Of a DNA stretch of 64,000 nucleotides, positions 1 through 64,000 are shown piece by piece. The stretch is taken from assembly GCA_041671645.1 (NCBI GenBank), contig JBAZBD010000001.1, forward strand, positions 479,234-543,233. The letters are read 5' to 3'. The position numbers and the translations under genes were made by a program. Numbering within the stretch: position 1 is the stretch's first letter; each line of letters begins with the position of its first letter. Under the pieces are notes generated by a model. The model was not told the origin of the DNA, searched no databases, and was given only the letters and a program-made list of their open reading frames with translations. The stretch is from Patescibacteria group bacterium. GTDB taxonomy: Bacteria; Patescibacteriota; UBA1384; XYA2-FULL-43-10; 1-14-0-10-43-13.

Positions 1-2
1 GT

Positions 3-152
3 AAAAGCATCGAATTAATTACAGATTCAACAACTGCGCCCACTAAGTATATCGTCTACGGCGAGAGCGTAGTAACTGCTGGTTCGTTCTTGTCTTACTA
101 CACTGGTAAGATTTATGAGAAAGTTACTGCAGAGCCAATTGTGGCTAAATAG
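3..152 (+). CDS. 3' end of an upstream gene (partial; open frame from window start to TAG at 150-152)
   Basis: Frame 3 is open from nt 3 to the TAG at 150-152 (…KSIELITDSTTAPTKYIVYGESVVTAGSFLSYYTGKIYEKVTAEPIVAK*). It sits directly upstream of a pilin gene, so it may be the C-terminus of another pilin-like protein. Confidence 0.35.
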   Translation, partial: KSIELITDSTTAPTKYIVYGESVVTAGSFLSYYTGKIYEKVTAEPIVAK

Positions 153-215
153 TTTTTCTTACGCTTGGCGGGAAGCTCCTGCCAAGTTAAGAGAATCAAA
201 AATAAAAGGAGATGG

Positions 216-761
216 ATGAAAAAGGGTTTTACTTTGATCGAACTATTGGTGGTGGTCAGTATTATAGGTATCCTTGCGACCGTGTTGGTCGTCAATCTTT
301 CTACATCTCAGGTCAAAGCGCGAAATGCCCGCATCCAAAACGATGTAGAGCAACTCTCGAGTGCTGCAGAAATTATTCTTTTGGGTTCGGCGGCTTTTAC
401 CGGAAGCTCGATCGGTCTAAAAACTGATGATTTAAGTTTGCCCATCAAATCAGGCAATACAGCGCCTCGAATATCAGTGGGAGTCAATTCATTTCGTGAG
501 GAGGGTTCAACGGTCAATCTTATAGCTAGCCCACCCTCTAACCCAGCCTCGAATGTAGCTACTGATAAATATCATTATTATTTTATGAAGACTAACGCTA
601 CCGGCACGGCCTATGTAATTTATGCTATGGCCGCAGATACTTTTAAGGGCACTGACTCTCCTACGTTAGCTACCGGAGATAAGTTCTACTTCTGTAAGAC
701 TGGGAAAGCATGCAGCATCAAGATATTGACCGATACTGACGCGGCGACCCCATCCTATTAA
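216..761 (+). CDS. Type IV pilin-like protein with prepilin N-terminal cleavage/methylation motif
   Basis: N-terminus MKKGFTLIELLVVVSIIGILA is a class III signal peptide (G|FTLIEL). RBS AAAGGAGA lies upstream of the ATG at 216. The track ORF 165..761 starts further upstream but has no RBS. Confidence 0.8.
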   Translation: MKKGFTLIELLVVVSIIGILATVLVVNLSTSQVKARNARIQNDVEQLSSAAEIILLGSAAFTGSSIGLKTDDLSLPIKSGNTAPRISVGVNSFREEGSTVNLIASPPSNPASNVATDKYHYYFMKTNATGTAYVIYAMAADTFKGTDSPTLATGDKFYFCKTGKACSIKILTDTDAATPSY

Positions 762-818
762 ATTTTGCATCATTCCTCTGCATCGAGTACAATATTGATA
801 TATTAAGCAGAGGAGAAC

Positions 819-1586
819 ATGTTATATAATTCTATCCTGATATTCGTAATAGGTCTCGCAATTGGCTCGTTTCTCAACGTAGTCATTTTGCGTATGGATG
901 AGCTCAAGACAATCATCAATTCTAGGTCTCATTGTCCCGATTGTCGCAAGACCATCGCCTGGTACGATCTGATCCCTTTTGTCTCCTTCGTCCTGCTTTG
1001 GGGGAAATGCCGCAATTGTGGCAAGAAGATTTCATGGCAATATCCGCTGGTAGAGCTTGGTGTCGGATCGGTATTTCTGATTCTATTCCTATTTTTCAGT
1101 TTCACACCGCTATTCTTCCTCTATGCGCTAATCTTCTCACTGCTCACCGTAGTCTTTGTCTATGATCTTCGGACGCAGACAGTGCCTGAGGCCTTTGTCT
1201 GGGCGGCTCTGATCTTGTCTCTTGGCACATTTTATTTCATCAAAGGCCAACCAGCGATACCAATGCTCGAGGGCGCCTTGCTTGCTGGAGGATTCTTAGC
1301 ACTACTTGTCTATACGTCCAAAGAGAAGTGGATGGGAGCGGGGGATATCAAGATTGGGCTTATCCTTGGACTTCTGGCCGGTTTCCCTGGTGCCTTGCTG
1401 GCGATGTTTTTCTCATTTTTCTCTGGCTCTATTCTCGGATTGATTTACCTCTTTGCGACTCGCGGGAAAGTGGATAAGAAGGGGCTAAAGACCTCTTTGC
1501 CCTTTGCGCCGTTCCTTATCCTGTCTTCGTTTTTGGTCATTACTTATGGTAAAATAGTAGTAGACTGGTATTTCGGCTTGTTTTAA
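819..1586 (+). CDS. pilD: Prepilin peptidase (PilD/A24 family) with N-terminal zinc-binding domain
   Basis: GSFLNV…CPDC…CRNCG tetra-cysteine N-terminal domain followed by a polytopic membrane peptidase body. Located inside the pilin operon. Confidence 0.85.
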   Translation: MLYNSILIFVIGLAIGSFLNVVILRMDELKTIINSRSHCPDCRKTIAWYDLIPFVSFVLLWGKCRNCGKKISWQYPLVELGVGSVFLILFLFFSFTPLFFLYALIFSLLTVVFVYDLRTQTVPEAFVWAALILSLGTFYFIKGQPAIPMLEGALLAGGFLALLVYTSKEKWMGAGDIKIGLILGLLAGFPGALLAMFFSFFSGSILGLIYLFATRGKVDKKGLKTSLPFAPFLILSSFLVITYGKIVVDWYFGLF

Positions 1587-1600
1587 TAATCGGAGAGGGA

Positions 1601-2119
1601 GTGATCAGAAAAGCCTACACCTTAATCGAGCTCCTGGTGGCTATGGGTATTATGGGCCTACTTTTGACGGTAGGGATCCCTTCTTTTAGTGGTTTCAACA
1701 ACTCAATAAATTTCAAAGACAAGGTGGATGAGGTCAATAGCCTGATCAATCAGACTTATCTGATGTCTCGTAATCCCGACAGTTTGTCGACAGTTCAATA
1801 TCAGGTCAGTGTCGACGTGGATGATTCGACGAAGTTGAATCTTTCGAATTGTATCGAAGTTGATGCTGTCTCAGGGTTATGTATAAATGACAACGTTATA
1901 AAAACGGTGACACTTTCGGCGGGCGAAGAGTTCCAGGCAGGAACTTTTGGCCTCGGTGAGAGTTATATCGTTTGCCCGACTAATCTAGAAAAAAGCTGTG
2001 TGATTGGCAGCAACCCCGTGACGTTTTCGATTATGGATTCACGAGTGTCAAAGCAGGCAGATTTTACAGCCGAAACTGGCCCGTTTAAAGTTAAAACCGA
2101 GATTTCGGTGGTCAATTGA
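1601..2119 (+). CDS. Pseudopilin / minor pilin (prepilin-type N-terminal domain)
   Basis: N-terminus MIRKAYTLIELLVAMGIMGLLL. GTG start preceded by GGAGAGGGA. Confidence 0.7.
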   Translation: MIRKAYTLIELLVAMGIMGLLLTVGIPSFSGFNNSINFKDKVDEVNSLINQTYLMSRNPDSLSTVQYQVSVDVDDSTKLNLSNCIEVDAVSGLCINDNVIKTVTLSAGEEFQAGTFGLGESYIVCPTNLEKSCVIGSNPVTFSIMDSRVSKQADFTAETGPFKVKTEISVVN

Positions 2120-2685
2120 TGTTTAACAAATCAACAAAATTAGCATTTGGATTGATAGAGGTAATGGTTGCATCGGCAATGATTTTGATGGTCTTGATCG
2201 CACTCACCATGGCTACCAAATCTTCGCTCAAAGGAAATCAGGATATTCACCTGCGCGCCTCGGCTTTGTTTCTGGCTCAGGAGGGTATTGAAGCCGTTAG
2301 GGGGATTCGAGACAACAATTGGAGCAGCAACTCCGGTGCGGGTTGGAAAGCTTTGCAATGGAGTGGCAATACTCTTGTCGAAGTAGATTTGACCAACCCA
2401 AGTTGTTATAAAATTGAATTTAAGGAAATTATCAAAAGCTTTGGCCTGACAGCGATAACCTGTCCTGGTAATGTCGGTGATACGGTCGCTCAGGAATCCG
2501 TCCAGATCGAGATTGACAACCCAGACACATTTTATCGATACATTAAGATTGAATCTGCTGGCGGCCTTGGTGATTCAATAGCGAACGACGACAATGCGCT
2601 GAAAGCCACTGCACATGTAACATACGGAGATGGCAAGCAGGTTAGCGTGAGTGAATTACTTACTGATTGGCTACCCAAATACTAG
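2116..2685 (+). CDS. Pseudopilin / minor pilin (prepilin-type N-terminal domain)
   Basis: KLAFGLIEVMVASAMILMVLIAL prepilin-like N-terminus. 4-nt ATGA overlap with the upstream gene. Confidence 0.65.
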   Translation: MMFNKSTKLAFGLIEVMVASAMILMVLIALTMATKSSLKGNQDIHLRASALFLAQEGIEAVRGIRDNNWSSNSGAGWKALQWSGNTLVEVDLTNPSCYKIEFKEIIKSFGLTAITCPGNVGDTVAQESVQIEIDNPDTFYRYIKIESAGGLGDSIANDDNALKATAHVTYGDGKQVSVSELLTDWLPKY

Positions 2686-2695
2686 AAATGATCAA

Positions 2696-2735
2696 GGTTC
2701 AATTATCAATTATCAATGATCAATTAATTATCAAA
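2696..2735. repeat. Heptamer tandem repeat (TCAATTA-like x~5) filling the intergenic spacer before a pilin gene
   Basis: tcaattatcaattatcaatgatcaattaattatcaa lies between the stop at 2685 and the ATG at 2739. Confidence 0.7.
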
Positions 2736-2738
2736 TTA

Positions 2739-3476
2739 ATGAAAATTAAAAATAAAATTAGACCGGCTTTTACTCTTATTGAGATACTGATCGCGACGTC
2801 GATTTTCTCATTGCTCATGGTTATGACGAGTGGGATTGTGGCTGAGAGCTCTGGCTATCAGGCCAAGATCAAGGCGCTTCGAAATGTATCGGCGGAGACG
2901 AGAAAAGCAGCTGACTTTATTAGCAATGAAATTAGATCGGCCAACGGCTCGGGTACCGTTGAATATGTCAATTCAGCTGGCTTAAAAAGCGTATCGTATT
3001 CTACGAGCTTGGCAATCTTTAACTGCAATCAGACTTATTGCGATCCGCAATACAGGACGACTGCTGATATCACTACGCCGGGATTCGCTCTGCCTGATCA
3101 CTCGAATCTTACTGGCAACGTCTTGATCACGTTCGTCAAAGAGGACGGGATTGCTCGAGCCCATGTTATTGCTTTCAGGGATAACAACCAACACAAGTTA
3201 TACTTCAAAAAAGTTAGTGCAGACTTGAATATAAATTCTGAAGTCGGATCGATGAGCGAAGATGACGTTTATAGTGGAAAAGAAGAATCTGACGGTACGG
3301 GCGTTGAAATGGCGGCGCATTTTGGTGGATTCGCGCCGGGCAAGGAAGACTTGCACCCGAGACACTCCTATGTTACCTTTCTTGTGACCGCCAGGACGAG
3401 GGGATACGACGATTTGCCTTCGGTTCAGCGTGCAATCGCGTCCATTCGGTCTATGGTAGTAATGCGGAGTTATTAA
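2739..3476 (+). CDS. Pseudopilin / minor pilin (prepilin-type N-terminal domain)
   Basis: Internal start MKIKNKIRPAFTLIEILIATSIFSLLMV. The track ORF 2667 begins inside the previous gene, so 2739 is the plausible start. Confidence 0.7.
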   Translation: MKIKNKIRPAFTLIEILIATSIFSLLMVMTSGIVAESSGYQAKIKALRNVSAETRKAADFISNEIRSANGSGTVEYVNSAGLKSVSYSTSLAIFNCNQTYCDPQYRTTADITTPGFALPDHSNLTGNVLITFVKEDGIARAHVIAFRDNNQHKLYFKKVSADLNINSEVGSMSEDDVYSGKEESDGTGVEMAAHFGGFAPGKEDLHPRHSYVTFLVTARTRGYDDLPSVQRAIASIRSMVVMRSY

Positions 3477-3477
3477 T

Positions 3478-3918
3478 ATGTCAGAAAAGATATTCATCAA
3501 TACAGACGGTGGTTCTAGAGGAAATCCAGGTCCTTGCGGAATTGGAATTGTTTTTTTTGATGAGAAGGGGCAAGAGTTTCATCGTCATGATGAATACATT
3601 GGTGAGGGTACGAATAACACAGCTGAATACCGCGCCATTATCAAAGCCTTGGAAATACTGACCAAAAGTAAATGGTTTGTTGAGAACAACAGCAAAGAGA
3701 ACGAGGTCGTCTGCCGTCTCGACAGCCAACTGGTCGTAGAGCAGATCAATGGACGTTACAAAGTCAAACAGTCTCATATAGCTGAGTATATGGAAGAGAT
3801 CAAAAAACTACTCTCCCAGAGTATTGTAAGGGTTTCCTTCGTACACATTCCAAGAGAGCAAAATAAAATTGCCGACCGCCTGGTGAACAAAGCTCTCGAC
3901 GCAAAGACTGTGTGGTGA
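3478..3918 (+). CDS. rnhA: Ribonuclease HI
   Basis: DGGSRGNPGP…TNNTAEYRAIIKALE…D motifs of the RNase H fold. Confidence 0.8.
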   Translation: MSEKIFINTDGGSRGNPGPCGIGIVFFDEKGQEFHRHDEYIGEGTNNTAEYRAIIKALEILTKSKWFVENNSKENEVVCRLDSQLVVEQINGRYKVKQSHIAEYMEEIKKLLSQSIVRVSFVHIPREQNKIADRLVNKALDAKTVW

Positions 3919-3919
3919 G

Positions 3920-5680
3920 ATGTTAAAAACAAAATATCCGCTGTATATATTAGTCTTTTGTCTGATGGTCGGTGGATTTTTTTTGATCTCGATTTATCGC
4001 AAACCGACTATCTCTCTCAATACAAATTCGTCCAATCTGATTGATCTCAGCGCCGACACTGTCAGTGCGAAAATATCTACTCTCATCGTCCCGCACCATG
4101 ATTTGGTCGCAGAAAAGCGAGCCAAGCTGTTCGAACTGGCCATGAATTATACTGATTACCCCGACACTATCATATTGGTCTCGACCAACCATTTTGATAC
4201 TGGAAGTTATGACATTTTGACGACAGACAAAACCTGGAATCTGGCCAGTGGAAAGCTACGGCCAGACTCGGCGATAATTGCTTCGTTGGTCAAGAAGAAT
4301 TTAGTCGCAGTTCAGGAAACAGCTTTTGCTGGCGAGCATGGGATTGCCAATATTTTGCCTGATATCTACTTGAATTTTCCTGATTCAGAAATTGTGCCGA
4401 TAATTATCAAGCCAAAAACCGAAAAGGTTATCTTGGACAATTTGCTGGTCGGCTTGAACGAAGCTTGTATCAATAATTGTCTTTTGGTCGATTCTGTTGA
4501 TTTTTCTCATTACCAACCTGCCTCTCTGGCGCAAATTCACGATGATTTTACCATCCGCGCGCTCAATAATCTCGACGAAAGTTCGATCTTGAAATCAGAG
4601 GTTGACTCAGTCGAGAGCCTATATCTCGGTATGAAGTGGGCCGAAGGCAAAAACGCGAAGAAATTCAATCTAGTCGAAAATACAAATTCTGGTGTGATTG
4701 CTTCGGACCGTGACGTAGAGTCAACATCCTACGTCTTTGGTTGGTATGAGCAGGGGATTGCCAACAAAAAGATCGAGGATTCAGTTAGTTTCACGATCGG
4801 TGGCGACATGATGTTCGATCGCTTGGTTGATTATACCTTCCGCGGCGACAAGATATTCGATATTTTCAGTAACCTTGGCGACAGAACATTTTGGGGCACT
4901 GATCTTGCGATTGCAAATCTTGAAGGTCCAATTAGTGCTACTCCGATTCCTGCTGACGGGACGAGAGACAGCCTGGTGTTTAATTTCCCGCCCAAAACGA
5001 CTGATGTTCTTTTGGGGCTTCATTTTAACGCTCTGAGCCTGGCCAACAATCACGCGCTAAACCATGGGAAATCTGGCTTTGAAAATACAATCAAAGTGCT
5101 TAACGAAGCGGGGATTAGGCCAATTGGGAGTCAAAATACTTTCGACGAAACTTCAGTAGCTGAGTTTGGCTTGCCAGGCAAAAAGATATCAGTGATTACG
5201 ATTGAATCGTTGGAAGTCTCGAAAAATTTAACCGAAGTTATTCAGGCAGAAAAAGCCAAAGGCAATAAGGTTTTGGTTTTCCCGCATTGGGGCACAGAAT
5301 ATGAGCCGATTCATTCTATTGCCCAAGCCAAACTTGCCTACGCTTGGATTGACGCGGGCGCCGATATTGTGATCGGTAGCCATCCCCATGTGATCCAGGA
5401 CGCGGAGATATACAAGGGGAAGCCCATATTCTACTCACTTGGTAATTTACTTTTTGACCAAACATTTTCTGCTCCCACCCAGCACGGACTGATAATTGCA
5501 GGCGAGTTTAAAGGTGACAATTTAAGTCTAGTATTGCTTCCGACAGTTCAAAACAAGCTCAAACCTGAGCTTTTGACTGGTCAGGAAAAAACAGATTTTA
5601 TTACCAAAATGCGAGGCTATCTAAATCTGCCAGTGGCCAATCAGGGCTTGAATTATGATAAAATAGAAATAAGTATATAA
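3920..5680 (+). CDS. Membrane-anchored fusion protein: N-terminal Memo/LigB-like domain + C-terminal CapA (PGA_cap) metallophosphatase-like domain
   Basis: N-terminal TM segment. LIVPHHD…STNHF motifs in the N-terminal half. C-terminal PHWGTEY…GADIVIGSHPHVIQ…YSLGNLLFDQ is typical of CapA/PGA_cap. Confidence 0.6.
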   Translation: MLKTKYPLYILVFCLMVGGFFLISIYRKPTISLNTNSSNLIDLSADTVSAKISTLIVPHHDLVAEKRAKLFELAMNYTDYPDTIILVSTNHFDTGSYDILTTDKTWNLASGKLRPDSAIIASLVKKNLVAVQETAFAGEHGIANILPDIYLNFPDSEIVPIIIKPKTEKVILDNLLVGLNEACINNCLLVDSVDFSHYQPASLAQIHDDFTIRALNNLDESSILKSEVDSVESLYLGMKWAEGKNAKKFNLVENTNSGVIASDRDVESTSYVFGWYEQGIANKKIEDSVSFTIGGDMMFDRLVDYTFRGDKIFDIFSNLGDRTFWGTDLAIANLEGPISATPIPADGTRDSLVFNFPPKTTDVLLGLHFNALSLANNHALNHGKSGFENTIKVLNEAGIRPIGSQNTFDETSVAEFGLPGKKISVITIESLEVSKNLTEVIQAEKAKGNKVLVFPHWGTEYEPIHSIAQAKLAYAWIDAGADIVIGSHPHVIQDAEIYKGKPIFYSLGNLLFDQTFSAPTQHGLIIAGEFKGDNLSLVLLPTVQNKLKPELLTGQEKTDFITKMRGYLNLPVANQGLNYDKIEISI

Positions 5681-5701
5681 ACGAAATATCTAAGGAGGAA
5701 G

Positions 5702-7432
5702 ATGGAAGATCCTATTGAAATAAAAGTGCCGAGCCCGATGAAAGGCTCAGGCATAAAGCGCAAGAAGTGGATGCTCTGGTCTATTGTCGGCGTAGCTGTT
5801 ATCGCGCTAGGCGGATCTGCATACGCTTTTCGCGGGTCTATCTCGGATTGGATCAAGAAAGATGCACCTGTCGTCTCGACTACCTCATCAACTGAAACAC
5901 CCGCTGCTACCTCTGAAGTCACTGACGTTACGCCGACAACACCAGCCACAACCAGTACAGAAATTGTGCCAATTGTTGACGCCGGGGTGACATGGCAGAC
6001 ACCAACCAAATTGGCTGATTTGAAATTGTTTAAATCTGGTGGCGATTTCGAACCGAGTGATGTCGCCTATTATCAGGTTGCCACATTTTCAGCTGGTGGA
6101 TCATTAATTGTTGGCGAGGTAGCATGTGGTCCTGGCGGCCTTTGCTACTATCATTTCAAGAAAGGTGCAGATGGAGTGTATAATTATCTCACAAAACATT
6201 CATCAGACTCGGATTCTCTGAGCGTCTCTAAATATATTGCGACTGTAGTAAATATCGATTCTACTACGAGCTATGCTTCCATCAGTTCTCCCGACCAAAT
6301 CGCAACTGAGAAAAATGTAGTCCTGAAGAGAGCTTGGACAGAGACTTGGTACTCTTCGCTTGTATCTCCTACAAAGATCGCCACGACAAGTTATGGCGAA
6401 ATATTTCGCGTTGCCACTCAACCAACAGCCGCAACTGCTGAGACATCAGCACAATATATTACTTACTACTTGAAACATGCTGATGGGTTGGTTATAGAAT
6501 ATCGTTTGTCTGATAACTTAATGACCGACGATAGCGTGGCCCTGGTCACTTTCACAGGATTAGCCAAGAATACTGAAAAGTACTTTGCTTCGATTATTGC
6601 ATCCCATTGTGGCTCCGGATCGGGGGTATCAATCCTGAGCGACGTTTCAAATATCACCACTCGTCTGAAAGATGCTGGTGTTGCTGACAACGGCAGCAGG
6701 ATTTATTACTTTTCGAGTAACGACGATCTGGCTTTGACGCAGGCCTATACGACATATTCAAACGGTCGAGATGCTGCCAATACGATCACCAAAGAGGCAT
6801 TCCTGGCCAAAAATCCAGTTTTCATCTGGAAAAATCCATTCTCTGATTACGAGACATTCTTCAAACAGGAATTTGCGCCGCTTGGCGAATGTGGCAAGCC
6901 AGTCGTATACCTTTATCCAACCAAAACTACCCAAGTTTCTGTAAACGTCGGAGCTAAGATTACCAAAAGTGAGCCAGCGTATGGAAAAGGCTGGAACGTT
7001 TTGGCCGATCCATCGGGGAAGCTTACCTTGAATAATGTTGTTTACCCAAATCTATTCTGGGAGGGGATTGGCAAGGGAGAATACCCACAAATCTCATCCG
7101 GTTTTGTGGTTAAGAAAGCCGACATCGCGAATACATTAAAAGCACACTTAGCTAAGCTCGGATTAAACAGTCAGGAAAGCGCCGACTTTATGGAGTATTG
7201 GCTGCCCAAGATGCCTGCTACCCCCTATACTCGACTCTCCTGGTTTGGCACAAGTCAAATGGATAGATTGGCTCCTCTGACAGTTTCTCCCAAGCCTGAC
7301 AGTGTAATTCGTATCTTCCTTGATTTTGAAGGATTGAACGCGCCGATTAGCTTGCCAGAGCAGAAACTTAAGTCTATTGAACGTAAGGGCTTCACGGTCG
7401 TAGAGTGGGGTGGATTGCTCAGAGGCAATTAA
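5702..7432 (+). CDS. Membrane-anchored extracellular protein of unknown function (Ser/Thr/Pro-rich linker)
   Basis: Single N-terminal TM ([21 protein letters not shown]), then a [28 protein letters not shown] linker and a ~480-aa domain with no recognised motif. AAGGAGG RBS. Confidence 0.6.
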
Positions 7433-7450
7433 TAAAAGAAACAAGAGAAA

Positions 7451-7476
7451 GTGTCCCGACTAGTCGGGACACTTTT
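7451..7476 (+). terminator. Rho-independent terminator
   Basis: Perfect 10-bp inverted repeat GTGTCCCGAC-TA-GTCGGGACAC followed by TTTT. Confidence 0.85.
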
Positions 7477-7485
7477 CGAACAAAA

Positions 7486-7710
7486 ATGAAATTGGTAAAC
7501 GTAAAAGTAGTGCCGGGAGCAAAGGCTGAACAGATCCAGATTTCAATCGACGGAAGTCTCAAGGTTTGGGTCCGGGGCAAACCCGTCGACGGTGAGGCGA
7601 ATCGAGCCGTGATCAAAATCCTGGCCAAATATTTCGAAGTGGCGCCGAGCCTGATAGGGATCAAAAGCGGCCATACCTCGAGAAATAAATTGATCGAAGT
7701 AGATATTTGA
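7486..7710 (+). CDS. DUF167 (YggU) family protein
   Basis: [17 protein letters not shown]…[23 protein letters not shown]…[14 protein letters not shown] matches the YggU/DUF167 pattern. The track ORF 7405 has a spurious N-terminal extension overlapping the terminator. Confidence 0.7.
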
Positions 7711-7798
7711 TAGTTTGATCGTGTGCTTGGTTAACAAACGGTCAGTTTTTTGATATTGTTGTCTTGTAGTATAATTATTTTCTGAAAATGAGGTTTCT

Positions 7799-10711
7799 AT
7801 GAGTTTCAAAAAGATCGATTCTAGATTAAATCTGCCACTTGAAGAAGAAAACATTCTTAAATTTTGGCGTGAAAATAATATTTTCAAACAAACCCTGGAA
7901 AAGGATTCACCAGAAGGCAATTTTGTCTTTTTCGAGGGTCCGCCCACTGCCAATGGTAAGCCTGGCATCCACCACGTACTCGCCAGATCGTTCAAAGATC
8001 TCTTCGCTCGATACAAAACGATGAAAGGATTTAATGTCAAACGCAAAGCTGGCTGGGACACTCATGGTCTGCCAGTAGAGCTTCAAGTCGAGAAGGAATT
8101 GGGGATTTCTGGCAAGGGACAAATTGAAGATATTGTGTCGGGAGACAAAAGGGCTTCAGTTGAGAAGTTCAACAAACTATGTCGCGAATCAGTCTGGAAG
8201 TACAAAGAGGAGTGGGAAAAATTGACTGAGAGAATGGCTTATTGGGTAGATATGGAAGATCCGTACATTACCTATGAACCAAAATATATCGAAAGCGTCT
8301 GGAGCTTGATCGGAGAAATCGACAAAAAAGGTCTATTGTATAAGGGCCACAAGGTTGTGCCATATTGCCCTCGTTGTGGAACTGCGCTTTCTTCTCATGA
8401 AGTAGCTCAGGGATATCAGAATATCAAGGAAGAATCCGTATACGTCAAGATAAAGTCGAAGAAAGAAGATGTATTTTTCCTGGTCTGGACTACTACGCCT
8501 TGGACGCTCGCTGGCAACGCCGCTTTGGCTTTTAGCCCAAACGTTGAGTATGCTCGGGCAAAATTAAACAATGAGGAATATATTATTGCTCTCAATCGCG
8601 TGGAAGCTGTTCTCGGCGCAGAGGCTGAAATTGTAGAGAAGGGCCTGGACGGAGAGGCTATTATCGAGCGATATAATTGTGGCGAGGAGCCTGATTACGA
8701 GGCAATTTATGCGGATGGTGAAGGATATAGTGAGGCGGGCGAGCGGGCTTATCAGTTGATCACTGCCGATTATGTTTCTGACCATGATGGTACAGGAATA
8801 GTTCATATAGCGCCTGCTTTTGGTGCTGATGATTATATCTATGGGTTTCAGCAAAACCGAATTAAGGTTTTGAAGACGGTGGACGAGAAAGGTACTGAGA
8901 TGGCTGGTGCAGGCAAGGGCAAATTTGTGAAAGATGCCGATAATGATGTCAAAGAAGATTTACGAGCGAGGGACATATTATTCAAAGTAGAATCAGTCAA
9001 ACACGATTATCCATTCTGTTGGCGCTGTGATTCTCCACTTATTTATATGGCCAGGGATTCTTGGTATATCGCGATGAGCAAGGTTCGCGAAGAGCTTTTG
9101 AAAAACAATGAAGATATCAATTGGAATCCAGGATATTTGAAAAATGGCAGATTCGGGAATTGGCTAGAGAATATTCAGGACTGGGCGATTTCTAGAGACC
9201 GATATTGGGGAACTCCATTGCCCATCTGGGAGTGTGATAAATGCCAGAAGTATAAGGTCGTTACTTCTCTCGAAGAAATCAAGAATGTTGAGCCACACAA
9301 GCCAGAAATTGACGGAGTAATATTTGATTGTGAATGTGGCGGCAAGATGAAGCGAACGCCGGAAGTTATGGATGTTTGGCTTGACTCTGGCGCTATGCCA
9401 TATGCTCAATATCATGTTCCTTTTGAGAATGTCGAGTTGCAAAAAAGCCAGTTCCCAGCAGACTTTATCTGCGAAGCTGTCGACCAAACGAGAGGTTGGT
9501 TCTACACACTGTTAGCCCTATCCACCATCACTAGCAATACTTCTTCCTACAAGAATGTGATCTCTACTGGCCATGTTTTAGACGCTCATGGCAAGAAAAT
9601 GTCGAAGTCAAAGGGCAATATTATTGAGCCATCTGAAGCCTTTGGAAAGTATGGTGCAGACGTGATCCGCTACTTCTTTTACTCGACCAACCAGCCGGGC
9701 GAGCCAAAATTATTTAATGACAAAGAAGTTATCTCTGTCTCTCGCAATCTTTTCATGACACTTTGGAATGTCTATTCGTTTTTCATGACATACGCCTCAA
9801 TTGATGGATGGAAACCGGATAAGGTCGAAACTCAAAAGTCGAAAGTCAAAAGTCCGATGGTTGAGGTTGAAAGTGTACTCGACGAGTGGATCTTGGCAAA
9901 ACTACAGGAGTTGATCAACCAGGTCAGCGAAGGACTCGATAAGTTTGATCCCTACAAGCCGAGCAATCAGATCATCGATTTTGTTGGTGAGCTTTCAACC
10001 TGGTATGTCCGACGTTCTCGCAGGAGATTTTGGAAAAGCGAGAGTGATTCAGACAAGGAGAGCGCTTATCACACTTTGTATTACGTTTTGATTTCGCTAA
10101 CCAAGATTTTGGCTCCTATGGCTCCAATGTTTGCTGAGACTGTCTACCAAGGGTTGCGAGACGAAAGCGATCCAGAGTCGGTTCACCTGACGGATTTCCC
10201 AAATCAATCAAAGTTTGACCAGAAAATATTGGATGAAATGTCAGAAGCAAGAAATATTGTAGAAGAGGGCTTGTCAAAACGCGCTGAAGCCAAGATCAAA
10301 GTTCGTCAACCGTTAAATTCTATCTCAACTGCAGTTACATTGAGACCTGAGTTTGCTGAGATTATCCTAGAAGAGGTAAATGTTAAAAAAGTTATCGCCA
10401 AGGATTCTGGCGGGACTGAATTAGATATCAATATCACCCCTGAACTCAAATTGGAAGGATTGGCGAGAGAGCTAGTCAGAAGTATTCAGGCTTTGCGAAA
10501 AAACGCTGGATTTGAGGTCGAGAACCGTATCGAAGTGCTATATGACACTGATTCTGAGGAGCTTCTCGAAACCTTCGAAAAATTTCATGACCTGATCTCC
10601 CGTGAAGTGCTGGCCGTATCAATTAAATCTAACCGGAGTGATAGCGGATATTCGGAAGACTTGTTGATTGATGGCGCGAGTATATGGATAAATGTCTCGA
10701 AAACAAATTAA
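7799..10711 (+). CDS. ileS: Isoleucyl-tRNA synthetase (type 2)
   Basis: PPTANGKPGIHHVLARSFKD (HxGH class I motif), KMSKSKGN, zinc-binding C-terminal region, 970 aa. Confidence 0.95.
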   Translation: MSFKKIDSRLNLPLEEENILKFWRENNIFKQTLEKDSPEGNFVFFEGPPTANGKPGIHHVLARSFKDLFARYKTMKGFNVKRKAGWDTHGLPVELQVEKELGISGKGQIEDIVSGDKRASVEKFNKLCRESVWKYKEEWEKLTERMAYWVDMEDPYITYEPKYIESVWSLIGEIDKKGLLYKGHKVVPYCPRCGTALSSHEVAQGYQNIKEESVYVKIKSKKEDVFFLVWTTTPWTLAGNAALAFSPNVEYARAKLNNEEYIIALNRVEAVLGAEAEIVEKGLDGEAIIERYNCGEEPDYEAIYADGEGYSEAGERAYQLITADYVSDHDGTGIVHIAPAFGADDYIYGFQQNRIKVLKTVDEKGTEMAGAGKGKFVKDADNDVKEDLRARDILFKVESVKHDYPFCWRCDSPLIYMARDSWYIAMSKVREELLKNNEDINWNPGYLKNGRFGNWLENIQDWAISRDRYWGTPLPIWECDKCQKYKVVTSLEEIKNVEPHKPEIDGVIFDCECGGKMKRTPEVMDVWLDSGAMPYAQYHVPFENVELQKSQFPADFICEAVDQTRGWFYTLLALSTITSNTSSYKNVISTGHVLDAHGKKMSKSKGNIIEPSEAFGKYGADVIRYFFYSTNQPGEPKLFNDKEVISVSRNLFMTLWNVYSFFMTYASIDGWKPDKVETQKSKVKSPMVEVESVLDEWILAKLQELINQVSEGLDKFDPYKPSNQIIDFVGELSTWYVRRSRRRFWKSESDSDKESAYHTLYYVLISLTKILAPMAPMFAETVYQGLRDESDPESVHLTDFPNQSKFDQKILDEMSEARNIVEEGLSKRAEAKIKVRQPLNSISTAVTLRPEFAEIILEEVNVKKVIAKDSGGTELDINITPELKLEGLARELVRSIQALRKNAGFEVENRIEVLYDTDSEELLETFEKFHDLISREVLAVSIKSNRSDSGYSEDLLIDGASIWINVSKTN

Positions 10712-10731
10712 TAGTTTAAATAATATCTATA

Positions 10732-11844
10732 GTGTCTAAACTCAAAACAATTGATATTGCGATATTTATTATACCTATTGTCTTCTTGGCTGTTAGCATT
10801 GCAATTATATATAGCCTTGTGATGGGAACGAATAATGAATCCCTCTGGTCGAAGCAGGCCATGGTTGGCTTGGTCGGCATCGTAGCGATGGTCGGCGTAT
10901 GCTTTGTCGATTACCGTCAGTTTCGGGGCGTTTCGGCGATCCTCTATATTATATCGATTCTATTGCTCATAATTGTCGAATTTGTGGGCAAAACTGTGAA
11001 CGGAGCCATGAACTGGATTGACCTTGGTTTTTTCCAACTTCAGCCTTCCGAGGTGGCAAAAGTATTTTTGATTATTGTTTTGGCCTCATTTTTCTCACGA
11101 AAAATCGGGAAAATTAGTTGGAGCGATATATTCACATCTTTTTTGATCGTGGCGTTGCCTCTCATTTTGATATTGCTCGAACCAGACTTCGGTACGGGAC
11201 TGATCGTAATCTTAATGTATCTGACCATGCTGATTATGTCGAAACCGACACGTGCGCAGATCCTCACCCTGGTTCTTACGGTTGTTGTAGTACTCTCGAT
11301 CGGGTTTGGCGCGTATATGAAAGTTAAGCCCTTCGATCGGATGCTTAGGGATTATCAGAGACACCGCATCGCGGTTTTCTTGGATCCTAGTTTGGCGCCC
11401 ACAAAAGAGGGCTACAATGTAAAGCAGGCTCAAATCACAGTGGGCTCTGGCGGAATGTTTGGCAGGGGATTGGGCAAGGGTTCTCAGAGTCAGCTTCGCT
11501 TCCTGCCTGAATCTCATACTGATTTTATTTTTTCTGGGATTGCTGAATCGTTTGGCTTCTTGGGGAGTGGTTTTTTCCTATTTTTATATTGTTTTTTCTT
11601 GTATCGTCTTATACAAATTGGACAGTCCGCCAGAGATAATTTTGGCCTTCTGATCGTAGTTGGCGCAGTTAGCATGTTTTTCTACCAAGTTTTAATCAGC
11701 GTAGGCATGAATATCGGCCTACTTCCAGTCACCGGCATCCCGCTACCACTTATGAGTTATGGCGGAACTTCACTTTTTGTCTCTCTATTTGTGATTGGTC
11801 TGGTCCAGAGTATTCATATCCATCGCCAGAGGAAATCGTTTTGA
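10732..11844 (+). CDS. SEDS-family peptidoglycan glycosyltransferase (FtsW/RodA)
   Basis: 10 TM segments. Conserved motifs QPSE.AK, DFGTG, PESHTDFIFS, PLPLMSYGGTS. GTG start. Confidence 0.85.
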   Translation: MSKLKTIDIAIFIIPIVFLAVSIAIIYSLVMGTNNESLWSKQAMVGLVGIVAMVGVCFVDYRQFRGVSAILYIISILLLIIVEFVGKTVNGAMNWIDLGFFQLQPSEVAKVFLIIVLASFFSRKIGKISWSDIFTSFLIVALPLILILLEPDFGTGLIVILMYLTMLIMSKPTRAQILTLVLTVVVVLSIGFGAYMKVKPFDRMLRDYQRHRIAVFLDPSLAPTKEGYNVKQAQITVGSGGMFGRGLGKGSQSQLRFLPESHTDFIFSGIAESFGFLGSGFFLFLYCFFLYRLIQIGQSARDNFGLLIVVGAVSMFFYQVLISVGMNIGLLPVTGIPLPLMSYGGTSLFVSLFVIGLVQSIHIHRQRKSF

Positions 11845-11898
11845 TCGGCAAGTATTGACAAAATATGAGCGTGTGATATTATTACTGTAATTAGACCT

Positions 11899-11917
11899 CC
11901 GGTCTTTTTTAAGTTAG
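11899..11917 (+). terminator. Small hairpin + T6 (terminator of the ftsW-like gene, or leader attenuator of rplU)
   Basis: AGACC-TCC-GGTCT followed by TTTTTT, between a TTGACA-16-TATTAT promoter-like motif (11856-11884) and the rplU RBS. Confidence 0.5.
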
Positions 11918-11927
11918 GAGTATACAA

Positions 11928-12236
11928 ATGTTTGCAGTTATTTCGTACAATGGAAACCAGTACAAATTCGAGGAGAACAAAGAATATAATATCGCTCTGA
12001 TTGAAACTAGCGAGAAGGATATTGTTTTTGACGACGTTTTATTGGTCAGCACCGAAAAAGAAATTCTAGTTGGAGAGCCGAATGTAAAGGGTGCTTCAGT
12101 AAAAGCCGAGATTATCGGTCTTGCTCGTGGCAAGAAATTGACCGCTATGAAATTTAAAGCCAAGGCTCGCGTCAAAAAAACGCTGGGTCACAAGCAGGAT
12201 TATACCCGGATCAAGGTTATAACAATTAATAGCTAA
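11928..12236 (+). CDS. rplU: 50S ribosomal protein L21
   Basis: MFAVISYNGNQYKF…GHKQDYTRIKV. Confidence 0.85.
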   Translation: MFAVISYNGNQYKFEENKEYNIALIETSEKDIVFDDVLLVSTEKEILVGEPNVKGASVKAEIIGLARGKKLTAMKFKAKARVKKTLGHKQDYTRIKVITINS

Positions 12237-12237
12237 T

Positions 12238-12429
12238 ATGAATAGCATTACAAATTACTTCAAAGGGGTGTATCTAGAACTTAAGAAAGTAAGCTGGCCT
12301 ACTCGTAAAGAGGTCATAAACCATACAATCATCGTATTAGTATCCGCGAGTTTGGCTGTAGCCATCACGGCAAGCATCGACTTCGGTCTAACGAAATTAG
12401 TGCAATTTATTATTGAGAATAAAAAATAA
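12238..12429 (+). CDS. secE: Preprotein translocase subunit SecE
   Basis: ELKKVSWPTRKEV followed by a single TM. Sits immediately upstream of nusG. Confidence 0.85.
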   Translation: MNSITNYFKGVYLELKKVSWPTRKEVINHTIIVLVSASLAVAITASIDFGLTKLVQFIIENKK

Positions 12430-12430
12430 C

Positions 12431-13048
12431 ATGGCACCAAAAGAACCAAAACAAGAACTCGAAGAAGAAATCAAAGTTGACGAATCTGCTGAATCAAAGC
12501 AGTTTTTGACCTTGAAGCAGACTGGTGAACGCAACTGGTATGTGATTCATACCTATTCTGGATATGAGGAGCAAGTTGCCGATTCTTTGAAACAGAGAAT
12601 CGAATCCATGAACATGGAAGATAAGATCTTCGATGTTATCGTGCCAAAAGAAAAACAGATTGAAATCAAAAACGGTAAGCGCAAAACTGTCGAAAAGAAG
12701 ATTTTCCCTGGTTATGTCCTTGTTGATATGATTGTTACTGATGACTCTTGGTATGTCGTCCGAAATACGCCGAATGTTACTGGCTTTATTGGTTTCGGTG
12801 TTCGTCCTACCCCAATGTCAAAGGAAGAAATTGATCGCATCAAGAAGAGAATGGGCGTCGAAGAGCCAAAATATCAGATTGATTTCCGAGTTAATGATTT
12901 GGTCAAAATTACCGATGGAGCTCTCAAGGGTTTCGAAGGTAAGATTGAAGAAATTGACCAGAACAAAGGCAAGATCAAGGTCTTGGTTAATATGTTTGGT
13001 CGCGAGACCCCAGTAAATCTAGACTTTTTACAAGTTGTGAAAATATAA
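12431..13048 (+). CDS. nusG: Transcription termination/antitermination factor NusG
   Basis: WYVIHTYSGYE (NGN domain) and a C-terminal KOW motif (VKITDGALKGFEGKIEEID). The ATG at 12431 follows the secE stop. Confidence 0.9.
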   Translation: MAPKEPKQELEEEIKVDESAESKQFLTLKQTGERNWYVIHTYSGYEEQVADSLKQRIESMNMEDKIFDVIVPKEKQIEIKNGKRKTVEKKIFPGYVLVDMIVTDDSWYVVRNTPNVTGFIGFGVRPTPMSKEEIDRIKKRMGVEEPKYQIDFRVNDLVKITDGALKGFEGKIEEIDQNKGKIKVLVNMFGRETPVNLDFLQVVKI

Positions 13049-13105
13049 TAATATAGGATTCGAGGTTCAAAGACGCTTCTACTTTAGACCCTCCAAAGCA
13101 AAATC

Positions 13106-13531
13106 ATGGCAAAAGCAATAAAAGCAGTTATCAAATTACAATGTCCAGCAGGTAAAGCAAATCCTGCACCTCCAGTCGGCCCAGCACTTGGTCAGCATGG
13201 TTTGAATATCATGGAATTCTGCACCAAGTTCAACGAGGCTACTAGGGAAAAGGGCGACTTCATCATTCCTGTAGAGATTACGGTTTATGAAGATAGAACT
13301 TATACCTTCATTCTGAAGCAGCCACCCGCAGCCGTATTGGTTATGAAAGCCGTTAAGGCCGCTAAGGGCAGCGACAACTCCAAGAAAAATAAGGTTGGCA
13401 AGATTACTCAAGCTCAGCTCGAAGAAATCGCAAACACAAAAATGTCAGATCTAAACGCAAATGACATCGAAGCGGCCAAGAAGATCATCGCCGGTACAGC
13501 TCGAAGCATGGGCGTTGAAGTAGAGAAATAA
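13106..13531 (+). CDS. rplK: 50S ribosomal protein L11
   Basis: [30 protein letters not shown]. Confidence 0.95.
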
Positions 13532-13570
13532 ACTTCTTTTAACTTCATACATAATATGATAAAACAAAAG

Positions 13571-13609
13571 AACCCCCTCCGCCAGCTGGCGGATCGGGGA
13601 TTCTTTTTG
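13571..13609 (+). terminator. Rho-independent terminator after rplK
   Basis: CCCCTCCGCCAG/CTGGCGGATCGGGG palindromic stem followed by ATTCTTTTT. Confidence 0.75.
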
Positions 13610-13677
13610 TAGAGATGTACTGACGTTGACCAGAGAAAGCGAAAGGAGGGGCAACACTTTTCCAATCTTCGCCGGTA

Positions 13678-15576
13678 TTGATCTTACTTATTCATGATAG
13701 CCAAAATGAAGTCAAAATGTCAACATTGAACAGAATAATCATACAAAGTCATAACAAATATCCTTTCAGGGAGCTGATTTCTTCTCTACTTGATTTTGGA
13801 TATGAAAGAGAACAGGACGAAATCAAAAGCGGTTACTTCGGGATCTCAGGAGGAGTAATCAAAATTTTTCCTGTTAACGATAAAGATATTTACCTCGTCG
13901 AATTCTTTGGCGATGAGGTTGATGCCATGTATATACTTCGCGATGGCAAGCAGGAAAAGTTTTTTGGCAGCTTAGTAATTGAAAAAAATATCGTCAAGTT
14001 ATCAGATGGAAGCATATTGTCACCCGAAAGTTATGCAGTCCATGAAGATTATGGCATTGGCCAGTTTCGCAACATTGAGACATTGCTCTTGCCAGATGGC
14101 GAACAAGTAAAATACATAAATTTTATTTATCTAAATGAAGAAGTATTACGTGTGCCTGAAAATCAGATAGATAAATTGTCGCGCTATATCGGTGTGGGAC
14201 AGCGAAAACCGAAATTGAACAGACTCGGTAGCGTCGCCTGGAAGAATACATATAAGAGAACCTACGAAAACGCATTGCTCCTAGCCAGAGAATTGCTGAC
14301 AGTTTATGCCAAAAGGCAAATTGCTGAGAAGAAGAAAATGATAATCAATACGGAATGGGATACCCTGGCTCGTAAAACCTTCGATTTCACTGAAACCGTC
14401 GACCAAATGAATGCTATTGAAAGTGTATATGCCGACCTCTCTGCTGATGTGCCTTCGGACAGATTGATTTGTGGCGACGTTGGCTTCGGCAAGACTGAGG
14501 TAGCTCTTAGAGCGGCGGTCCAAGCGGTAGCAAATGGTTATCAGGTTGCCATGCTAGTACCTACAACGATATTGGCAGAACAACATTACATAAATTTCGT
14601 TCGCAGACTCGCTCATACTCCAATCCGGGTAGGTCATTTGAGCCGTTTTGTCTCTGACGAACAGAGCAAAGAGACGGTCAAAGGTTTGGCCGACGGTAGC
14701 GTGGATATTGTAGTTAGTACTCACAAGCTTATTAGGTCTGAAATCAAGTTTAAAAATTTGGGGCTCTTGGTGATTGATGAGGAGCAAAAATTTGGAGTCA
14801 AGGATAAGGAGAAGCTCAAGGATTATCGCTCAAACATAGATTGCTTGACTCTGACTGCCACACCGATCCCAAGGACGATGTATATGGCCCTGTCTGGAGT
14901 CAGAAGTATATCTCAAATATCCTCGATTCCGGAGGGAAGAAGAAGCGTAGAAACAGAGATAGCAAAGTATTATGAAACCACAATCAAGACATACATTGAT
15001 CGTGAAATTGAGAGAAAAGGGCAGATTTACTTCTTGCATAATCGAGTCCAGTCAATCGGCGGGACCAAGCGAATGTTGTCGAAACTTTACCCATCTCTAA
15101 ATATAGAGATCGCGCACGGGCAGATGCCGGAGCGTCTTTTGGCCAAAAGGATGATCGATTTTACGGAAGGGAAAATAGATATTTTGGTCTGCTCCACGAT
15201 CATTGAAAGCGGTATTGATCTGCCTAACGTCAATACTTTGATTGTTGAGGAATCAGACCGATTTGGTCTATCTCAACTTTATCAAATACGTGGAAGGATC
15301 GGTCGAAGCACTCGACAATCATACGCACTTTTCACTTACAAAAATAAGAAAATGACAAATAATGCGGTCAAGCGACTTGAAGCTCTGTCTCACAATACTG
15401 AGCTCGGTACGGGGTTCGAAATTGCATTATCCGATTTGGAAATTAGGGGAGGCGGGAATATCTTGGGCAAGGAACAGCATGGCAGTATGGAGGCGGTAGG
15501 ATTGATGCTCTACTCGAAACTATTGAAACTAGCCGTTGATAGGCTGAAAGAGGGAAATCTGTTAGAATTAGCTTAA
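13678..15576 (+). CDS. mfd: Transcription-repair coupling factor Mfd, short form lacking the N-terminal UvrB-homology domains
   Basis: CarD/TRCF RNAP-interacting domain (YAVHEDYGIGQF), SF2 helicase motifs (GDVGFGKTEVAL, DEEQKFG, TATPIPRT, QIRGRIGR), C-terminal TRCF domain. Only 632 aa; the start could also be 13717. Confidence 0.85.
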   Translation: MILLIHDSQNEVKMSTLNRIIIQSHNKYPFRELISSLLDFGYEREQDEIKSGYFGISGGVIKIFPVNDKDIYLVEFFGDEVDAMYILRDGKQEKFFGSLVIEKNIVKLSDGSILSPESYAVHEDYGIGQFRNIETLLLPDGEQVKYINFIYLNEEVLRVPENQIDKLSRYIGVGQRKPKLNRLGSVAWKNTYKRTYENALLLARELLTVYAKRQIAEKKKMIINTEWDTLARKTFDFTETVDQMNAIESVYADLSADVPSDRLICGDVGFGKTEVALRAAVQAVANGYQVAMLVPTTILAEQHYINFVRRLAHTPIRVGHLSRFVSDEQSKETVKGLADGSVDIVVSTHKLIRSEIKFKNLGLLVIDEEQKFGVKDKEKLKDYRSNIDCLTLTATPIPRTMYMALSGVRSISQISSIPEGRRSVETEIAKYYETTIKTYIDREIERKGQIYFLHNRVQSIGGTKRMLSKLYPSLNIEIAHGQMPERLLAKRMIDFTEGKIDILVCSTIIESGIDLPNVNTLIVEESDRFGLSQLYQIRGRIGRSTRQSYALFTYKNKKMTNNAVKRLEALSHNTELGTGFEIALSDLEIRGGGNILGKEQHGSMEAVGLMLYSKLLKLAVDRLKEGNLLELA

Positions 15577-16661
15577 TGGCTAATTTTGATCACAAAATTA
15601 TTCTTGCGCTCAATGCTCACCCCAAAATTGGGAGCCAAACTCTCAAGAAGCTGATTTTTGCTGTCAGCAACCCCGAACAGCTTTGGACCTTATCCAAAAA
15701 TGAACTAAGCCGAAAGATCGAGCCAAAGCTGTTGGAACTTCTGTTTCAAGCACGCGCAGACTACCAGCCGGAGTTGGAATTCGAAAAGATTAAAAAGTAT
15801 GATGTTGGCTATGTCACCATTTTTGACAAAGAATATCCGACATTACTTAAGGAAATTCCTGATGCGCCAGTCATACTATATATGAGAGGAAGCCCGGAAG
15901 CGCTCAAAAGACCGGGCCTCGGAGTAGTTGGAAGCCGAAAGTATACCGATTATGGCTCGAGCGTAGCTTACAAGCTAACAAAGTCATTGGCAGAAAGTGG
16001 TCTCACAATAATCTCTGGCCTAGCTCTCGGGATTGATGCAATCGCGCATCAAGCAGCGCTCGACGCAAATGGTATGACGGTTGGCGTCCTTGGCTGCGGT
16101 CTGGATCGGATTTACCCTGTGTCAAATCACAATCTTGGCAAAGCGATGATCGAGAGAGGCGGTGCAATAATCTCTGAATTTCCGATTGGCACGCCACCGA
16201 CAAATTATAATTTTCCGATCAGAAATAGAATTATCGCTGGACTAAGCCTGGGCACTCTGGTTGTCGAAGCGGCGTTGGATTCTGGCTCTTTGATTACTGC
16301 CGGTCTAGCGCTTGACTATAATCGTGAGGTTTTTGCCGTGCCAGGAGGAATCGACTCGCCGATGTCGGAGGGAACCAATAAATTAATCAAACAGGGCGCT
16401 ATTCCCGTGACCTGTGCAAGTGATGTCTTGTCCGTCTTGGACATCGAGGAGAAGAAAAGCGCCGAGAAGGCGAGAGAGATTCTGCCTGAAAATGAAAATG
16501 AAAAGAAGATATATGAAATTTTGAGATCGGGGGAGCGGTCTGGCGATGAAATAATCAAAGCCTCAAAACTAAATGTGATAGAGCTCAATTCTGTACTGAC
16601 GATGATGGAGCTAAAGGGCATGGTCAAAAATATTGGTGGGGGAAGATATAAAATAAGTTAA
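15576..16661 (+). CDS. dprA: DNA processing protein DprA (Smf)
   Basis: Rossmann-like core GVVGSRKYTDYG…LALGIDAIAHQAAL…FPIRNRIIAGLS…AGLALDYNREVFAVPG. Confidence 0.9.
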   Translation: MANFDHKIILALNAHPKIGSQTLKKLIFAVSNPEQLWTLSKNELSRKIEPKLLELLFQARADYQPELEFEKIKKYDVGYVTIFDKEYPTLLKEIPDAPVILYMRGSPEALKRPGLGVVGSRKYTDYGSSVAYKLTKSLAESGLTIISGLALGIDAIAHQAALDANGMTVGVLGCGLDRIYPVSNHNLGKAMIERGGAIISEFPIGTPPTNYNFPIRNRIIAGLSLGTLVVEAALDSGSLITAGLALDYNREVFAVPGGIDSPMSEGTNKLIKQGAIPVTCASDVLSVLDIEEKKSAEKAREILPENENEKKIYEILRSGERSGDEIIKASKLNVIELNSVLTMMELKGMVKNIGGGRYKIS

Positions 16662-16764
16662 AAGCGGAAAGTTATAAAGTATAAAGTAATATTGATTTGA
16701 ATAAACCAATTTCTTCTGGTAACTTAACCATAGCAAAATAAAAACAAAATTAACTGAAGGAATT

Positions 16765-18972
16765 ATGAATTTAGTCATCGTAGAGTCTCCAGCCAAAGCC
16801 AAGACAATCGAGAAATATTTGGGCAAGGATTACAAAGTCCTGGCCTCTTATGGTCATGTCCGTGATTTGCCAGAAAAATCTCTCGGAGTCGATGTGGCCA
16901 AGAATTACGAGCCAGAGTATGCGATATTGCCAAAAGCCAAGAAAGCGCTTGCGGCCTTAAAATCAGCTCTCAGCGGCGCCGACAAAGTCTATCTCGCAAC
17001 TGACTTGGACCGAGAAGGAGAAGCGATATCTTGGCATCTGACTTTTGCACTGGGCCTGAACAAGAAAAAAGACAAAATCAATCGAATTACTTTTCATGAA
17101 ATTACCAAATCTGCGATCGAAAAAGCGGTAGCGAATCCACGAGATCTCGATATTAATTTAGTAGATGCACAGCAAGCACGCCGAGTTCTTGACCGCTTGG
17201 TCGGTTATAAATTGAGCCCATTGCTCTGGAAAAAGGTAAAGAAGGGCCTGTCTGCTGGTCGTGTTCAATCGGTAGCGGTCCGTCTGGTAGTTGAGCGCGA
17301 AAAAGAAATCGAAGCGTTTAAGCCCGAAGAGTATTGGCTGCTCGGCGTTGACCTGTCCAAAAAAGATAAAAAGGAAACATTTTCCGCCTATCTCGTCGAG
17401 ATGGACAAGAAGGCTATTGGCAAAATGTCGATCAAGACAAAGGCAGAGGCGGACAAGATCGAAAAAGACTTGACCGATGCCGAATATGAGGTCATCGAAG
17501 TTAAACATGAGGACTCATATCGCAAGCCTGCCGCACCTTTCACTACCTCAACTCTTCAGATGGAAGCGGCCAGAAAACTCGGCTTCTCGCCAAAACAAAC
17601 GATGATGATGGCTCAAATGCTCTACGAAGATGGCCACATCACATATATGCGTACTGACTCGATGAATCTGTCTGCTGAATCAATCTCTGCAATTCAGAAA
17701 TTGATCGTCAAGGATTATGGCGAGAAGTATTTGGCTAAGGGCGGCAGAGTCTTCGCCACCAAGGCCAAACATGCTCAGGAGGCGCACGAAGCGATTCGCC
17801 CAACCCATTTTGAAAATTCCAACGTCAGCAATGATCGCAGAGCTCAGAAATTGTATGAATTGATTTGGAAGAGAACGGTTGCGACCCAAATGACAGACGC
17901 CCTCTTTGATGTGATCTCGGCCAGAATATCGGCAGTATCAAACAAATATATTTTTCAGACCAAAGGTGAAATTATCAAATTTGACGGCTTCATGACCGTA
18001 TATCTTGAGGGCAAAGACGAAGAAACCGAGGAAGCAATTAGCAAAATCCCAGCTCTTGTCATGGGCGAGATGCTGAAATTTATCCAGATGATCAAGGATC
18101 AGAAATTTACTGAGCCGCCAAAACGTTACACTGAGGCAATGCTAGTCAAGAAGCTTGAGAGTTTGGGCATCGGCCGACCTTCTACCTATGCGCCAACACT
18201 TGAAACGATCAAGAATCGCGGTTACGTCGAGCTGCTCGAAAAGAAATTTTCGCCGACCGAGATTGGCACGATTGTTTCGGATCTGCTGGTCAAGCATTTC
18301 GCTGAGATAGTGGACTACAAATTTACGGCTGATATGGAAGACGAATTCGATGAAATTGCCGAGGGGAAGCTTGAATGGCATAAGGTGATCGATGATTTCT
18401 ACAAGCCATTTGCCGCTAATCTTACGGTGAAGAACAAGGAACTAGAGAAAAGCGAGATCATGCCGGTCGAAGAAACCGGGGAGAAATGTCCCGAATGTGG
18501 CGCACCGCTCGTGATCCGTCACGGCCGGTTTGGCAAATTTGTCGCTTGTTCTGGCTATCCAAAGTGCAAATATTCCAAGCCCCTTGAAACCAAAGCAGAG
18601 AATAAAAATTTGCAAGTTGTCGGTAGCGACGGTGATGTCGAAAGTGTGAAAGAGGCGGAGGAACAGAAATGCGAGAAGTGTGGCGGCAAGATGATTATGA
18701 AAGAGGGAAGATTCGGCAAATTCTTGGCCTGCGAAAATTATCCAAAATGCAAAAATACCTTGGCAGTCGTCGGTAAGACCGGGGTCAAATGCCCTGAATG
18801 CGAAAAGGGCGAACTGATCGCGCGAACAACCAAGAAAAGGCGAACCTTCTGGGGTTGCTCCAAATATCCAGATTGCAAATATGCGACTTGGGACAATCCA
18901 ACTCAGCCAAAGGAAGAAAAAGTCAAAAAAGAATCAGAAACGACAGAAACCGTAATTGAGGGAGCTGAATAA
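16765..18972 (+). CDS. topA: DNA topoisomerase I
   Basis: TOPRIM N-terminus (LVIVESPAKAKTI), the catalytic Tyr region, and three C-terminal C4 zinc ribbons (CPECG…CSGYPKC). Confidence 0.95.
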   Translation: MNLVIVESPAKAKTIEKYLGKDYKVLASYGHVRDLPEKSLGVDVAKNYEPEYAILPKAKKALAALKSALSGADKVYLATDLDREGEAISWHLTFALGLNKKKDKINRITFHEITKSAIEKAVANPRDLDINLVDAQQARRVLDRLVGYKLSPLLWKKVKKGLSAGRVQSVAVRLVVEREKEIEAFKPEEYWLLGVDLSKKDKKETFSAYLVEMDKKAIGKMSIKTKAEADKIEKDLTDAEYEVIEVKHEDSYRKPAAPFTTSTLQMEAARKLGFSPKQTMMMAQMLYEDGHITYMRTDSMNLSAESISAIQKLIVKDYGEKYLAKGGRVFATKAKHAQEAHEAIRPTHFENSNVSNDRRAQKLYELIWKRTVATQMTDALFDVISARISAVSNKYIFQTKGEIIKFDGFMTVYLEGKDEETEEAISKIPALVMGEMLKFIQMIKDQKFTEPPKRYTEAMLVKKLESLGIGRPSTYAPTLETIKNRGYVELLEKKFSPTEIGTIVSDLLVKHFAEIVDYKFTADMEDEFDEIAEGKLEWHKVIDDFYKPFAANLTVKNKELEKSEIMPVEETGEKCPECGAPLVIRHGRFGKFVACSGYPKCKYSKPLETKAENKNLQVVGSDGDVESVKEAEEQKCEKCGGKMIMKEGRFGKFLACENYPKCKNTLAVVGKTGVKCPECEKGELIARTTKKRRTFWGCSKYPDCKYATWDNPTQPKEEKVKKESETTETVIEGAE

Positions 18973-18982
18973 TTTTTGGCAC

Positions 18983-19594
18983 ATGATTACACCAGAGCAA
19001 AAAATAGTCGCTTTGCAAAAGGCGAAAGAGTGGATAGTGAAAATCGACGACCCAATGCACAGTGTGCCGCACATGGAGCAGACCTTTGCTTATGCGATGG
19101 ATCTTGCAGTTTCTTACCCTGAAGCAGATCGTGATATCTTGGAAATTGCCGTTTGGTGGCATGATGTCGGCCGAGTCTTTCTCGATGACGGCCATGCCCA
19201 AAAGAGTGCGGAAATGGCAGGGGAGTCCCTTGGGAGTATTGGAATAGATCCAGGTGATGTAGCCAAAATCTGCGCCATGATTGAGAGCCATAGCAACTCG
19301 AGCACGACGAAGCCAGCCTCGCTGGAAGCTATCATTCTGAAAGATGCAGACAAGCTCGATTTCCTGACCGTATCGCGTTGGCAGATTGGGATTGGGGATG
19401 AGAGATCAAAGGAAATAAATATTGGAATTAGCAAAATCCCAGCCATCGGCAGAGAAATCTTAAAGTTGCCTGAGTCGAAAATCATGTACGAGAAACTATT
19501 TGTGCAATTGGTAAAATATTTGAAGACCGCAGATAATGCTTTTATCAATAATCTTAAACCTAGAATCAGGGAAGAATGGAAAGTTGAAGTTTAA
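18983..19594 (+). CDS. HD-domain phosphohydrolase
   Basis: H…WWHDVGR…KDADKLD signature of the HD superfamily. The ATG at 18983 follows the topA stop. Confidence 0.7.
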   Translation: MITPEQKIVALQKAKEWIVKIDDPMHSVPHMEQTFAYAMDLAVSYPEADRDILEIAVWWHDVGRVFLDDGHAQKSAEMAGESLGSIGIDPGDVAKICAMIESHSNSSTTKPASLEAIILKDADKLDFLTVSRWQIGIGDERSKEINIGISKIPAIGREILKLPESKIMYEKLFVQLVKYLKTADNAFINNLKPRIREEWKVEV

Positions 19595-19596
19595 CT

Positions 19597-20199
19597 ATGT
19601 TGCCAAAATCTGTTCAAAATTTAATTGATGAATTTAGCAAATTGCCCGGCGTAGGCCCGAAAACGGCGGCGCGACTGGCCTTTTATTTGTTGACCAAGCC
19701 AAAGTCGGATATCGAAAATCTTGGTTCCTCTGTTCTCGGCCTGGCCAATAATCTTCAATATTGCAAAGAGTGTTTCAACATCGCGGAGGAAGAAATTTGC
19801 CTGATTTGCGACAACGACCGACGAAACAAGAATATTATCATGGTGGTCGAAGAGCCGCTAGATGTGATAGCGCTAGAGAAATCTCTTCCCTTTGAGGGTG
19901 TTTATCATGTTTTGGGCGGCGTGGTCTCGCCGATCAACGGAGTTGGTCCAGATGACTTGAGAATCGCTCAGCTGATCGAACGTATCAAAAACGGAGCGGT
20001 CGAAGAGATTGTATTGGCTACGAATCCAAATCTCGAAGGAGAAGCGACAGCGGCCTATATTAAGGACAGAATCAATCAGTTAAATTTAGACAACCTTAGA
20101 ATCACCCGCATTGCTCGTGGCCTGCCAGTGGGAGGAGATCTAGAGTACGCAGACGAAGTCACCTTGAAGCGATCAATCGAAGGCAGACGAGACTACTAA
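19597..20199 (+). CDS. recR: Recombination protein RecR
   Basis: HhH N-terminus (LPGVGPKTAARLAF), C4 zinc finger (CKEC…CLIC), TOPRIM domain. Confidence 0.95.
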   Translation: MLPKSVQNLIDEFSKLPGVGPKTAARLAFYLLTKPKSDIENLGSSVLGLANNLQYCKECFNIAEEEICLICDNDRRNKNIIMVVEEPLDVIALEKSLPFEGVYHVLGGVVSPINGVGPDDLRIAQLIERIKNGAVEEIVLATNPNLEGEATAAYIKDRINQLNLDNLRITRIARGLPVGGDLEYADEVTLKRSIEGRRDY

Positions 20200-20209
20200 C
20201 CGCTCTTCG

Positions 20210-20345
20210 AGCGAAATTATTAATTTCTAATTTCTAATTGATCTAAATAAATCCTAAATCCAAATTTCTAAACTTAAATAGATTCTAATGTTAAAAACTA
20301 AGAATTATAAAATTAGTATTTGATTAGAAATTAGTAATTAGGAAT
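20210..20345. repeat. AT-rich dyad repeat region (TCTAA units followed by TTAGA units)
   Basis: taatttctaatttctaattgatctaa…tcctaa…tttctaa…ttctaa, then …gattagaaattagtaattaggaattagaaatt. Overall this is an imperfect inverted repeat about 130 bp across. Confidence 0.7.
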
Positions 20346-20445
20346 TAGAAATTCTCTATGGTGGATAACTATTATTGACTTTTCTTCCAGCCCATAGCTA
20401 CAATCCATCTCAGGTATCAGAAAATTAAAACAAAAAAGAGGGAGC

Positions 20446-20673
20446 ATGAGGAAGGAAAGCACCTATTATTGTCCAAATTATTGTGGGATAGAGAGGAACG
20501 AAGCAATCACGTGCCCAGAGTGCGGGATTCCGCTCATGGCTATCGACGAGATCGAAAAAGATACTGAGGACGACGAATTTTCTCCAAAAACACAGGGTAT
20601 GAGTGAACTAGACGAAGATCCGACTATTGCAACTTGGGGAGATGAAAGCGAAGAAGGGTTCAGCGCAATCTAA
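20446..20673 (+). CDS. Small zinc-ribbon protein with acidic C-terminal tail
   Basis: CPNYC…CPEC four-cysteine ribbon followed by a D/E-rich tail. Promoter-like TTGACT-18-TACAAT at 20378-20407. RBS AAGAGGGAG. Confidence 0.55.
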   Translation: MRKESTYYCPNYCGIERNEAITCPECGIPLMAIDEIEKDTEDDEFSPKTQGMSELDEDPTIATWGDESEEGFSAI

Positions 20674-20688
20674 AATATACAAAGACTA

Positions 20689-20713
20689 GCCTCCGGAGAC
20701 GGAGGCTTTTGTT
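20689..20713 (+). terminator. Rho-independent terminator
   Basis: GCCTCCG-GAGA-CGGAGGC followed by TTTTGTT. Confidence 0.85.
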
Positions 20714-20779
20714 ATTGATAAGAGGGGAAATTGTGCTATCTTTAATAGTAGGAAACAGAAATCATAGAAAGGCTACATT

Positions 20780-22132
20780 ATGAAGCTATTTAATACACTT
20801 TCAAGCAAGAGTGAAGAGTTCAAACCGATCGATCCAGAAAAGGTGACACTCTACACCTGTGGGCCGACCGTATACGATGTGGCTCATATTGGCAATTTGC
20901 GTGCTCTATTGACCTATGACCTCTTGAAGCGGGCTTTGGCCGCAGAGGGCTACAATGTAGTACACGCGATGAACTTGACCGACATTGATGACAAGACAAT
21001 CAAGCGATCGGAGGGCGAGAAAGAGGCCTTCTCGAAGCTAATAAAGCTATATGAAGACCGAGTCTGGCAAGACGAAAAAGAGCTAAATATCATAAAGCCA
21101 AGTATCGTGACTAGGGCGACTGAGTATATAGACAAGATGGTAGTCTTTGTCGAGTCTTTAATTTCGAATGGTTATGCCTACAAGGCTGATGATGGCTCTG
21201 TCTATTTTTCAATTGATAAATTCAAAAACTATGGTCAATTGTCAAAGCTGGACAAAGAGGGAATCAAAAGTGGTGCTCGGGTAGCGCAGGATGATTACGA
21301 CAAGGAAAATCCGGCTGACTTCGTGCTTTGGAAGGCTTGGAGCGAGAAGGACGGCGAAATATTTTGGGAAACAAGTCTCGGCAAAGGTCGCCCAGGTTGG
21401 CACCTGGAGTGCTCGGTCATGGCAGGGGACGTATTGGGCAACACAATAGATATCCACGCTGGCGGAGTTGATTTGATCTTTCCTCATCATGAAAATGAAA
21501 TTGCGCAGTCGGAGGCCAAGACAGGCAAGAAGTTCGTCAATTTCTGGGTTCACAACGAGCATCTGATGGTCGACGGCAGGAAGATGAGCAAGAGCTTGAA
21601 TAATTTCTATACGCTAGACAATATTGTGGCAAAAGGTTTTTCCCCGTTAGATTTCCGTTATTTTGTGCTTGCCGCTCACTATCGTTCCAAATTGAATTTC
21701 ACCTGGGAAGGTTTGGAAGCGGCAAAAAACGCGAGAGAGCGATTGAATAGAGTTGCTTCGCAAATCAGTGGCGGAGAGGCGGAGGGGCAGAGAGACAAAA
21801 AATACCTAGATCGATTTAACGAAAAAATCTCTAACGATTTAAATACCCCAGAAGCGCTTGCAATTCTTTGGGAGCTGATGCGAGACGAAAATGTTTCTCA
21901 AGCAGACAAAAACGCAACAATCGCCGAAATGGACAAGGTTTTCGGTCTTGGCCTATTAGAAAATCAAACTTTCGAAATACCAGCAGAGGTGATTAAGATT
22001 GCCGAGGAACGAAAGACGGCACGTGAAGCCAAGGATTTCGCCAAATCAGATGAGCTAAGGGATCAAATTATCGAGGCAGGCTGGCAGATCGAAGATTTCC
22101 CAAATAATGAATATAAGATTATAAAAAAGTAA
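20780..22132 (+). CDS. cysS: Cysteinyl-tRNA synthetase
   Basis: CGPTVYDVAHIGN (HIGH motif), zinc-binding residues, KMSKSLNN. Confidence 0.95.
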   Translation: MKLFNTLSSKSEEFKPIDPEKVTLYTCGPTVYDVAHIGNLRALLTYDLLKRALAAEGYNVVHAMNLTDIDDKTIKRSEGEKEAFSKLIKLYEDRVWQDEKELNIIKPSIVTRATEYIDKMVVFVESLISNGYAYKADDGSVYFSIDKFKNYGQLSKLDKEGIKSGARVAQDDYDKENPADFVLWKAWSEKDGEIFWETSLGKGRPGWHLECSVMAGDVLGNTIDIHAGGVDLIFPHHENEIAQSEAKTGKKFVNFWVHNEHLMVDGRKMSKSLNNFYTLDNIVAKGFSPLDFRYFVLAAHYRSKLNFTWEGLEAAKNARERLNRVASQISGGEAEGQRDKKYLDRFNEKISNDLNTPEALAILWELMRDENVSQADKNATIAEMDKVFGLGLLENQTFEIPAEVIKIAEERKTAREAKDFAKSDELRDQIIEAGWQIEDFPNNEYKIIKK

Positions 22133-22136
22133 TGAC

Positions 22137-22310
22137 CCCATGGATTTAATATCCTTACCATGGGGCCAGGCTCTTTCACTTCGCCATTGAAGGCACTCAG
22201 GCTTCTGAACAACGGCCGTGGCCGAACCATCTGTCTATCTCGTAGACGATTGGCGCTGAGGGTGAATAGCCGCACGACGCGGGTCAATCCTGCCGACGAA
22301 GTGAGCAAAC
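22137..22310 (+). ncRNA. Candidate structured RNA / cis-regulatory element (GC-rich, long-range closing helix)
   Basis: Local GC ~57% against ~43% nearby. 8-bp hairpin CCCCATGG…CCATGGGG at 22137-22166. Closing helix TCACTTCG (22175-22182) pairs with CGAAGTGA (22296-22303), enclosing nested hairpins such as GGCC-GT-GGCC. No ORF with an RBS. Confidence 0.4.
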
Positions 22311-22329
22311 TATAGCACAAAAATACACG

Positions 22330-23334
22330 ATGCAAAATATTTGGCAAAAATTGGATAAGCCGATCAAAATATTGGCGCCGATGGCGGGATATACTGATTC
22401 GGCCTTTCGCCAGCTCTGTCGTGAGCTGGGCGCTGATTTGGTAATGACGGAATTGATTTCGGCCGATGCTATTTTCCACACAGCCAAACACTGGTTCAAG
22501 GATGAAAAAGGCGAGTGGCAATCAACTAAGGGCAAAGATGAAACTTTGCAGATGCTGAAATTCGCCCAAGAAGAGAGACCGATCATCATCCAGCTTTTTG
22601 GTAAATTCCCAGAGAAGTTTGCCTTTGCCGCCAAGTGGATTAGCGAAAACCTCAAGCCTGATGGGATTGATATTAATATGGGTTGCCCAGCGCGCAAAGT
22701 TGTCGGCAGCGACCATGGCGCTGCATTGCTCAAAAATCCAACCTTGGCTTGTGAAATTGTCCGAGCGGTCAAGGAAAATACTGACCTGCCGGTATCGGTC
22801 AAGACTAGACTTGGCTGGGGCGATGACGATCAAATACTCGAATTCGCGCCGGAATTGGTCAAGGCTGGAATTAGCGCCATCATGATCCACGGCCGCACGT
22901 ACAAAGACGGATTCAAGGGCAGGGCCAGATGGGATAATATTTTTGAGGTCAAGAAAATAGTGGGCGATAAATGCGTTGTCATTGGGAACGGAGACCTTGA
23001 TTCAATGTCGAGATCCCGTATCTCAAGCTTACAGTACGGGATGACAGACGGCGTTATTTTGGACGGATATTCTATCGGCCGTGCGGCGATAGGGAAGCCT
23101 TGGATTTTTTCTAACGACGAAATTACGCCAGAAATGTTGAAAAAGATAGCTCTCAGACACGCTAAATTGTCATTTGAGCGAAAAGGTGAGCACGGAATAG
23201 TCGAATTTCGTAAGCACTTATTGTTCTATTTGAAGGGTTTTCCAGGCGCAAAGGACTTGCGGAAGGAGGCAGTATCGATCGAATCCTATGACGATGTAGC
23301 GAAACTTTTGTCCAATTTGAGTGTAAACACTTGA
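22330..23334 (+). CDS. dus: tRNA-dihydrouridine synthase
   Basis: TIM-barrel FMN enzyme: LAPMAGYTD, DINMGCPARKV, KTRLGW. Confidence 0.9.
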   Translation: MQNIWQKLDKPIKILAPMAGYTDSAFRQLCRELGADLVMTELISADAIFHTAKHWFKDEKGEWQSTKGKDETLQMLKFAQEERPIIIQLFGKFPEKFAFAAKWISENLKPDGIDINMGCPARKVVGSDHGAALLKNPTLACEIVRAVKENTDLPVSVKTRLGWGDDDQILEFAPELVKAGISAIMIHGRTYKDGFKGRARWDNIFEVKKIVGDKCVVIGNGDLDSMSRSRISSLQYGMTDGVILDGYSIGRAAIGKPWIFSNDEITPEMLKKIALRHAKLSFERKGEHGIVEFRKHLLFYLKGFPGAKDLRKEAVSIESYDDVAKLLSNLSVNT

Positions 23335-23394
23335 CAAAATTATCCAGTAGTGGTAAAGTGGACAATGTTAAGGCCAATAACACTGGTCTAGCAA

Positions 23395-23440
23395 GCAAGG
23401 AAGGGCACGGACTTGGAGTCCAAATCTTTCCTTGTTTTTT
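23395..23440 (+). terminator. Rho-independent terminator after dus
   Basis: CAAGGAA…(inner GGACT-TGG-AGTCC)…TTCCTTG followed by TTTTTTG. Confidence 0.7.
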
Positions 23441-23781
23441 GTTTCTGGAGATTCGACTGGGATTTGGGGACATTAGAACGCAGATATATAAGTTAATAAG
23501 CATTTGTGGGTCCTTTAAAACACATGGACCTAGCTCAATTAGCTTCTGACGTTCTCGCCCTCTTCCTGGTTGGATCTTCCGACGCAAGACAACTTACGAA
23601 ATTTCGGAGCAAGATAGCTTGCAGAGAAAAGGAGTATGGTGTTACAAAATCTGGAACACAAACGATTGTAATAAACCAGTCACCCCTTGGATGGCGATAT
23701 TGTGCTGTAAAGCATTTATTGCACGCCAAGGAAATGAAACTTGTCTGCAGTACACCACAATCTATCCTAGGAGGTAGAAAT

Positions 23782-25140
23782 ATGAAGAAGCTGGTTAACT
23801 ATAGCTTCATCCTCGTGCTGGCCATAGTAGCCAGCCTGTGCTTTTTGACAACTTCGGCTCAGGCCGCGGCTGTCACTGCTGTTTCGGTTGGAATCACTCC
23901 ACCGGTTTATCAGCAAACTGAGACGAAGACCGTTCCGGTCGGCAATACTCAGGTGGACCTGTTCGATACCAATATTGGTGGGATAAAGATATTCCGTCAA
24001 TCCGTTAATCGTTCGGGCAATTCAATAGGTTGTTTATATAACGACCAGGGCGTTTTCTTACGGTTAATTGGTAATTGCGTTACCAGCGATGGCAAGGCAA
24101 TAACCAAATTAGTTGCTGTGAGGGGTGACAATCCTGTGCCGAAATTTACGAAAGTAGAGGGCATCTGGACTTATCCGCATAGCGATCAAATTACCGAACT
24201 GACATCAAGGGACGGCTCACGGCTGTCATGCGACGTGCCAATCGATGGGCTCAAACCCGGTAGCCACCAGATCACTCTTTACGCATTTTGCGAAAAGGGT
24301 ATCAGAAAGGTGAGGACGTTTGATACTAGTGCAATAGTCTTCGGGCTGTTGCCGTTCTTACCAAAAATTAATAATGTGAGCTATGAGAACTCAACCGACT
24401 TGGTCGACATTATTCAATTTACAATTGTTGATAATCTGGCTGTATCTGCGACATCCCCGACCCCACCTACGGACATTCCAATGACAAGTCGTATGACTTA
24501 TCAAACGGAACTGCCAAAGGCTCCGACAATAATTTACGTTCCAACGCCCCAACAGGCGCCGGAAAGAATTATTACGGAAGTCCCGGTTCAACCCCCAACG
24601 ATCCAAGCGACCCCGACTCCAGCGGTATCAAACCCGCCTGCAGTTCCGGTCGTGAAGATCGAAGAAACATTGGCCGCTTTAGTCGCCAACGACAACAAAA
24701 TCGCCGAAGTGGTGAACAACCACGAAGCAAGAATTGTTCGTTTGGAAACGGCGTACACGGCTCCACCAACCCCAACCAGTTACAGTTTCTCGGTAGCGTT
24801 TGCACGCAATTACCGAGGCCCGTCCATCGTTGAAACGACAGAGGGACTTGATATCGTAAATGATATCACGCTCAACTGTTTATCGAATGATGGAACCTGG
24901 CAAGCCAGAGTGATCTGGGCACCGGTCAACGAGCAATACAGAAATGTATTTCTCTTGCCGGGCTACGAGCAGTTTAAGAAACGAATCGGTGTTGCTCGTT
25001 ATAGCAACATTAAAGATTCGTTTAGAGTCGGATATCGTGTGAATAATTCCTCACCTTGGAATTATGCAACGATTCAACCGACTGCCATTGTCCAGGGTAA
25101 AATCCTGGTTGTCCCAGTCGATCAAGGAGGCACCCTATGA
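23782..25140 (+). CDS. Secreted protein of unknown function
   Basis: Signal peptide MKKLVNYSFILVLAIVASLCFLTTSAQAAAV. AGGAGG RBS 7 nt upstream. The track ORF 23506 has a spurious 92-aa N-terminal extension. Confidence 0.65.
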   Translation: MKKLVNYSFILVLAIVASLCFLTTSAQAAAVTAVSVGITPPVYQQTETKTVPVGNTQVDLFDTNIGGIKIFRQSVNRSGNSIGCLYNDQGVFLRLIGNCVTSDGKAITKLVAVRGDNPVPKFTKVEGIWTYPHSDQITELTSRDGSRLSCDVPIDGLKPGSHQITLYAFCEKGIRKVRTFDTSAIVFGLLPFLPKINNVSYENSTDLVDIIQFTIVDNLAVSATSPTPPTDIPMTSRMTYQTELPKAPTIIYVPTPQQAPERIITEVPVQPPTIQATPTPAVSNPPAVPVVKIEETLAALVANDNKIAEVVNNHEARIVRLETAYTAPPTPTSYSFSVAFARNYRGPSIVETTEGLDIVNDITLNCLSNDGTWQARVIWAPVNEQYRNVFLLPGYEQFKKRIGVARYSNIKDSFRVGYRVNNSSPWNYATIQPTAIVQGKILVVPVDQGGTL

Positions 25141-26063
25141 TCCGATTATTTCTTATTCTCGGAGCCGTGGTGCTCCTCACTTTCTCGGGTCTTTCACAAG
25201 ATCCCGGGAACTCGACAGTCCCCGATGGTCAAACCTTGACCTCTCAGTTTCGTCCAACTGTCAAAACTCCGGTCCAGCGGGTCGCCCAAAAGCGCCCTCT
25301 GACAGCCGCAGATTTGGCGGGCATAGAAAGCTACAGGGCTTATTGGCAGAAACGGGGTCTTTCAATGACTCCTTCCGTCAAGAGCGCTTTAGAATATATG
25401 CTTCAGATGGATATAATTCATCTGCCAATATATTTGCAGCGAACACCACAAGAGTATGACTTTGAGGCGCAGAGCATCGAGAAGATGCTGAATCGGGTCG
25501 ATTGGTACGTTAACGTTCCAGTTTCCCAAACGCCTGCCCCCATTGTCATCCGCGAACAGGCGTCGTTGCCATCACTTCCGGCTTTAAAACCGGTCGAGAT
25601 CGTAAAATTGGCGTCTGTGCCAATGCCGACTCCCGTTGTCACCGCACCTGTTCAGGTTGTTCAACAAGTTCCAGTTGTGAAGGAAATCGTGACTAATTAT
25701 TATACGACGACCACAAACAACACGGAAACTTACGTTCAACAGCCGGCGGGCTATCAAGCTCGCTTCCCATACCAACAACAGGGCCCATCGTTCCAGGGCT
25801 CGCTATATGTCGGCTGGACTCGCCAGCAGATACCAGCGACAACCCCAACGACTCCCCCAACGGGTCCTTGCGACCCACTTGGTGGACCAAATACCGAACC
25901 CCCGCCTGGGGCAACAAATGCTCCTATCGGACCGGTATCTGGTCCAACAATAGTCTGTCCGCTTCCCCCCGGGCAGGGTATTCCATCAAATGTTCCCCAA
26001 ACGCAGCCTGGATTTATTCCAGGTGGCGTAGGGGCAGGGGGATCCCCTTCAACCACACCTTAG
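25137..26063 (+). CDS. Secreted proline/threonine-rich protein of unknown function
   Basis: N-terminal signal/TM (LFLILGAVVLLTFSGLSQ). C-terminal TTPTTPPTGP…PPGATNAPIGP low-complexity region. ATGA overlap with the upstream gene. Confidence 0.55.
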   Translation: MIRLFLILGAVVLLTFSGLSQDPGNSTVPDGQTLTSQFRPTVKTPVQRVAQKRPLTAADLAGIESYRAYWQKRGLSMTPSVKSALEYMLQMDIIHLPIYLQRTPQEYDFEAQSIEKMLNRVDWYVNVPVSQTPAPIVIREQASLPSLPALKPVEIVKLASVPMPTPVVTAPVQVVQQVPVVKEIVTNYYTTTTNNTETYVQQPAGYQARFPYQQQGPSFQGSLYVGWTRQQIPATTPTTPPTGPCDPLGGPNTEPPPGATNAPIGPVSGPTIVCPLPPGQGIPSNVPQTQPGFIPGGVGAGGSPSTTP

Positions 26064-26165
26064 TGGTTGAGTGCCTCCCAGATCGCAAATGCATCTGGGA
26101 TCACTCTAAAGAACAGAAAAAAATTTATTAATAAGTTTCTGCTCTTTAGAAGTGAAAGGAAGAAA

Positions 26166-27644
26166 ATGTTTACTTTCCGAGACGGAGGGAAAAGGTTAAT
26201 TAAGATCGCCAAAAGAGTTGCGCTTACCGGTGCCGCGCTTTTTGCATTGACTTTAGCGTTTCAAGCTCCAAAGTTTGAGGCTAAGCCAGTCAAGAGTGCC
26301 GACGCTCCAAAGTTCAACTACCTGGCAGGGGACCTAGACATGCTTCGCGGTGCGAAGCCTGCAGATACTGCTTGGTCTGATCCAGTGAGTGCGAACATCG
26401 GAGACCGTGTCTCTGTGCTGTTCTATTATCATAATGGTGTAGTCAACACGACTGCACATCACACCACTCTGAGAGTGGATTTACCAGCTGGTAGCGCAAC
26501 TTCACAGAAGTTGACTAGTTACCTATGGGCTGAGGGTTTGCAGGCTGTTAGCAACACAGTTGTTGACGGTAAAATTGTTGGCGGAGATGGTATGACCATC
26601 AATTTGCCAACTGCTGGACGCCTTGAGTACGTTCCTGGTTCGACCAAGTGGTTCCAGAATGGCGCTCAGACTGGCGTATCAGTGCCTGACTCCATCAATT
26701 CAGTCTCTGGTCTTGATATCGGAGATGTAAGTGGTTGTTGGCAGTATTCCGGTTACGTGAGCTTCCAAGTTGACGTGAAGGGACAAGCTAATCTTACTAT
26801 GAGCAAAGCTGTTGCTCACATCGGTGACGCGACTTGGCAGGAAGAGATTTCTGCATCTCGTGGCGACGAAGTGATCTATCGTTTGAACGTTATCAACAAC
26901 GGTAACGATCTGGCCAAAAATGTTCTGATCAAGGATATCTTGCCTGCCAAAATGAACTATGTTACTGGCACGACTTATCTTTATACCAAAGATGCTCCTG
27001 CCGGCGTAAAGCAGACAGATTCTATCTTCACGGCCAATGGTCTTGCTCTCCCTGATCTTCAGGCAGGTGCGGCCAACATGGTCACGATTACTTATCACAC
27101 CAAGATTTTCGCTACTCTAGACGATACTTGTGGCTATTACTTGAACAACGTTGCCAAGGTTTATATGGGCGGTGTTGAACAGGCGATGGATCAAGCCAAA
27201 GTTACTCTTCGTTGCGAATCAAGAATTTTGTCTATCGTGAAAAACGTGAAGGCAGCAAATGGTTGGGTTAAGCAAAACACAGGTAATATCGGTGATATCG
27301 TTGAATACCAAGTTATTGTCAAAAATACTGGTAACGCCAACATGACCAATGTTATCGTCTCTGATATTATGCCTCTGTATGTGAACTACCAAGCTGGATC
27401 TACCAAAATCGATGGCGTTACAGCCAACGATCAGATCATGGCCGGTGGTCTCAACCTAGGCACAATGACTCCAGGTCAGCAAAAGGTTATTACCTTCAAC
27501 GGTAAAATCTATGGCTGCCCACCTGTCGGCGGATATACGCTTTATAACACTGCGTATGGTAAAGCCGACACTGTTACACAAATCTGGGATAGCGCATCTA
27601 CAGTAGTTAATTTATCAATCCCTGGCGCACCAGTGGTTAAATAA
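26166..27644 (+). CDS. Secreted surface protein with DUF11 (TIGR01451-type) repeat domains
   Basis: Signal peptide MFTFRDGGKRLIKIAKRVALTGAALFALTLAFQA after an AAAGGAAG RBS. Repeats of the YxVxVxNxGNxxxxNVxVxDxxP type. The N-terminal module FNYLAGD…YYHNGVVNTTAH is shared with the next gene. Confidence 0.7.
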   Translation: MFTFRDGGKRLIKIAKRVALTGAALFALTLAFQAPKFEAKPVKSADAPKFNYLAGDLDMLRGAKPADTAWSDPVSANIGDRVSVLFYYHNGVVNTTAHHTTLRVDLPAGSATSQKLTSYLWAEGLQAVSNTVVDGKIVGGDGMTINLPTAGRLEYVPGSTKWFQNGAQTGVSVPDSINSVSGLDIGDVSGCWQYSGYVSFQVDVKGQANLTMSKAVAHIGDATWQEEISASRGDEVIYRLNVINNGNDLAKNVLIKDILPAKMNYVTGTTYLYTKDAPAGVKQTDSIFTANGLALPDLQAGAANMVTITYHTKIFATLDDTCGYYLNNVAKVYMGGVEQAMDQAKVTLRCESRILSIVKNVKAANGWVKQNTGNIGDIVEYQVIVKNTGNANMTNVIVSDIMPLYVNYQAGSTKIDGVTANDQIMAGGLNLGTMTPGQQKVITFNGKIYGCPPVGGYTLYNTAYGKADTVTQIWDSASTVVNLSIPGAPVVK

Positions 27645-27662
27645 GGAACAAAGAGAATTGTT

Positions 27663-29222
27663 ATGAAAAATGTATTTACAAAATTAAAAGGGATCGCGGC
27701 CAGCGTGCTTTTCTTGGCCCTCTCCCTGGCGCCGCTCGGCAGCGCCAAAGCGGAAAGTCCACGCTTCAATTATTTGGATGGTGACCATCCTCTGATTTAC
27801 GGCTTGAACTTGACCAAAAACGAGACTGAGCGAAAAACGGCTGTTACCGGCACTGCTGGCGACGTGTTCGAGATCGCTCTCTATTATCACAATGGCGTAG
27901 TCAACACGACAGCTCACAATACGAAGCTGAAGGTTGCCTTGCCAACTGAGACTATCAACAAGGGCGCGTTGCTTCGTAGCACATTGTGGGCTGATAACGC
28001 CGACACTGTGACTGCTGACATGACTGCAACTTTGGATTCTGACGCAAGTCTAGAATTCGTTCCTGGAACTTTGAAATGGTTTCCAAGCTATAAGACTGGT
28101 GACGCGCCAAGCGCATTGCCTGTAGGACAAGTTGAATCCAATTTGTTTCAGGATAGCGGTATCAACATCGGTGACGTCAATGGTTGCTGGGACTATAAGG
28201 GATATATTCTCTTTCAAGTCAAAACAGCCAAGATATTGCCCGGTGTCATCGTCCAGAACAAAATTGCCAAAAATATCACAACTGGTGAAACAGGTACTGA
28301 TATCAAGGCAAATGCGGGCGACGTAATTGAGTACACATTGACTACTACGAACACTGGCGCACAGGACATCAGCGCTGTCATCTCTGATGATATCAGCGAT
28401 ATCCTAGAATATGCCGATGTTACCAATCTTCCTGCGAATGCAGAAGTCAAGAATGGGGTAATTAGTTTCAACACTAATGGCCCTATGTACTCGAAGACAT
28501 TTGCTCCAGGAGCGGTAGAAAATGATGTTTTCAAAGTTAAGGTCAAAAGTCCGCTTCCAATGACTCCAGAGAGTGGTACTCACTTTGACTTTGTGATGTA
28601 CAACCTCTTCGGAAACGTGGTCAATGTTCGTTTGCAGAAACCTGCACCGGGTGTTGCCAGTGTCAAAATGCAAAAAGATGTCCGTAACTTTACGGCCGGT
28701 GAAATCAACTTCGCTGATGAAATTTCAGCCAAGCCTGGTGATACACTGGAATACAAAATTTCTTTTCGCAATGATGGACAGGGCGTAGCTGATTCTGTAA
28801 GGATTACAGATATTCTGCCACTGTATACTCAGTTCATGTCCGGTACGACTGTAATGTCGATCAATGATGGTCAAGAGCACACGGTTGGCGATTTGCTAAC
28901 TGGCGACGGAATCTTGATCGGTACCCTCAATCCAAATGATTTTGGCTATATCAAGTTCAAAGTTCTGACCAAGGCCACTTTGGCTGATGGCGAGAAACTT
29001 TTGAATACTGCCAATTTGAAATTTGGAACAGTAAGCCTGTCTGACACGGCTTTGACAAAAATTGCGGTAACGCAAACTGTCACTCCTGTTGCAGAAACAA
29101 GCTTGCCAAAGACCGGTGCCGAAAGCTGGATTTTAGCCCTACTTTTGGTCCCAGCTGCATACGCAGTACGCAAGTATTTGGAAAAGAGAAAAACTCTTAG
29201 CTACAAAATTGCAAACTACTAA
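27663..29222 (+). CDS. LPXTG-anchored surface protein with DUF11 repeat domains (paralog of the upstream gene)
   Basis: Signal peptide. FNYLDGD…YYHNGVVNTTAHNT module. DUF11-like repeats. C-terminal LPKTG + TM + RKYLEKRK sorting signal. Confidence 0.75.
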   Translation: MKNVFTKLKGIAASVLFLALSLAPLGSAKAESPRFNYLDGDHPLIYGLNLTKNETERKTAVTGTAGDVFEIALYYHNGVVNTTAHNTKLKVALPTETINKGALLRSTLWADNADTVTADMTATLDSDASLEFVPGTLKWFPSYKTGDAPSALPVGQVESNLFQDSGINIGDVNGCWDYKGYILFQVKTAKILPGVIVQNKIAKNITTGETGTDIKANAGDVIEYTLTTTNTGAQDISAVISDDISDILEYADVTNLPANAEVKNGVISFNTNGPMYSKTFAPGAVENDVFKVKVKSPLPMTPESGTHFDFVMYNLFGNVVNVRLQKPAPGVASVKMQKDVRNFTAGEINFADEISAKPGDTLEYKISFRNDGQGVADSVRITDILPLYTQFMSGTTVMSINDGQEHTVGDLLTGDGILIGTLNPNDFGYIKFKVLTKATLADGEKLLNTANLKFGTVSLSDTALTKIAVTQTVTPVAETSLPKTGAESWILALLLVPAAYAVRKYLEKRKTLSYKIANY

Positions 29223-29241
29223 GACAGTAAGCAAGTATAAA

Positions 29242-29271
29242 AAAGCCTCGACGCAAGTTGGGGCTTTTTTA
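29242..29271 (+). terminator. Rho-independent terminator
   Basis: AAGCCTC…GGGGCTT followed by TTTTTT. Confidence 0.65.
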
Positions 29272-29273
29272 GT

Positions 29274-29299
29274 GATCATTGATCATTGACCATTGATAA
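29274..29299. repeat. Heptamer tandem repeat (ATCATTG-like x4) immediately upstream of prfB
   Basis: gatcattgatcattgaccattgataac. Confidence 0.7.
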
Positions 29300-29313
29300 C
29301 TTATAATAAAAAA

Positions 29314-30333
29314 ATGGAAACACTCAGGAACAAACTAGAGGATTTGAGAAATTTCCTCAAAATCAGCGAGAAGAAAGAGGAGATCAAGACTCTAGAGGCA
29401 GAGATGCGAGAGCCGGCTTTTTGGCTTGAGGATGCAAGTGCCAATGACAAAAGTCGAAAGCTCAAAAACCTAAAAGACGAGATCTCTGGTTTTGATGAAC
29501 TTTACCAGATGTCGGAAATCGCCGATGATGCAGAATTGGAGACTCTTCGACCCGAAATCGAGAGATTCGAGAAGTTGACTATTTTCTCAGGCAAATACGA
29601 CCAGTATGACGCAATTCTAAACTTTTATGCTGGAGCCGGAGGAGACGACGCGCAGGACTGGACTGAGATGTTGCTTCGGATGTACCTGCGTTGGGCTGAG
29701 AACATGGGCATGAAGACCGAAATGATCTATGAATCACGTGGAGGCGAAGCCGGTATCAAAAGTGCGACTATCTCGATAGACGGCGCTTTTGCTTATGGCA
29801 ATTTGAGACTCGAATCTGGTGTTCACAGGCTAGTGCGTCAATCGCCGTTTAACGCGAAGGCTTTGCGCCAAACTTCATTTGCCTTAGTCCAGGTACTGCC
29901 CAAAATTGAATCTGATTCTGACGTCGAGATTGATGCCAAAGATTTGAAAATTGACGTCTTCAGAGCCGGAGGACATGGCGGTCAGTCAGTCAACACAACT
30001 GATTCTGCGGTACGGATTACTCACTTGCCGACAAATATTGTGGTTTCTTGCCAGAACGAGAGAAGCCAATTGCAAAACAAAGAGAGCGCTATGAAGGTCT
30101 TGCGATCTCGCTTGGCACAATTACTTATCGATCAACACAAAGAAAGGATCGAGGACCTGAAGGGTGATTTTTCTTCTCCTGAGTGGGGAAACCAAATTCG
30201 ATCATACGTATTGCACCCGTACAAAATGGTGAAGGATCATCGGACCAATGTCGAGACTTCAGATCCAGACAAGGTTTTGAGTGGGGGACTGGCCGAGTTT
30301 ATCGAAGCGGAACTCAAGAGTTCGATTAACTGA
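29314..30333 (+). CDS. prfB: Peptide chain release factor 2 (single ORF, no programmed frameshift)
   Basis: SPF tripeptide motif (RQSPF), GGQ (GGHGGQSVN), full-length in one frame. The track starts at 29293; 29314 (METLRNK) is an alternative. Confidence 0.9.
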   Translation: METLRNKLEDLRNFLKISEKKEEIKTLEAEMREPAFWLEDASANDKSRKLKNLKDEISGFDELYQMSEIADDAELETLRPEIERFEKLTIFSGKYDQYDAILNFYAGAGGDDAQDWTEMLLRMYLRWAENMGMKTEMIYESRGGEAGIKSATISIDGAFAYGNLRLESGVHRLVRQSPFNAKALRQTSFALVQVLPKIESDSDVEIDAKDLKIDVFRAGGHGGQSVNTTDSAVRITHLPTNIVVSCQNERSQLQNKESAMKVLRSRLAQLLIDQHKERIEDLKGDFSSPEWGNQIRSYVLHPYKMVKDHRTNVETSDPDKVLSGGLAEFIEAELKSSIN

Positions 30334-30346
30334 TAGGAGGGTGGTT

Positions 30347-31120
30347 ATGGAAAAATTTCTACAATTAATTCATGTTGACCAGATCAGTCATTATTTTTCT
30401 GTCGGGATTAAGTCTCTAATGCCGACTAGTTTTAACGCTGGCAGGTATGAAATATTCATACTTATTATTTTAATATTTGCATTGGCCTCCGCTGTTGATT
30501 TTTTCTTGGTTCGATCGTTTTTTGGCAAAAATTACCGTCTCTTCGTAGCTCCTGGAGTTATCATTCATGAAATGTCGCACTTTTTGGCTTGTCTTTTGAC
30601 CGGCGCCAAAGTAACCAAGGTTGTCGTATTCGATACATCTGGCGGGAGCGTAGAGCATGAAAAGCCGAGAATTCCAGTGATCGGTCAGGTCTTGATCTCT
30701 TTTGCACCCTTCATCATCGGCACCGGTATCATATATTTTATGTCCCTGCATTTGGGTCTCAAACCGGTTAACCTCAAGGAAATCGATCTTTCTGTCGGTG
30801 GTATTCTTTCCTATGCCAAGTCGATGGTATCACCAATCAATTTTGCTGATTGGAAAAACTGGCTGATCTTCTACATCGTCTTGAATGTAATTGTGACGAT
30901 GACGCCGAGCAAGCAGGACTTCAAGAACATGGCTTTGCTATTGATTCTAATTCTCGTCGTGCTTGTTGCCGCTTTTAAATTCTTGCCCATGGCCGGATAC
31001 TTTAGTTTTGTCCCGGTCGAGAAGATTACCATCCTGCTATCGTCAATAGTTTTATTGTTGATTTTTGCCCTGCTATTCAGTATTGTTTTATTCGCAGTGT
31101 CCAAGATTTTTAAAAAATAA
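30347..31120 (+). CDS. Membrane zinc metalloprotease, M50/S2P-like (HExxH in TM helix)
   Basis: IHEMSHFLACLLTGAKV HExxH motif within a multi-TM protein. AGGAGG RBS. The track ORF 30281 overlaps the prfB 3' end. Confidence 0.55.
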   Translation: MEKFLQLIHVDQISHYFSVGIKSLMPTSFNAGRYEIFILIILIFALASAVDFFLVRSFFGKNYRLFVAPGVIIHEMSHFLACLLTGAKVTKVVVFDTSGGSVEHEKPRIPVIGQVLISFAPFIIGTGIIYFMSLHLGLKPVNLKEIDLSVGGILSYAKSMVSPINFADWKNWLIFYIVLNVIVTMTPSKQDFKNMALLLILILVVLVAAFKFLPMAGYFSFVPVEKITILLSSIVLLLIFALLFSIVLFAVSKIFKK

Positions 31121-31137
31121 GTTTGATTGGAGATACA

Positions 31138-31443
31138 ATGGTTGATTTTGGAAAAATGAAAGATCTGTACGAATTACAGAAAAAGGCCAGAGCGGTACAA
31201 AAGGAACTGAAGGATGTTGAAGTTGAAGCTTCCAGCAATGACGGCTGGGTTACTGTAGTTTTTAACGGCGAACAACACATGACAGAGGTCAATATTGCTG
31301 AAGAAGCACTTCGACCAGAAAACAAGCGTGAAATTGAGAAAGATTTGAAGAATACGATTTCGCAGGCAATCTCTCGAGCCCAAGCAGTTGCGGCTGAGAA
31401 AATGAAGGATATCGCGGGCGGAATGGGAATACCAGGACTTTAG
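31138..31443 (+). CDS. ybaB: Nucleoid-associated protein YbaB/EbfC
   Basis: M(x)KMKDLYELQKKARAVQKELKDVEVEASSNDGWVTVVFNGEQHMTEVNI pattern typical of the YbaB family. Confidence 0.8.
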   Translation: MVDFGKMKDLYELQKKARAVQKELKDVEVEASSNDGWVTVVFNGEQHMTEVNIAEEALRPENKREIEKDLKNTISQAISRAQAVAAEKMKDIAGGMGIPGL

Positions 31444-31532
31444 GCCTAGAAATTTCTAATTAATAATTTTTGATTTCTAATCAATTTATAATTATTAATT
31501 AATAATTGAATAAAAACTAAGAAATAGAAATT

Positions 31533-32135
31533 ATGAAAATAATCGTAGGTCTTGGCAATCCGGGTAAGCAGTATGAAGGCACTCGCCACAATGCCGGTTT
31601 TGTATTTGTTGATGCACTCTCGAAATCAGACGAAATTACAGCAATAGGGGAGACACTTAATTTCAAGGCCGTAGCTAAGTTTGAAGCTGAAATTGCTGAG
31701 ACTCAACTCAACGGCGAGAAGCTTATAGTGATCAAGCCGCAAACCTATATGAACTTATCTGGCAATTCTGTGGCGATGGTAATGCAATACTACAAAGCTG
31801 AGATTGCTGATCTTGTCGTGGTGTCTGATGATATCGATTTGCCTGTTGGTACAGCTCGAATTCGTCATGAGGGCTCGAGCGGCGGACAAAAAGGTTTGCA
31901 AAATATTATTGATATTCTTAGGTCGGATTCATTCTCGCGTCTCCGAATCGGAGTCAAGTCAGAGCTGAGTGGTGAGACTGATAATCCGACTTTTGACGCG
32001 GCCAATTTTGTCCTCAGCAAATTTTCAAAACAGGAAAAAGAACAGATCAATCAGATAATCGCCGAGTCGATCAAGTATCTCTTGCTTCATCTGGGTCAAA
32101 AGCAAGAGATCCCTGCTCACACCATCGAGATCTAA
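31533..32135 (+). CDS. pth: Peptidyl-tRNA hydrolase
   Basis: MKIIVGLGNPGKQYEGTRHNAGF. Confidence 0.9.
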   Translation: MKIIVGLGNPGKQYEGTRHNAGFVFVDALSKSDEITAIGETLNFKAVAKFEAEIAETQLNGEKLIVIKPQTYMNLSGNSVAMVMQYYKAEIADLVVVSDDIDLPVGTARIRHEGSSGGQKGLQNIIDILRSDSFSRLRIGVKSELSGETDNPTFDAANFVLSKFSKQEKEQINQIIAESIKYLLLHLGQKQEIPAHTIEI

Positions 32136-32245
32136 ATAGTTGCTAAACTGATCAGAAAATGCTATAAATATAGTCTAATAATTTTATTTGTGGGAGCTTG
32201 TTTAGTCGACAAGTGTTATGACCACGATCCTCCGTCGCTAAAGCT

Positions 32246-33127
32246 ATGGAGGACAAGAGGAGACAGATGCGTAATGAAATGAAGTCCGCCTCTGGCGGAT
32301 CACAGAAGAAGGAACAGGACAAAGACGAGAAAATCGTCGAGCAGATCGAGGAAGAAGCCAAAGAGGAATTGACTGAGGCTGAGATCTTGAAGCAGGCCGA
32401 GGAACGTGAAAAAGAGCGCAAAGAGCTCGAAAAAGAAGAAAAAGCTGAGGCAAAGGCCTTGGCCAAAGAGCAAAAGGCTGAGGACCGCGAGGGAAAACTA
32501 GCTCGTAAAGCGACCGTTCGTGTCAAACCACGACATAGCAAAAAATACCGTGCTATCGCTGAGAAAGTAGAAGCTGGCAAAGAATACTCCGTTTCTGAAG
32601 CCATTGATTTGGCCCTAGAGACCAACCCTGCCAAATTTGATGCTACTGTTGAACTTCATGTTAAATTGAACGACAAAGAGAAAAATATTCGTGGTATGGT
32701 CGTCCTTCCTGGTGGCGTGACCAAAGAGAAGAAGGTTCTCGAAGTTACCGCAGAGAATGTTGACCAGGTAGTCAATGATGTTAAGTCTGGCAAAGTCGAC
32801 TTCGATATTATGATTGCAGATATGAAAGTGATGCCAAAGCTCGCAGTATTGGCCAAGGTCTTGGGTCCAAAGGGACTTATGCCTTCACCAAAAGCCGGCA
32901 CAGTTGTCGAGGACGTGAAGAAGGCAGCCGCCGAAATGAAGGGTGGCAAAGTTGAATTCCGTGCCGACAAACAGAACATCGTTCACATGGCTCTCGGCAA
33001 AATCTCATTTGGCGCCGAAAAAGTCAAAATGAATTATCAGGCTGTTATCGATCATATGCCAAAGAGAATCGATTCTATCTATCTTACAACTTCGATGGGT
33101 CCAAGCGTCAAAGTCGCCAAGAAATAA
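32246..33127 (+). CDS. rplA: 50S ribosomal protein L1 with ~85-aa K/E-rich N-terminal extension
   Basis: The conserved L1 core begins near KKYRAIAEKVEAGKEYSVSEAIDL. It is preceded by EEEAKEELTEAEILKQAEEREKERKELEKEEKAEAKALAKEQKAEDREGK. Alternative starts at 32267 or 32279. Confidence 0.85.
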   Translation: MEDKRRQMRNEMKSASGGSQKKEQDKDEKIVEQIEEEAKEELTEAEILKQAEEREKERKELEKEEKAEAKALAKEQKAEDREGKLARKATVRVKPRHSKKYRAIAEKVEAGKEYSVSEAIDLALETNPAKFDATVELHVKLNDKEKNIRGMVVLPGGVTKEKKVLEVTAENVDQVVNDVKSGKVDFDIMIADMKVMPKLAVLAKVLGPKGLMPSPKAGTVVEDVKKAAAEMKGGKVEFRADKQNIVHMALGKISFGAEKVKMNYQAVIDHMPKRIDSIYLTTSMGPSVKVAKK

Positions 33128-33151
33128 GAAAGCTAGTAAGCACTAAAGAAT

Positions 33152-33184
33152 GCCGCCGAAGCAGAAATGCCGAGGCGGTTTTTT
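33152..33184 (+). terminator. Terminator-like hairpin after rplA
   Basis: GCCGCC…GGCGG followed by TTTTTTG. Confidence 0.55.
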
Positions 33185-33185
33185 G

Positions 33186-33214
33186 TTGACACATCAGACA
33201 ATTCTTGCTATATT
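33186..33214 (+). promoter_or_regulatory. sigma70-type promoter for rplJ-rplL
   Basis: TTGACA-17 nt-TATATT. Confidence 0.65.
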
Positions 33215-33348
33215 AAATACATCCCAAGACCACCAGCCTTCGCTGAAGCTACGGCCGGCAAGCCAGCTAAGCGAAATAAGCCTTGTGCAGGAATACAATT
33301 CAGTTTATAAAGTTCATCAAGTTGAAAGTTATAAAGTTTATTGTGCAT

Positions 33349-33379
33349 CCTGCGCTGGTCGCAGGAATTTTCGTTTTTA
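33349..33379 (+). promoter_or_regulatory. rplJ leader attenuator-like hairpin
   Basis: CCTGCG-CTGGT-CGCAGG followed by AATTTTCGTTTTT. Lies in the ~200-nt leader between the promoter and rplJ. Confidence 0.5.
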
Positions 33380-33385
33380 CTCCCA

Positions 33386-33413
33386 TAATTCATAATTCTT
33401 AATTCATAATTCG
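33386..33413. repeat. Heptamer tandem repeat (ATAATTC x4) immediately upstream of rplJ
   Basis: ataattcataattcttaattcataattc. Confidence 0.7.
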
Positions 33414-33421
33414 GATAAAAA

Positions 33422-33943
33422 ATGGCAAAGACAAAAGCAAAAAAGGCAGAGTTGATCGACGCTCTCGACATTCAGCTTCAAAACGCCAAATCAGCAGTCA
33501 TTGTTGATTACAAGGGCATGAAGGTGAAGGAAAGTGAAGAGCTTCGCAACATTTTACGCACCAAGGGTGTTCAGTTCCACGTGACCAAGAATACTTTGGT
33601 CAAGATCGCGCTGACCAAACATGGTATCGAATTTGACAATGAGATGTTCAAGAAACCAGTCGCTATCGCTTTCGCGATGGAAGACGAAGTCGCTCCAGCC
33701 AAAGAAATCGAACTTTATGCCAAGAAACATGAAGCAGTCGAGATCTTGGGCGGAATGCTTGAGAACAAGATGATTGATGCGGCTATGGTCAAGAGATTGG
33801 CACAGCTTCCAAGCAAAGATCAGATGCGCGCTCAATTGGTTGGCACATTGGCTGCTCCACTTTCTGGATTCGTCAATGTTATGGCTGGCAACTTGCGCGG
33901 CTTGGTACAGGTGCTTAAGGCTTACGGAGACAAACAAGCCTAA
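33422..33943 (+). CDS. rplJ: 50S ribosomal protein L10
   Basis: MAKTKAKKAELIDALDIQLQNAKSAVIVDYKGMKV. Confidence 0.9.
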   Translation: MAKTKAKKAELIDALDIQLQNAKSAVIVDYKGMKVKESEELRNILRTKGVQFHVTKNTLVKIALTKHGIEFDNEMFKKPVAIAFAMEDEVAPAKEIELYAKKHEAVEILGGMLENKMIDAAMVKRLAQLPSKDQMRAQLVGTLAAPLSGFVNVMAGNLRGLVQVLKAYGDKQA

Positions 33944-34082
33944 CCAGAAAAGGATAACCCCAAAGGGGACCCTTTGGGTCGGATCGAACAGATAAGCAGA
34001 TGGTACGAAAATCTGTTATCAGTAAAATCTGCCATCCGTTTCTGAATAATTTATTTATAAGAAATTAATATTAGGAGTTAAC

Positions 34083-34496
34083 ATGGAAGAGAAAACAGAA
34101 GTTGTTGTCCCAGAGAAATTCAAGGATCTCGTAGAGAAAATTGAAAAACTCTCAGTGCTTGATCTATCAGAACTTGTCAAAGTTCTTGAAGACAAATTTG
34201 GTGTTTCTGCTGCTGCCCCAATGATGATGGGCGCTATGCCTGCCGCTGGTGGTGCCGCTGCTGCTGAGCCAGAAGAGGAAAAGACTGCATTTGACCTTAT
34301 CCTTACCGCTGCTGGTGCACAGAAAATCGGTGTGATCAAAGCTGTTCGCGAGATCAAACCTGACCTAGGCCTCAAAGAAGCCAAGGACTTGGTTGACGCC
34401 GCTCCAAAAGAAGTTTTGAAGGGTGCCAAGAAAGAGGACGTCGAAGCTGCTAAAGCCAAATTAGAGGCCGCAGGCGCAACTGTCGAAGTAAAATAA
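34083..34496 (+). CDS. rplL: 50S ribosomal protein L7/L12
   Basis: Ala/Glu-rich hinge and C-terminal domain [11 protein letters not shown]…[10 protein letters not shown]…[10 protein letters not shown]. Confidence 0.95.
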
Positions 34497-34546
34497 TTAT
34501 TCAGCATATAAGCTAATAAGCTCGTAAGCTGGTAAAAAATAGAAAA

Positions 34547-34569
34547 GAGTCCCGAAGGGGGCTCTTTTT
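34547..34569 (+). terminator. Rho-independent terminator after rplL
   Basis: GAGTCCC-GAAG-GGGGCTC followed by TTTTTG. Confidence 0.85.
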
Positions 34570-34640
34570 GTTATGCAAGTCAATTCCTCCTTGTCAAAAT
34601 AGTCTAAAAGTGGTAAAAGGATTGAAGTGAGGTGACTGTA

Positions 34641-35318
34641 ATGAACATAGACTCAAAAATCGTGAGAACGATTCGCGAAGAGACTGGGTATTTTCGAACC
34701 ACCTTGATTGGTTTGCCCTATGAGGATTTGCCTGAGCCCGCTCAGGGATTGCTTCATGCGGTTGATGATCTTCTCAACAAGGCATGTTCACTTGGGTTGA
34801 CTAATTCGTTTGGGGGCCTTGCCCCAGGAGAAACAGAGATTGCAATGCGTTGCATCACCCAGGCGGTGGTGGAAGAAATTAGCCAACTCATGGCCGAATA
34901 TGGCTCCATGATGTCGAGAGGCGCGTATGCAAGCTTAGTGCAGATTGTCGGTCGTCTTAACGGCGTTTCTCAAGTTGAAGGACCATTGCGTCTGAACGAA
35001 AGACATCCCTACAAGCCGATCCCGTATGATTGTCTCCTTGACGAGGAAGCTTCATATCTCGTAGGAATGCAGTTGGTGGGTATGGGTAATCTGATGAAAC
35101 GTGTTCACAACCAGCTTTGCGTTCGCCGACCGGCGCATTTATCTCAAGCTGACGCAGAGGGCGTGTATCTCAGGTTCCAGTTGATAATAAAGTCTGTCAT
35201 GGGCGATATGGCGCACAGGATGACCGACGATGTCTTCAGCGACACTTACTATGATTTGGGCGAGAAAATTACTCGCGTCGTCAAATTATTTGACAAACTT
35301 ATCCTGACCAGGACTTGA
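34641..35318 (+). CDS. Hypothetical protein (no recognisable domain); occupies the position where rpoB normally follows rplL
   Basis: Long ORF with GAGGTG 6 nt upstream of the ATG at 34641. GC slightly above local average. Confidence 0.5.
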   Translation: MNIDSKIVRTIREETGYFRTTLIGLPYEDLPEPAQGLLHAVDDLLNKACSLGLTNSFGGLAPGETEIAMRCITQAVVEEISQLMAEYGSMMSRGAYASLVQIVGRLNGVSQVEGPLRLNERHPYKPIPYDCLLDEEASYLVGMQLVGMGNLMKRVHNQLCVRRPAHLSQADAEGVYLRFQLIIKSVMGDMAHRMTDDVFSDTYYDLGEKITRVVKLFDKLILTRT

Positions 35319-35375
35319 GGTTTCGACCAAAGCCCTGGTTTTTTAATTAGTCAAAATATGCTATAAGTATATGTT

Positions 35376-36494
35376 ATGAGTTTCAAATTGATCAAAAAAT
35401 TAGACAACGGTGTTCGCGTTGGCGAGCTTACGACGCCTCATGGTGCTATCGAGACGCCCTTTTTCATGCCGGTTGGTACGGTAGGAAGCGTCAAATCTGT
35501 TTCGCCTTGGGAGCTAGAAACTCTTGGCGCGCAGATTGTGCTTTCCAATACTTATCATCTCTATCTTCGCCCAGGCGAGAAATTGGTCAAAGACCTCGGC
35601 GGACTTCACAAGTTCATGGGCTGGGACAAGCCAATTCTGACTGATTCGGGCGGATATCAGGTCTTTAGCTTGGCCAAGAACTCGGATTTGGTCAAAATTA
35701 CCGAGGACGGAGTAGAGTTCAAGTCTCATCTGGACGGCTCGAAGCATTTCTTCACCCCAGAGAAGGTGATTGATATCCAGCTCGATCTTGGTGTCGACAT
35801 ACTGATGCCGCTTGACGTTTGTCCTTCGGGCACGGCGAGCAAGGAAGAGATCGAAGAAGCGGTACGACTGACAATTGCTTGGGCCAAACGAGCCAAAGTA
35901 TATTTTGAATCAAAGGTCTCTGGCCTCCCATCTGGCAAGAGGCCGATGCTCCACGGAATCGTGCAAGGTGGGTTAGATAAAGATCTACGCAAATACTGCG
36001 CCGAGGAACTCATCAAATTAGATTTTGACGGATATTCTGTCGGCGGCCTGGCCGTTGATCTGGAAACTCGCGAGATGTGGGATACTGTTAAGCTGATGGG
36101 GGAGATACTACCGGAAAATAAACAGCGTTATCTTATGGGCGTCGGTACGCCAGATGATATCATCACCGCTACCAAGCTGGGCATGGACATGTTTGATTGT
36201 GTCTTGCCGACGCGACTGGCTCGCCATGGCGCGGTTTACGCGCCAGTCGAAAGTCGAAAGTCGAAAGTCGAAAATAAGAAATATGAACTCATGAATCTTT
36301 TGAATAACAAATTCAGAACCGATGGGGGAGTGATCGACGAAAATTGTGGCTGTGAAGGATGTAAGAGGGGACTGTCCCGTGCCTATATTTCCCACCTACT
36401 TCGCTCCAACGAAATTCTCGGCCTTCACCTAGCCAGCCTGCACAATCTCTGGCAGTACCTCGAACTCATGAGGAAATTGCGCAATAATGCCTAA
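35376..36494 (+). CDS. tgt: Queuine tRNA-ribosyltransferase (tRNA-guanine transglycosylase)
   Basis: PHGAIETPFFMPVGT, LTDSGGYQ, zinc site CGCEGC…H. Contains an in-frame (GTCGAAA)x4 repeat at 36246-36273. Confidence 0.95.
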   Translation: MSFKLIKKLDNGVRVGELTTPHGAIETPFFMPVGTVGSVKSVSPWELETLGAQIVLSNTYHLYLRPGEKLVKDLGGLHKFMGWDKPILTDSGGYQVFSLAKNSDLVKITEDGVEFKSHLDGSKHFFTPEKVIDIQLDLGVDILMPLDVCPSGTASKEEIEEAVRLTIAWAKRAKVYFESKVSGLPSGKRPMLHGIVQGGLDKDLRKYCAEELIKLDFDGYSVGGLAVDLETREMWDTVKLMGEILPENKQRYLMGVGTPDDIITATKLGMDMFDCVLPTRLARHGAVYAPVESRKSKVENKKYELMNLLNNKFRTDGGVIDENCGCEGCKRGLSRAYISHLLRSNEILGLHLASLHNLWQYLELMRKLRNNA

Positions 36495-36495
36495 A

Positions 36496-36548
36496 CCGGC
36501 GTGAGCGTGCGTGGAGAGGAGCGGCGTTTAATCACGCCGTTCTTTTCG
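36496..36548 (+). terminator. Rho-independent terminator after tgt
   Basis: CCGGCGTGA…TCACGCCG followed by TTCTTTTCG. Confidence 0.7.
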
Positions 36549-36605
36549 TGCATAGCGCTATATCTATAGTATGAGGCTGAGATTAAGCTGGCGTGAATCA
36601 CGCCC

Positions 36606-36634
36606 TTGACACACTATATATGGGATGCTATAAT
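36606..36634 (+). promoter_or_regulatory. Consensus sigma70 promoter P1 (TTGACA-17-TATAAT)
   Basis: Exact consensus hexamers with a 17-nt spacer. A perfect palindrome GGCGTGA-A-TCACGCC lies immediately upstream (36590-36604). Confidence 0.75.
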
Positions 36635-36640
36635 GCTTAG

Positions 36641-36830
36641 TTCTGAGGGTAGAGAAGAGCTCACCCCCAGAAGGAAAAAATTATACATCCTTTAGACTTT
36701 ACAGACTTTACGACTTCCGACTTCTCTTGCGGTAGCGTGCTGGTAGTAGCTCATGGGTACCCCCTCCACCTGTGAGACCACTATTATCAGCACAGTACCG
36801 CAAATCCAGCACGAATCACGAGTAAGGTGC
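36641..36830 (+). ncRNA. Candidate small RNA 1 (paralog A) with C-rich core CAUGGGUACCCCCUCCACCUGUG
   Basis: Downstream of P1, no ORF. Enclosing helices GCGGTA/TACCGC and GTGCTG/CAGCAC (36708-36792) present the core (36743-36765) in a loop. GACTT x4 period-8 repeat at 36694-36722. Confidence 0.5.
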
Positions 36831-36859
36831 TTGACAAAGTATTTACAACATGGTATAAT
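36831..36859 (+). promoter_or_regulatory. Consensus sigma70 promoter P2 (TTGACA-17-TATAAT)
   Basis: Exact consensus hexamers with a 17-nt spacer. Confidence 0.75.
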
Positions 36860-36865
36860 GTTCAC

Positions 36866-37110
36866 ATGACGATTGGAAATTGAATCGTCGCACCAAACAA
36901 TTTTCTTCACTTAAGTTTCTGCAATCAATCAACGCATACGAGGGTATGAGGGACGATAGATTGAAAGCATATACTACAAAAATGCAGCGGTAGTGTCCTG
37001 CATAATTCACTCTCTTGATTTATCAAGAGAACATGGGTACCCCCTCCACCCGTGTCGAGTTATGCAGAACAGTGCCGCTATTTTTAAACCGAAAGTTCGG
37101 TTTAAATAAT
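36866..37110 (+). ncRNA. Candidate small RNA 2 (paralog B) with C-rich core CAUGGGUACCCCCUCCACCCGUG
   Basis: Downstream of P2, no ORF of more than 15 codons. 5' hairpin GACGATTGG…CAATCGTC. Enclosing helix CTGCATAA/TTATGCAG (36997-37067) with inner 9-bp hairpin TCTCTTGAT-TT-ATCAAGAGA. Core at 37032-37054. 3' hairpin AAACCGAA-AG-TTCGGTTT at 37086-37103. Confidence 0.5.
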
Positions 37111-37296
37111 GGATTACAGATTTTCCAAATTACAGATTACGAATATCCTGAATCCTTAACAGCGACACAAATAGTACTTTAACAACTATATATAGACATT
37201 GTCTCAGCGAAGAGCTGCCAACTATTGGCATCTGCTTGCTGAGACAAAAAAACGAACCCAGCCCGATCCGAATAGGACGGAATTTACATAAGGAGA

Positions 37297-38271
37297 ATGG
37301 CTATGAAAAAGTTATTCACCATCACTTTGACCGCCCTTATCATGTTGGCGGCTGGACTATCACCTGTTTTCGGACAGGTTCCTGCGGACACAACCCCCGC
37401 AACAATCAATTCTATTCCCGTAGATGCAACGAAAATTGAACCTGTCGGAAACGGCAAGCTCAAAATTACGAAGAAAGATGGAGATATTGTTTATATCACC
37501 ATCAGCAATACGCAGAATAACATTTCACCGAAGGCCCAAGTGGCACCACCGGTAATCCAGAAAGTTTACATCACCAAGCGGACTCAGGTTCGCAAGGTGA
37601 GCAATTCTCGACCGGCAGCGAAAGCTCAGCCGAAACCGCAAAGGCAGGCGCTCGTTGCGCCAGAGAAAAAGGAGAAGAATATGGAAAATGTAGCTGTAAC
37701 AGCAATCGTCCTCCCTTGGTGGGGTTGGATAATCGTAGGGATCGCAATTTTCGCAATACTGCGACCACGCGAGTTCAGGACTGCCGTCCGAGCGCTGACC
37801 AATGTAAACCACTTGATCGATGACCGAATTTCGGTCCATCGCCAGGGGTTCGGGTCGCTTACGACTCACACCACTGCGGATTCGGAGACTCGAATTTATG
37901 ATCCCATCGAAAAAACTGAGCTTGAGTGCGAAGCACTCCAAGTGAAGTACGAGAGTCGGGCGCGCATTGTGGAGGCGAAAGCCGATGCAGACATCGCGCG
38001 GAGCTTGCTCCGAGCGAAGATGCTTAAGTCGCTCGAAAGCGACGACACCACTCCTGCACCGCGCCGGCTCGTGCCGGACACTCACAGCGACGAAGAAATG
38101 CGAAGGGCGCGCCGTGAAAAGCGTGCACACGATCGCGAGGAAGCGGAGAAAAAGATCATTGCTGACGAAAAGGCGGCAGAGGATGCCAGGAAGGCAACCG
38201 AAGCCGCTAAGTTAGCGGCAAAGAACAAAAACAAAGGGAACCAGCCACCAGCTGGAGCACAAGTAACTTAA
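37297..38271 (+). CDS. Secreted/membrane protein with charged coiled-coil C-terminus (GC-rich gene)
   Basis: Signal peptide MAMKKLFTITLTALIMLAAGLSPVFGQ. Internal TM WWGWIIVGIAIFAIL. C-terminal RRAR/EEAEKK charged region. AAGGAGA RBS. GC elevated, which generates the spurious antisense ORF 37525..38130. Confidence 0.6.
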   Translation: MAMKKLFTITLTALIMLAAGLSPVFGQVPADTTPATINSIPVDATKIEPVGNGKLKITKKDGDIVYITISNTQNNISPKAQVAPPVIQKVYITKRTQVRKVSNSRPAAKAQPKPQRQALVAPEKKEKNMENVAVTAIVLPWWGWIIVGIAIFAILRPREFRTAVRALTNVNHLIDDRISVHRQGFGSLTTHTTADSETRIYDPIEKTELECEALQVKYESRARIVEAKADADIARSLLRAKMLKSLESDDTTPAPRRLVPDTHSDEEMRRARREKRAHDREEAEKKIIADEKAAEDARKATEAAKLAAKNKNKGNQPPAGAQVT

Positions 38272-38399
38272 GTAGAGGGGAATCGGCCGACATCACTTGA
38301 TGCCGGCCTTTTCCATACCCAAAAAATTGTATATAATATAAACTAGGTTATAATATATTTATATCAAATATAATCTTTTGAGCTAACGGAGGGAGTCCA

Positions 38400-38780
38400 A
38401 TGGTCAATATTGCTGAAGATCAGCAGGTAAAAGATATCATAGAGAAGGATATTTTTGTTTTGCTAAAAGCAGAAAATCTTTCTGACGAGCAAAAAGCTAT
38501 CCTCATGGCGAAGCTTACGGATGAGGCAAATCTACGGATCCTGATCCATGTTGATGAAATGCTTGCCGACTCTGCCAAGACAGAGTTCAAGCGAATAGTG
38601 AGCGAAGGCGATAGCGAAATGTTATCCGCCTTTTTTGTTGCCAACAATATCGATATTGCGATGATATTTGCTGACATTGCTCTGCAACTGAAAGCGGAAG
38701 TGGTAGCATACAACAATTACCTGACAACTTCTGCCAAAGTTTTGGCTACCTCTGCAAAGCAAGTTAAGGGAGACAAATAA
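38400..38780 (+). CDS. Hypothetical protein (126 aa)
   Basis: ACGGAGGGAG RBS. Stop overlaps the start of the giant gene. Confidence 0.55.
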   Translation: MVNIAEDQQVKDIIEKDIFVLLKAENLSDEQKAILMAKLTDEANLRILIHVDEMLADSAKTEFKRIVSEGDSEMLSAFFVANNIDIAMIFADIALQLKAEVVAYNNYLTTSAKVLATSAKQVKGDK

Positions 38781-38781
38781 T

Positions 38782-41700
38782 ATGCCAGGGCCAGAAGGCA
38801 TTCCTTTAGACGATCTGGGTTTAGATCTTGGTGATCCGATGCATCTACCTGGCGATGTTGATTTTGTTGATGACAAGCCTATCAGTGTTGACAGGTCTGA
38901 CCTTCGTCTGGAGGCAACTATGGCGAAGGCTGCCCTTCACGCTAAGACAGAGAAGGGCAAACGCGAGACCAGTGAAGCCAAGAGGAAAGAAGAGGTATTC
39001 AAGACTATATTTGGTACGATCGAAAATATCGGTATATTTAGGGACGCAGATAAGGATCGACGGGCACAAAGCTACGGAAAGTCCTGGATTGGAGATTTCA
39101 ACAGGTCGCTGGCAGGTGTTAAGACCAAGAATTCAGAGGGTATTTATACTGGCCAGACAGTTGGACAGGAAATTGAAACTAAGGCCAAGAAAATCGCACT
39201 CAAGACTGTTGTTACGATAGCAATCGGTGCAGGAATCGCATCGATATTTGGTGGCGTTAGCATCCCTATTATATTGGTGGGTGCTGCTGGCGGGGCAATT
39301 GTCAGAGGGGTGAACGAAGCTCGCCGGATTTGGAATGGCAAAGAGCGAAATATGAGGGGTGAGATAGAGGCCGCCAATGAAGCAGTTATCCAGGAGATCG
39401 ATAAACTAATTGGTGACGCCGCTCTCAAGTATATGGAGCTCGAAGAGGCGCATCTTGGCGAGGAAGGATATCAACCAGACGCTGACCCAGAATTTCAAGC
39501 AATATTATATAGAGCAATTGATTTGGCTCATGATGATACGAAGCGAAAGGTGAAGGTCGTAAAAGTTCCGATTGGCCCTGATATGACCAAGACGAGGAAG
39601 GAGTATGTAGTAGTTGACCCAAGCGAAGAGCCTCCGGCGGCTGCCGAGACAGCGGCTCCTGCGGCCGATGGGACTACTCCGGCTCCTGAAGCAGCCAAAG
39701 ATCCAAAGGTATTTACGGTCGCCGAGAAGGAAGCAGAGCTTCGTAAACTTGAGAAGAAAAATGAATCTATATCCGATTGGTGTGCTACGATTGGTAGCCT
39801 TGGCACATCTATAGTGGCCAAGGTCTTCGCCGGTGCGAAGATGGCAGAGACTGCGGCAAGCCAGGGTGCCAACGCGATTGAAGCACAGCTGAGGGCGGGC
39901 GAGCAAGTTGCGAATATTGATCTAAACGGCGACAACATAAAACATACGATTGAATTGGCACGAGATCAGGCAACTCAAAAGATTACCGATACAGTGATAT
40001 TCCTCAAGGAAGCAGGCAAGGATCTGATGGGCGCAGCCAAGGATGCTCCGAATTACAATCCTTGGGTCAATGACATAATCAATAAGGCTGGCGAGCACTG
40101 GCATACTGTCAGCGAAGCCGCCAATGATCTTACCCAAGTCATAGACATCATCAAGCACAATTTAATCAGTGCCGAATTGCACAAGCAGCTCGTGACTGTT
40201 TGGGCAACTGGTGCTGCAGGACTATTGGCAACTCTTGGTAATAGCTGGGGTAGGGAAGCGACTCAAAACCTAGAAAAAGCCCAAGAAGAGCAATCAGTCG
40301 AACATGGTCAGGTTGTTGCAGGGATGAAGAAAATTCTGCCCAAGCCGATTCCGGAAACTTCTGTCGAGCCAGTGATCGAGACTCCTCCTGAGGAGATTAT
40401 TACTCCTGCAGAAAAACTGAAGCTTGCTGAGGCGGCTGGCCTCGTCTTCACTGTGACAGCGGAGTATTATTTCGAGAGAGATGGCAAAGGCTTCGATCTT
40501 GATAAGGGTGATCGTGCCGTCATATTGGATGAGGATGATTTGGGCACATGCAAAATTGCTTTTTATAGCGCCGATGGAGAAGAGAAATTTCCAGAGAAAA
40601 CATTCATTTTTGACGCGGAAGAAGCAGATCTTATTTTTGGTGCTGGCTGGTCTGAAGAGAGAAGAGCGGAAAGAGAGTCTTCTGATGATGACGGAGATCC
40701 AGATGCCCACGTCGACCAAGATGAAACTGATCAGTCAGAGATGGACAAGACTGACGCAGAATTTGCCACGGAGATGCATGAAAAATACAAAAACACAGAG
40801 TTAGAACTGACTCTCGATGAAGATGGCAAAGTTACCAAAATCGGCAAGGATAATTGGCCCAAGAATAGAGAGAACAGCGGAGTCTGTGAGAACGCGAATA
40901 CTCCAAACGGCCGATATAAAGTCAAGATTTCAAATATTGAGTCTGTCAAAGATAGTATTAATGTGAAGTTTGATCTGAAAGAGCAAGAGCTGGGAGCCGG
41001 ATTCGAGGGCTATACCCACGCTGGATTCCTTAAGTCTGATATGTCAGATGGTATTCCTCAAACGATAATCTTCGGGGCTAGCGCAAACGTACGTGAGATT
41101 GTATTGCTCGACAAAGGTGGCAAGAAGTGGAAGGTACAATCTGCCGTTGGCGATGATAAGCTCGCCATCGTCGACTGTAACCCTGACGGAACACTAGGGG
41201 ACAAGAAGCACAACCCGACCGTGAGCCAAATCAAAGAAGTTTTCATTGAGTGGTATCACAAAGAAAAACCTACGGTCAAGCCTCCTGAGAAGAAAAAACC
41301 AGAGGCTTTGCCCACGGAATTCACTGATAAGTTTACCGAGAGCGGCAAGATAGATTCTGATGCGTTTATAGACGCTATCGAAGCAGACTATTTCGATAGA
41401 AATATTAATGGCGGGAATGGTGGCCGTGTAGTAGTGGATTATGGTGGCGGCGTCGCATCGTTATTCCAGAAAATTGGGGAGGATCAATATGAAGTTTATG
41501 ATTTCGACCTTGAGAAATCAGATATAATCGCAGGTCAGTCGCCCAAGCCTCGCAATAGGGGTGATATCGAAGTAAATCAGAGTAACAAAGTCGGGAAGTT
41601 ATGGCTCGAGAAGAGCTATTTCGGCACCGACTCGTTCAAGAAGAATTGGGCTACTGAGAAGACACTTAACGAATTAGATGTAAACAGCGTGGTTCATTTG

Positions 41701-43968
41701 AGTGACAATATTACGGCCACTGTCCCGAAAGAGCCGGGCGCACCAAGCGTTGGTATGGCTGGTTTGTCATTTAAAATATCGATGGTTGAACGTCAGACAG
41801 GCACTCTTGACCAATTTACATGCGAAATTGTTGGCAATCCCGACAAAGTGGACAAAGCATTCGAAGGGTATGTTTTTCTGGGCGGTATCTTGGACGTTAA
41901 AGCTACAATCAACAGAAAAGTCATGAAGAGAATTTTGGAAGGTGATTCTCTCTCGTTTCCCCTAAAACTCGAGAAGAAGAAAGAAACGGTTCCTGCCGCC
42001 GATGTAGAGAAGAGATTAGCCGAGCTACAAGTTGGCGAAGAATTACCCATTGGCGATTCTATGAAGATTGAAGTGGAAGATGGCCCGACTGTCTTTCTCA
42101 AGGGACTGAAATACAAGATTACGAAATTGCCTTTTTTCGATGGTCGCGATCGTGATCAATTTTCTGGTCATATGGTGAGCGAGAATCCCGAGAATCTTGA
42201 GAAAATAAATAGTGAATTTTCGGAATATGAATTTTCGGCGATTGAGAATATTTCGTTCGGGATAACCATACCAGGGATAAAGAAAAGTCTTGCCGGCAAA
42301 GAAGTAATTTTCAGCTATACAAAAGATGAAGTAAAGAAGAAGGTTGAGAAGCCAGCGACCAAGGATGAAGAGACTGATCCAAACGCAAAAGAAGCGAAGG
42401 AGAAAATCAATCAAATCCTGGAGCTATCGACCAAGCTGGGTGCTCTCAAAACGAAAGTTGCCAAGCAAATAGAGGCATCAGTGGATAGGCTTACTAAATT
42501 AAATGCCAATCCCGATCGCATCAAGTCCTTGGAGATCATCGGACGAAAATTAGACCGTGTGGATCCAACGAAAATTGATGAGAAAATGACAAAGGCGGTG
42601 AAAGCCAGCCGTAAAAAAATTGATGAATACAAAGCTTTTCCGGAAGGCTTAATTGATTCTTACAAAGTTAAAGAGATACAGTCTGTCCGCTCCAAGTACT
42701 TTGAATCGCTTGACGAATTTGTTGGCATATATAATGACTTTTTGGGATCGCTTGAGCATGCTGATACCGACGAAGAAAAGGCCGAATTTATTTCACTCTC
42801 TAGTGAACTGAAGGCCGAGATTGAGAAGCTTGGGCTTGTCAGTGTCGAAGCCAAGACGGGGGACAAATGTGATTATTCAACAATGGAGGCCTCAGAAGGA
42901 TCCGAGACGGGTGACGAGAAATACAAAGGTAAGGAGATTGTCGAGCGCGTGATTAAGCAAGGGTTTATCTTCGACGGCAGTCTTCAGCTTCACGATGGTA
43001 AGCTAGGCGATGTTGCAAAAGCAGCACAAGTTACTGTCTACAAATATGTTGAGGGGGGAGAGACTCCGCCTGTGCTCGAAAATAAAGCAGTGATTCCAAT
43101 CGAGAAGTTGCAAGAGAATGTGCCTGCAGGTTTTCGGTTGTATGGCCGTGCAGAATTTTATCAGGATGATATAGCTGAAGCGCTGGATTCCGTTGATTCT
43201 GAAGCAGATGAACCTGTTCCGACTCTGAAAGCAAAGCCGTTGCTCTACGGCGATGGCGACAAATTCTGGATTATTATACCTGAAGACGGCAAATTCAATC
43301 GATATTCGCTGGATAAGGATTTCAATATTGTTGGAGAGGCTGAAATATTAACCGTTGACAATTTCAAGCCCAAGAAAGAAATCGTTGCGTTATACAGGGA
43401 TAAATTGACTTCCGAGAAAGCTGATGAGGATATCCGGGAACTGGTCGAAGGTAGCGTGGTCCCCCTGGGCTACAATGTTCGCGTTGAAGTAGGGGGCGGC
43501 AAATATTGGACTTTTTCGCCGTCATTCTCTGTCCGTGTGACTCAGATTGTGCCGAATTCGAACGAATCCACACCAGCTGGCCCCATTGAATTCTATAATA
43601 CTGAAATCATGCTTGTGAACGAAGTTCAAGAAGAGATGGCGGAATTTGATGAAGAAGCAAATATATATGTCAATAAATATGGTAATAATGTAAGACTTCG
43701 CTTTAGCCCTGAGCAGATGAGAGACGTCTTGATTGGCAATAATGTAACGCTAACAGAAGACAACGTTATCAAGGGCACTCCTGTGGCAGAAGAAATTTCC
43801 AAAGAAGCCGCCGATAACTCTGATATCAAGGAATTGGCCGAAGTTGCCAATGACCAGAACGACGCATACGCGAACCAGAGGAAGAAGAAAAAGAAAAATG
43901 ATACTAAACCGCCAGGGCTGGAAGACAAATCAAAGAGTGCAGAGAATGATTTGGGGCTAAATGGATAA
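38782..43968 (+). CDS. Giant acidic protein (1728 aa) with one hydrophobic segment near aa 140-175; unknown function
   Basis: Uninterrupted 5.2-kb ORF. The only hydrophobic stretch is IALKTVVTIAIGAGIASIFGGVSIPIILVGAAGGAIV. Strongly D/E/K-rich. No catalytic motif recognised. Confidence 0.7.
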   Translation: MPGPEGIPLDDLGLDLGDPMHLPGDVDFVDDKPISVDRSDLRLEATMAKAALHAKTEKGKRETSEAKRKEEVFKTIFGTIENIGIFRDADKDRRAQSYGKSWIGDFNRSLAGVKTKNSEGIYTGQTVGQEIETKAKKIALKTVVTIAIGAGIASIFGGVSIPIILVGAAGGAIVRGVNEARRIWNGKERNMRGEIEAANEAVIQEIDKLIGDAALKYMELEEAHLGEEGYQPDADPEFQAILYRAIDLAHDDTKRKVKVVKVPIGPDMTKTRKEYVVVDPSEEPPAAAETAAPAADGTTPAPEAAKDPKVFTVAEKEAELRKLEKKNESISDWCATIGSLGTSIVAKVFAGAKMAETAASQGANAIEAQLRAGEQVANIDLNGDNIKHTIELARDQATQKITDTVIFLKEAGKDLMGAAKDAPNYNPWVNDIINKAGEHWHTVSEAANDLTQVIDIIKHNLISAELHKQLVTVWATGAAGLLATLGNSWGREATQNLEKAQEEQSVEHGQVVAGMKKILPKPIPETSVEPVIETPPEEIITPAEKLKLAEAAGLVFTVTAEYYFERDGKGFDLDKGDRAVILDEDDLGTCKIAFYSADGEEKFPEKTFIFDAEEADLIFGAGWSEERRAERESSDDDGDPDAHVDQDETDQSEMDKTDAEFATEMHEKYKNTELELTLDEDGKVTKIGKDNWPKNRENSGVCENANTPNGRYKVKISNIESVKDSINVKFDLKEQELGAGFEGYTHAGFLKSDMSDGIPQTIIFGASANVREIVLLDKGGKKWKVQSAVGDDKLAIVDCNPDGTLGDKKHNPTVSQIKEVFIEWYHKEKPTVKPPEKKKPEALPTEFTDKFTESGKIDSDAFIDAIEADYFDRNINGGNGGRVVVDYGGGVASLFQKIGEDQYEVYDFDLEKSDIIAGQSPKPRNRGDIEVNQSNKVGKLWLEKSYFGTDSFKKNWATEKTLNELDVNSVVHLSDNITATVPKEPGAPSVGMAGLSFKISMVERQTGTLDQFTCEIVGNPDKVDKAFEGYVFLGGILDVKATINRKVMKRILEGDSLSFPLKLEKKKETVPAADVEKRLAELQVGEELPIGDSMKIEVEDGPTVFLKGLKYKITKLPFFDGRDRDQFSGHMVSENPENLEKINSEFSEYEFSAIENISFGITIPGIKKSLAGKEVIFSYTKDEVKKKVEKPATKDEETDPNAKEAKEKINQILELSTKLGALKTKVAKQIEASVDRLTKLNANPDRIKSLEIIGRKLDRVDPTKIDEKMTKAVKASRKKIDEYKAFPEGLIDSYKVKEIQSVRSKYFESLDEFVGIYNDFLGSLEHADTDEEKAEFISLSSELKAEIEKLGLVSVEAKTGDKCDYSTMEASEGSETGDEKYKGKEIVERVIKQGFIFDGSLQLHDGKLGDVAKAAQVTVYKYVEGGETPPVLENKAVIPIEKLQENVPAGFRLYGRAEFYQDDIAEALDSVDSEADEPVPTLKAKPLLYGDGDKFWIIIPEDGKFNRYSLDKDFNIVGEAEILTVDNFKPKKEIVALYRDKLTSEKADEDIRELVEGSVVPLGYNVRVEVGGGKYWTFSPSFSVRVTQIVPNSNESTPAGPIEFYNTEIMLVNEVQEEMAEFDEEANIYVNKYGNNVRLRFSPEQMRDVLIGNNVTLTEDNVIKGTPVAEEISKEAADNSDIKELAEVANDQNDAYANQRKKKKKNDTKPPGLEDKSKSAENDLGLNG

Positions 43969-44758
43969 TATCAACGCAAACAATACAGAATTACGTTTTC
44001 AATCGATCAAGGAGCTCGAGGGGAATGAGCGACTCCTTGCTCTAATTGTCAACCAAATCATGGCTATGAATGAATGGATCGAAGAGATCCATAAGTTTGA
44101 AGCCGAAGCCAAAGTCGAAACAGTGCACACGAAGCGGGTTGCTGAGACGCCTGGCGCCCACACACTTGACCATGGGCGTGTGGTGGCTCATGCCTCAAAA
44201 ATTGAGGAAAGCGCGAAGAAAGATCTTCGAGGTTATCACGCTAGATTGAATAAATTGAAAAGAGCGTTGGCTACAAATCTTGCTCACCTGTTCAGGGATC
44301 TGTCGGCTGAGGGTGACGCGGAGCAAGCTAGGGTTCGGATTCAGGGATTTCTCCAATCAATCAGCGACGAGAAAGCCCGTGTAGACATGGCCGAGCATCG
44401 TTATCCAAATGAAATCGAAAAGCTTAGTATTTATAATGCGCTGGCCAAGAGAGTCGAGGAGTCACGCAAACCGAAAGTTGTCGAACTAGAGGCGAAGGTA
44501 GCTGAGGCCGCGCCAAATCTAACCCCAGCATCTGTCGAGCCGCCTGCAGTTGTGGAAGACCCAGTTATCCCACCACCAGTTGTAGCCGAGGAATCAGTCA
44601 AAGTGGGTGATACTCCACCGGCGGGAGCGACTCCGTTTGTTGACGACGAGCCGGTTGAGGACAAGATTAGCCAGATCGAAAAAATGGGGTCCATATATGA
44701 GCTTACGACCAAACAGCTTGCACCATATTACCCTGGTGAAATAGAAAAAGCAGCATAA
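43961..44758 (+). CDS. Hypothetical protein (265 aa) with Pro/Val-rich C-terminal region
   Basis: 8-nt overlap with the giant gene suggests translational coupling. No recognised domain. Confidence 0.5.
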   Translation: MDNINANNTELRFQSIKELEGNERLLALIVNQIMAMNEWIEEIHKFEAEAKVETVHTKRVAETPGAHTLDHGRVVAHASKIEESAKKDLRGYHARLNKLKRALATNLAHLFRDLSAEGDAEQARVRIQGFLQSISDEKARVDMAEHRYPNEIEKLSIYNALAKRVEESRKPKVVELEAKVAEAAPNLTPASVEPPAVVEDPVIPPPVVAEESVKVGDTPPAGATPFVDDEPVEDKISQIEKMGSIYELTTKQLAPYYPGEIEKAA

Positions 44759-44772
44759 AAAGAAAAATCAAA

Positions 44773-47346
44773 ATGGCAACAAGTTCAAATTATTACAACT
44801 CTACTTCTCAATCACGGAACACTATATCGGCTACCTCAACCCAGGCAGATATGTCCGGGTGGTTTTGGTTTTTCGGCACGACTATCGTCCTTACAGCTCT
44901 GGTTTTGATTGTCGTCTGGATTCGCAAGATGTTGATTCGAAAGTCACAGGTCCAGATCACCCGTGACTGGATAATGTTCAAGGTGATGACGCCGAAGGAG
45001 CGCCATGCAGAGGAGGATGACCAGCGCAAGAATTTTCAGGAGATGTTAGGAGTAATTGAGCCGTTTTATGCCAATCTTCACGCGCTTTTTGACAACAATT
45101 TGTTCGCCAAAATGTTCAAACGCCAGACCCATATATCTCTCGAGCTGGTGGCCAAGGAAGGTCGGATATTCTTCTATGTCGGCTGTTCGAAAAAGATCTC
45201 TTCGATAGTTCTGAAGAATCTCCAGGCCCAATATCCTCACTCTGAGGTTCGCGAGGAGAAGGATTATTCAATTTTTCCAGACAAGCCGCTCAAAATGGAT
45301 GTGACCAGCGTCACCCTGACACGGCGTTACATGTTTCCGATCAAAACTTACAAAATGCTTGAAGAGGATCCGCTCAACGCGATCACCAATTCACTCTCGC
45401 GATTGACAGAGAATGAATTGGCCGGCATCCAGATATTGGTACGACCAACCTCAGGGTTATGGCGATTGGCGGGCGAGCGAACTGCCTATAACATTCAACA
45501 TGGCAAATCTCGAGTCTCATATTCCAACACTTGGTGGGTCAGAGCAGGAGAGTCATTCTTCAATTTTGTTAGCAGCTCGGCTAGCATGGTGGGCGGCAAC
45601 AAGGAGCAGAACGAGACAGAGTATCAGAGCTCGATGAGAAAATTGACTCCAATGCAGGAGAACACAGTCAAGCTACTCGGCGAGAAGGCAGCCAAGATCG
45701 GATTTGAATGCCAAATCAGAATTGTCGGAGTAGGGGAGACCGACAAGGACGCCGAGAATGTGACGAAGAATATTGCTGCCTCTTTTAACCAGTTCAACGC
45801 ACCTGACTCCAATGGACTTTGGAAAAAGGAACCAAAAAAGAAAAACGAAGAATTGGCCAACTATATTTTCCGAGTATTTTCATCTGGTAGTGTCTCAATA
45901 TTAAATACCGAGGAGCTTGCTTCTCTTTATCATTTCCCAAATCGTTATATTGATACTCCAAATATCGTCTGGCTGTTGTCTCGCAAAGAGCCGCCACCAG
46001 CCAATTTGCCCTCCGAAGGTACTATCGTTGGTAAATCGCTCTATCGAGGTCAGGAGAAATTCATTCGTATCAAGGAAGCAGATCGTCTACGCCACATCTA
46101 CCAAATCGGTAAAACTGGTGTGGGTAAAACTGTTATGTTCCAAAACATGATTCGTCAGGATATCGAAGAGGGTAAGGGTGTTTGCTATCTTGATCCAAAT
46201 GGTGACGCCGCCGAGTGGATATTGAATCACATTCCGAAGGAACGCGCTGAGGATGTCATCTACTTCAATCCGGCTGATAGAGAGAGGCCATTTGGTTTGA
46301 ATATGCTGGAGTGGAAGACGCCAGAGCAGAGAGACTTCTTGGTCCAGGAATCTATCCAAATATTTTACAAATTGTTTGACCCCAATCAGACTGGTATGGT
46401 TGGTCCGCAGTTTGAGCACTGGATGAGAAATGCGGCATTGACTTTGATGATGCATCCAGACGGCGGCACTATCATCGATATCCCACGCCTCTTTACTGAT
46501 CCAGATTTTGAAAAGGATCGTGTCAAATATGTGACAGATCCTGTGGTTAAATCTTTCTGGGAAAAGCAGATGGCCAAGACGGCTGATTTCCACAAATCTG
46601 AAATGTTGAATTACTTCACCTCCAAGTTTGGTAGATTCATGACCAACGACATGATGAGGAATATTCTAGGTCAGACCAAGTCATCCTTTGATTTCCGCGA
46701 GATCATGGACACCAAGAAAATTTTGATCTGCAATCTCTCCAAGGGATTGATCGGCGAAATTAATGCCTTCTTGCTTGGTATGGTGATCGTATCCAAGATT
46801 GCCATGGGTGCCTTCTCCCGTCAGGAAATTCCCGAGAATGAACGTGTTCCTTTTTACCTCTATGTTGATGAGTTTCAAAACTTTATTACCGATGTTTTCG
46901 CCACGATTTTGTCAGAGTCTCGTAAATACAAACTGAGCTTGAATATCACCAACCAGTACATCGAGCAGTTAGATGAGAAGATTCGTGCCGCTGTCGTGGG
47001 CAACGCTGGTACTTTGATTGCCTTCCGCATGGGCGCCGCTGACGCAGAATTCTTCCAGAAGGAGTTTGACCCGCTCAAGCCTGATGATCTGACAAATATT
47101 GACAAGTATAATTTCTACATTAAGATGCTGATCGACGGCGCGCCAACCCGACCTTTCAATGGTCAGAGCATCTGGCCAGAGGACTTTGAAGGCAATCCCA
47201 AGCTAGGGACCGCGATTAAAGAGCTCTCAAGGCTGAAGTATGGCAAACCCAGAGAAATCATAGAGACGGAGATATTGGAGAGATCGAAGGTTGACAGTAT
47301 TGATCTGCCAGGTCTCAAATCAACTGGCGGAGCACCGACGTCATAA
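44773..47346 (+). CDS. Membrane-anchored FtsK/HerA/TraD-superfamily ATPase (type IV secretion coupling-protein-like), paralog 1
   Basis: N-terminal TM (WFWFFGTTIVLTALVLIVVWI). Walker A GKTGVGKT. Walker B …LYVDEFQNF. HerA/FtsK-type arginine-finger/sensor SESRKYKLSLNITNQY. Conserved block …YHFPNRYIDTPNIVW… shared with ORF 49205. Confidence 0.7.
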   Translation: MATSSNYYNSTSQSRNTISATSTQADMSGWFWFFGTTIVLTALVLIVVWIRKMLIRKSQVQITRDWIMFKVMTPKERHAEEDDQRKNFQEMLGVIEPFYANLHALFDNNLFAKMFKRQTHISLELVAKEGRIFFYVGCSKKISSIVLKNLQAQYPHSEVREEKDYSIFPDKPLKMDVTSVTLTRRYMFPIKTYKMLEEDPLNAITNSLSRLTENELAGIQILVRPTSGLWRLAGERTAYNIQHGKSRVSYSNTWWVRAGESFFNFVSSSASMVGGNKEQNETEYQSSMRKLTPMQENTVKLLGEKAAKIGFECQIRIVGVGETDKDAENVTKNIAASFNQFNAPDSNGLWKKEPKKKNEELANYIFRVFSSGSVSILNTEELASLYHFPNRYIDTPNIVWLLSRKEPPPANLPSEGTIVGKSLYRGQEKFIRIKEADRLRHIYQIGKTGVGKTVMFQNMIRQDIEEGKGVCYLDPNGDAAEWILNHIPKERAEDVIYFNPADRERPFGLNMLEWKTPEQRDFLVQESIQIFYKLFDPNQTGMVGPQFEHWMRNAALTLMMHPDGGTIIDIPRLFTDPDFEKDRVKYVTDPVVKSFWEKQMAKTADFHKSEMLNYFTSKFGRFMTNDMMRNILGQTKSSFDFREIMDTKKILICNLSKGLIGEINAFLLGMVIVSKIAMGAFSRQEIPENERVPFYLYVDEFQNFITDVFATILSESRKYKLSLNITNQYIEQLDEKIRAAVVGNAGTLIAFRMGAADAEFFQKEFDPLKPDDLTNIDKYNFYIKMLIDGAPTRPFNGQSIWPEDFEGNPKLGTAIKELSRLKYGKPREIIETEILERSKVDSIDLPGLKSTGGAPTS

Positions 47347-47372
47347 AGTCGAAAGTCCATAAAGTCCATAAA
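47344..47372. repeat. AAAGTCN tandem repeat (aaagtcgaaagtccataaagtccataaag)
   Basis: Directly after the ATPase stop. Same repeat family as inside tgt (36246-36273) and ileS (9826-9858). Confidence 0.6.
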
Positions 47373-47386
47373 GCATATGGTACAAA

Positions 47387-47413
47387 ATCAGCACGAAAAT
47401 GTGCTGATTTTTG
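47387..47413 (+). terminator. Rho-independent terminator
   Basis: ATCAGCAC-GAAAAT-GTGCTGAT followed by TTTTG. Confidence 0.85.
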
Positions 47414-47515
47414 TAGTTAATATTAGAACATAAAAGTGTTGACGATGGCGATCTAATGTGGTAAGATATTCCACGAGGTCAAAAATAATTGCCGTGAAAA
47501 CGGCTCAAAACAAAA

Positions 47516-48019
47516 ATGCCAACTGAGAAAGATCTCTCAAATATCAAACAGCTCCTTGATTCAGCCGAGAACAATATTCGCTTGGCACGCTCCCTAATGT
47601 TTTCGCGTGAAGTGTTAGTCAAGAGCGAGCGTAGCGAAGCCTCAAACGAAGAGAGCGAGAGCGTCGTGGAAGGGATATTTGACGGCGAGCGGATGGTTAC
47701 TTCAAGCGGAAAGACTTATTCAGTCCCTGCGAATTATGCCTCGAAATCCAAGCTCGTAACTGGCGACACTCTCAAGTTGACTATTCCTGAAGACGGAAGC
47801 TTTATTTTCAAACAAATCGGTCCAGTCGAGCGCAAGAAACTGGTTGGTTTGTTGGAAGATATGGGCGACAATGTCTATACGGTTACGGCTGGCGGCACCA
47901 AATATCGTGTTCTGGCCGCCTCAATCACTTATTTCAAAGCTAAAATCGGGGACAGGGTAAGTATTCTTGTCCCAGAAGATTCAGCAAGCGAGTGGGCAGC
48001 AGTCGAAAATATTATTTAA
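47516..48019 (+). CDS. Hypothetical protein (167 aa)
   Basis: ORF with acidic N-terminus. No recognised domain. Confidence 0.45.
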   Translation: MPTEKDLSNIKQLLDSAENNIRLARSLMFSREVLVKSERSEASNEESESVVEGIFDGERMVTSSGKTYSVPANYASKSKLVTGDTLKLTIPEDGSFIFKQIGPVERKKLVGLLEDMGDNVYTVTAGGTKYRVLAASITYFKAKIGDRVSILVPEDSASEWAAVENII

Positions 48020-48042
48020 ATATTTAATCAATAAAGTAATAA

Positions 48043-49083
48043 ATGGAAAATCGCATGACAGTCAAAAACTTTTCTCCCTACAAAATTGTAAGAGAGGCAA
48101 TCAGCGGCTTAAAACCAAACGAACGTAAGGTTATAGCTAGCCGTTTTGGTGTTGATACTGATCACAAAACACTGTCATCCATCGGTCGTGAGCTTGGACT
48201 TTCACGCGAAAGAATTCGTCAGATCGAAAAAGACGGTCTTCGCAAGCTTGCTAAATCTATCGTTGAAGATAACAACTCATATATTATCGATATCGTTGAC
48301 GCTTTTGAGAAACAGGGCGGTATTTCTAGCCACAACAAAATCGCTGAGAAATTCCTCGACGAAGTAATGCACAAAGACAAGAATGAGTTCAACTCGCTTC
48401 ACCTGATCTTCCTTTTGATGCCACAGATCATCAAGATCGAGCGTACACAAGAGCTCGAAGCTGGTTGGATGCTTGGGTCTGTCTCCAAAGATGACATAGT
48501 CTCAATCATCGATGCTTGGGTCACACATTTGAAGAAACAAAAACGTCCAGAGAATATTGATATTTTGGTCCAATCTCATCCAACTCAATCCAAATACAAG
48601 ATGACCTTCCTTTCAGAACTTCCAGAAATTTCCAAACGACTTGTTCGCACCGAATCTGGTGAAATCGGTCTGTCTGTCTGGCCTGAAGTCAACCCAAAGA
48701 ATGTCAGAGACAAAATCTACTTTATTCTTAAAAAGTATGAAAAACCTCTCCATTTCAACGAAATCGCTGCCAAGATCAAGGATCAGAGCTTCGATGGTAA
48801 GGACATTGTCCGCGCTACCGTTCACAATGAGTTGATTGCTGATGAACGTTTCGTCTTGGTTGGCCGTGGGATCTACGCTCTGTCAGAATGGGGCTACAAA
48901 GAGGGGACTGTCGCCGAAATCATTTCTGAAATTCTATCCAAGAATCCCGAAGGCATGACCGCAGAGGATATCGTCAAGGCAGTGTCCAAACAGAGAATTG
49001 TGAAGAAAAATACCATCCTTATAAATCTTCAGACAAAGCCACTATTTAAAAAAGTTGGCAAGTCAAAATTTGCTCTAAAATAA
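48043..49083 (+). CDS. Sigma-70 region 4-like HTH DNA-binding protein with uncharacterised C-terminal domains
   Basis: N-terminal SGLKPNERKVIASRFGVD…TLSSIGRELGLSRERIRQIEKDGLRKL matches sigma70 region 4 (-35 recognition HTH). The remaining ~270 aa are unassigned. Confidence 0.6.
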   Translation: MENRMTVKNFSPYKIVREAISGLKPNERKVIASRFGVDTDHKTLSSIGRELGLSRERIRQIEKDGLRKLAKSIVEDNNSYIIDIVDAFEKQGGISSHNKIAEKFLDEVMHKDKNEFNSLHLIFLLMPQIIKIERTQELEAGWMLGSVSKDDIVSIIDAWVTHLKKQKRPENIDILVQSHPTQSKYKMTFLSELPEISKRLVRTESGEIGLSVWPEVNPKNVRDKIYFILKKYEKPLHFNEIAAKIKDQSFDGKDIVRATVHNELIADERFVLVGRGIYALSEWGYKEGTVAEIISEILSKNPEGMTAEDIVKAVSKQRIVKKNTILINLQTKPLFKKVGKSKFALK

Positions 49084-49106
49084 GCACATTGTCAGTACTC
49101 AAAGAA

Positions 49107-49140
49107 AGCTCACAGGCCTTGGCCTGTGAGCTTTTGTGTT
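49107..49140 (+). terminator. Rho-independent terminator
   Basis: Perfect 12-bp stem AGCTCACAGGCC-TT-GGCCTGTGAGCT followed by TTTTG. Confidence 0.9.
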
Positions 49141-49204
49141 TGTGGACTTTATAAACATTTATTTGTATAATTAGATTAATGTCTCTATCGGCCAATTTTT
49201 ATAT

Positions 49205-52200
49205 ATGAATTTTATACTATACGTAATTTACTTCGTCTTAATCGTTGGACCAATATACTTAATATGGGCAATTGCTAATATGAACAAAAAAATCAAAAAA
49301 GTCGACTGGCTAGCCGCTCAAGAATACACAGTATTGCGTATAGATGTACCGCGCAACAACGAGAAGTCGCCGATGGCCGCTGAGCAAATGTTTGCCGCTA
49401 TTCATGGTATCTACTCCGAATCTGCCGAATTCCAAAATCATCTGAGCTTCGAGATAGTCTCAAAAGATAAGTTCATTCAATTCTATATCTATTTGCCTTT
49501 GCACTTGAAGGATTTCGTAGAGGGTCAGATCTATGCTCAATATCCGACTGTCGAGATTAATGAAGTCGATGATTATGCCCAGAATGCCAGTATTGGCTCC
49601 AAAGATTATGCCATCTGCGAACTTAATTTGACCAAGCCAGATGTCTATCCAATCAAAACCTTTACAGATTTCGATGTAGACCCGATTTCATCTATCACTT
49701 CCGTCATGACCAAGCTTGGCGAGGATGAGGAAGTCTGGGTTCAATTTGTGATCAAGCCAATAGGGGATGAGTGGCAGGAAAAAGGTCATGAAATGGTCTC
49801 TTCTGTCCGAAACGGCACCAATATTGCCAAGGTTGGACTCGGCCGTGCTATCGCAAGTGGTTTTGCAAAATTTGGCAAAGCTTTAGTCTTGCAGGCGATC
49901 AGACCTGGCGTCGACTTGGATCAGCCAGAAAAGGAAGTCAAATTGCCATCTGCCGTAGAGGACGCCCTCAAGAATATTGAGCTCAAAATCACCAAACTTG
50001 GATTCGAGACCAAAATCAGGGTATTGGCTCTCGGGACCGATCCAACTCTGACCAAAGCTAAATGCCAAAATATCGCTGCAACGTTCAAGCAGTTTAATTC
50101 GACCACCCTAAACGGTTTCAAAATAGGGGAAGTCCATATCAACAATCAGACCTCATTCAAGGATTTCGTATATCGCTCGTTTGAAGATGACGGCGCGATC
50201 CTCAATATCGCTGAAATTGCTTCAATATTCCATTTACCATCTAGTTCAGTCTCGACCCCAAATATTGTTTGGTCTGGCTCCAAGAAGGGAGAACCACCTT
50301 CCAACTTACCGCTTCGAACAAACACTGAAGAATCTCAATTTACAGTGCTTGGACTTACGAATTTTCGGAATAATTTACAGGAGTTTGGCATCAAAACTGA
50401 TGATCGCCGACGACATATTTATATTATTGGTAAATCTGGTACTGGTAAGTCCACATTGATCGAGAATATGGTGATCAACGATATCGCGGCCGGCAAAGGC
50501 GTAATCCTAATTGATCCGCATGGAGAAACTGCGGACAAGATTTTGGCGTGTACTCCTGACAGTCGTATCAACGATGTTATAGTCTTTGATCCTTCCGATC
50601 GCGAATTTCCTGTCGCCTTCAACCTATTGGAAACGGTCGATGATGATTTTAAGGGGATTGTCGCATCTGGTTTTGTTGGAATCTTCAAGAAGATATTTGG
50701 TGAATCATGGGGACCTAGACTTGAGCATATTCTTCGAAATACTGTTTTGGCGCTTCTGGATTGTCCCGATTCCACCATGCTGGACATCCCCAAGATGTTG
50801 ACCAACAACAGGTTCCGCGACAAGATCGTCGAGCAGGTTAAAGATTCGGTGATCCGAGACTTCTGGGTCAATGAATTCGCACAATATGATAGCAAATTTA
50901 GGACTGAGGCTGTTTCACCAATTTTGAACAAAGTTGGGCAGTTCCTGGCCACTTCGACTATTCGAAACATTGTCGGTCAAGCACATTCTCGTCTGAACAT
51001 TCGTGAAGTCATGGACCAGCAGAAGGTAATGATTGTAAATCTATCTCGTGGCAAGATCGGAGAAGACAACTCTGCGCTTCTCGGCGCGATGATGATTACC
51101 AAGATTCAGCTTGCCGCGATGAGCCGTGCTGATGTCACAATCGAGAATAGACCAGATTGTTTCCTCTACGTGGACGAGTTTCAGAACTTTGCGACTGACT
51201 CTTTCGCTACGATTCTTTCCGAGGCTCGAAAGTATAATCTGTCCCTTACTATTGCTCATCAATACATCGCTCAAATGCCTGACCCGGTCAAAGAAGCAGT
51301 ATTTGGCAATGCGGGTACCCTGATCTCATTCCGTGTTGGTGGATCTGACGCTGTGACGCTGGTCAAAGAGTATGCTCCTGTTTTTGAAGAAAACGATATG
51401 GTTAATCTCGAGAAGGCTCATATCTATATCAAACTTCTAATCGATGGTATAGCACCGCCAGCTTTCTCTGCCAGAACTCTGCCACCAGTCGCCAAATTGA
51501 CCGGCAACTATGATCAGGTTGTGAACCAATCTCACCAAAAATATTCTGTCGCGCGCAGTACCGTCGAGGCTCAGATTGATGGTAAGTCAAGTCAGGAAGA
51601 GGAAGAGCTGAAAAGAGAGGCTGAAATCTTCAAATCTGGCGGACTCGAAGCGCTTCTGACAAAACGTGGCGCCGCTTCACCTAGTTCGGAGCCAGAGGAC
51701 CGCGCTCCCGAAAAGGAAACCGTCAACTCCGCATTTATCCCAGAGGAGGCGCAAGCCGAGCCAAAGCCTCTTGTAGACTCTGAGCCAGAAGATAAACCTG
51801 TATACAAGTCTGAACCAGTATCTCAGCCAGAATCAGCAAAGCTAGAAGAACATGCTAATCGCGAAGACGTAGCCTCAGTAAAACATGAAAGCCATGAAAA
51901 ACCCGAAGAGCCTACTAAGTCAGACGAGCCAAGAATCCTGAAGTGGCAGAACGTTATAGAGGGCAAGGTCTACAAGGAGCGCACAGCACGAGGTAATGTG
52001 AAGTGGTATGTTGGCGACGAGGTCGACGAGGAGAAGCTTCTCAAGGCCGGTGTAGTCTTGGACGACAAGGCGAAGCGAATCATTGCGCTAACCGCCAAAC
52101 TCGCAGATCATGATGGCACCCAGAAAAAAAATGTAGTAGGGGAGAGCGATTCTATCCGTCCCGAAAAAGTGGACAATCTATTGGAGCCAAAAGAAGTACC

Positions 52201-52477
52201 AAGCACTGCGATCGTAGAATCAAATTTGCTTCCAGAAATTGCGCCAAATATATTACCTGCTTTTCAACCGGAGAATCTACCAGAGAAACACGAAGCAGAC
52301 AGTCCTGCGCTTGCCCACTCGATATTGTCGCCGAATGAAGAGAAGGAACTGCCGAAGACTGATCATGCTGAGGCGCCAACTAAACATGCCGAATCTCATC
52401 ATGTGACGCATCATCACGCTACCCATCTAGCGGAAGGCCAGTCGGTTAAGCTACACCACAAAGAGGAAGATAAATAG
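49205..52477 (+). CDS. Membrane-anchored FtsK/HerA/TraD-superfamily ATPase, paralog 2, with long low-complexity His-rich C-terminal tail
   Basis: N-terminal TM. …FHLPSSSVSTPNIVW… block. Walker A GKSGTGKST. Walker B FLYVDEFQNF. EARKYNLSLTIAHQY. The C-terminal ~330 aa is E/P/K-rich and ends HAESHHVTHHHATHLAEGQSVKLHHKEEDK. Confidence 0.7.
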   Translation: MNFILYVIYFVLIVGPIYLIWAIANMNKKIKKVDWLAAQEYTVLRIDVPRNNEKSPMAAEQMFAAIHGIYSESAEFQNHLSFEIVSKDKFIQFYIYLPLHLKDFVEGQIYAQYPTVEINEVDDYAQNASIGSKDYAICELNLTKPDVYPIKTFTDFDVDPISSITSVMTKLGEDEEVWVQFVIKPIGDEWQEKGHEMVSSVRNGTNIAKVGLGRAIASGFAKFGKALVLQAIRPGVDLDQPEKEVKLPSAVEDALKNIELKITKLGFETKIRVLALGTDPTLTKAKCQNIAATFKQFNSTTLNGFKIGEVHINNQTSFKDFVYRSFEDDGAILNIAEIASIFHLPSSSVSTPNIVWSGSKKGEPPSNLPLRTNTEESQFTVLGLTNFRNNLQEFGIKTDDRRRHIYIIGKSGTGKSTLIENMVINDIAAGKGVILIDPHGETADKILACTPDSRINDVIVFDPSDREFPVAFNLLETVDDDFKGIVASGFVGIFKKIFGESWGPRLEHILRNTVLALLDCPDSTMLDIPKMLTNNRFRDKIVEQVKDSVIRDFWVNEFAQYDSKFRTEAVSPILNKVGQFLATSTIRNIVGQAHSRLNIREVMDQQKVMIVNLSRGKIGEDNSALLGAMMITKIQLAAMSRADVTIENRPDCFLYVDEFQNFATDSFATILSEARKYNLSLTIAHQYIAQMPDPVKEAVFGNAGTLISFRVGGSDAVTLVKEYAPVFEENDMVNLEKAHIYIKLLIDGIAPPAFSARTLPPVAKLTGNYDQVVNQSHQKYSVARSTVEAQIDGKSSQEEEELKREAEIFKSGGLEALLTKRGAASPSSEPEDRAPEKETVNSAFIPEEAQAEPKPLVDSEPEDKPVYKSEPVSQPESAKLEEHANREDVASVKHESHEKPEEPTKSDEPRILKWQNVIEGKVYKERTARGNVKWYVGDEVDEEKLLKAGVVLDDKAKRIIALTAKLADHDGTQKKNVVGESDSIRPEKVDNLLEPKEVPSTAIVESNLLPEIAPNILPAFQPENLPEKHEADSPALAHSILSPNEEKELPKTDHAEAPTKHAESHHVTHHHATHLAEGQSVKLHHKEEDK

Positions 52478-52538
52478 AGATAGATACTAGTGAATAGGGA
52501 AGACTCAGGCGGAAGCCAGGGTCTTTTCTTTTATCTAC

Positions 52539-52557
52539 CGGAGAAGTCCGTTTTTTC
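52539..52557 (+). terminator. Rho-independent terminator
   Basis: CGGA-GAAG-TCCG followed by TTTTTTC. A second weaker hairpin + T-tract lies at 52501-52532. Confidence 0.65.
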
Positions 52558-52995
52558 TAGAAGCCTTGGGGGAGTGATAGATATTCATCAAAGTATATGG
52601 CATGAGCTATATGGGGTAGCACAAATGTTGTAGAGGAGGCAGGGGCCCCGGATTATTTTGGTGCAAATAAACGGTGCAAATATGAACTTCCCCAAAATAG
52701 GGTGTTTGGGGGAAGTGAGTTCCTACGAACTAATTATGTCGCATAACATACATTATACGACATTAGCCAAAACCCGGAGAAGGACCTCTACCCTATCCAT
52801 TTATCCATATTTTTGGTTATGTCTATTTGCCGTATATATCTAGACATTTATTCTGATGCGTCCGCCCTTACATTCTTCGCTAGTTGTCCTACCATTTTGC
52901 TGTTAACTTTACCAATCAAACAATTTCGCATAACTCTTATTACAATTGCTGCAATAATACTCATTTCGAGCTTGCCATACGTCCAAAATACACTC

Positions 52996-53028
52996 AAAAA
53001 GCCCCAGAATGGCTTCTGCGGCGTTTTT
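52996..53028. terminator. Bidirectional terminator (A5-hairpin-T5)
   Basis: AAAAA-GCCCCAGAA-TGG-CTTCTGCGGC-G-TTTTT. Serves the minus-strand gene ending at 53055 and plus-strand transcripts. Confidence 0.7.
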
Positions 53029-53054
53029 CATACTCTGTATGATAATTTGTACCT

Positions 53055-53420
53055 TTAGTTCATTTCTTCAACTTTGGCGGACCGTCTTTTGATACTTGAA
53101 ACTGTAAAAGTTTTGATTGAGCCAATGTTGGAAAGTATACGAATGGTAAATGCGATGATGATTGCTAGGTATAGGTCCAGGTTTAATTTGTCGCCAAAGA
53201 ATGTTATGACCATGGCGATTATCATGTTAAACAAAAGGCCTGATACAAAGACAGTGGTATCATACTTTTTCTCAACCTGCGCTTTTACCGCGCCAAAAAT
53301 AGAGTCGAGAAGACCGATTATTGCGACTGCAGTGTATCGAGTGTATTCCGGTGGAATATCAAATTGCAGGAAAGCTCCAACTGATAGTCCTAAAATTAAG
53401 CCCAAGGCAATTAATAACAT
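53055..53420 (-). CDS. Small membrane protein, DUF1290 (Sbp-like)
   Basis: MLLIALGLILGLSVGAFLQFDIPPEYTRYTAVAIIGLLDSIFGAVKAQ…LYLAIIIAFTIRILSNI resembles the Sbp/DUF1290 small basic proteins. Confidence 0.6.
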   Translation of the reverse strand: MLLIALGLILGLSVGAFLQFDIPPEYTRYTAVAIIGLLDSIFGAVKAQVEKKYDTTVFVSGLLFNMIIAMVITFFGDKLNLDLYLAIIIAFTIRILSNIGSIKTFTVSSIKRRSAKVEEMN

Positions 53421-53537
53421 TATATTTCTTCCTTCTATTTGAAAATCTATTTTTGTCCATTATCTACAAACTAGATCCGTAGATATGTCGATTATTCTTA
53501 AATAAATAATTTTCGCAAATAGGCGGAAGGCACTCCC

Positions 53538-54467
53538 CTATTTTTTGTTTGCGGCTTTGTTCTTCAATAATTTCTTTTGCCAGAGTACGAGGAGCGGCGC
53601 TGCGTTGAAGATTGAGGAATATGTTCCGATAGTGATACCGAAGACTAGAATCAATATGAAATGCTTAATTGAGCTACTGCCGAAGACCAGGAGGGCCAAC
53701 AATACGATTAGCGTCGTGAGCGAAGTATTTACTGATCTCACAACGGTCTGATTGATACTCTCTTCAGCAGAGAGTGCAATATCCTGGTGGGGGTTTTTGA
53801 TGAAGTTCTCGCGTAATCGGTCATAGACCACGATTGTGTCATGAACTGAGAAACCCATAATGGTCAGGAGTGCGGTCACGAAAAGCGCATCAACTTCCAT
53901 CCAGATGAAAAAGTGGCCGATGACGGCGACAAATCCAGTCGTAATAAGAAGGTCGTGAATTAGGGCAATCACGGCGCAAACGCCAAACATCCAGGAAGAA
54001 AGAGGCTTTGGAACCTTGCGAAAAGCAAAGGCAATGAAAATGATAATTGTAATAGAAGCAATTATGACAGCCAGAATAGATTTATTGGTCAAATCCTGTC
54101 CGATCAGAGGACCGACAGTGTCATAGCTCACCTCTTTGTAATCGCTAATCTTCTCGGTGAATTTAGTTGCTAGCTCCTTGTGTTGATCATTGCTCAAGGT
54201 TTGAAGTTTGACAATTACGTCAGAAGCACCACTTTCTTTGATCTGGTAGCCAGTCATACCGAAATTATCAAGGGTGGATTTCGCAAGGTCTACCTTTTGA
54301 GAGTTCTCGGAACTAAACTGGATTACGGTACCGCCTTTGTAGTCTACACCGACTCGGAGCCCGTAAAAACCAATTGCGAGTACTGAAGCAATTGCCAAAA
54401 TTATAGAGAATGCAAACCAATAGTTTGAGTTTCTAATGATTCTAAACATGGATAAACCTCTTGGCAT
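53538..54467 (-). CDS. secF: Protein translocase subunit SecF
   Basis: SecD/SecF C-terminal 6-TM domain. Downstream of and overlapping secD. Confidence 0.9.
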   Translation of the reverse strand: MPRGLSMFRIIRNSNYWFAFSIILAIASVLAIGFYGLRVGVDYKGGTVIQFSSENSQKVDLAKSTLDNFGMTGYQIKESGASDVIVKLQTLSNDQHKELATKFTEKISDYKEVSYDTVGPLIGQDLTNKSILAVIIASITIIIFIAFAFRKVPKPLSSWMFGVCAVIALIHDLLITTGFVAVIGHFFIWMEVDALFVTALLTIMGFSVHDTIVVYDRLRENFIKNPHQDIALSAEESINQTVVRSVNTSLTTLIVLLALLVFGSSSIKHFILILVFGITIGTYSSIFNAAPLLVLWQKKLLKNKAANKK

Positions 54468-55740
54468 AGCTAGATGATGATAAAAGCAACAATATTGTTC
54501 GGGTCACAGTGATCGCGGTAAACAAACTGATGATGATACCGATCATCAAGGTCAGAGCGAAACCTCTGATTGGTCCGGAGCCTGTGGTGGTATAGAGAAT
54601 CAAACAAGTCAGGATTGAGGAAGTATTCGAGTCGCGAATTGAGTTCCACGATCTTTTGAAGCCGTCCATAATGGAAAGGTGCAAATCCTTGCCGGACTTA
54701 AGTTCCTCTTTCATCCTCTCAAATATCAGAACGTTTGCGTCTATTGCCATACCGATAGATAATACAAACCCGGCGATACCGGCAAGCGTTAGAGTGACTG
54801 GCATGATTTTGTAAACGGCCAGTGTTATTGCGGCGTAAGTTGTAAGTGCGAAAATTGCGATAAGGCCTGGGAATTTATAATATGAGACTATAAACATTGC
54901 AACCAATATCAGACCGATCAATCCGCCTACAAGGCTAAGCTTCAATGAGTTCGTGCCCAGGGTGGCACCAATATTTTGTTGGCCAATTAGATTGGTTGGG
55001 ACTGGAAGCATGCCCTCGTTTAATCGTTTGGCTAAGTTTTGTGCTTCTTTGATATCCTTTGAGCCCGTGATAATGGCTTCACCGTTGGCAATTTCGGTTT
55101 GTACATTTGGAGCGGATACAATTTTGTTGTCCAGCACTATTGCAATTCTCTTATTGATATTATCCTTGGTCAGCTGTCGGAACATATCGGTTCCGATGTT
55201 GTCGAACTTGATCTGCACTACGGGTTGAGATGTCGCTACTCCTTGTGAGTTTCCGTCAAAGGTTGCGTCCGATTTGGTCAGGTTGCGTCCAGTAAGCTCT
55301 GATTTTTTCCAATAACCTGGGTAAGTATATGTCGGTTCGTAATAATCGCTAAGTTGAGCGCCATCAGCTTCAGTGCCCTCTACCATGAATGCAAGTTCAT
55401 AAGTAGCGCCAATCTTATCAATTGCTTCATCGATATTTGTAATTCCAGGCAGCTCAATCAGAATGCGGTCTCCCCCGCTGGTTTGGATAGTTGGCTCCGC
55501 AACACCGAGTTCGTTGATACGTCTATCGAAGACATTTTTCAGATTGTTTAGATCTTTTACTTTATCTTTTGATTGGCTCAAATCGGCTTGGTAGATCAGC
55601 TCTGTCCCGCCGACAAGATCAAGGCCTAGCATTGCTTTGATTCGATCGCCAAAGAAGAAGCTCTTCGGCAAGTCGATAGAAATTGCGAGCGCTACAATCA
55701 ATATAATAAAACCGAAACCAACCCAGAGTTTTGTTCTCAT
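54442..55740 (-). CDS. secD: Protein translocase subunit SecD
   Basis: N-terminal TM, periplasmic domain, C-terminal 6-TM SecD/F domain. 26-nt overlap with secF. Confidence 0.9.
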   Translation of the reverse strand: MRTKLWVGFGFIILIVALAISIDLPKSFFFGDRIKAMLGLDLVGGTELIYQADLSQSKDKVKDLNNLKNVFDRRINELGVAEPTIQTSGGDRILIELPGITNIDEAIDKIGATYELAFMVEGTEADGAQLSDYYEPTYTYPGYWKKSELTGRNLTKSDATFDGNSQGVATSQPVVQIKFDNIGTDMFRQLTKDNINKRIAIVLDNKIVSAPNVQTEIANGEAIITGSKDIKEAQNLAKRLNEGMLPVPTNLIGQQNIGATLGTNSLKLSLVGGLIGLILVAMFIVSYYKFPGLIAIFALTTYAAITLAVYKIMPVTLTLAGIAGFVLSIGMAIDANVLIFERMKEELKSGKDLHLSIMDGFKRSWNSIRDSNTSSILTCLILYTTTGSGPIRGFALTLMIGIIISLFTAITVTRTILLLLSSSSYAKRFIHV

Positions 55741-55798
55741 AATATATACATCTTATCTAAAAAATAGTACTTAAGTCAACGCTCGTTGCGCTTAGCGC

Positions 55799-56431
55799 TT
55801 ATCGTACGATTGGGCAGACCAAAAGATCGCCAGTTTTTGCCAGTTTTGGAACGATATCTTCTTCGAGCATGGAGTAGCCTTTTGGGAATACAGTAAATAC
55901 CGATGGGTCAAAAAGATATATTCCGTCCATCGAAGAGAGATCTTCTGTTAGAAGGGTGGCAGTGGAATTGTGGGTTTTGTGGAATTCAATCAGTCCAGCC
56001 AGATTGTATTCGCCTTGGTCGGCATTACTATAAACGATAAACAAACCACCAGCCAGTTCTTTTTTCAGGGCATGTATTGCTCCGCCAGAGCCTTCACCTT
56101 TGTCCGAATATTTGATTGATACGTCAGAAATATTTGCTTTTGCAATCTTGTCCTTGACCTTATCGCCCAAGAAGCCAGTTGCGACGATAACCTCTTTGAC
56201 ACCGAAGCCAGACAAGGATTTGATGAAATCAATTGCTCGGTCTGCTGATTTGATCGCATTATCTCCGCCGAGAAGCACTACCGCCTTGACTGGGGCGCTG
56301 TTGTCTAGGGCGTTTAGAACTAGAGATTCGATTGCGTGTGATCGATTTCTAAGTTCTACGCCGTCGATTGCCTTATCGATCATTTTCAGAACCTCTGTTT
56401 TGATGGAAATTGTAATTCTCTCTCGATCCAT
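55799..56431 (-). CDS. Ribbon-helix-helix-like N-terminal domain fused to a nucleotidyltransferase-like (sugar-phosphate NT fold) domain
   Basis: N-terminal ITISIKTEVLKMIDKAI…RSHAIESLVLNAL. Then VVLLGGDNAIKS…GGAIHAL…DQGEYNLAGLIEFHK. Assignment is tentative. Confidence 0.45.
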   Translation of the reverse strand: MDRERITISIKTEVLKMIDKAIDGVELRNRSHAIESLVLNALDNSAPVKAVVLLGGDNAIKSADRAIDFIKSLSGFGVKEVIVATGFLGDKVKDKIAKANISDVSIKYSDKGEGSGGAIHALKKELAGGLFIVYSNADQGEYNLAGLIEFHKTHNSTATLLTEDLSSMDGIYLFDPSVFTVFPKGYSMLEEDIVPKLAKTGDLLVCPIVR

Positions 56432-56541
56432 GATTCTCCCTATAGTAAATTGTTATTGTATTCATAATTTATCATACACAAAAAATCGAAGTCAAATCCA
56501 AATCATTGCCAGACTGAGAAGAGGGCTATAGGTGTGAAAAA

Positions 56542-57522
56542 TTAATCAATTTGCTTAAAGGCATTCAAGACTGCGTTAAAGTCTTCAGGTATTTCTGCGG
56601 TAAAATTTGATTGTTTGTTTTGCCCCGGTATTGTAAAAGAGAGACTTTTGGCATGCAGCATCTGTCTCTCGATTGATCTGGTATCGGAGAAATGTTTGCT
56701 ATCCTTGGAACAGTAAACTTGGTCGCCTAGGACTGGGAATCCGGCTAGCATTGATTGTAGTCTGATTTGGTGGGTCCGGCCTGTCTCTATGTCGTACTCA
56801 ACGAGAGAAATTCGTTTACCAGCGCTATCTTGCAAATAAGAAATTACTTTGTAATTTGAAACTGCTAACTTCCCTTTCATTTCCCCGACTTCGGCCATTT
56901 TCTTGCGGTCTTTCGGGTTTCTGCCAATATAATTCGTCATTCTTCCAGTTTCATTTTTGGGCCAATTATAACAAATTGCCAGATAGATTTTCTTGACGTC
57001 CCGGTGCATGATCTGACGAGAAATTGAGTGCATTGCGCGTGCGTTTTTGGCTACTACCATAATTCCAGAGGTGAATTTGTCCAACCTATGTACTATTCCC
57101 GGACGGAACTTGGATATCTCTGAATCTGGCTCTGCCAAAGCGTCCTTGATGTTTGGCGAATGCGCGAGAAGCGCGTTGACTAACGTACCAGTATAGTTGC
57201 CTGCTGCGGGGTGGACGACCATCCCAACGGGTTTATTGAGGACGATAACGTCCTTATCTTCATAGATGATATCTAGCGAAATATCCTGAGCTGTTGGCTC
57301 TACGGTTGACTGAATTTCTGACATAGATACTTTGATTTCGTCGCCCAATTTCAACTTGTAGCTAGATTTTGTTGGCTTATTATTGACCAAAATAGCCCCT
57401 TCTTTGATCAGCTTGGCAAAGTAATTTCGAGAGTAATCTGGATTTTCTTTGGCCAAGTATTGATCCAGTCTCTCCCCCGCTCCGGAACTCACTACATAAA
57501 TTTTGGAGTCAGAATTGTTCAT
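56542..57522 (-). CDS. rluD: RluA-family 23S rRNA pseudouridine synthase (RluD-like)
   Basis: N-terminal S4 domain (LDQYLAK…), catalytic HRLDKFTSGIMVVAKN. Confidence 0.9.
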   Translation of the reverse strand: MNNSDSKIYVVSSGAGERLDQYLAKENPDYSRNYFAKLIKEGAILVNNKPTKSSYKLKLGDEIKVSMSEIQSTVEPTAQDISLDIIYEDKDVIVLNKPVGMVVHPAAGNYTGTLVNALLAHSPNIKDALAEPDSEISKFRPGIVHRLDKFTSGIMVVAKNARAMHSISRQIMHRDVKKIYLAICYNWPKNETGRMTNYIGRNPKDRKKMAEVGEMKGKLAVSNYKVISYLQDSAGKRISLVEYDIETGRTHQIRLQSMLAGFPVLGDQVYCSKDSKHFSDTRSIERQMLHAKSLSFTIPGQNKQSNFTAEIPEDFNAVLNAFKQID

Positions 57523-58355
57523 TTCAAAAATCCTGCGATGTTAGTATCAGCGTTTACACGATAGCGAGATAAAAGCAGATTATCAGACTTCAAATCCCCT
57601 ATCCCGTATTTCGTGGTAACGGCGTAAAAATAACCAGCTTCTCGAGCAGTGGACACAACCTCAGAGTTCTCTTTCCCAGCAGGATAACACAAGCTTACAA
57701 TATTATGTCCGAGTATTTTTTCGAGTGCGATCTTGCTATCCTTCAGCTCGAGACTTACTTTTTCCTGAGAGATTTTCGTCAGGTCTGGATGAGAAATGGT
57801 ATGAGATCCGACTTCGATTCCGTTGGTGTTGATCTCTCTAATTTGGGTCTCGGTCATATAATCAGAGCTGGTTTCCCCAGTAATTACAAAAGCTACCGCT
57901 TTCATCTGTTCTAATTTAAGAGCTGGGTATGCGCTCTCGAAGAAGTTTGAATATCCATCATCAAAGGTGAGAATGATTGGTTTGCTGGGTGCCTGACCGC
58001 TCGCTATCTCTTCAAATGTTGTCGTTGTATAGCCTTTGCTTTTGATCAGCTCTAGCTGGGTCGCAAATTTTGCAGGTGAAACCGACAAGTTCGTGCCGAT
58101 CTGATCGCTCGTATCGACAAAATCACGAATGTGATGGTACATCAGAATAGGTATTTCAGTTGGCATGGCGACAGGTGCAGCTTCTATCCTCTGGTCTGGC
58201 GATGGCGCAGTCGTAGTCGTCGCTTCCTCACTCTTGGTGGGATTAACGACCTCAGACTTTAGCGATTGGGCCTGTTCGAAAGCAAGCATTACCAAAAATA
58301 TCCCCAAAAGAACTATAATTCCTATCAAAATTTTTTTAGATTTATATTTCATCAA
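57519..58355 (-). CDS. Polysaccharide deacetylase (NodB homology domain), membrane-anchored
   Basis: ILMYHHI, TFDDGY, EVGSHTISHPDL motifs. N-terminal TM. Confidence 0.8.
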   Translation of the reverse strand: MMKYKSKKILIGIIVLLGIFLVMLAFEQAQSLKSEVVNPTKSEEATTTTAPSPDQRIEAAPVAMPTEIPILMYHHIRDFVDTSDQIGTNLSVSPAKFATQLELIKSKGYTTTTFEEIASGQAPSKPIILTFDDGYSNFFESAYPALKLEQMKAVAFVITGETSSDYMTETQIREINTNGIEVGSHTISHPDLTKISQEKVSLELKDSKIALEKILGHNIVSLCYPAGKENSEVVSTAREAGYFYAVTTKYGIGDLKSDNLLLSRYRVNADTNIAGFLK

Positions 58356-59478
58356 TCAATTTGGGCGTTTCCGTTGTTTCAATTTTGTGGCTTTTGATTT
58401 TGTCTACCACTGACGTGAGCTGACGATTCCGCGTATTAGCAACTAATTCGTACTGCTTGCTGGCTGAGCTAATTCGGTCCCCGACCTTGTCGAATTCCTC
58501 GGTAAACTTCTGGTATTCTGTGTCAAATCTCTGTATCAATCCGATGATATGCTGGAGGTTCTCCTGATAACGGAAATTGGTATAAGCTTGCTTGACCATC
58601 CGAAGAATCGCCGTGAAGCTAAATGGGCCGGCCAAGACGACTTTCTTTCGCATTGAATCTTCCCAGACATCGTTCATCTGCTCGTAAATGTATGAAAATA
58701 TCATTTCATTCGGGATGAATAAGATTACGAAATCGACAGTCTTCTCTTCTGGATTAATGTATTCTCGGGTACAAACCTGCTTGATCTTCTCCTTGACGTC
58801 ATCCTTGAACTTCTTGAACCAGGCCTTCTTTTCCTGATCATTTTCGGCTTCCAGGGTTTTGACGAGCGACGAGTAAGGGAACTTAACATCGATATTAATC
58901 TTGGTCTGGTCGGGGAGCAGAATAGTAAAGTCAGGCCGAGTGCTTTGGGTTTGCTGTGCCTCGTTCTTGATATAAGTTTGACCGATTACAAATCCTGCCA
59001 TCTTGAGTAGATCCTCGGCAACTTGCTCGCCAAAGGCACCGCGAAGCTGATTGTTGGAGAGCAAACTTTTTAGCTTCTCAGTGCTCATCTTCAGGTCTTT
59101 GGTAATCTCCTGTTGGCTTTTGAGCTCGCTCGAGAGAGTTGAGAACGATTTGATTCTGTCTTCGTCGCTCTTGCTCAAGCGCTCTTCGTTCTTGTGGATA
59201 TCTCGGCGAATTTCGTTGATCAATTCAGAAATGGCTGATTTCTTGCCATCCAGGTCCACCTTAATTTCGTTTTTCTGGGCCTGCAGGATTTCCTTGGCAT
59301 ACTGGATGAATTGTTCGGAGTTATTTCTCAATGCATCGGTGGAGAGTTTGGATATTTTCGATTCGAGATCCCCTGTGCCTGAGCCGCTAGCCAGGAATCT
59401 TTTCAATAGGAAAAAAGTGAGCAGACTACTGCCAAGAAAAGCGATCGCTATTACGATGATTAGACTAAGTGTGTTCAT
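58342..59478 (-). CDS. rmuC: DNA recombination protein RmuC
   Basis: N-terminal TM, long coiled coil, conserved C-terminal PDFTILLPD…VDFVILFIPNE region. Confidence 0.8.
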   Translation of the reverse strand: MNTLSLIIVIAIAFLGSSLLTFFLLKRFLASGSGTGDLESKISKLSTDALRNNSEQFIQYAKEILQAQKNEIKVDLDGKKSAISELINEIRRDIHKNEERLSKSDEDRIKSFSTLSSELKSQQEITKDLKMSTEKLKSLLSNNQLRGAFGEQVAEDLLKMAGFVIGQTYIKNEAQQTQSTRPDFTILLPDQTKINIDVKFPYSSLVKTLEAENDQEKKAWFKKFKDDVKEKIKQVCTREYINPEEKTVDFVILFIPNEMIFSYIYEQMNDVWEDSMRKKVVLAGPFSFTAILRMVKQAYTNFRYQENLQHIIGLIQRFDTEYQKFTEEFDKVGDRISSASKQYELVANTRNRQLTSVVDKIKSHKIETTETPKLIDEI

Positions 59479-59559
59479 CCTATCCCCTCAATAAATACTT
59501 TAGATCATTATACCAAAAATATTAGGCGAACAAAAGCCAAACATTTAGTTGCGGATTAC

Positions 59560-59838
59560 TTAGGCTTTGAAGCCGATTGTTCTGTCTGGCTCTACTGATT
59601 CTGTAATCTTGCCAAAGCTTTTTTCATAGAGCGTTAGGTTCTCCTCTATCGCCTTTGCGATTCTCTTCATGTGGCCAGGGCTTGTGATAATTCTGGAGAC
59701 TAGGCTTCCCTGTGGCGGCATTATGTTGAGAAAATCCAGTACAAATTCTTCTCCGGTGTGCTGAACAATCAAATTGTTAGAGTAGCTCCCCTTCACGCTC
59801 TGGTCATTAAATTTAATATTGATTTGTTGCTCTGTCAT
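59560..59838 (-). CDS. DUF3467 family protein
   Basis: Y/SNNLIVQHTGEEFVLDF…SRIITSPGHMKRIAKAIEENL pattern. Confidence 0.6.
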   Translation of the reverse strand: MTEQQINIKFNDQSVKGSYSNNLIVQHTGEEFVLDFLNIMPPQGSLVSRIITSPGHMKRIAKAIEENLTLYEKSFGKITESVEPDRTIGFKA

Positions 59839-59856
59839 ATATTTCCTATGGTTAAA

Positions 59857-62736
59857 TTATTTTTTACTATCTGGGCAGATATCGGAATATGGGCACATTT
59901 TACATTGGAACATATCGGGCTTTGCCTTCAAGTCTTGCTTTCGCAAGCCCTCTGCTACGGCCATTATCATCTCCTTCGTCTCCTCAAGGTCTTTCTCGGT
60001 GTAAGTGATTTCTCCCCTCAAGCCCGACTCGATAAACAGTAGGGTCGTCTTGGGAATAACACTATACTTTTCATACCACGCCAGAGCGTAAATTTTCATC
60101 TGAGTAGAATCCTTGATTCTCCGATCGGCATCTTTTTGCTCACGGACATCGGACGTTTTGAAGTCCCTAATCTCAGCGCTCTCCCCTACTCCGCATATCA
60201 GATCATACCGGCCGTTCACCTTGACTTTATTCTCAGAAAATTCGAATACTTCCTCAACTTTTGTCGGGTTTGTGGGATTATCAGAGTCATCGTTATAAAA
60301 TCTAGTTAAAGTCATAAGTCCCTGCTTGTAACGCAGCTCTTCCTGATCTCTGGTGATAAATCCGATATTCTTGAATGCCGTTTCGTAATCCGCTAGTAAC
60401 TGTTCAAGAGTTGGGATTTCACCATTAATTTTTCGATTGAAATAGTGATCTAGCGCGGCGTGAATTGCTGTCCCGTACATCAAGAATTGATTCTCTAGGA
60501 GCGGTATTTTCACTACATGGGCAAAGTAAAATTTCCTGGGGCAAGAATAGTAATCATCGATTTGCTGACGAGAAAGTCGGAGTGTCTCGTCGGTGAATTT
60601 ATTCGGTAATTTCGCAGGCTTTTGAACCAGCTTCTTGAAGCGTTCTATCTTCTGCATTGGGTCTAGCTTGTGTTTTAGTTTGAGCGAATCTGCCTCCCCG
60701 ATGAGCTCCATTACAAACTGGGAAAGCTTCTTGCTTCTCTTGCCGCCGTAGTCTTCGGCCGCGGTCAGAAATAGATTTGTCTTGGCCCGGGTTGCCGCAA
60801 CATAAAATAGTCGGCGTTCTTCCTGCAAATGAAAATCCCCTTCTGGCAATCGTTCTTTGATCAGTTTGTCTGGGATGGGCAGAGGGTCTCTTCGCTGTCT
60901 GCCCGGGAATCTATCGGCTACACAATTGGCAATGAATACTACGGGCCACTCTAGGCCTTTCGAAGCGTGAGCGGTTAGGATATTGACCGCATCGATGTCT
61001 CTGTCTATGTCAGAGGAAATCACCTCATCTCCTACTTCAAGGATCAGCTCTAAGTTATTCAAAAAGGCGTGGACTCCCCTATCCTCACTCCCGTGATTGA
61101 ATTGGGCGATTCGATCAAAAAATTTGGCAATATTATGAATTTTGATCTCGTTTTCGGTGTTATTTGTTTCGATCAATTTCTTCAAATATTTCTTGGCTTT
61201 GAGATAATCGTAGAGAAGCTCTCCACATGGCTCTGCTTTTCTCTCAGAATATTCCTTAACATCCTGGACTAAGCTTTCGATTTTTAGCTTGTCTTTCTCA
61301 CCTATTGTCGCCAGATCGATCGTATCGATTATAGCTCGGTTTCTGCGTTTCGACTCAGTATAATACTCCGAGAGGGCATCGTGGGATACTCCATACAATT
61401 CGCTTGTCGCAAGTTGGTACAGAGCTAGAGAGTCGTCCGTATAGACGATAGATTTTAGGAACGCGACCAACATTTTGATCTCCGGTTGAGCGAACAGCCC
61501 CGATGACCCAGAGAAGATATATGGGATTCCGGCAATATTAAATGATTGCAGAAATGGCTCAGCCTGATTGTTGGCACGGACCAGCAGAGCGAAATCATTG
61601 TATTTGTAGCCCTTTCCTTCTTTCAATTCTTTGATTCCTTCCGCGACCTTGTCTGCTTCACATGAGAGATTGTCGCAAAATAATAGTTCTGGAGTGACTC
61701 CGTGTTTTGTTGAAACTAGACGCTTGTTGATCTTGTTCTGTATCTCAAGACGGTCTGGATTGTTGTTTTGTATGAGTCGGTATGACGAATCCAGAATTTC
61801 TTGTGTAGAGCGGTAGTTTTCATTCAATACAACTTGTTTGGCCTTGGGATAGGTCTTGTTGAAATCCAGAATATTAGAGATAGAGGCGCCACGAAAACGA
61901 TAAATAGACTGGTCGTCATCCCCTACCACAGTAATATTATCGGAGCCAGACGAGAGTAATTTGACGATCTCGTTTTGAGCAAAGTTGGTATCCTGATATT
62001 CGTCGACTAGGACATATTTGAAGCGCTTGTGGCACTCCCCCAACACTTTCTTGTTCTCCTTTAGCAGTTTGTAGGTCAGATATAGTTGGTCTCCAAAGTC
62101 GAGATTTCCGGATTGAATCATCAAATCCTGATATCTTGCGTAGGCGTTCGCCAATTCCAGCGTTTTTTCATTCTCGATAGGGTCATCATTTGTTTGCAAA
62201 CTTGCGAAAGCTAAATACTGTTCTGGTGAAATTAGTTCGTCCTTTAGCCTGGAGAAATGATTCAAAAGCGCTGAAATATGGGTCAAGGGACTTGCGATTG
62301 GGCGAAAATGTACGAGATCGAAGGCATAGATATTTTGTCTCATGAAGATGGCTTGTTCCGTAGCGGTAAGAACCTTGAAATTTGCTGGGAGGCCCAGGTC
62401 GAGCGAATGATCTCGGAGCAATCTGTCGCCAAAAGCGTGAAAAGTAGAGATCCACATGTCGGTGTAGCCGTATGGGACGAGCATATCGACCCGCTCTTCC
62501 ATCTCCGAGGCAGCCTTTTCGGTAAAGGTCAGAGCTAGTATTTCTGAAGGTTTGGCTAGCTTTTGCTCGATCAGGTAAGCAATCCGACGAGTGATGACAG
62601 TTGTCTTGCCTGTACCGGCACCAGCGATGATCAAAAGCGGGCCATCGCGATGCGTGACAGCATCTTTCTGTGCAGTGTTGAGCCCAGTTAATATTTTCTC
62701 GGATGAGTCCTTTGTTGTAAAAAGGTCTTGTTGCAT
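59857..62736 (-). CDS. UvrD/PcrA-like SF1 helicase fused to C-terminal PD-(D/E)xK (Cas4/AddB-type, cysteine-containing) nuclease domain
   Basis: N-terminal GAGTGKT Walker A plus UvrD motifs (DEYQDTN, VVGDDDQSIY). C-terminal …CPRKFYF…D…E.K…CKMCPYSDICPDS. Apparently leaderless, with a TATAAT element 6 nt upstream of the ATG. Confidence 0.85.
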   Translation of the reverse strand: MQQDLFTTKDSSEKILTGLNTAQKDAVTHRDGPLLIIAGAGTGKTTVITRRIAYLIEQKLAKPSEILALTFTEKAASEMEERVDMLVPYGYTDMWISTFHAFGDRLLRDHSLDLGLPANFKVLTATEQAIFMRQNIYAFDLVHFRPIASPLTHISALLNHFSRLKDELISPEQYLAFASLQTNDDPIENEKTLELANAYARYQDLMIQSGNLDFGDQLYLTYKLLKENKKVLGECHKRFKYVLVDEYQDTNFAQNEIVKLLSSGSDNITVVGDDDQSIYRFRGASISNILDFNKTYPKAKQVVLNENYRSTQEILDSSYRLIQNNNPDRLEIQNKINKRLVSTKHGVTPELLFCDNLSCEADKVAEGIKELKEGKGYKYNDFALLVRANNQAEPFLQSFNIAGIPYIFSGSSGLFAQPEIKMLVAFLKSIVYTDDSLALYQLATSELYGVSHDALSEYYTESKRRNRAIIDTIDLATIGEKDKLKIESLVQDVKEYSERKAEPCGELLYDYLKAKKYLKKLIETNNTENEIKIHNIAKFFDRIAQFNHGSEDRGVHAFLNNLELILEVGDEVISSDIDRDIDAVNILTAHASKGLEWPVVFIANCVADRFPGRQRRDPLPIPDKLIKERLPEGDFHLQEERRLFYVAATRAKTNLFLTAAEDYGGKRSKKLSQFVMELIGEADSLKLKHKLDPMQKIERFKKLVQKPAKLPNKFTDETLRLSRQQIDDYYSCPRKFYFAHVVKIPLLENQFLMYGTAIHAALDHYFNRKINGEIPTLEQLLADYETAFKNIGFITRDQEELRYKQGLMTLTRFYNDDSDNPTNPTKVEEVFEFSENKVKVNGRYDLICGVGESAEIRDFKTSDVREQKDADRRIKDSTQMKIYALAWYEKYSVIPKTTLLFIESGLRGEITYTEKDLEETKEMIMAVAEGLRKQDLKAKPDMFQCKMCPYSDICPDSKK

Positions 62737-62742
62737 GACTGC

Positions 62743-62770
62743 ATTATAACAAAGTGCGTGGGTATATCAA
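62743..62770 (-). promoter_or_regulatory. sigma70 promoter (TTGATA-16-TATAAT) producing a leaderless helicase mRNA
   Basis: On the minus strand: TTGATA…16 nt…TATAAT, then GCAGTC, then ATG. Confidence 0.6.
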
Positions 62771-62829
62771 AAAAAGACCCTTGCGGGTCGATAAGATTGT
62801 CCTGTAGGTGCCCGAGCTTACCGGGCACC
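62769..62829 (-). terminator. Two minus-strand hairpins terminating transcription entering from 62830-63690
   Basis: Minus-strand GGTGCCCG-GTAAGCT-CGGGCACC at 62807-62829, then GACCC-GCAA-GGGTC + TTTTTTT at 62769-62789. Confidence 0.7.
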
Positions 62830-62904
62830 TACCTGTATGGAGCTGGTCACTACCCCAGCGGTACTAGTGATTGGTGGCGCTCACAGCGCCGGTTCCCGTC
62901 CGTG

Positions 62905-63051
62905 TGTCGGACAATCAACCGGATACTATGCTCGCCATTTGCCGTTGCGCTTCTTCAATACCGGATACCATCTTTTTCGCCGCTTCAAATTCCGCCGTCT
63001 TCAGGAAACTGTCCTGTAAACCGACGTCTGAAGCAAAGTCAAATCTCAATT
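62905..63051 (-). CDS. Candidate small ORF (48 aa) below the ORF-track cutoff
   Basis: Minus strand: AAAGGAG, 7 nt, GTG start, then MLRKLRFDFASDVGLQDSFLKTAEFEAAKKMVSGIEEAQRQMASIVSG, then TGA. Start codon sits in a 5-bp hairpin AGCAC-AACT-GTGCT. Followed by the terminators above. Confidence 0.3.
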
Positions 63052-63224
63052 TTCTTAGCACAGTTGTGCTCCTTTTGGCCCAACCGGGCCGTTTTGATTT
63101 TCGCCTGCATAATGAGGCATGCGAGCCTCGGGTTTAATCCTCTGCATTGGTATCGGTCTCCTACCGCAAATCGACCAAAGTGATGCAACGGATAAATATC
63201 CGCTCCCAGAGAGCAGTCTTCGGG

Positions 63225-63398
63225 ATATCAACCCTCATGCTACCTGGAATAGGTGGCTTGGGATCTTAAAATCCCAGCGTGGTACACTGTACCAAAATTT
63301 TCTCTGGTATGCGATCATCTCTGCAGTAGCATTTGCAATGAAACTTGTTAGTCCCAAAATTGCAGACAATATTGTTGCGATCCAGAGCAAAACTCTTA
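63225..63398 (-). CDS. Candidate small membrane ORF (57 aa) below the ORF-track cutoff
   Basis: Minus strand: GAAGGAGAG…ATG YLLRVLLWIATILSAILGLTSFIANATAEMIAYQRKFWYSVPRWDFKIPSHLFQVA. One predicted TM. RBS spacing is long (11 nt). Confidence 0.25.
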
Positions 63399-63690
63399 GT
63401 AGATACATATCTACCTACTCTCCTTCACCAAACGATAAACGTTCGCTTGATTAAATGATCATACAAAATTTGTGTTGGCCTGTCTAGAGAATTTGTCCAC
63501 AGAAATGATTAATTAAATTTGCCACAAAAAAACCGCCCCGATATTGGATCGAGACGGTTAATTCTTTAGTGCCCCTTACCCATTTTTTTGAAAGGGTGAG
63601 GGGTCATCAAAGAACTTTGAAGTTGCTCAAATTGAGCGTTTCAACAGCTCAATTATAACATATCTGTGCTCAATAAGTCAATAGGTATGG

Positions 63691-64000
63691 TTATTTCAAC
63701 AAATCGTTCAATTTGGATTCGATTTCCTCAATCGGTCTCATCCCAACCATAGTCTCGACCAATTTGCCGTCGTTGAATAATATCAATGTTGGTACGCTCA
63801 TGACATCGTAATTGATGGCTACCTCTTTGAGTTCATCAATATCAACTTTGACTATTTCGACCTTGTCGATGTTTTTGTACGTCTTTGCAAAGTCGTCTAG
63901 AATCATGCCCATCATTTGGCATGGGCCGCACCAAGTGGCAAAAAAATCGACCAGAACTGGCTTTTTCACATCAATATTCTTCTTGAACTCTTCTTCCGTA
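63691..64000 (-). CDS. trxA: Thioredoxin (5' end truncated by window edge)
   Basis: …EEEFKKNIDVKKPVLVDFFATWCGPCQMMGMILDDFAKTY…VPTLILF. The open frame continues past nt 64000, and the track's GTG start at 63969 is internal. Downstream minus-strand hairpin + T7 at ~63528-63560. Confidence 0.85.
   Translation of the reverse strand, partial: TEEEFKKNIDVKKPVLVDFFATWCGPCQMMGMILDDFAKTYKNIDKVEIVKVDIDELKEVAINYDVMSVPTLILFNDGKLVETMVGMRPIEEIESKLNDLLK

Follow-up and report, generated by a model that had tools for sequence, protein, structure and literature searches.

What do two related ATPases of the translocase kind do when they are encoded close to each other in the reduced genome of a Patescibacteria bacterium, and do they divide their roles? 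The question arises from a 64-kb stretch (the window, 64,000 nucleotides) of the chromosome of a Berkelbacteria-like member of the Patescibacteria (CPR), in which a sequence-only reading had described tandem paralogous ATPases, here P1 and P2. Both open reading frames are present exactly at 44773-47346 and 49205-52477, as are the strings quoted from them (GKTGVGKT, GKSGTGKS(T) and the C-terminal ...HAESHHVTHHHATHLAEGQSVKLHHKEEDK). The genes are paired but not strictly tandem, since two co-directional genes (47516..48019 and 48043..49083) intervene. They belong to a conserved chromosomal cluster of seven genes, which is listed here together with two elements located upstream of P2:

38400..38780, + strand: small gene, 126 aa, first of the conserved cluster; counterpart of the DUF5663 gene of relatives
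38782..43968, + strand: giant membrane-anchored protein, 1728 aa, fast-evolving
43961..44758, + strand: 265-aa protein, function unknown; 8-nt overlap with the giant gene, 14 nt before P1
44773..47346, + strand: P1, tail-less DUF8128 ATPase, 857 aa
47516..48019, + strand: 167-aa protein between P1 and P2, function unknown, kept in the Berkelbacteria-like clade
48043..49083, + strand: DNA-binding protein, 346 aa, Sigma70 region 4 and HARE-HTH; upstream partner of P2-type ATPases
49104..49145, + strand: likely intrinsic terminator after the HARE-HTH gene, a 14-bp GC-rich hairpin followed by a U-rich tract
49143..49171, + strand: promoter-like site before P2, TGGACT-17-TATAAT, weak evidence only
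49205..52477, + strand: P2, tailed DUF8128 ATPase, 1090 aa

Housekeeping genes flank the cluster on both sides, namely tgt and ribosomal protein genes on one and secDF on the other. This location is identical in relatives, in which synteny is kept at protein identities of 57-69% (63-69% for P1 and 57-59% for P2). The GC content is even across the cluster (0.41-0.47), and no VirB4, relaxase or integrase gene was found in the 64-kb window, nor were channel components or a substrate identified there. The cluster is chromosomal and vertically inherited, and a mobile element is not its setting. Of the accompanying genes, the first has no Pfam match and is 27% identical (E=9e-10) to the DUF5663-annotated gene of a related locus, L085. 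The giant protein, which has a hydrophobic segment at residues 137-178, also yielded no match in a Pfam search; its residues 86-377 are 31% identical to a 1269-aa protein at the equivalent position in L085, where relatives carry genes of 531-1279 aa. Family searches gave no match for the 265-aa protein, whose position is taken by a ~277-aa gene in L085 and L086, or for the 167-aa protein, which is 55-56% identical to the same-position genes of L083 and L085 and was found by tblastn in 4 of 80 loci. The intergenic RNA holding the terminator hairpin folds with z=-3.4 relative to shuffles, and sites of the TGGACT-17-TATAAT type are as numerous in the region as expected by chance.

The proposed duplication was borne out by pairwise alignment (BLASTP), in which 35% of the 768 aligned residues are identical between P1 and P2 and 56% are positives (E=7e-150); it spans both a ~350-aa N-terminal domain and the ATPase domain. 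This similarity is far beyond chance, and the two are true paralogues of the translocase or coupling-protein kind, as had been suggested. Relatives carry both copies (L001-L005, L080 and L083-L086, with 33 contigs common to both hit lists), and the paralogue pair therefore withstands the suggestion that relatives might hold only one. A neighbour-joining tree and reciprocal scores separate the P1 group from the rest, with a bootstrap of 61/100 for the P1 clade and a P2 group that may be paraphyletic. In the Saccharimonadia (Saccharibacteria), both types are present at unlinked positions. The duplication appears ancient, at moderate tree support. The family, which comprises 21,244 cluster representatives, spans many CPR classes, most of those sampled; the pair is genuine and lies within an already catalogued, uncharacterised family.

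In P1 and P2 alike, one membrane helix at the N-terminus is followed by a DUF8128 domain (PF26449) and then by a TrwB/VirD4-like P-loop ATPase domain interrupted by an all-alpha insert:

P1, about residues 27-58: membrane helix
P1, about residues 60-430: DUF8128 domain
P1, residues 431-840: ATPase
P1, 46108..46131, + strand (residues 446-453): Walker A, GKTGVGKT
P1, 46855..46884, + strand: Walker B and invariant YVDEFQNF block
P1, residues 840-848: conserved C-terminal VDxIDLPGL
P2, 49205..49285, + strand (residues 1-27): N-terminal membrane helix by hydropathy; AF2 helix 2-38
P2, 49316..50389, + strand (residues 38-395): DUF8128 N-domain, AF2 pLDDT 84.5, VirB4-N-terminal-domain-like fold
P2, 50390..51604, + strand (residues 396-800): ATPase domain, RecA-like core
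P2, about residues 480-604: all-alpha insertion
P2, 50429-50452, + strand (residues 409-416): Walker A, GKSGTGKS(T)
P2, 51161-51190, + strand: Walker B/YVDEFQNF

The database protein identical to P1 (P0121) bears PF26449, and that identical to P2 (P0001) bears PF26449, PF10412, PF01935, PF02534 and PF12696; in P2 itself PF02534, PF10412 and PF12696 exceed their gathering cut-offs. The N-terminal helix of P2 is kept in orthologues (occupancy 0.91). A reported divergence of the P2 Walker A motif did not hold, as both motifs fit the canonical GxxGxGK[ST] and the substitutions are conservative. The Walker B hhhhDE is kept in both proteins inside the invariant YVDEFQNF, and among 87 P1- and P2-type sequences the Walker A residues G, K, G, G and K are invariant, as are Walker A/B and about 130 other columns altogether. 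The reported difference is thus immaterial, and, with all catalytic motifs kept, both proteins are probably active ATPases.

Known systems resemble this architecture in parts. Type IV coupling proteins (TrwB of R388, VirD4, F TraD, DotL/IcmO and Cagbeta) share the P-loop RecA-like domain with its all-alpha insertion and the membrane anchoring, in addition to the three Pfam models above threshold in P2. The P2 model aligns with TrwB at a TMt of 0.63-0.69 (Foldseek), and a profile search of the PDB matched only TrwB (1.4e-5) and DotL (1e-4). In contrast to coupling proteins, P1 and P2 have one membrane helix rather than two, carry a ~350-aa VirB4-like domain between anchor and ATPase, and are encoded by chromosomal, vertically inherited, duplicated genes without a nearby relaxase or VirB4. 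They also lie far below the curated equivalog cut-offs, the NCBIfam coupling-protein models being missed widely (48 bits vs a cut-off of 366). The family HMM scores under 15 bits against the canonical PcfC, TraD, TcpA, VirB4 and FtsK references, so that the family is about equally far from each of them in sequence. With VirB4/TrwK the proteins share a two-domain layout, and in the PDB the DUF8128 N-domain resembles nothing but the N-terminal domain of VirB4: the 13 best Foldseek matches of the P2 N-domain all belong to TrwK/VirB4 (E 1.4e-6 to 1e-3, TMq 0.38-0.45), those beyond being at chance level. Unlike VirB4, however, the ATPase domain has no match to VirB4 sequence models, the proteins carry their own membrane helix (and P2 also a long tail), and CPR genomes encode a separate VirB4 and TrsD.

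A relative from outside the CPR is an 833-aa 'DUF87 domain-containing protein' of plasmid pBM69 (Bacillus methanolicus), which aligns with P2 over both domains (25% identity, E=7e-53) and scores 73.5 bits for the N-domain and 154 bits for the ATPase with the family HMM. It differs in being encoded on a plasmid, where its gene is flanked by a primase-like gene and by a Replic_Relax gene, and in that an N-terminal membrane helix is not evident and the long tail is absent. Its cluster also includes, further downstream, genes for conjugal transfer and for a VirB4 (AAA_10); its position is that expected of a coupling protein. Within the Patescibacteria, only 148 of 5,713 T4CP homologues are located near virB4, and their exaptation to other functions has been raised (Quinonero-Coronel et al., 2025; PMC12102498). 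Table S3 of that study also contains near-tandem 't4cp2' pairs in Paceibacteria (gene ordinals 83/85, 604/605, 273/276 and 324/330). These homologues, and SEML1_0293 and SEML1_0142 of Southlakia epibionticum (PMC10633639), belong to the same family as P1 and P2 and are likewise chromosomal and virB4-unlinked. In the text searched of the two papers (PMC12102498 and PMC10633639), we found no description of the two-lineage paralogue split, the VirB4-like N-domain, the conserved HTH partner or the tail architecture.

The tail of P2 (residues 761-1090, 330 aa) is rich in E (14.8%), K (10.3%), A (9.4%), P (7.9%), S (7.9%) and H (5.2%). The sequence-only reading had portrayed it as disordered, and while its length and composition were confirmed, full disorder was not, with ~204 of the 330 residues predicted to be disordered (823-906 and 971-1090) and residues 769-822 predicted to form helices. 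The order in the Berkelbacteria-like clade is helix, linker, 64-aa folded module, linker and terminal HLxEGxxVxL:

51671..51922, + strand (residues 823-906): linker 1, E/P/S/K-rich, predicted disordered, pLDDT below 50
51923..52114, + strand (residues 907-970): mini-module, beta-hairpin and two helices, pLDDT 82-89
52115..52420, + strand (residues 971-1072): linker 2, predicted disordered, variable
52385..52459, + strand (residues 1061-1085): His-rich stretch with 9 His, lineage-specific
52424..52459, + strand: conserved C-terminal motif HLAEGQSVKLHH, family consensus HLxEGxxVxL

Linker 1 is poorly conserved among 120 orthologues (occupancy 0.45-0.65, identity about 0.1). The mini-module reaches a column identity of up to 0.68; its HMM matches the Berkelbacteria-like P2 clade only, and PDB and Pfam searches gave no match, which leaves it an orphan by sequence. 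The pattern 'EGxx[h]x[h]' occurs within the last 14 aa of 85% of the 120 orthologues, compared with 0.17% of control windows, and related terminal motifs are found in other classes too, including tailed P1-type proteins. P2-type proteins across the CPR bear tails (median about 120 aa), and P1-type proteins are mostly tail-less. The tail is hence kept throughout the P2 lineage and is no acquisition of this genome, and since a related motif also occurs in tailed P1-types, loss on the P1 side is no less likely than gain on the P2 side.

Flexible C-terminal extensions with a short conserved docking element at the end or within are also known from coupling proteins: that of F-plasmid TraD binds TraM, and the tail of DotL binds the IcmS/IcmW/LvgA adaptors. 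The P2 motif is unrelated to these in sequence, and the P2 clade adds a folded 64-aa mid-tail module without detectable relatives. The histidine cluster, by contrast, had been singled out in the sequence-only reading, and it might make the tail a metal-binding element central to P2 function. Nine His lie within 25 C-terminal residues of P2, and His often flanks the terminal motif elsewhere ('HLxEG', '...LHH', '...[LF][RH]H'). However, a count of 8 or more His within the final 45 aa is confined to P2 and the two proteins most closely related to it, P0002 and P0003 (3 of 120 orthologues; median 1), and it is the embedded, hydrophobic-alternating HLxEGxxVxL that is conserved, not the His run. A central metal-binding function is thus improbable, and the cluster may be a local elaboration around the putative docking motif rather than the functional core.

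The conserved neighbour of P2-type genes bears on the division of roles. Sigma70 region 4 covers residues 19-70 and HARE-HTH residues 228-283 of the 346-aa protein (Pfam bits 57 and 44.6), and the HTH gene immediately precedes that of the P2-type ATPase at 55 of the 80 loci, which come from several CPR classes. In S. epibionticum, the P2-type gene SEML1_0293 also adjoins the HTH gene, SEML1_0294; by Tn-seq the former was scored non-essential and the latter essential, as was SEML1_0142, a 1019-aa 'TraM recognition domain' ATPase (Wang et al., 2023, Table S1; PMC10633639). The HTH protein must consequently have at least one role besides any shared with the P2-type ATPase. By its name, length, domain layout and synteny, rather than its sequence, SEML1_0142 is probably of the P1 type, its local gene order matching the P1-type loci L091 and L092. 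The 2025 paper (PMC12102498) credits S. epibionticum with a single T4CP homologue, a non-essential one, whereas Table S1 of PMC10633639 contains this second, essential T4CP-like gene. Divided roles, which had been proposed by analogy with secretion ATPases, are therefore plausible: P2-types have tails and a conserved neighbour gene, P1-types are mostly tail-less, and in S. epibionticum one T4CP-like gene is essential and the other dispensable.

Several other functions have to be weighed. The ATPases and the HARE-HTH protein might pump or pull DNA by themselves, independently of a T4SS, like FtsK, SpoIIIE or ComFA and not as couplers of a secretion channel, possibly in the uptake of scavenged or transforming DNA or in chromosome or nucleoid segregation. 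The DNA-binding protein encoded next to P2 is consistent with this, as are the Saccharimonadia gene order Pth-DprA-TopA-HTH-P2type (DprA being a transformation mediator), the near absence of virB4 linkage in the published counts, the description of the S. epibionticum T4SS cluster as having no recognisable coupling protein, and the structural kinship with HerA and FtsK. However, the DprA-TopA adjacency is limited to one class and SecDF adjoins the pair in others, the FtsK Pfam model reaches 18.5 vs a cut-off of 24, the closest non-CPR full-length homologue lies within a conjugation-type cluster, and deletion of ComEC removes competence while viability is unaffected, whereas the probable P1-type gene is essential. 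Autonomous DNA handling is accordingly unlikely, if still worth considering. A lower probability is assigned to a VirB4-like function, in which the N-domain would dock membrane partners and the ATPases would energise pilus or channel assembly and not select substrates. It would account for the N-domain matches, for the best Foldseek E-values of the full model, which are to VirB4 over about 900 columns, and for the single helix and soluble N-domain unlike those of canonical coupling proteins. Yet the AAA_10 signature scores 16.2 vs a cut-off of 27.5, the PDB profile search returns TrwB and DotL and misses VirB4, the TM-scores for VirB4 are modest (0.41-0.45), and both CPR genomes, with bona fide VirB4 and TrsD genes, and pBM69 encode VirB4 separately from the family member.

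Weak similarity to TraD, TrwB and VirD4 and the plasmid location of some family members could point to ordinary conjugative coupling proteins that arrived horizontally with an integrated conjugative element, as its cargo or remnant. This is very improbable given the position between tgt/ribosomal genes and secDF, shared with relatives at 57-69% identity, the uniform GC content, the absence of integrase, relaxase and VirB4 from the 64-kb window and the occurrence in most CPR classes sampled. Hardly any probability falls to an anti-phage defence function of the HerA or MADS kind. The PADLOC model mad8 matches the ATPase domain (E=2e-16 for P2 and 2.5e-11 for P1) and weak HerA matches occur, but all are limited to the generic ATPase core, other defence genes are absent nearby, conservation is near-universal, syntenic and vertical in reduced genomes, and one paralogue type is probably essential.

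We therefore favour, with moderate confidence, ancient, Patescibacteria-wide paralogues that act as coupling-protein-like motors, P2 being the receptor form and P1 the core motor. Several observations count against the coupling-protein part: channel components, a relaxase and a substrate were not identified in the window, one helix and a VirB4-like domain replace the two-helix membrane domain, the NCBIfam models are missed, and virB4 is rarely close by in the published counts. As coupling-protein-like translocation motors, P1 and P2 would assemble into membrane-associated ATPase rings, accept a macromolecule as substrate (DNA, or a nucleoprotein or protein) and pass it to a channel. In P2, about 200 disordered residues would serve as a recruitment tether for the folded module and the strand-like HLxEGxxVxL peptide, which, by analogy with the TraD peptide and TraM or the DotL tail and its adaptors, may dock a partner; the best candidate is the Sigma70_r4/HARE-HTH protein encoded directly upstream. 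P1 would represent the tail-less core motor, of the type that is probably essential in S. epibionticum, a relative that can be cultivated.

The two translocase-like ATPases had been read from the sequence alone as duplicated genes, and their paralogy is borne out: BLASTP aligns the tail-less P1 with the tailed P2 over 768 residues at 35% identity and 56% positives (E=7e-150), and the open reading frames lie where they had been placed, at 44773..47346 (+, 857 aa; P1) and 49205..52477 (+, 1090 aa; P2). The alignment starts near residue 80 of P1 and residue 47 of P2 and extends through the ATPase domain, and thus covers an N-terminal domain of ~350 aa as well as the P-loop domain. The genes had also been called tandem, which holds for their common strand and cluster but not for adjacency, since two genes and 1.86 kb lie between them. 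The quoted Walker A strings are found in the ORFs, as is the His-rich C-terminal string; the Walker A divergence claimed for P2 falls away, both motifs being canonical GxxGxGK[ST], and Walker B sits in an invariant YVDEFQNF block in both proteins. The Walker motifs (GKTGVGKT and YLYVDE in P1, GKSGTGKS and FLYVDE in P2) are invariant in 87 family members. P1 and P2 are both membrane-anchored VirB4/VirD4-superfamily ATPases with intact catalytic motifs.

Both genes are part of a cluster of seven co-directional genes separated by tiny gaps, which is flanked by housekeeping genes:

Gene order around P1 and P2 in the window
Upstream: housekeeping genes for IleRS, FtsW, NusG, Mfd, DprA, TopA, RecR, CysRS, Dus, a release factor, Pth, L1, L10 and Tgt
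38400-38780, +, gene 1, 126 aa
38782-43968, +, gene 2, membrane-anchored protein of 1728 aa
43961-44758, +, gene 3, 265 aa
44773-47346, +, gene 4, P1, 857 aa
47516-48019, +, gene 5, 167 aa
48043-49083, +, gene 6, 346 aa with Sigma70_r4 and HARE-HTH domains
49205-52477, +, gene 7, P2, 1090 aa
Downstream: SecDF, a pseudouridine synthase, RmuC and an AddA-like helicase-nuclease

The nearest named relatives of the database proteins matching P1 and P2 are Candidatus Berkelbacteria, and the same gene order between tgt and secDF recurs in relatives with 63-69% identity in P1; their annotation assigns the small first gene to DUF5663 and both ATPases to DUF8128 (PF26449). Between the HARE-HTH gene and P2, a 14-bp GC-rich hairpin followed by a U-tract (49104-49145) is likely to be a terminator, the intergenic RNA folding better than 199 of 200 shuffles (z=-3.4). 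Together with a promoter-like site in front of P2, this suggests that P2 may form its own transcription unit. Across the 64 kb, no Rfam family and no tRNA gene reached threshold.

Elsewhere in the window, a type IV pilus gene set occupies 165-3476, with a prepilin peptidase (819-1586) and three pilin-like ORFs that carry the N-terminal methylation motif (165-761, 1601-2119, 2667-3476). Two surface-type proteins with DUF11/DUF7619 repeats (26067-27644, 27663-29222) are preceded by two ORFs without a family match (23506-26063), and GC near 0.50 together with negative GC skew sets this region, 23506-29222, apart from all the rest of the window. The ~800-nt gap after tgt, which holds no convincing ORF and no Rfam match, contains two perfect matches to the sigma-70 promoter consensus (TTGACA-17-TATAAT, with TG upstream), 225 nt apart at 36606-36859. 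The Mfd-like ORF at 13678-15576 encodes just 632 aa, roughly half the usual length of Mfd proteins, and may be a reduced form; it carries UvrB-interaction, CarD/TRCF-RID and helicase domains.

The family placement of P1 and P2 combines features of two known groups. P2 exceeds the Pfam thresholds for T4SS-DNA_transf (29.6 bits), TrwB_AAD_bind (PF10412; 26.4 bits against a cut-off of 20.5, with P1 at 17.3) and TraG-D_C (25.3 bits), and P1 exceeds that for TraG-D_C alone. PF26449 is annotated on the database proteins identical to P2 and P1 and on all listed homologues, these assignments being precomputed Pfam annotations; it was missing from the Pfam copy scanned, which is why that scan showed no domain in the N-terminal 390 residues. 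A PDB profile search with the 87 family members returned TrwB (1.4e-5) and DotL (1e-4) as its sole significant matches, with VirB4 absent from them, and a single-sequence PDB search gave a weak match of P2 to TrwB (E=0.003) and none for P1. In the AlphaFold2 model of P2, which is confident for residues 1-820, a membrane helix at the N-terminus leads into an alpha/beta N-domain; the RecA-like domain that follows carries an all-helical insertion (residues 480-604) separating Walker A from Walker B. In Foldseek this model resembles TrwB (TMt 0.63-0.69), as well as Cagbeta and HerA, and matches TrwK/VirB4 over ~900 columns.

Each protein has one hydrophobic helix (residues 27-58 in P1, 1-27 in P2), followed by the soluble DUF8128 domain of ~350 aa. 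Modelled alone (pLDDT 84.5), this domain has TrwK/VirB4 as all of its top 13 Foldseek matches in the PDB (E 1.4e-6 to 1e-3, TMq 0.38-0.45), below which the list drops to chance-level ferredoxin-like folds; the likeness to VirB4 is one of fold alone, at 7-9% identity. Since the PDB matches of the N-domain are confined to TrwK/VirB4, the predicted architecture is a VirB4-like N-domain plus a coupling-protein-like ATPase behind a single membrane helix. The NCBIfam coupling-protein equivalogs (TraD, CD1115 and TrbC) are far missed: the best scores, 48.3 bits for TIGR03743 and 42.9 for NF045973, compare with cut-offs of 366 and 250, and the TraD, CD1115 and CedD matches are all sub-threshold. Against reference ATPases from pCF10, pCW3, F, pBM69 and E. 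coli, the family HMM stays below 15 bits for PcfC, TraD, TcpA/B, PrgJ, TraC, TcpF and FtsK. At these scores it does not discriminate between type IV coupling protein (T4CP), VirB4 and FtsK references, and the DUF8128 family is accordingly placed as a distinct branch of the superfamily.

The sequence-only reading asked whether relatives carry both copies, and the pair is present in the homologous loci L001-L005, L080 and L083-L086 of other genomes. The order P1, 167-aa gene, HTH gene, P2 is kept in L001, L002, L004 and L083-L086; P1 and P2 abut directly in L003, L005 holds P1-type and P2-type matches in one continuous stretch, and in L080 a P1-type gene lies 6 kb upstream of the HTH-P2 pair. 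For 33 of the listed P1 orthologues, the length of the longest contig equals that of a listed P2 orthologue. An exhaustive search with P1 reached 21,244 cluster representatives at E<=1e-3, and a distance tree rooted on the homologue of plasmid pBM69 sets a diverse P1 group apart from the rest. Support is moderate, the neighbour-joining bootstrap recovering P1-group monophyly in 61/100 and P2-group monophyly in 33/100 replicates, so that the P1 group may have arisen within a P2-like grade. The genome scan took in only the 80 loci closest to P2 and is therefore biased to P2-type copies, which all 80 carry; the single copy within 10 kb in 74 of them is not equivalent to one copy per genome.

When the search was seeded with a P1-group representative, it yielded 119 proteins of 943-1102 aa with PF26449, all with P1 as the better-scoring match (mean 588 bits, against 436 bits for P2); organism names given for a few of them are Candidatus Saccharimonadales or Saccharibacteria. 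In Saccharimonadia the P1-type genes adjoin gyrBA, far from the pair of HTH gene and P2-type gene, and their neighbours have no sequence similarity to those of P1 in the window. Saccharibacteria hence possess both lineages, located at unlinked sites, and the duplication apparently predates the divergence of these classes. Table S3 of a recent census contains near-tandem "t4cp2" pairs in several Paceibacteria genomes, which may be DUF8128 members (Quinonero-Coronel et al., 2025; PMC12102498). The same study counted 5,713 T4CP in 2,918 Patescibacteria genomes, a ratio that does not translate into two DUF8128 genes per genome, since the table mixes 't4cp1' and 't4cp2' (PMC12102498).

Outside Patescibacteria (CPR), relatives occur on 535 plasmid or chromid records, mostly non-mobilisable. 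Among them, an 833-aa homologue on Bacillus methanolicus pBM69 aligns over both domains (E=7e-53; N-domain 73.5 bits). Its gene is flanked by a primase-like and a Replic_Relax gene, and farther downstream the same cluster holds conjugal transfer genes and one for VirB4 (AAA_10); this is the site expected of a coupling protein. This position agrees with the published conclusion that the T4SS of Patescibacteria derive from monoderm conjugation systems. A Sulfitobacter mediterraneus plasmid locus (L081 7941-9128) encodes a 395-aa stand-alone ATPase domain without the N-domain, 39% identical to P2 (family HMM 362 bits), among transposases and recombinases on a non-mobilisable plasmid. Public records name Bulleidia sp., Chlamydiae bacterium and Pedobacter sp. 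as the source of three family carriers (loci L026 and L061, protein P0517), which are probably mis-binned CPR contigs.

A conserved neighbour of the tailed lineage is a DNA-binding protein. Among the 80 loci closest to P2, 55 have a Sigma70_r4/HARE-HTH gene directly upstream of the P2-type ATPase, an adjacency that spans Saccharibacteria, Nomurabacteria, Buchananbacteria, Moranbacteria, Peribacteria and UBA2196, while the outer neighbours of the pair are DprA-TopA in Saccharimonadia and SecDF in others. In a Saccharimonadia locus (L013 5660-12619) and ~30 others of that class, the order reads Pth, DprA, TopA, Sigma70_r4/HARE-HTH gene, P2-type ATPase, and continues on the opposite strand with FtsQ, MurG, FtsW and MraY; TopA lies at most 4.5 kb upstream in 30 of the 58 loci with enough sequence. 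Vertical inheritance, conserved clustering, retention of the DNA-binding neighbour and a conserved tail architecture characterize these genes.

Transposon-insertion sequencing in Southlakia epibionticum bears on both lineages. The P2-type gene SEML1_0293 (921 aa; PF10412, PF12696, PF01935) is non-essential, and the adjacent Sigma70_r4/HARE-HTH gene SEML1_0294 is essential (Wang et al., 2023; PMC10633639). Normalised insertion reads in SEML1_0293 fall about four-fold over the time course (5817, 2940, 1372) while its neighbours stay flat (Table S1, PMC10633639), which hints at a fitness cost. The essential gene SEML1_0142 encodes a "TraM recognition domain" ATPase of 1019 aa, in which the P-loop domain spans residues 381-800 (PMC10633639). 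A ~140-aa gene lies immediately upstream of it and genes of ~190 and ~535 aa on the opposite strand, matching the P1-type loci L091 and L092; on this local gene order SEML1_0142 probably belongs to the P1 group. The 2025 survey describes a single, non-essential T4CP homologue in S. epibionticum (PMC12102498).

The P2 tail had been described as ~330 disordered residues. Its last 330 residues are indeed rich in E, K, A, P and S, with 5.2% His, but the disorder is partial: in the AlphaFold2 model helices extend to residue 822, residues 823-906 and 971-1090 are disordered (pLDDT <50), and residues 907-970 fold into a beta-hairpin and two helices (pLDDT 82-89). P2 orthologues (950-1180 aa) can be aligned with the tail, and a 120-sequence alignment displays conservation at 761-820, a variable linker at 821-905, a conserved block at ~908-960 (identity up to 0.68), a second variable linker and a conserved extreme C-terminus. 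The 907-970 mini-module has no Pfam or PDB relative and no other copy in the window; it is confined to the Berkelbacteria-like P2 clade and absent from Saccharibacteria-type tails. At the C-terminus, P2 orthologues carry the motif HLxEGxxVx[LI]; "EGxx[h]x[h]" occurs in the last 14 residues of 85% of them, compared with 0.17% of control windows from the same tails.

P2-type proteins of other classes (830-1050 aa) have low-complexity, often basic tails that frequently end ...E[LI]x[LF][RH](H), with a terminal h-x-h-[RHK] in 42% versus 2% of controls. The post-core tail has a median length of 120 aa in the P2 group versus 17 aa in the P1 group. Since tailed P1-type proteins also exist and end in related motifs, a tail closed by a strand-like motif seems to be a long-standing feature of the family. 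Saccharimonadia tailed P1-type proteins end "DEIYIDxRGxLHH" (90% versus 0.8% elsewhere in the protein), and a P1-group subclade of 1116-2006 aa has the terminal motif "KLxxGE[VI][FY][VI]DxxGNV"; the Berkelbacteria-like P1 is without a tail and ends in a short conserved "VDxIDLPGL". Members of this 1116-2006-aa subclade, among the P1-group representatives P0254-P0271, have C-terminal extensions of 300-1200 aa, all ending 'KLxxGE[VI][FY][VI]DxxGNV[IV]xGE'.

P1 and P2 probably act as coupling-type ring motors, with P1 as the putative core motor. The P2 tail would be a flexible tether presenting a docking peptide, to which the Berkelbacteria-like clade would add a small folded module. Like the C-terminal docking tails of F TraD and DotL, it is a disordered extension with a conserved short terminal motif; the docking of F TraD to TraM and of DotL to its adaptors is established, and by analogy the partner of the P2 tail could perhaps be the HARE-HTH protein. 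A metal-binding role, suggested by the histidine cluster at the tail's end, seems very unlikely. The cluster is present in P2 but otherwise only in its two closest relatives (83% and 75% identity), and the median His count in the last 45 residues of orthologues is 1.

As for the motor itself, type IV coupling proteins share with P1 and P2 the intact Walker A/B P-loop domain, the all-alpha insert and the TrwB similarity, but they typically have two TM helices directly before the ATPase, whereas P1 and P2 have one helix and the ~350-aa DUF8128 domain. They are also genetically linked to a relaxase, a VirB4-based T4SS or both, and a scan of the ORFs >=150 aa in the 64-kb window detected no VirB4, VirB6, relaxase or integrase; only 148 of the 5,713 CPR T4CP homologues lie near virB4 (PMC12102498). 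A DNA pump working independently of any T4SS is, in our estimation, rather unlikely. That the pair are VirB4-like assembly ATPases is decidedly unlikely: the fold of the N-terminal domain is common to both, but the VirB4 ATPase sequence models are not matched (AAA_10 16.2 bits against a cut-off of 27.5 in P2, no match in P1), and the family HMM gives <9 bits to PrgJ, TraC, TcpF, Orf16 and the pBM69 VirB4. FtsK/SpoIIIE, marked by its motor domain and the DNA-recognising gamma domain, was rejected, PF01580 reaching 18.5 bits against 24 near Walker A only and the family HMM scoring E. coli FtsK at 4 bits and TcpA/TcpB at 6-14 bits. So was HerA, which would call for a full-length central domain and a HAS-barrel: the DUF87 match is confined to residues 402-443 around Walker A, the Foldseek likeness (TMt 0.49-0.53) is weaker than to TrwB, and no gene like NurA, its partner nuclease, was found in the window. 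A defence ATPase is barely conceivable; the PADLOC mad8/HerA matches are generic, and gene context led us to drop this reading. A mobile-element remnant is highly improbable: the window is ordinary chromosome with even GC content.

The pair is not a new kind of thing, since DUF8128 is already catalogued in Pfam and CPR T4CP homologues were counted in 2025 (PMC12102498). In the literature searched, we found no mention of a split into two lineages, an N-domain resembling that of VirB4, a coupling to the HTH gene, a modular tail and its terminal motif, or the essential/dispensable contrast of the Tn-seq tables. The most far-reaching proposal, which we consider unlikely, is that DUF8128 is a third, unrecognised VirB4/VirD4 lineage, with a VirB4-type N-domain and a coupling-type ATPase, that was chromosomally fixed early in Patescibacteria. 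Duplication would have made the P1 type an essential core motor and the P2 type a receptor, dispensable and tailed, whose terminal peptide would dock the essential Sigma70_r4/HARE-HTH protein; all of them together would form a T4SS-independent machine for DNA or nucleoprotein translocation at the centre of the host-dependent lifestyle.

Patescibacteria, which live on other microbes and have very few genes, account for a large fraction of bacterial diversity. Nearly all of these gene-poor organisms retain DUF8128 ATPases, often in two copies, and the ATPases therefore likely matter for this lifestyle. In the published view, the coupling-protein homologue of Patescibacteria is unlinked to an essential T4SS and dispensable. 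The picture changes to one of apparently two old lineages, one dispensable by Tn-seq and the other with a probable member that is essential, both with a VirB4-like N-domain and the tailed one coupled to an essential HARE-HTH DNA-binding protein. These targets are testable in the sole genetically tractable species, and the family may represent an evolutionary link between VirB4 and the coupling ATPases.
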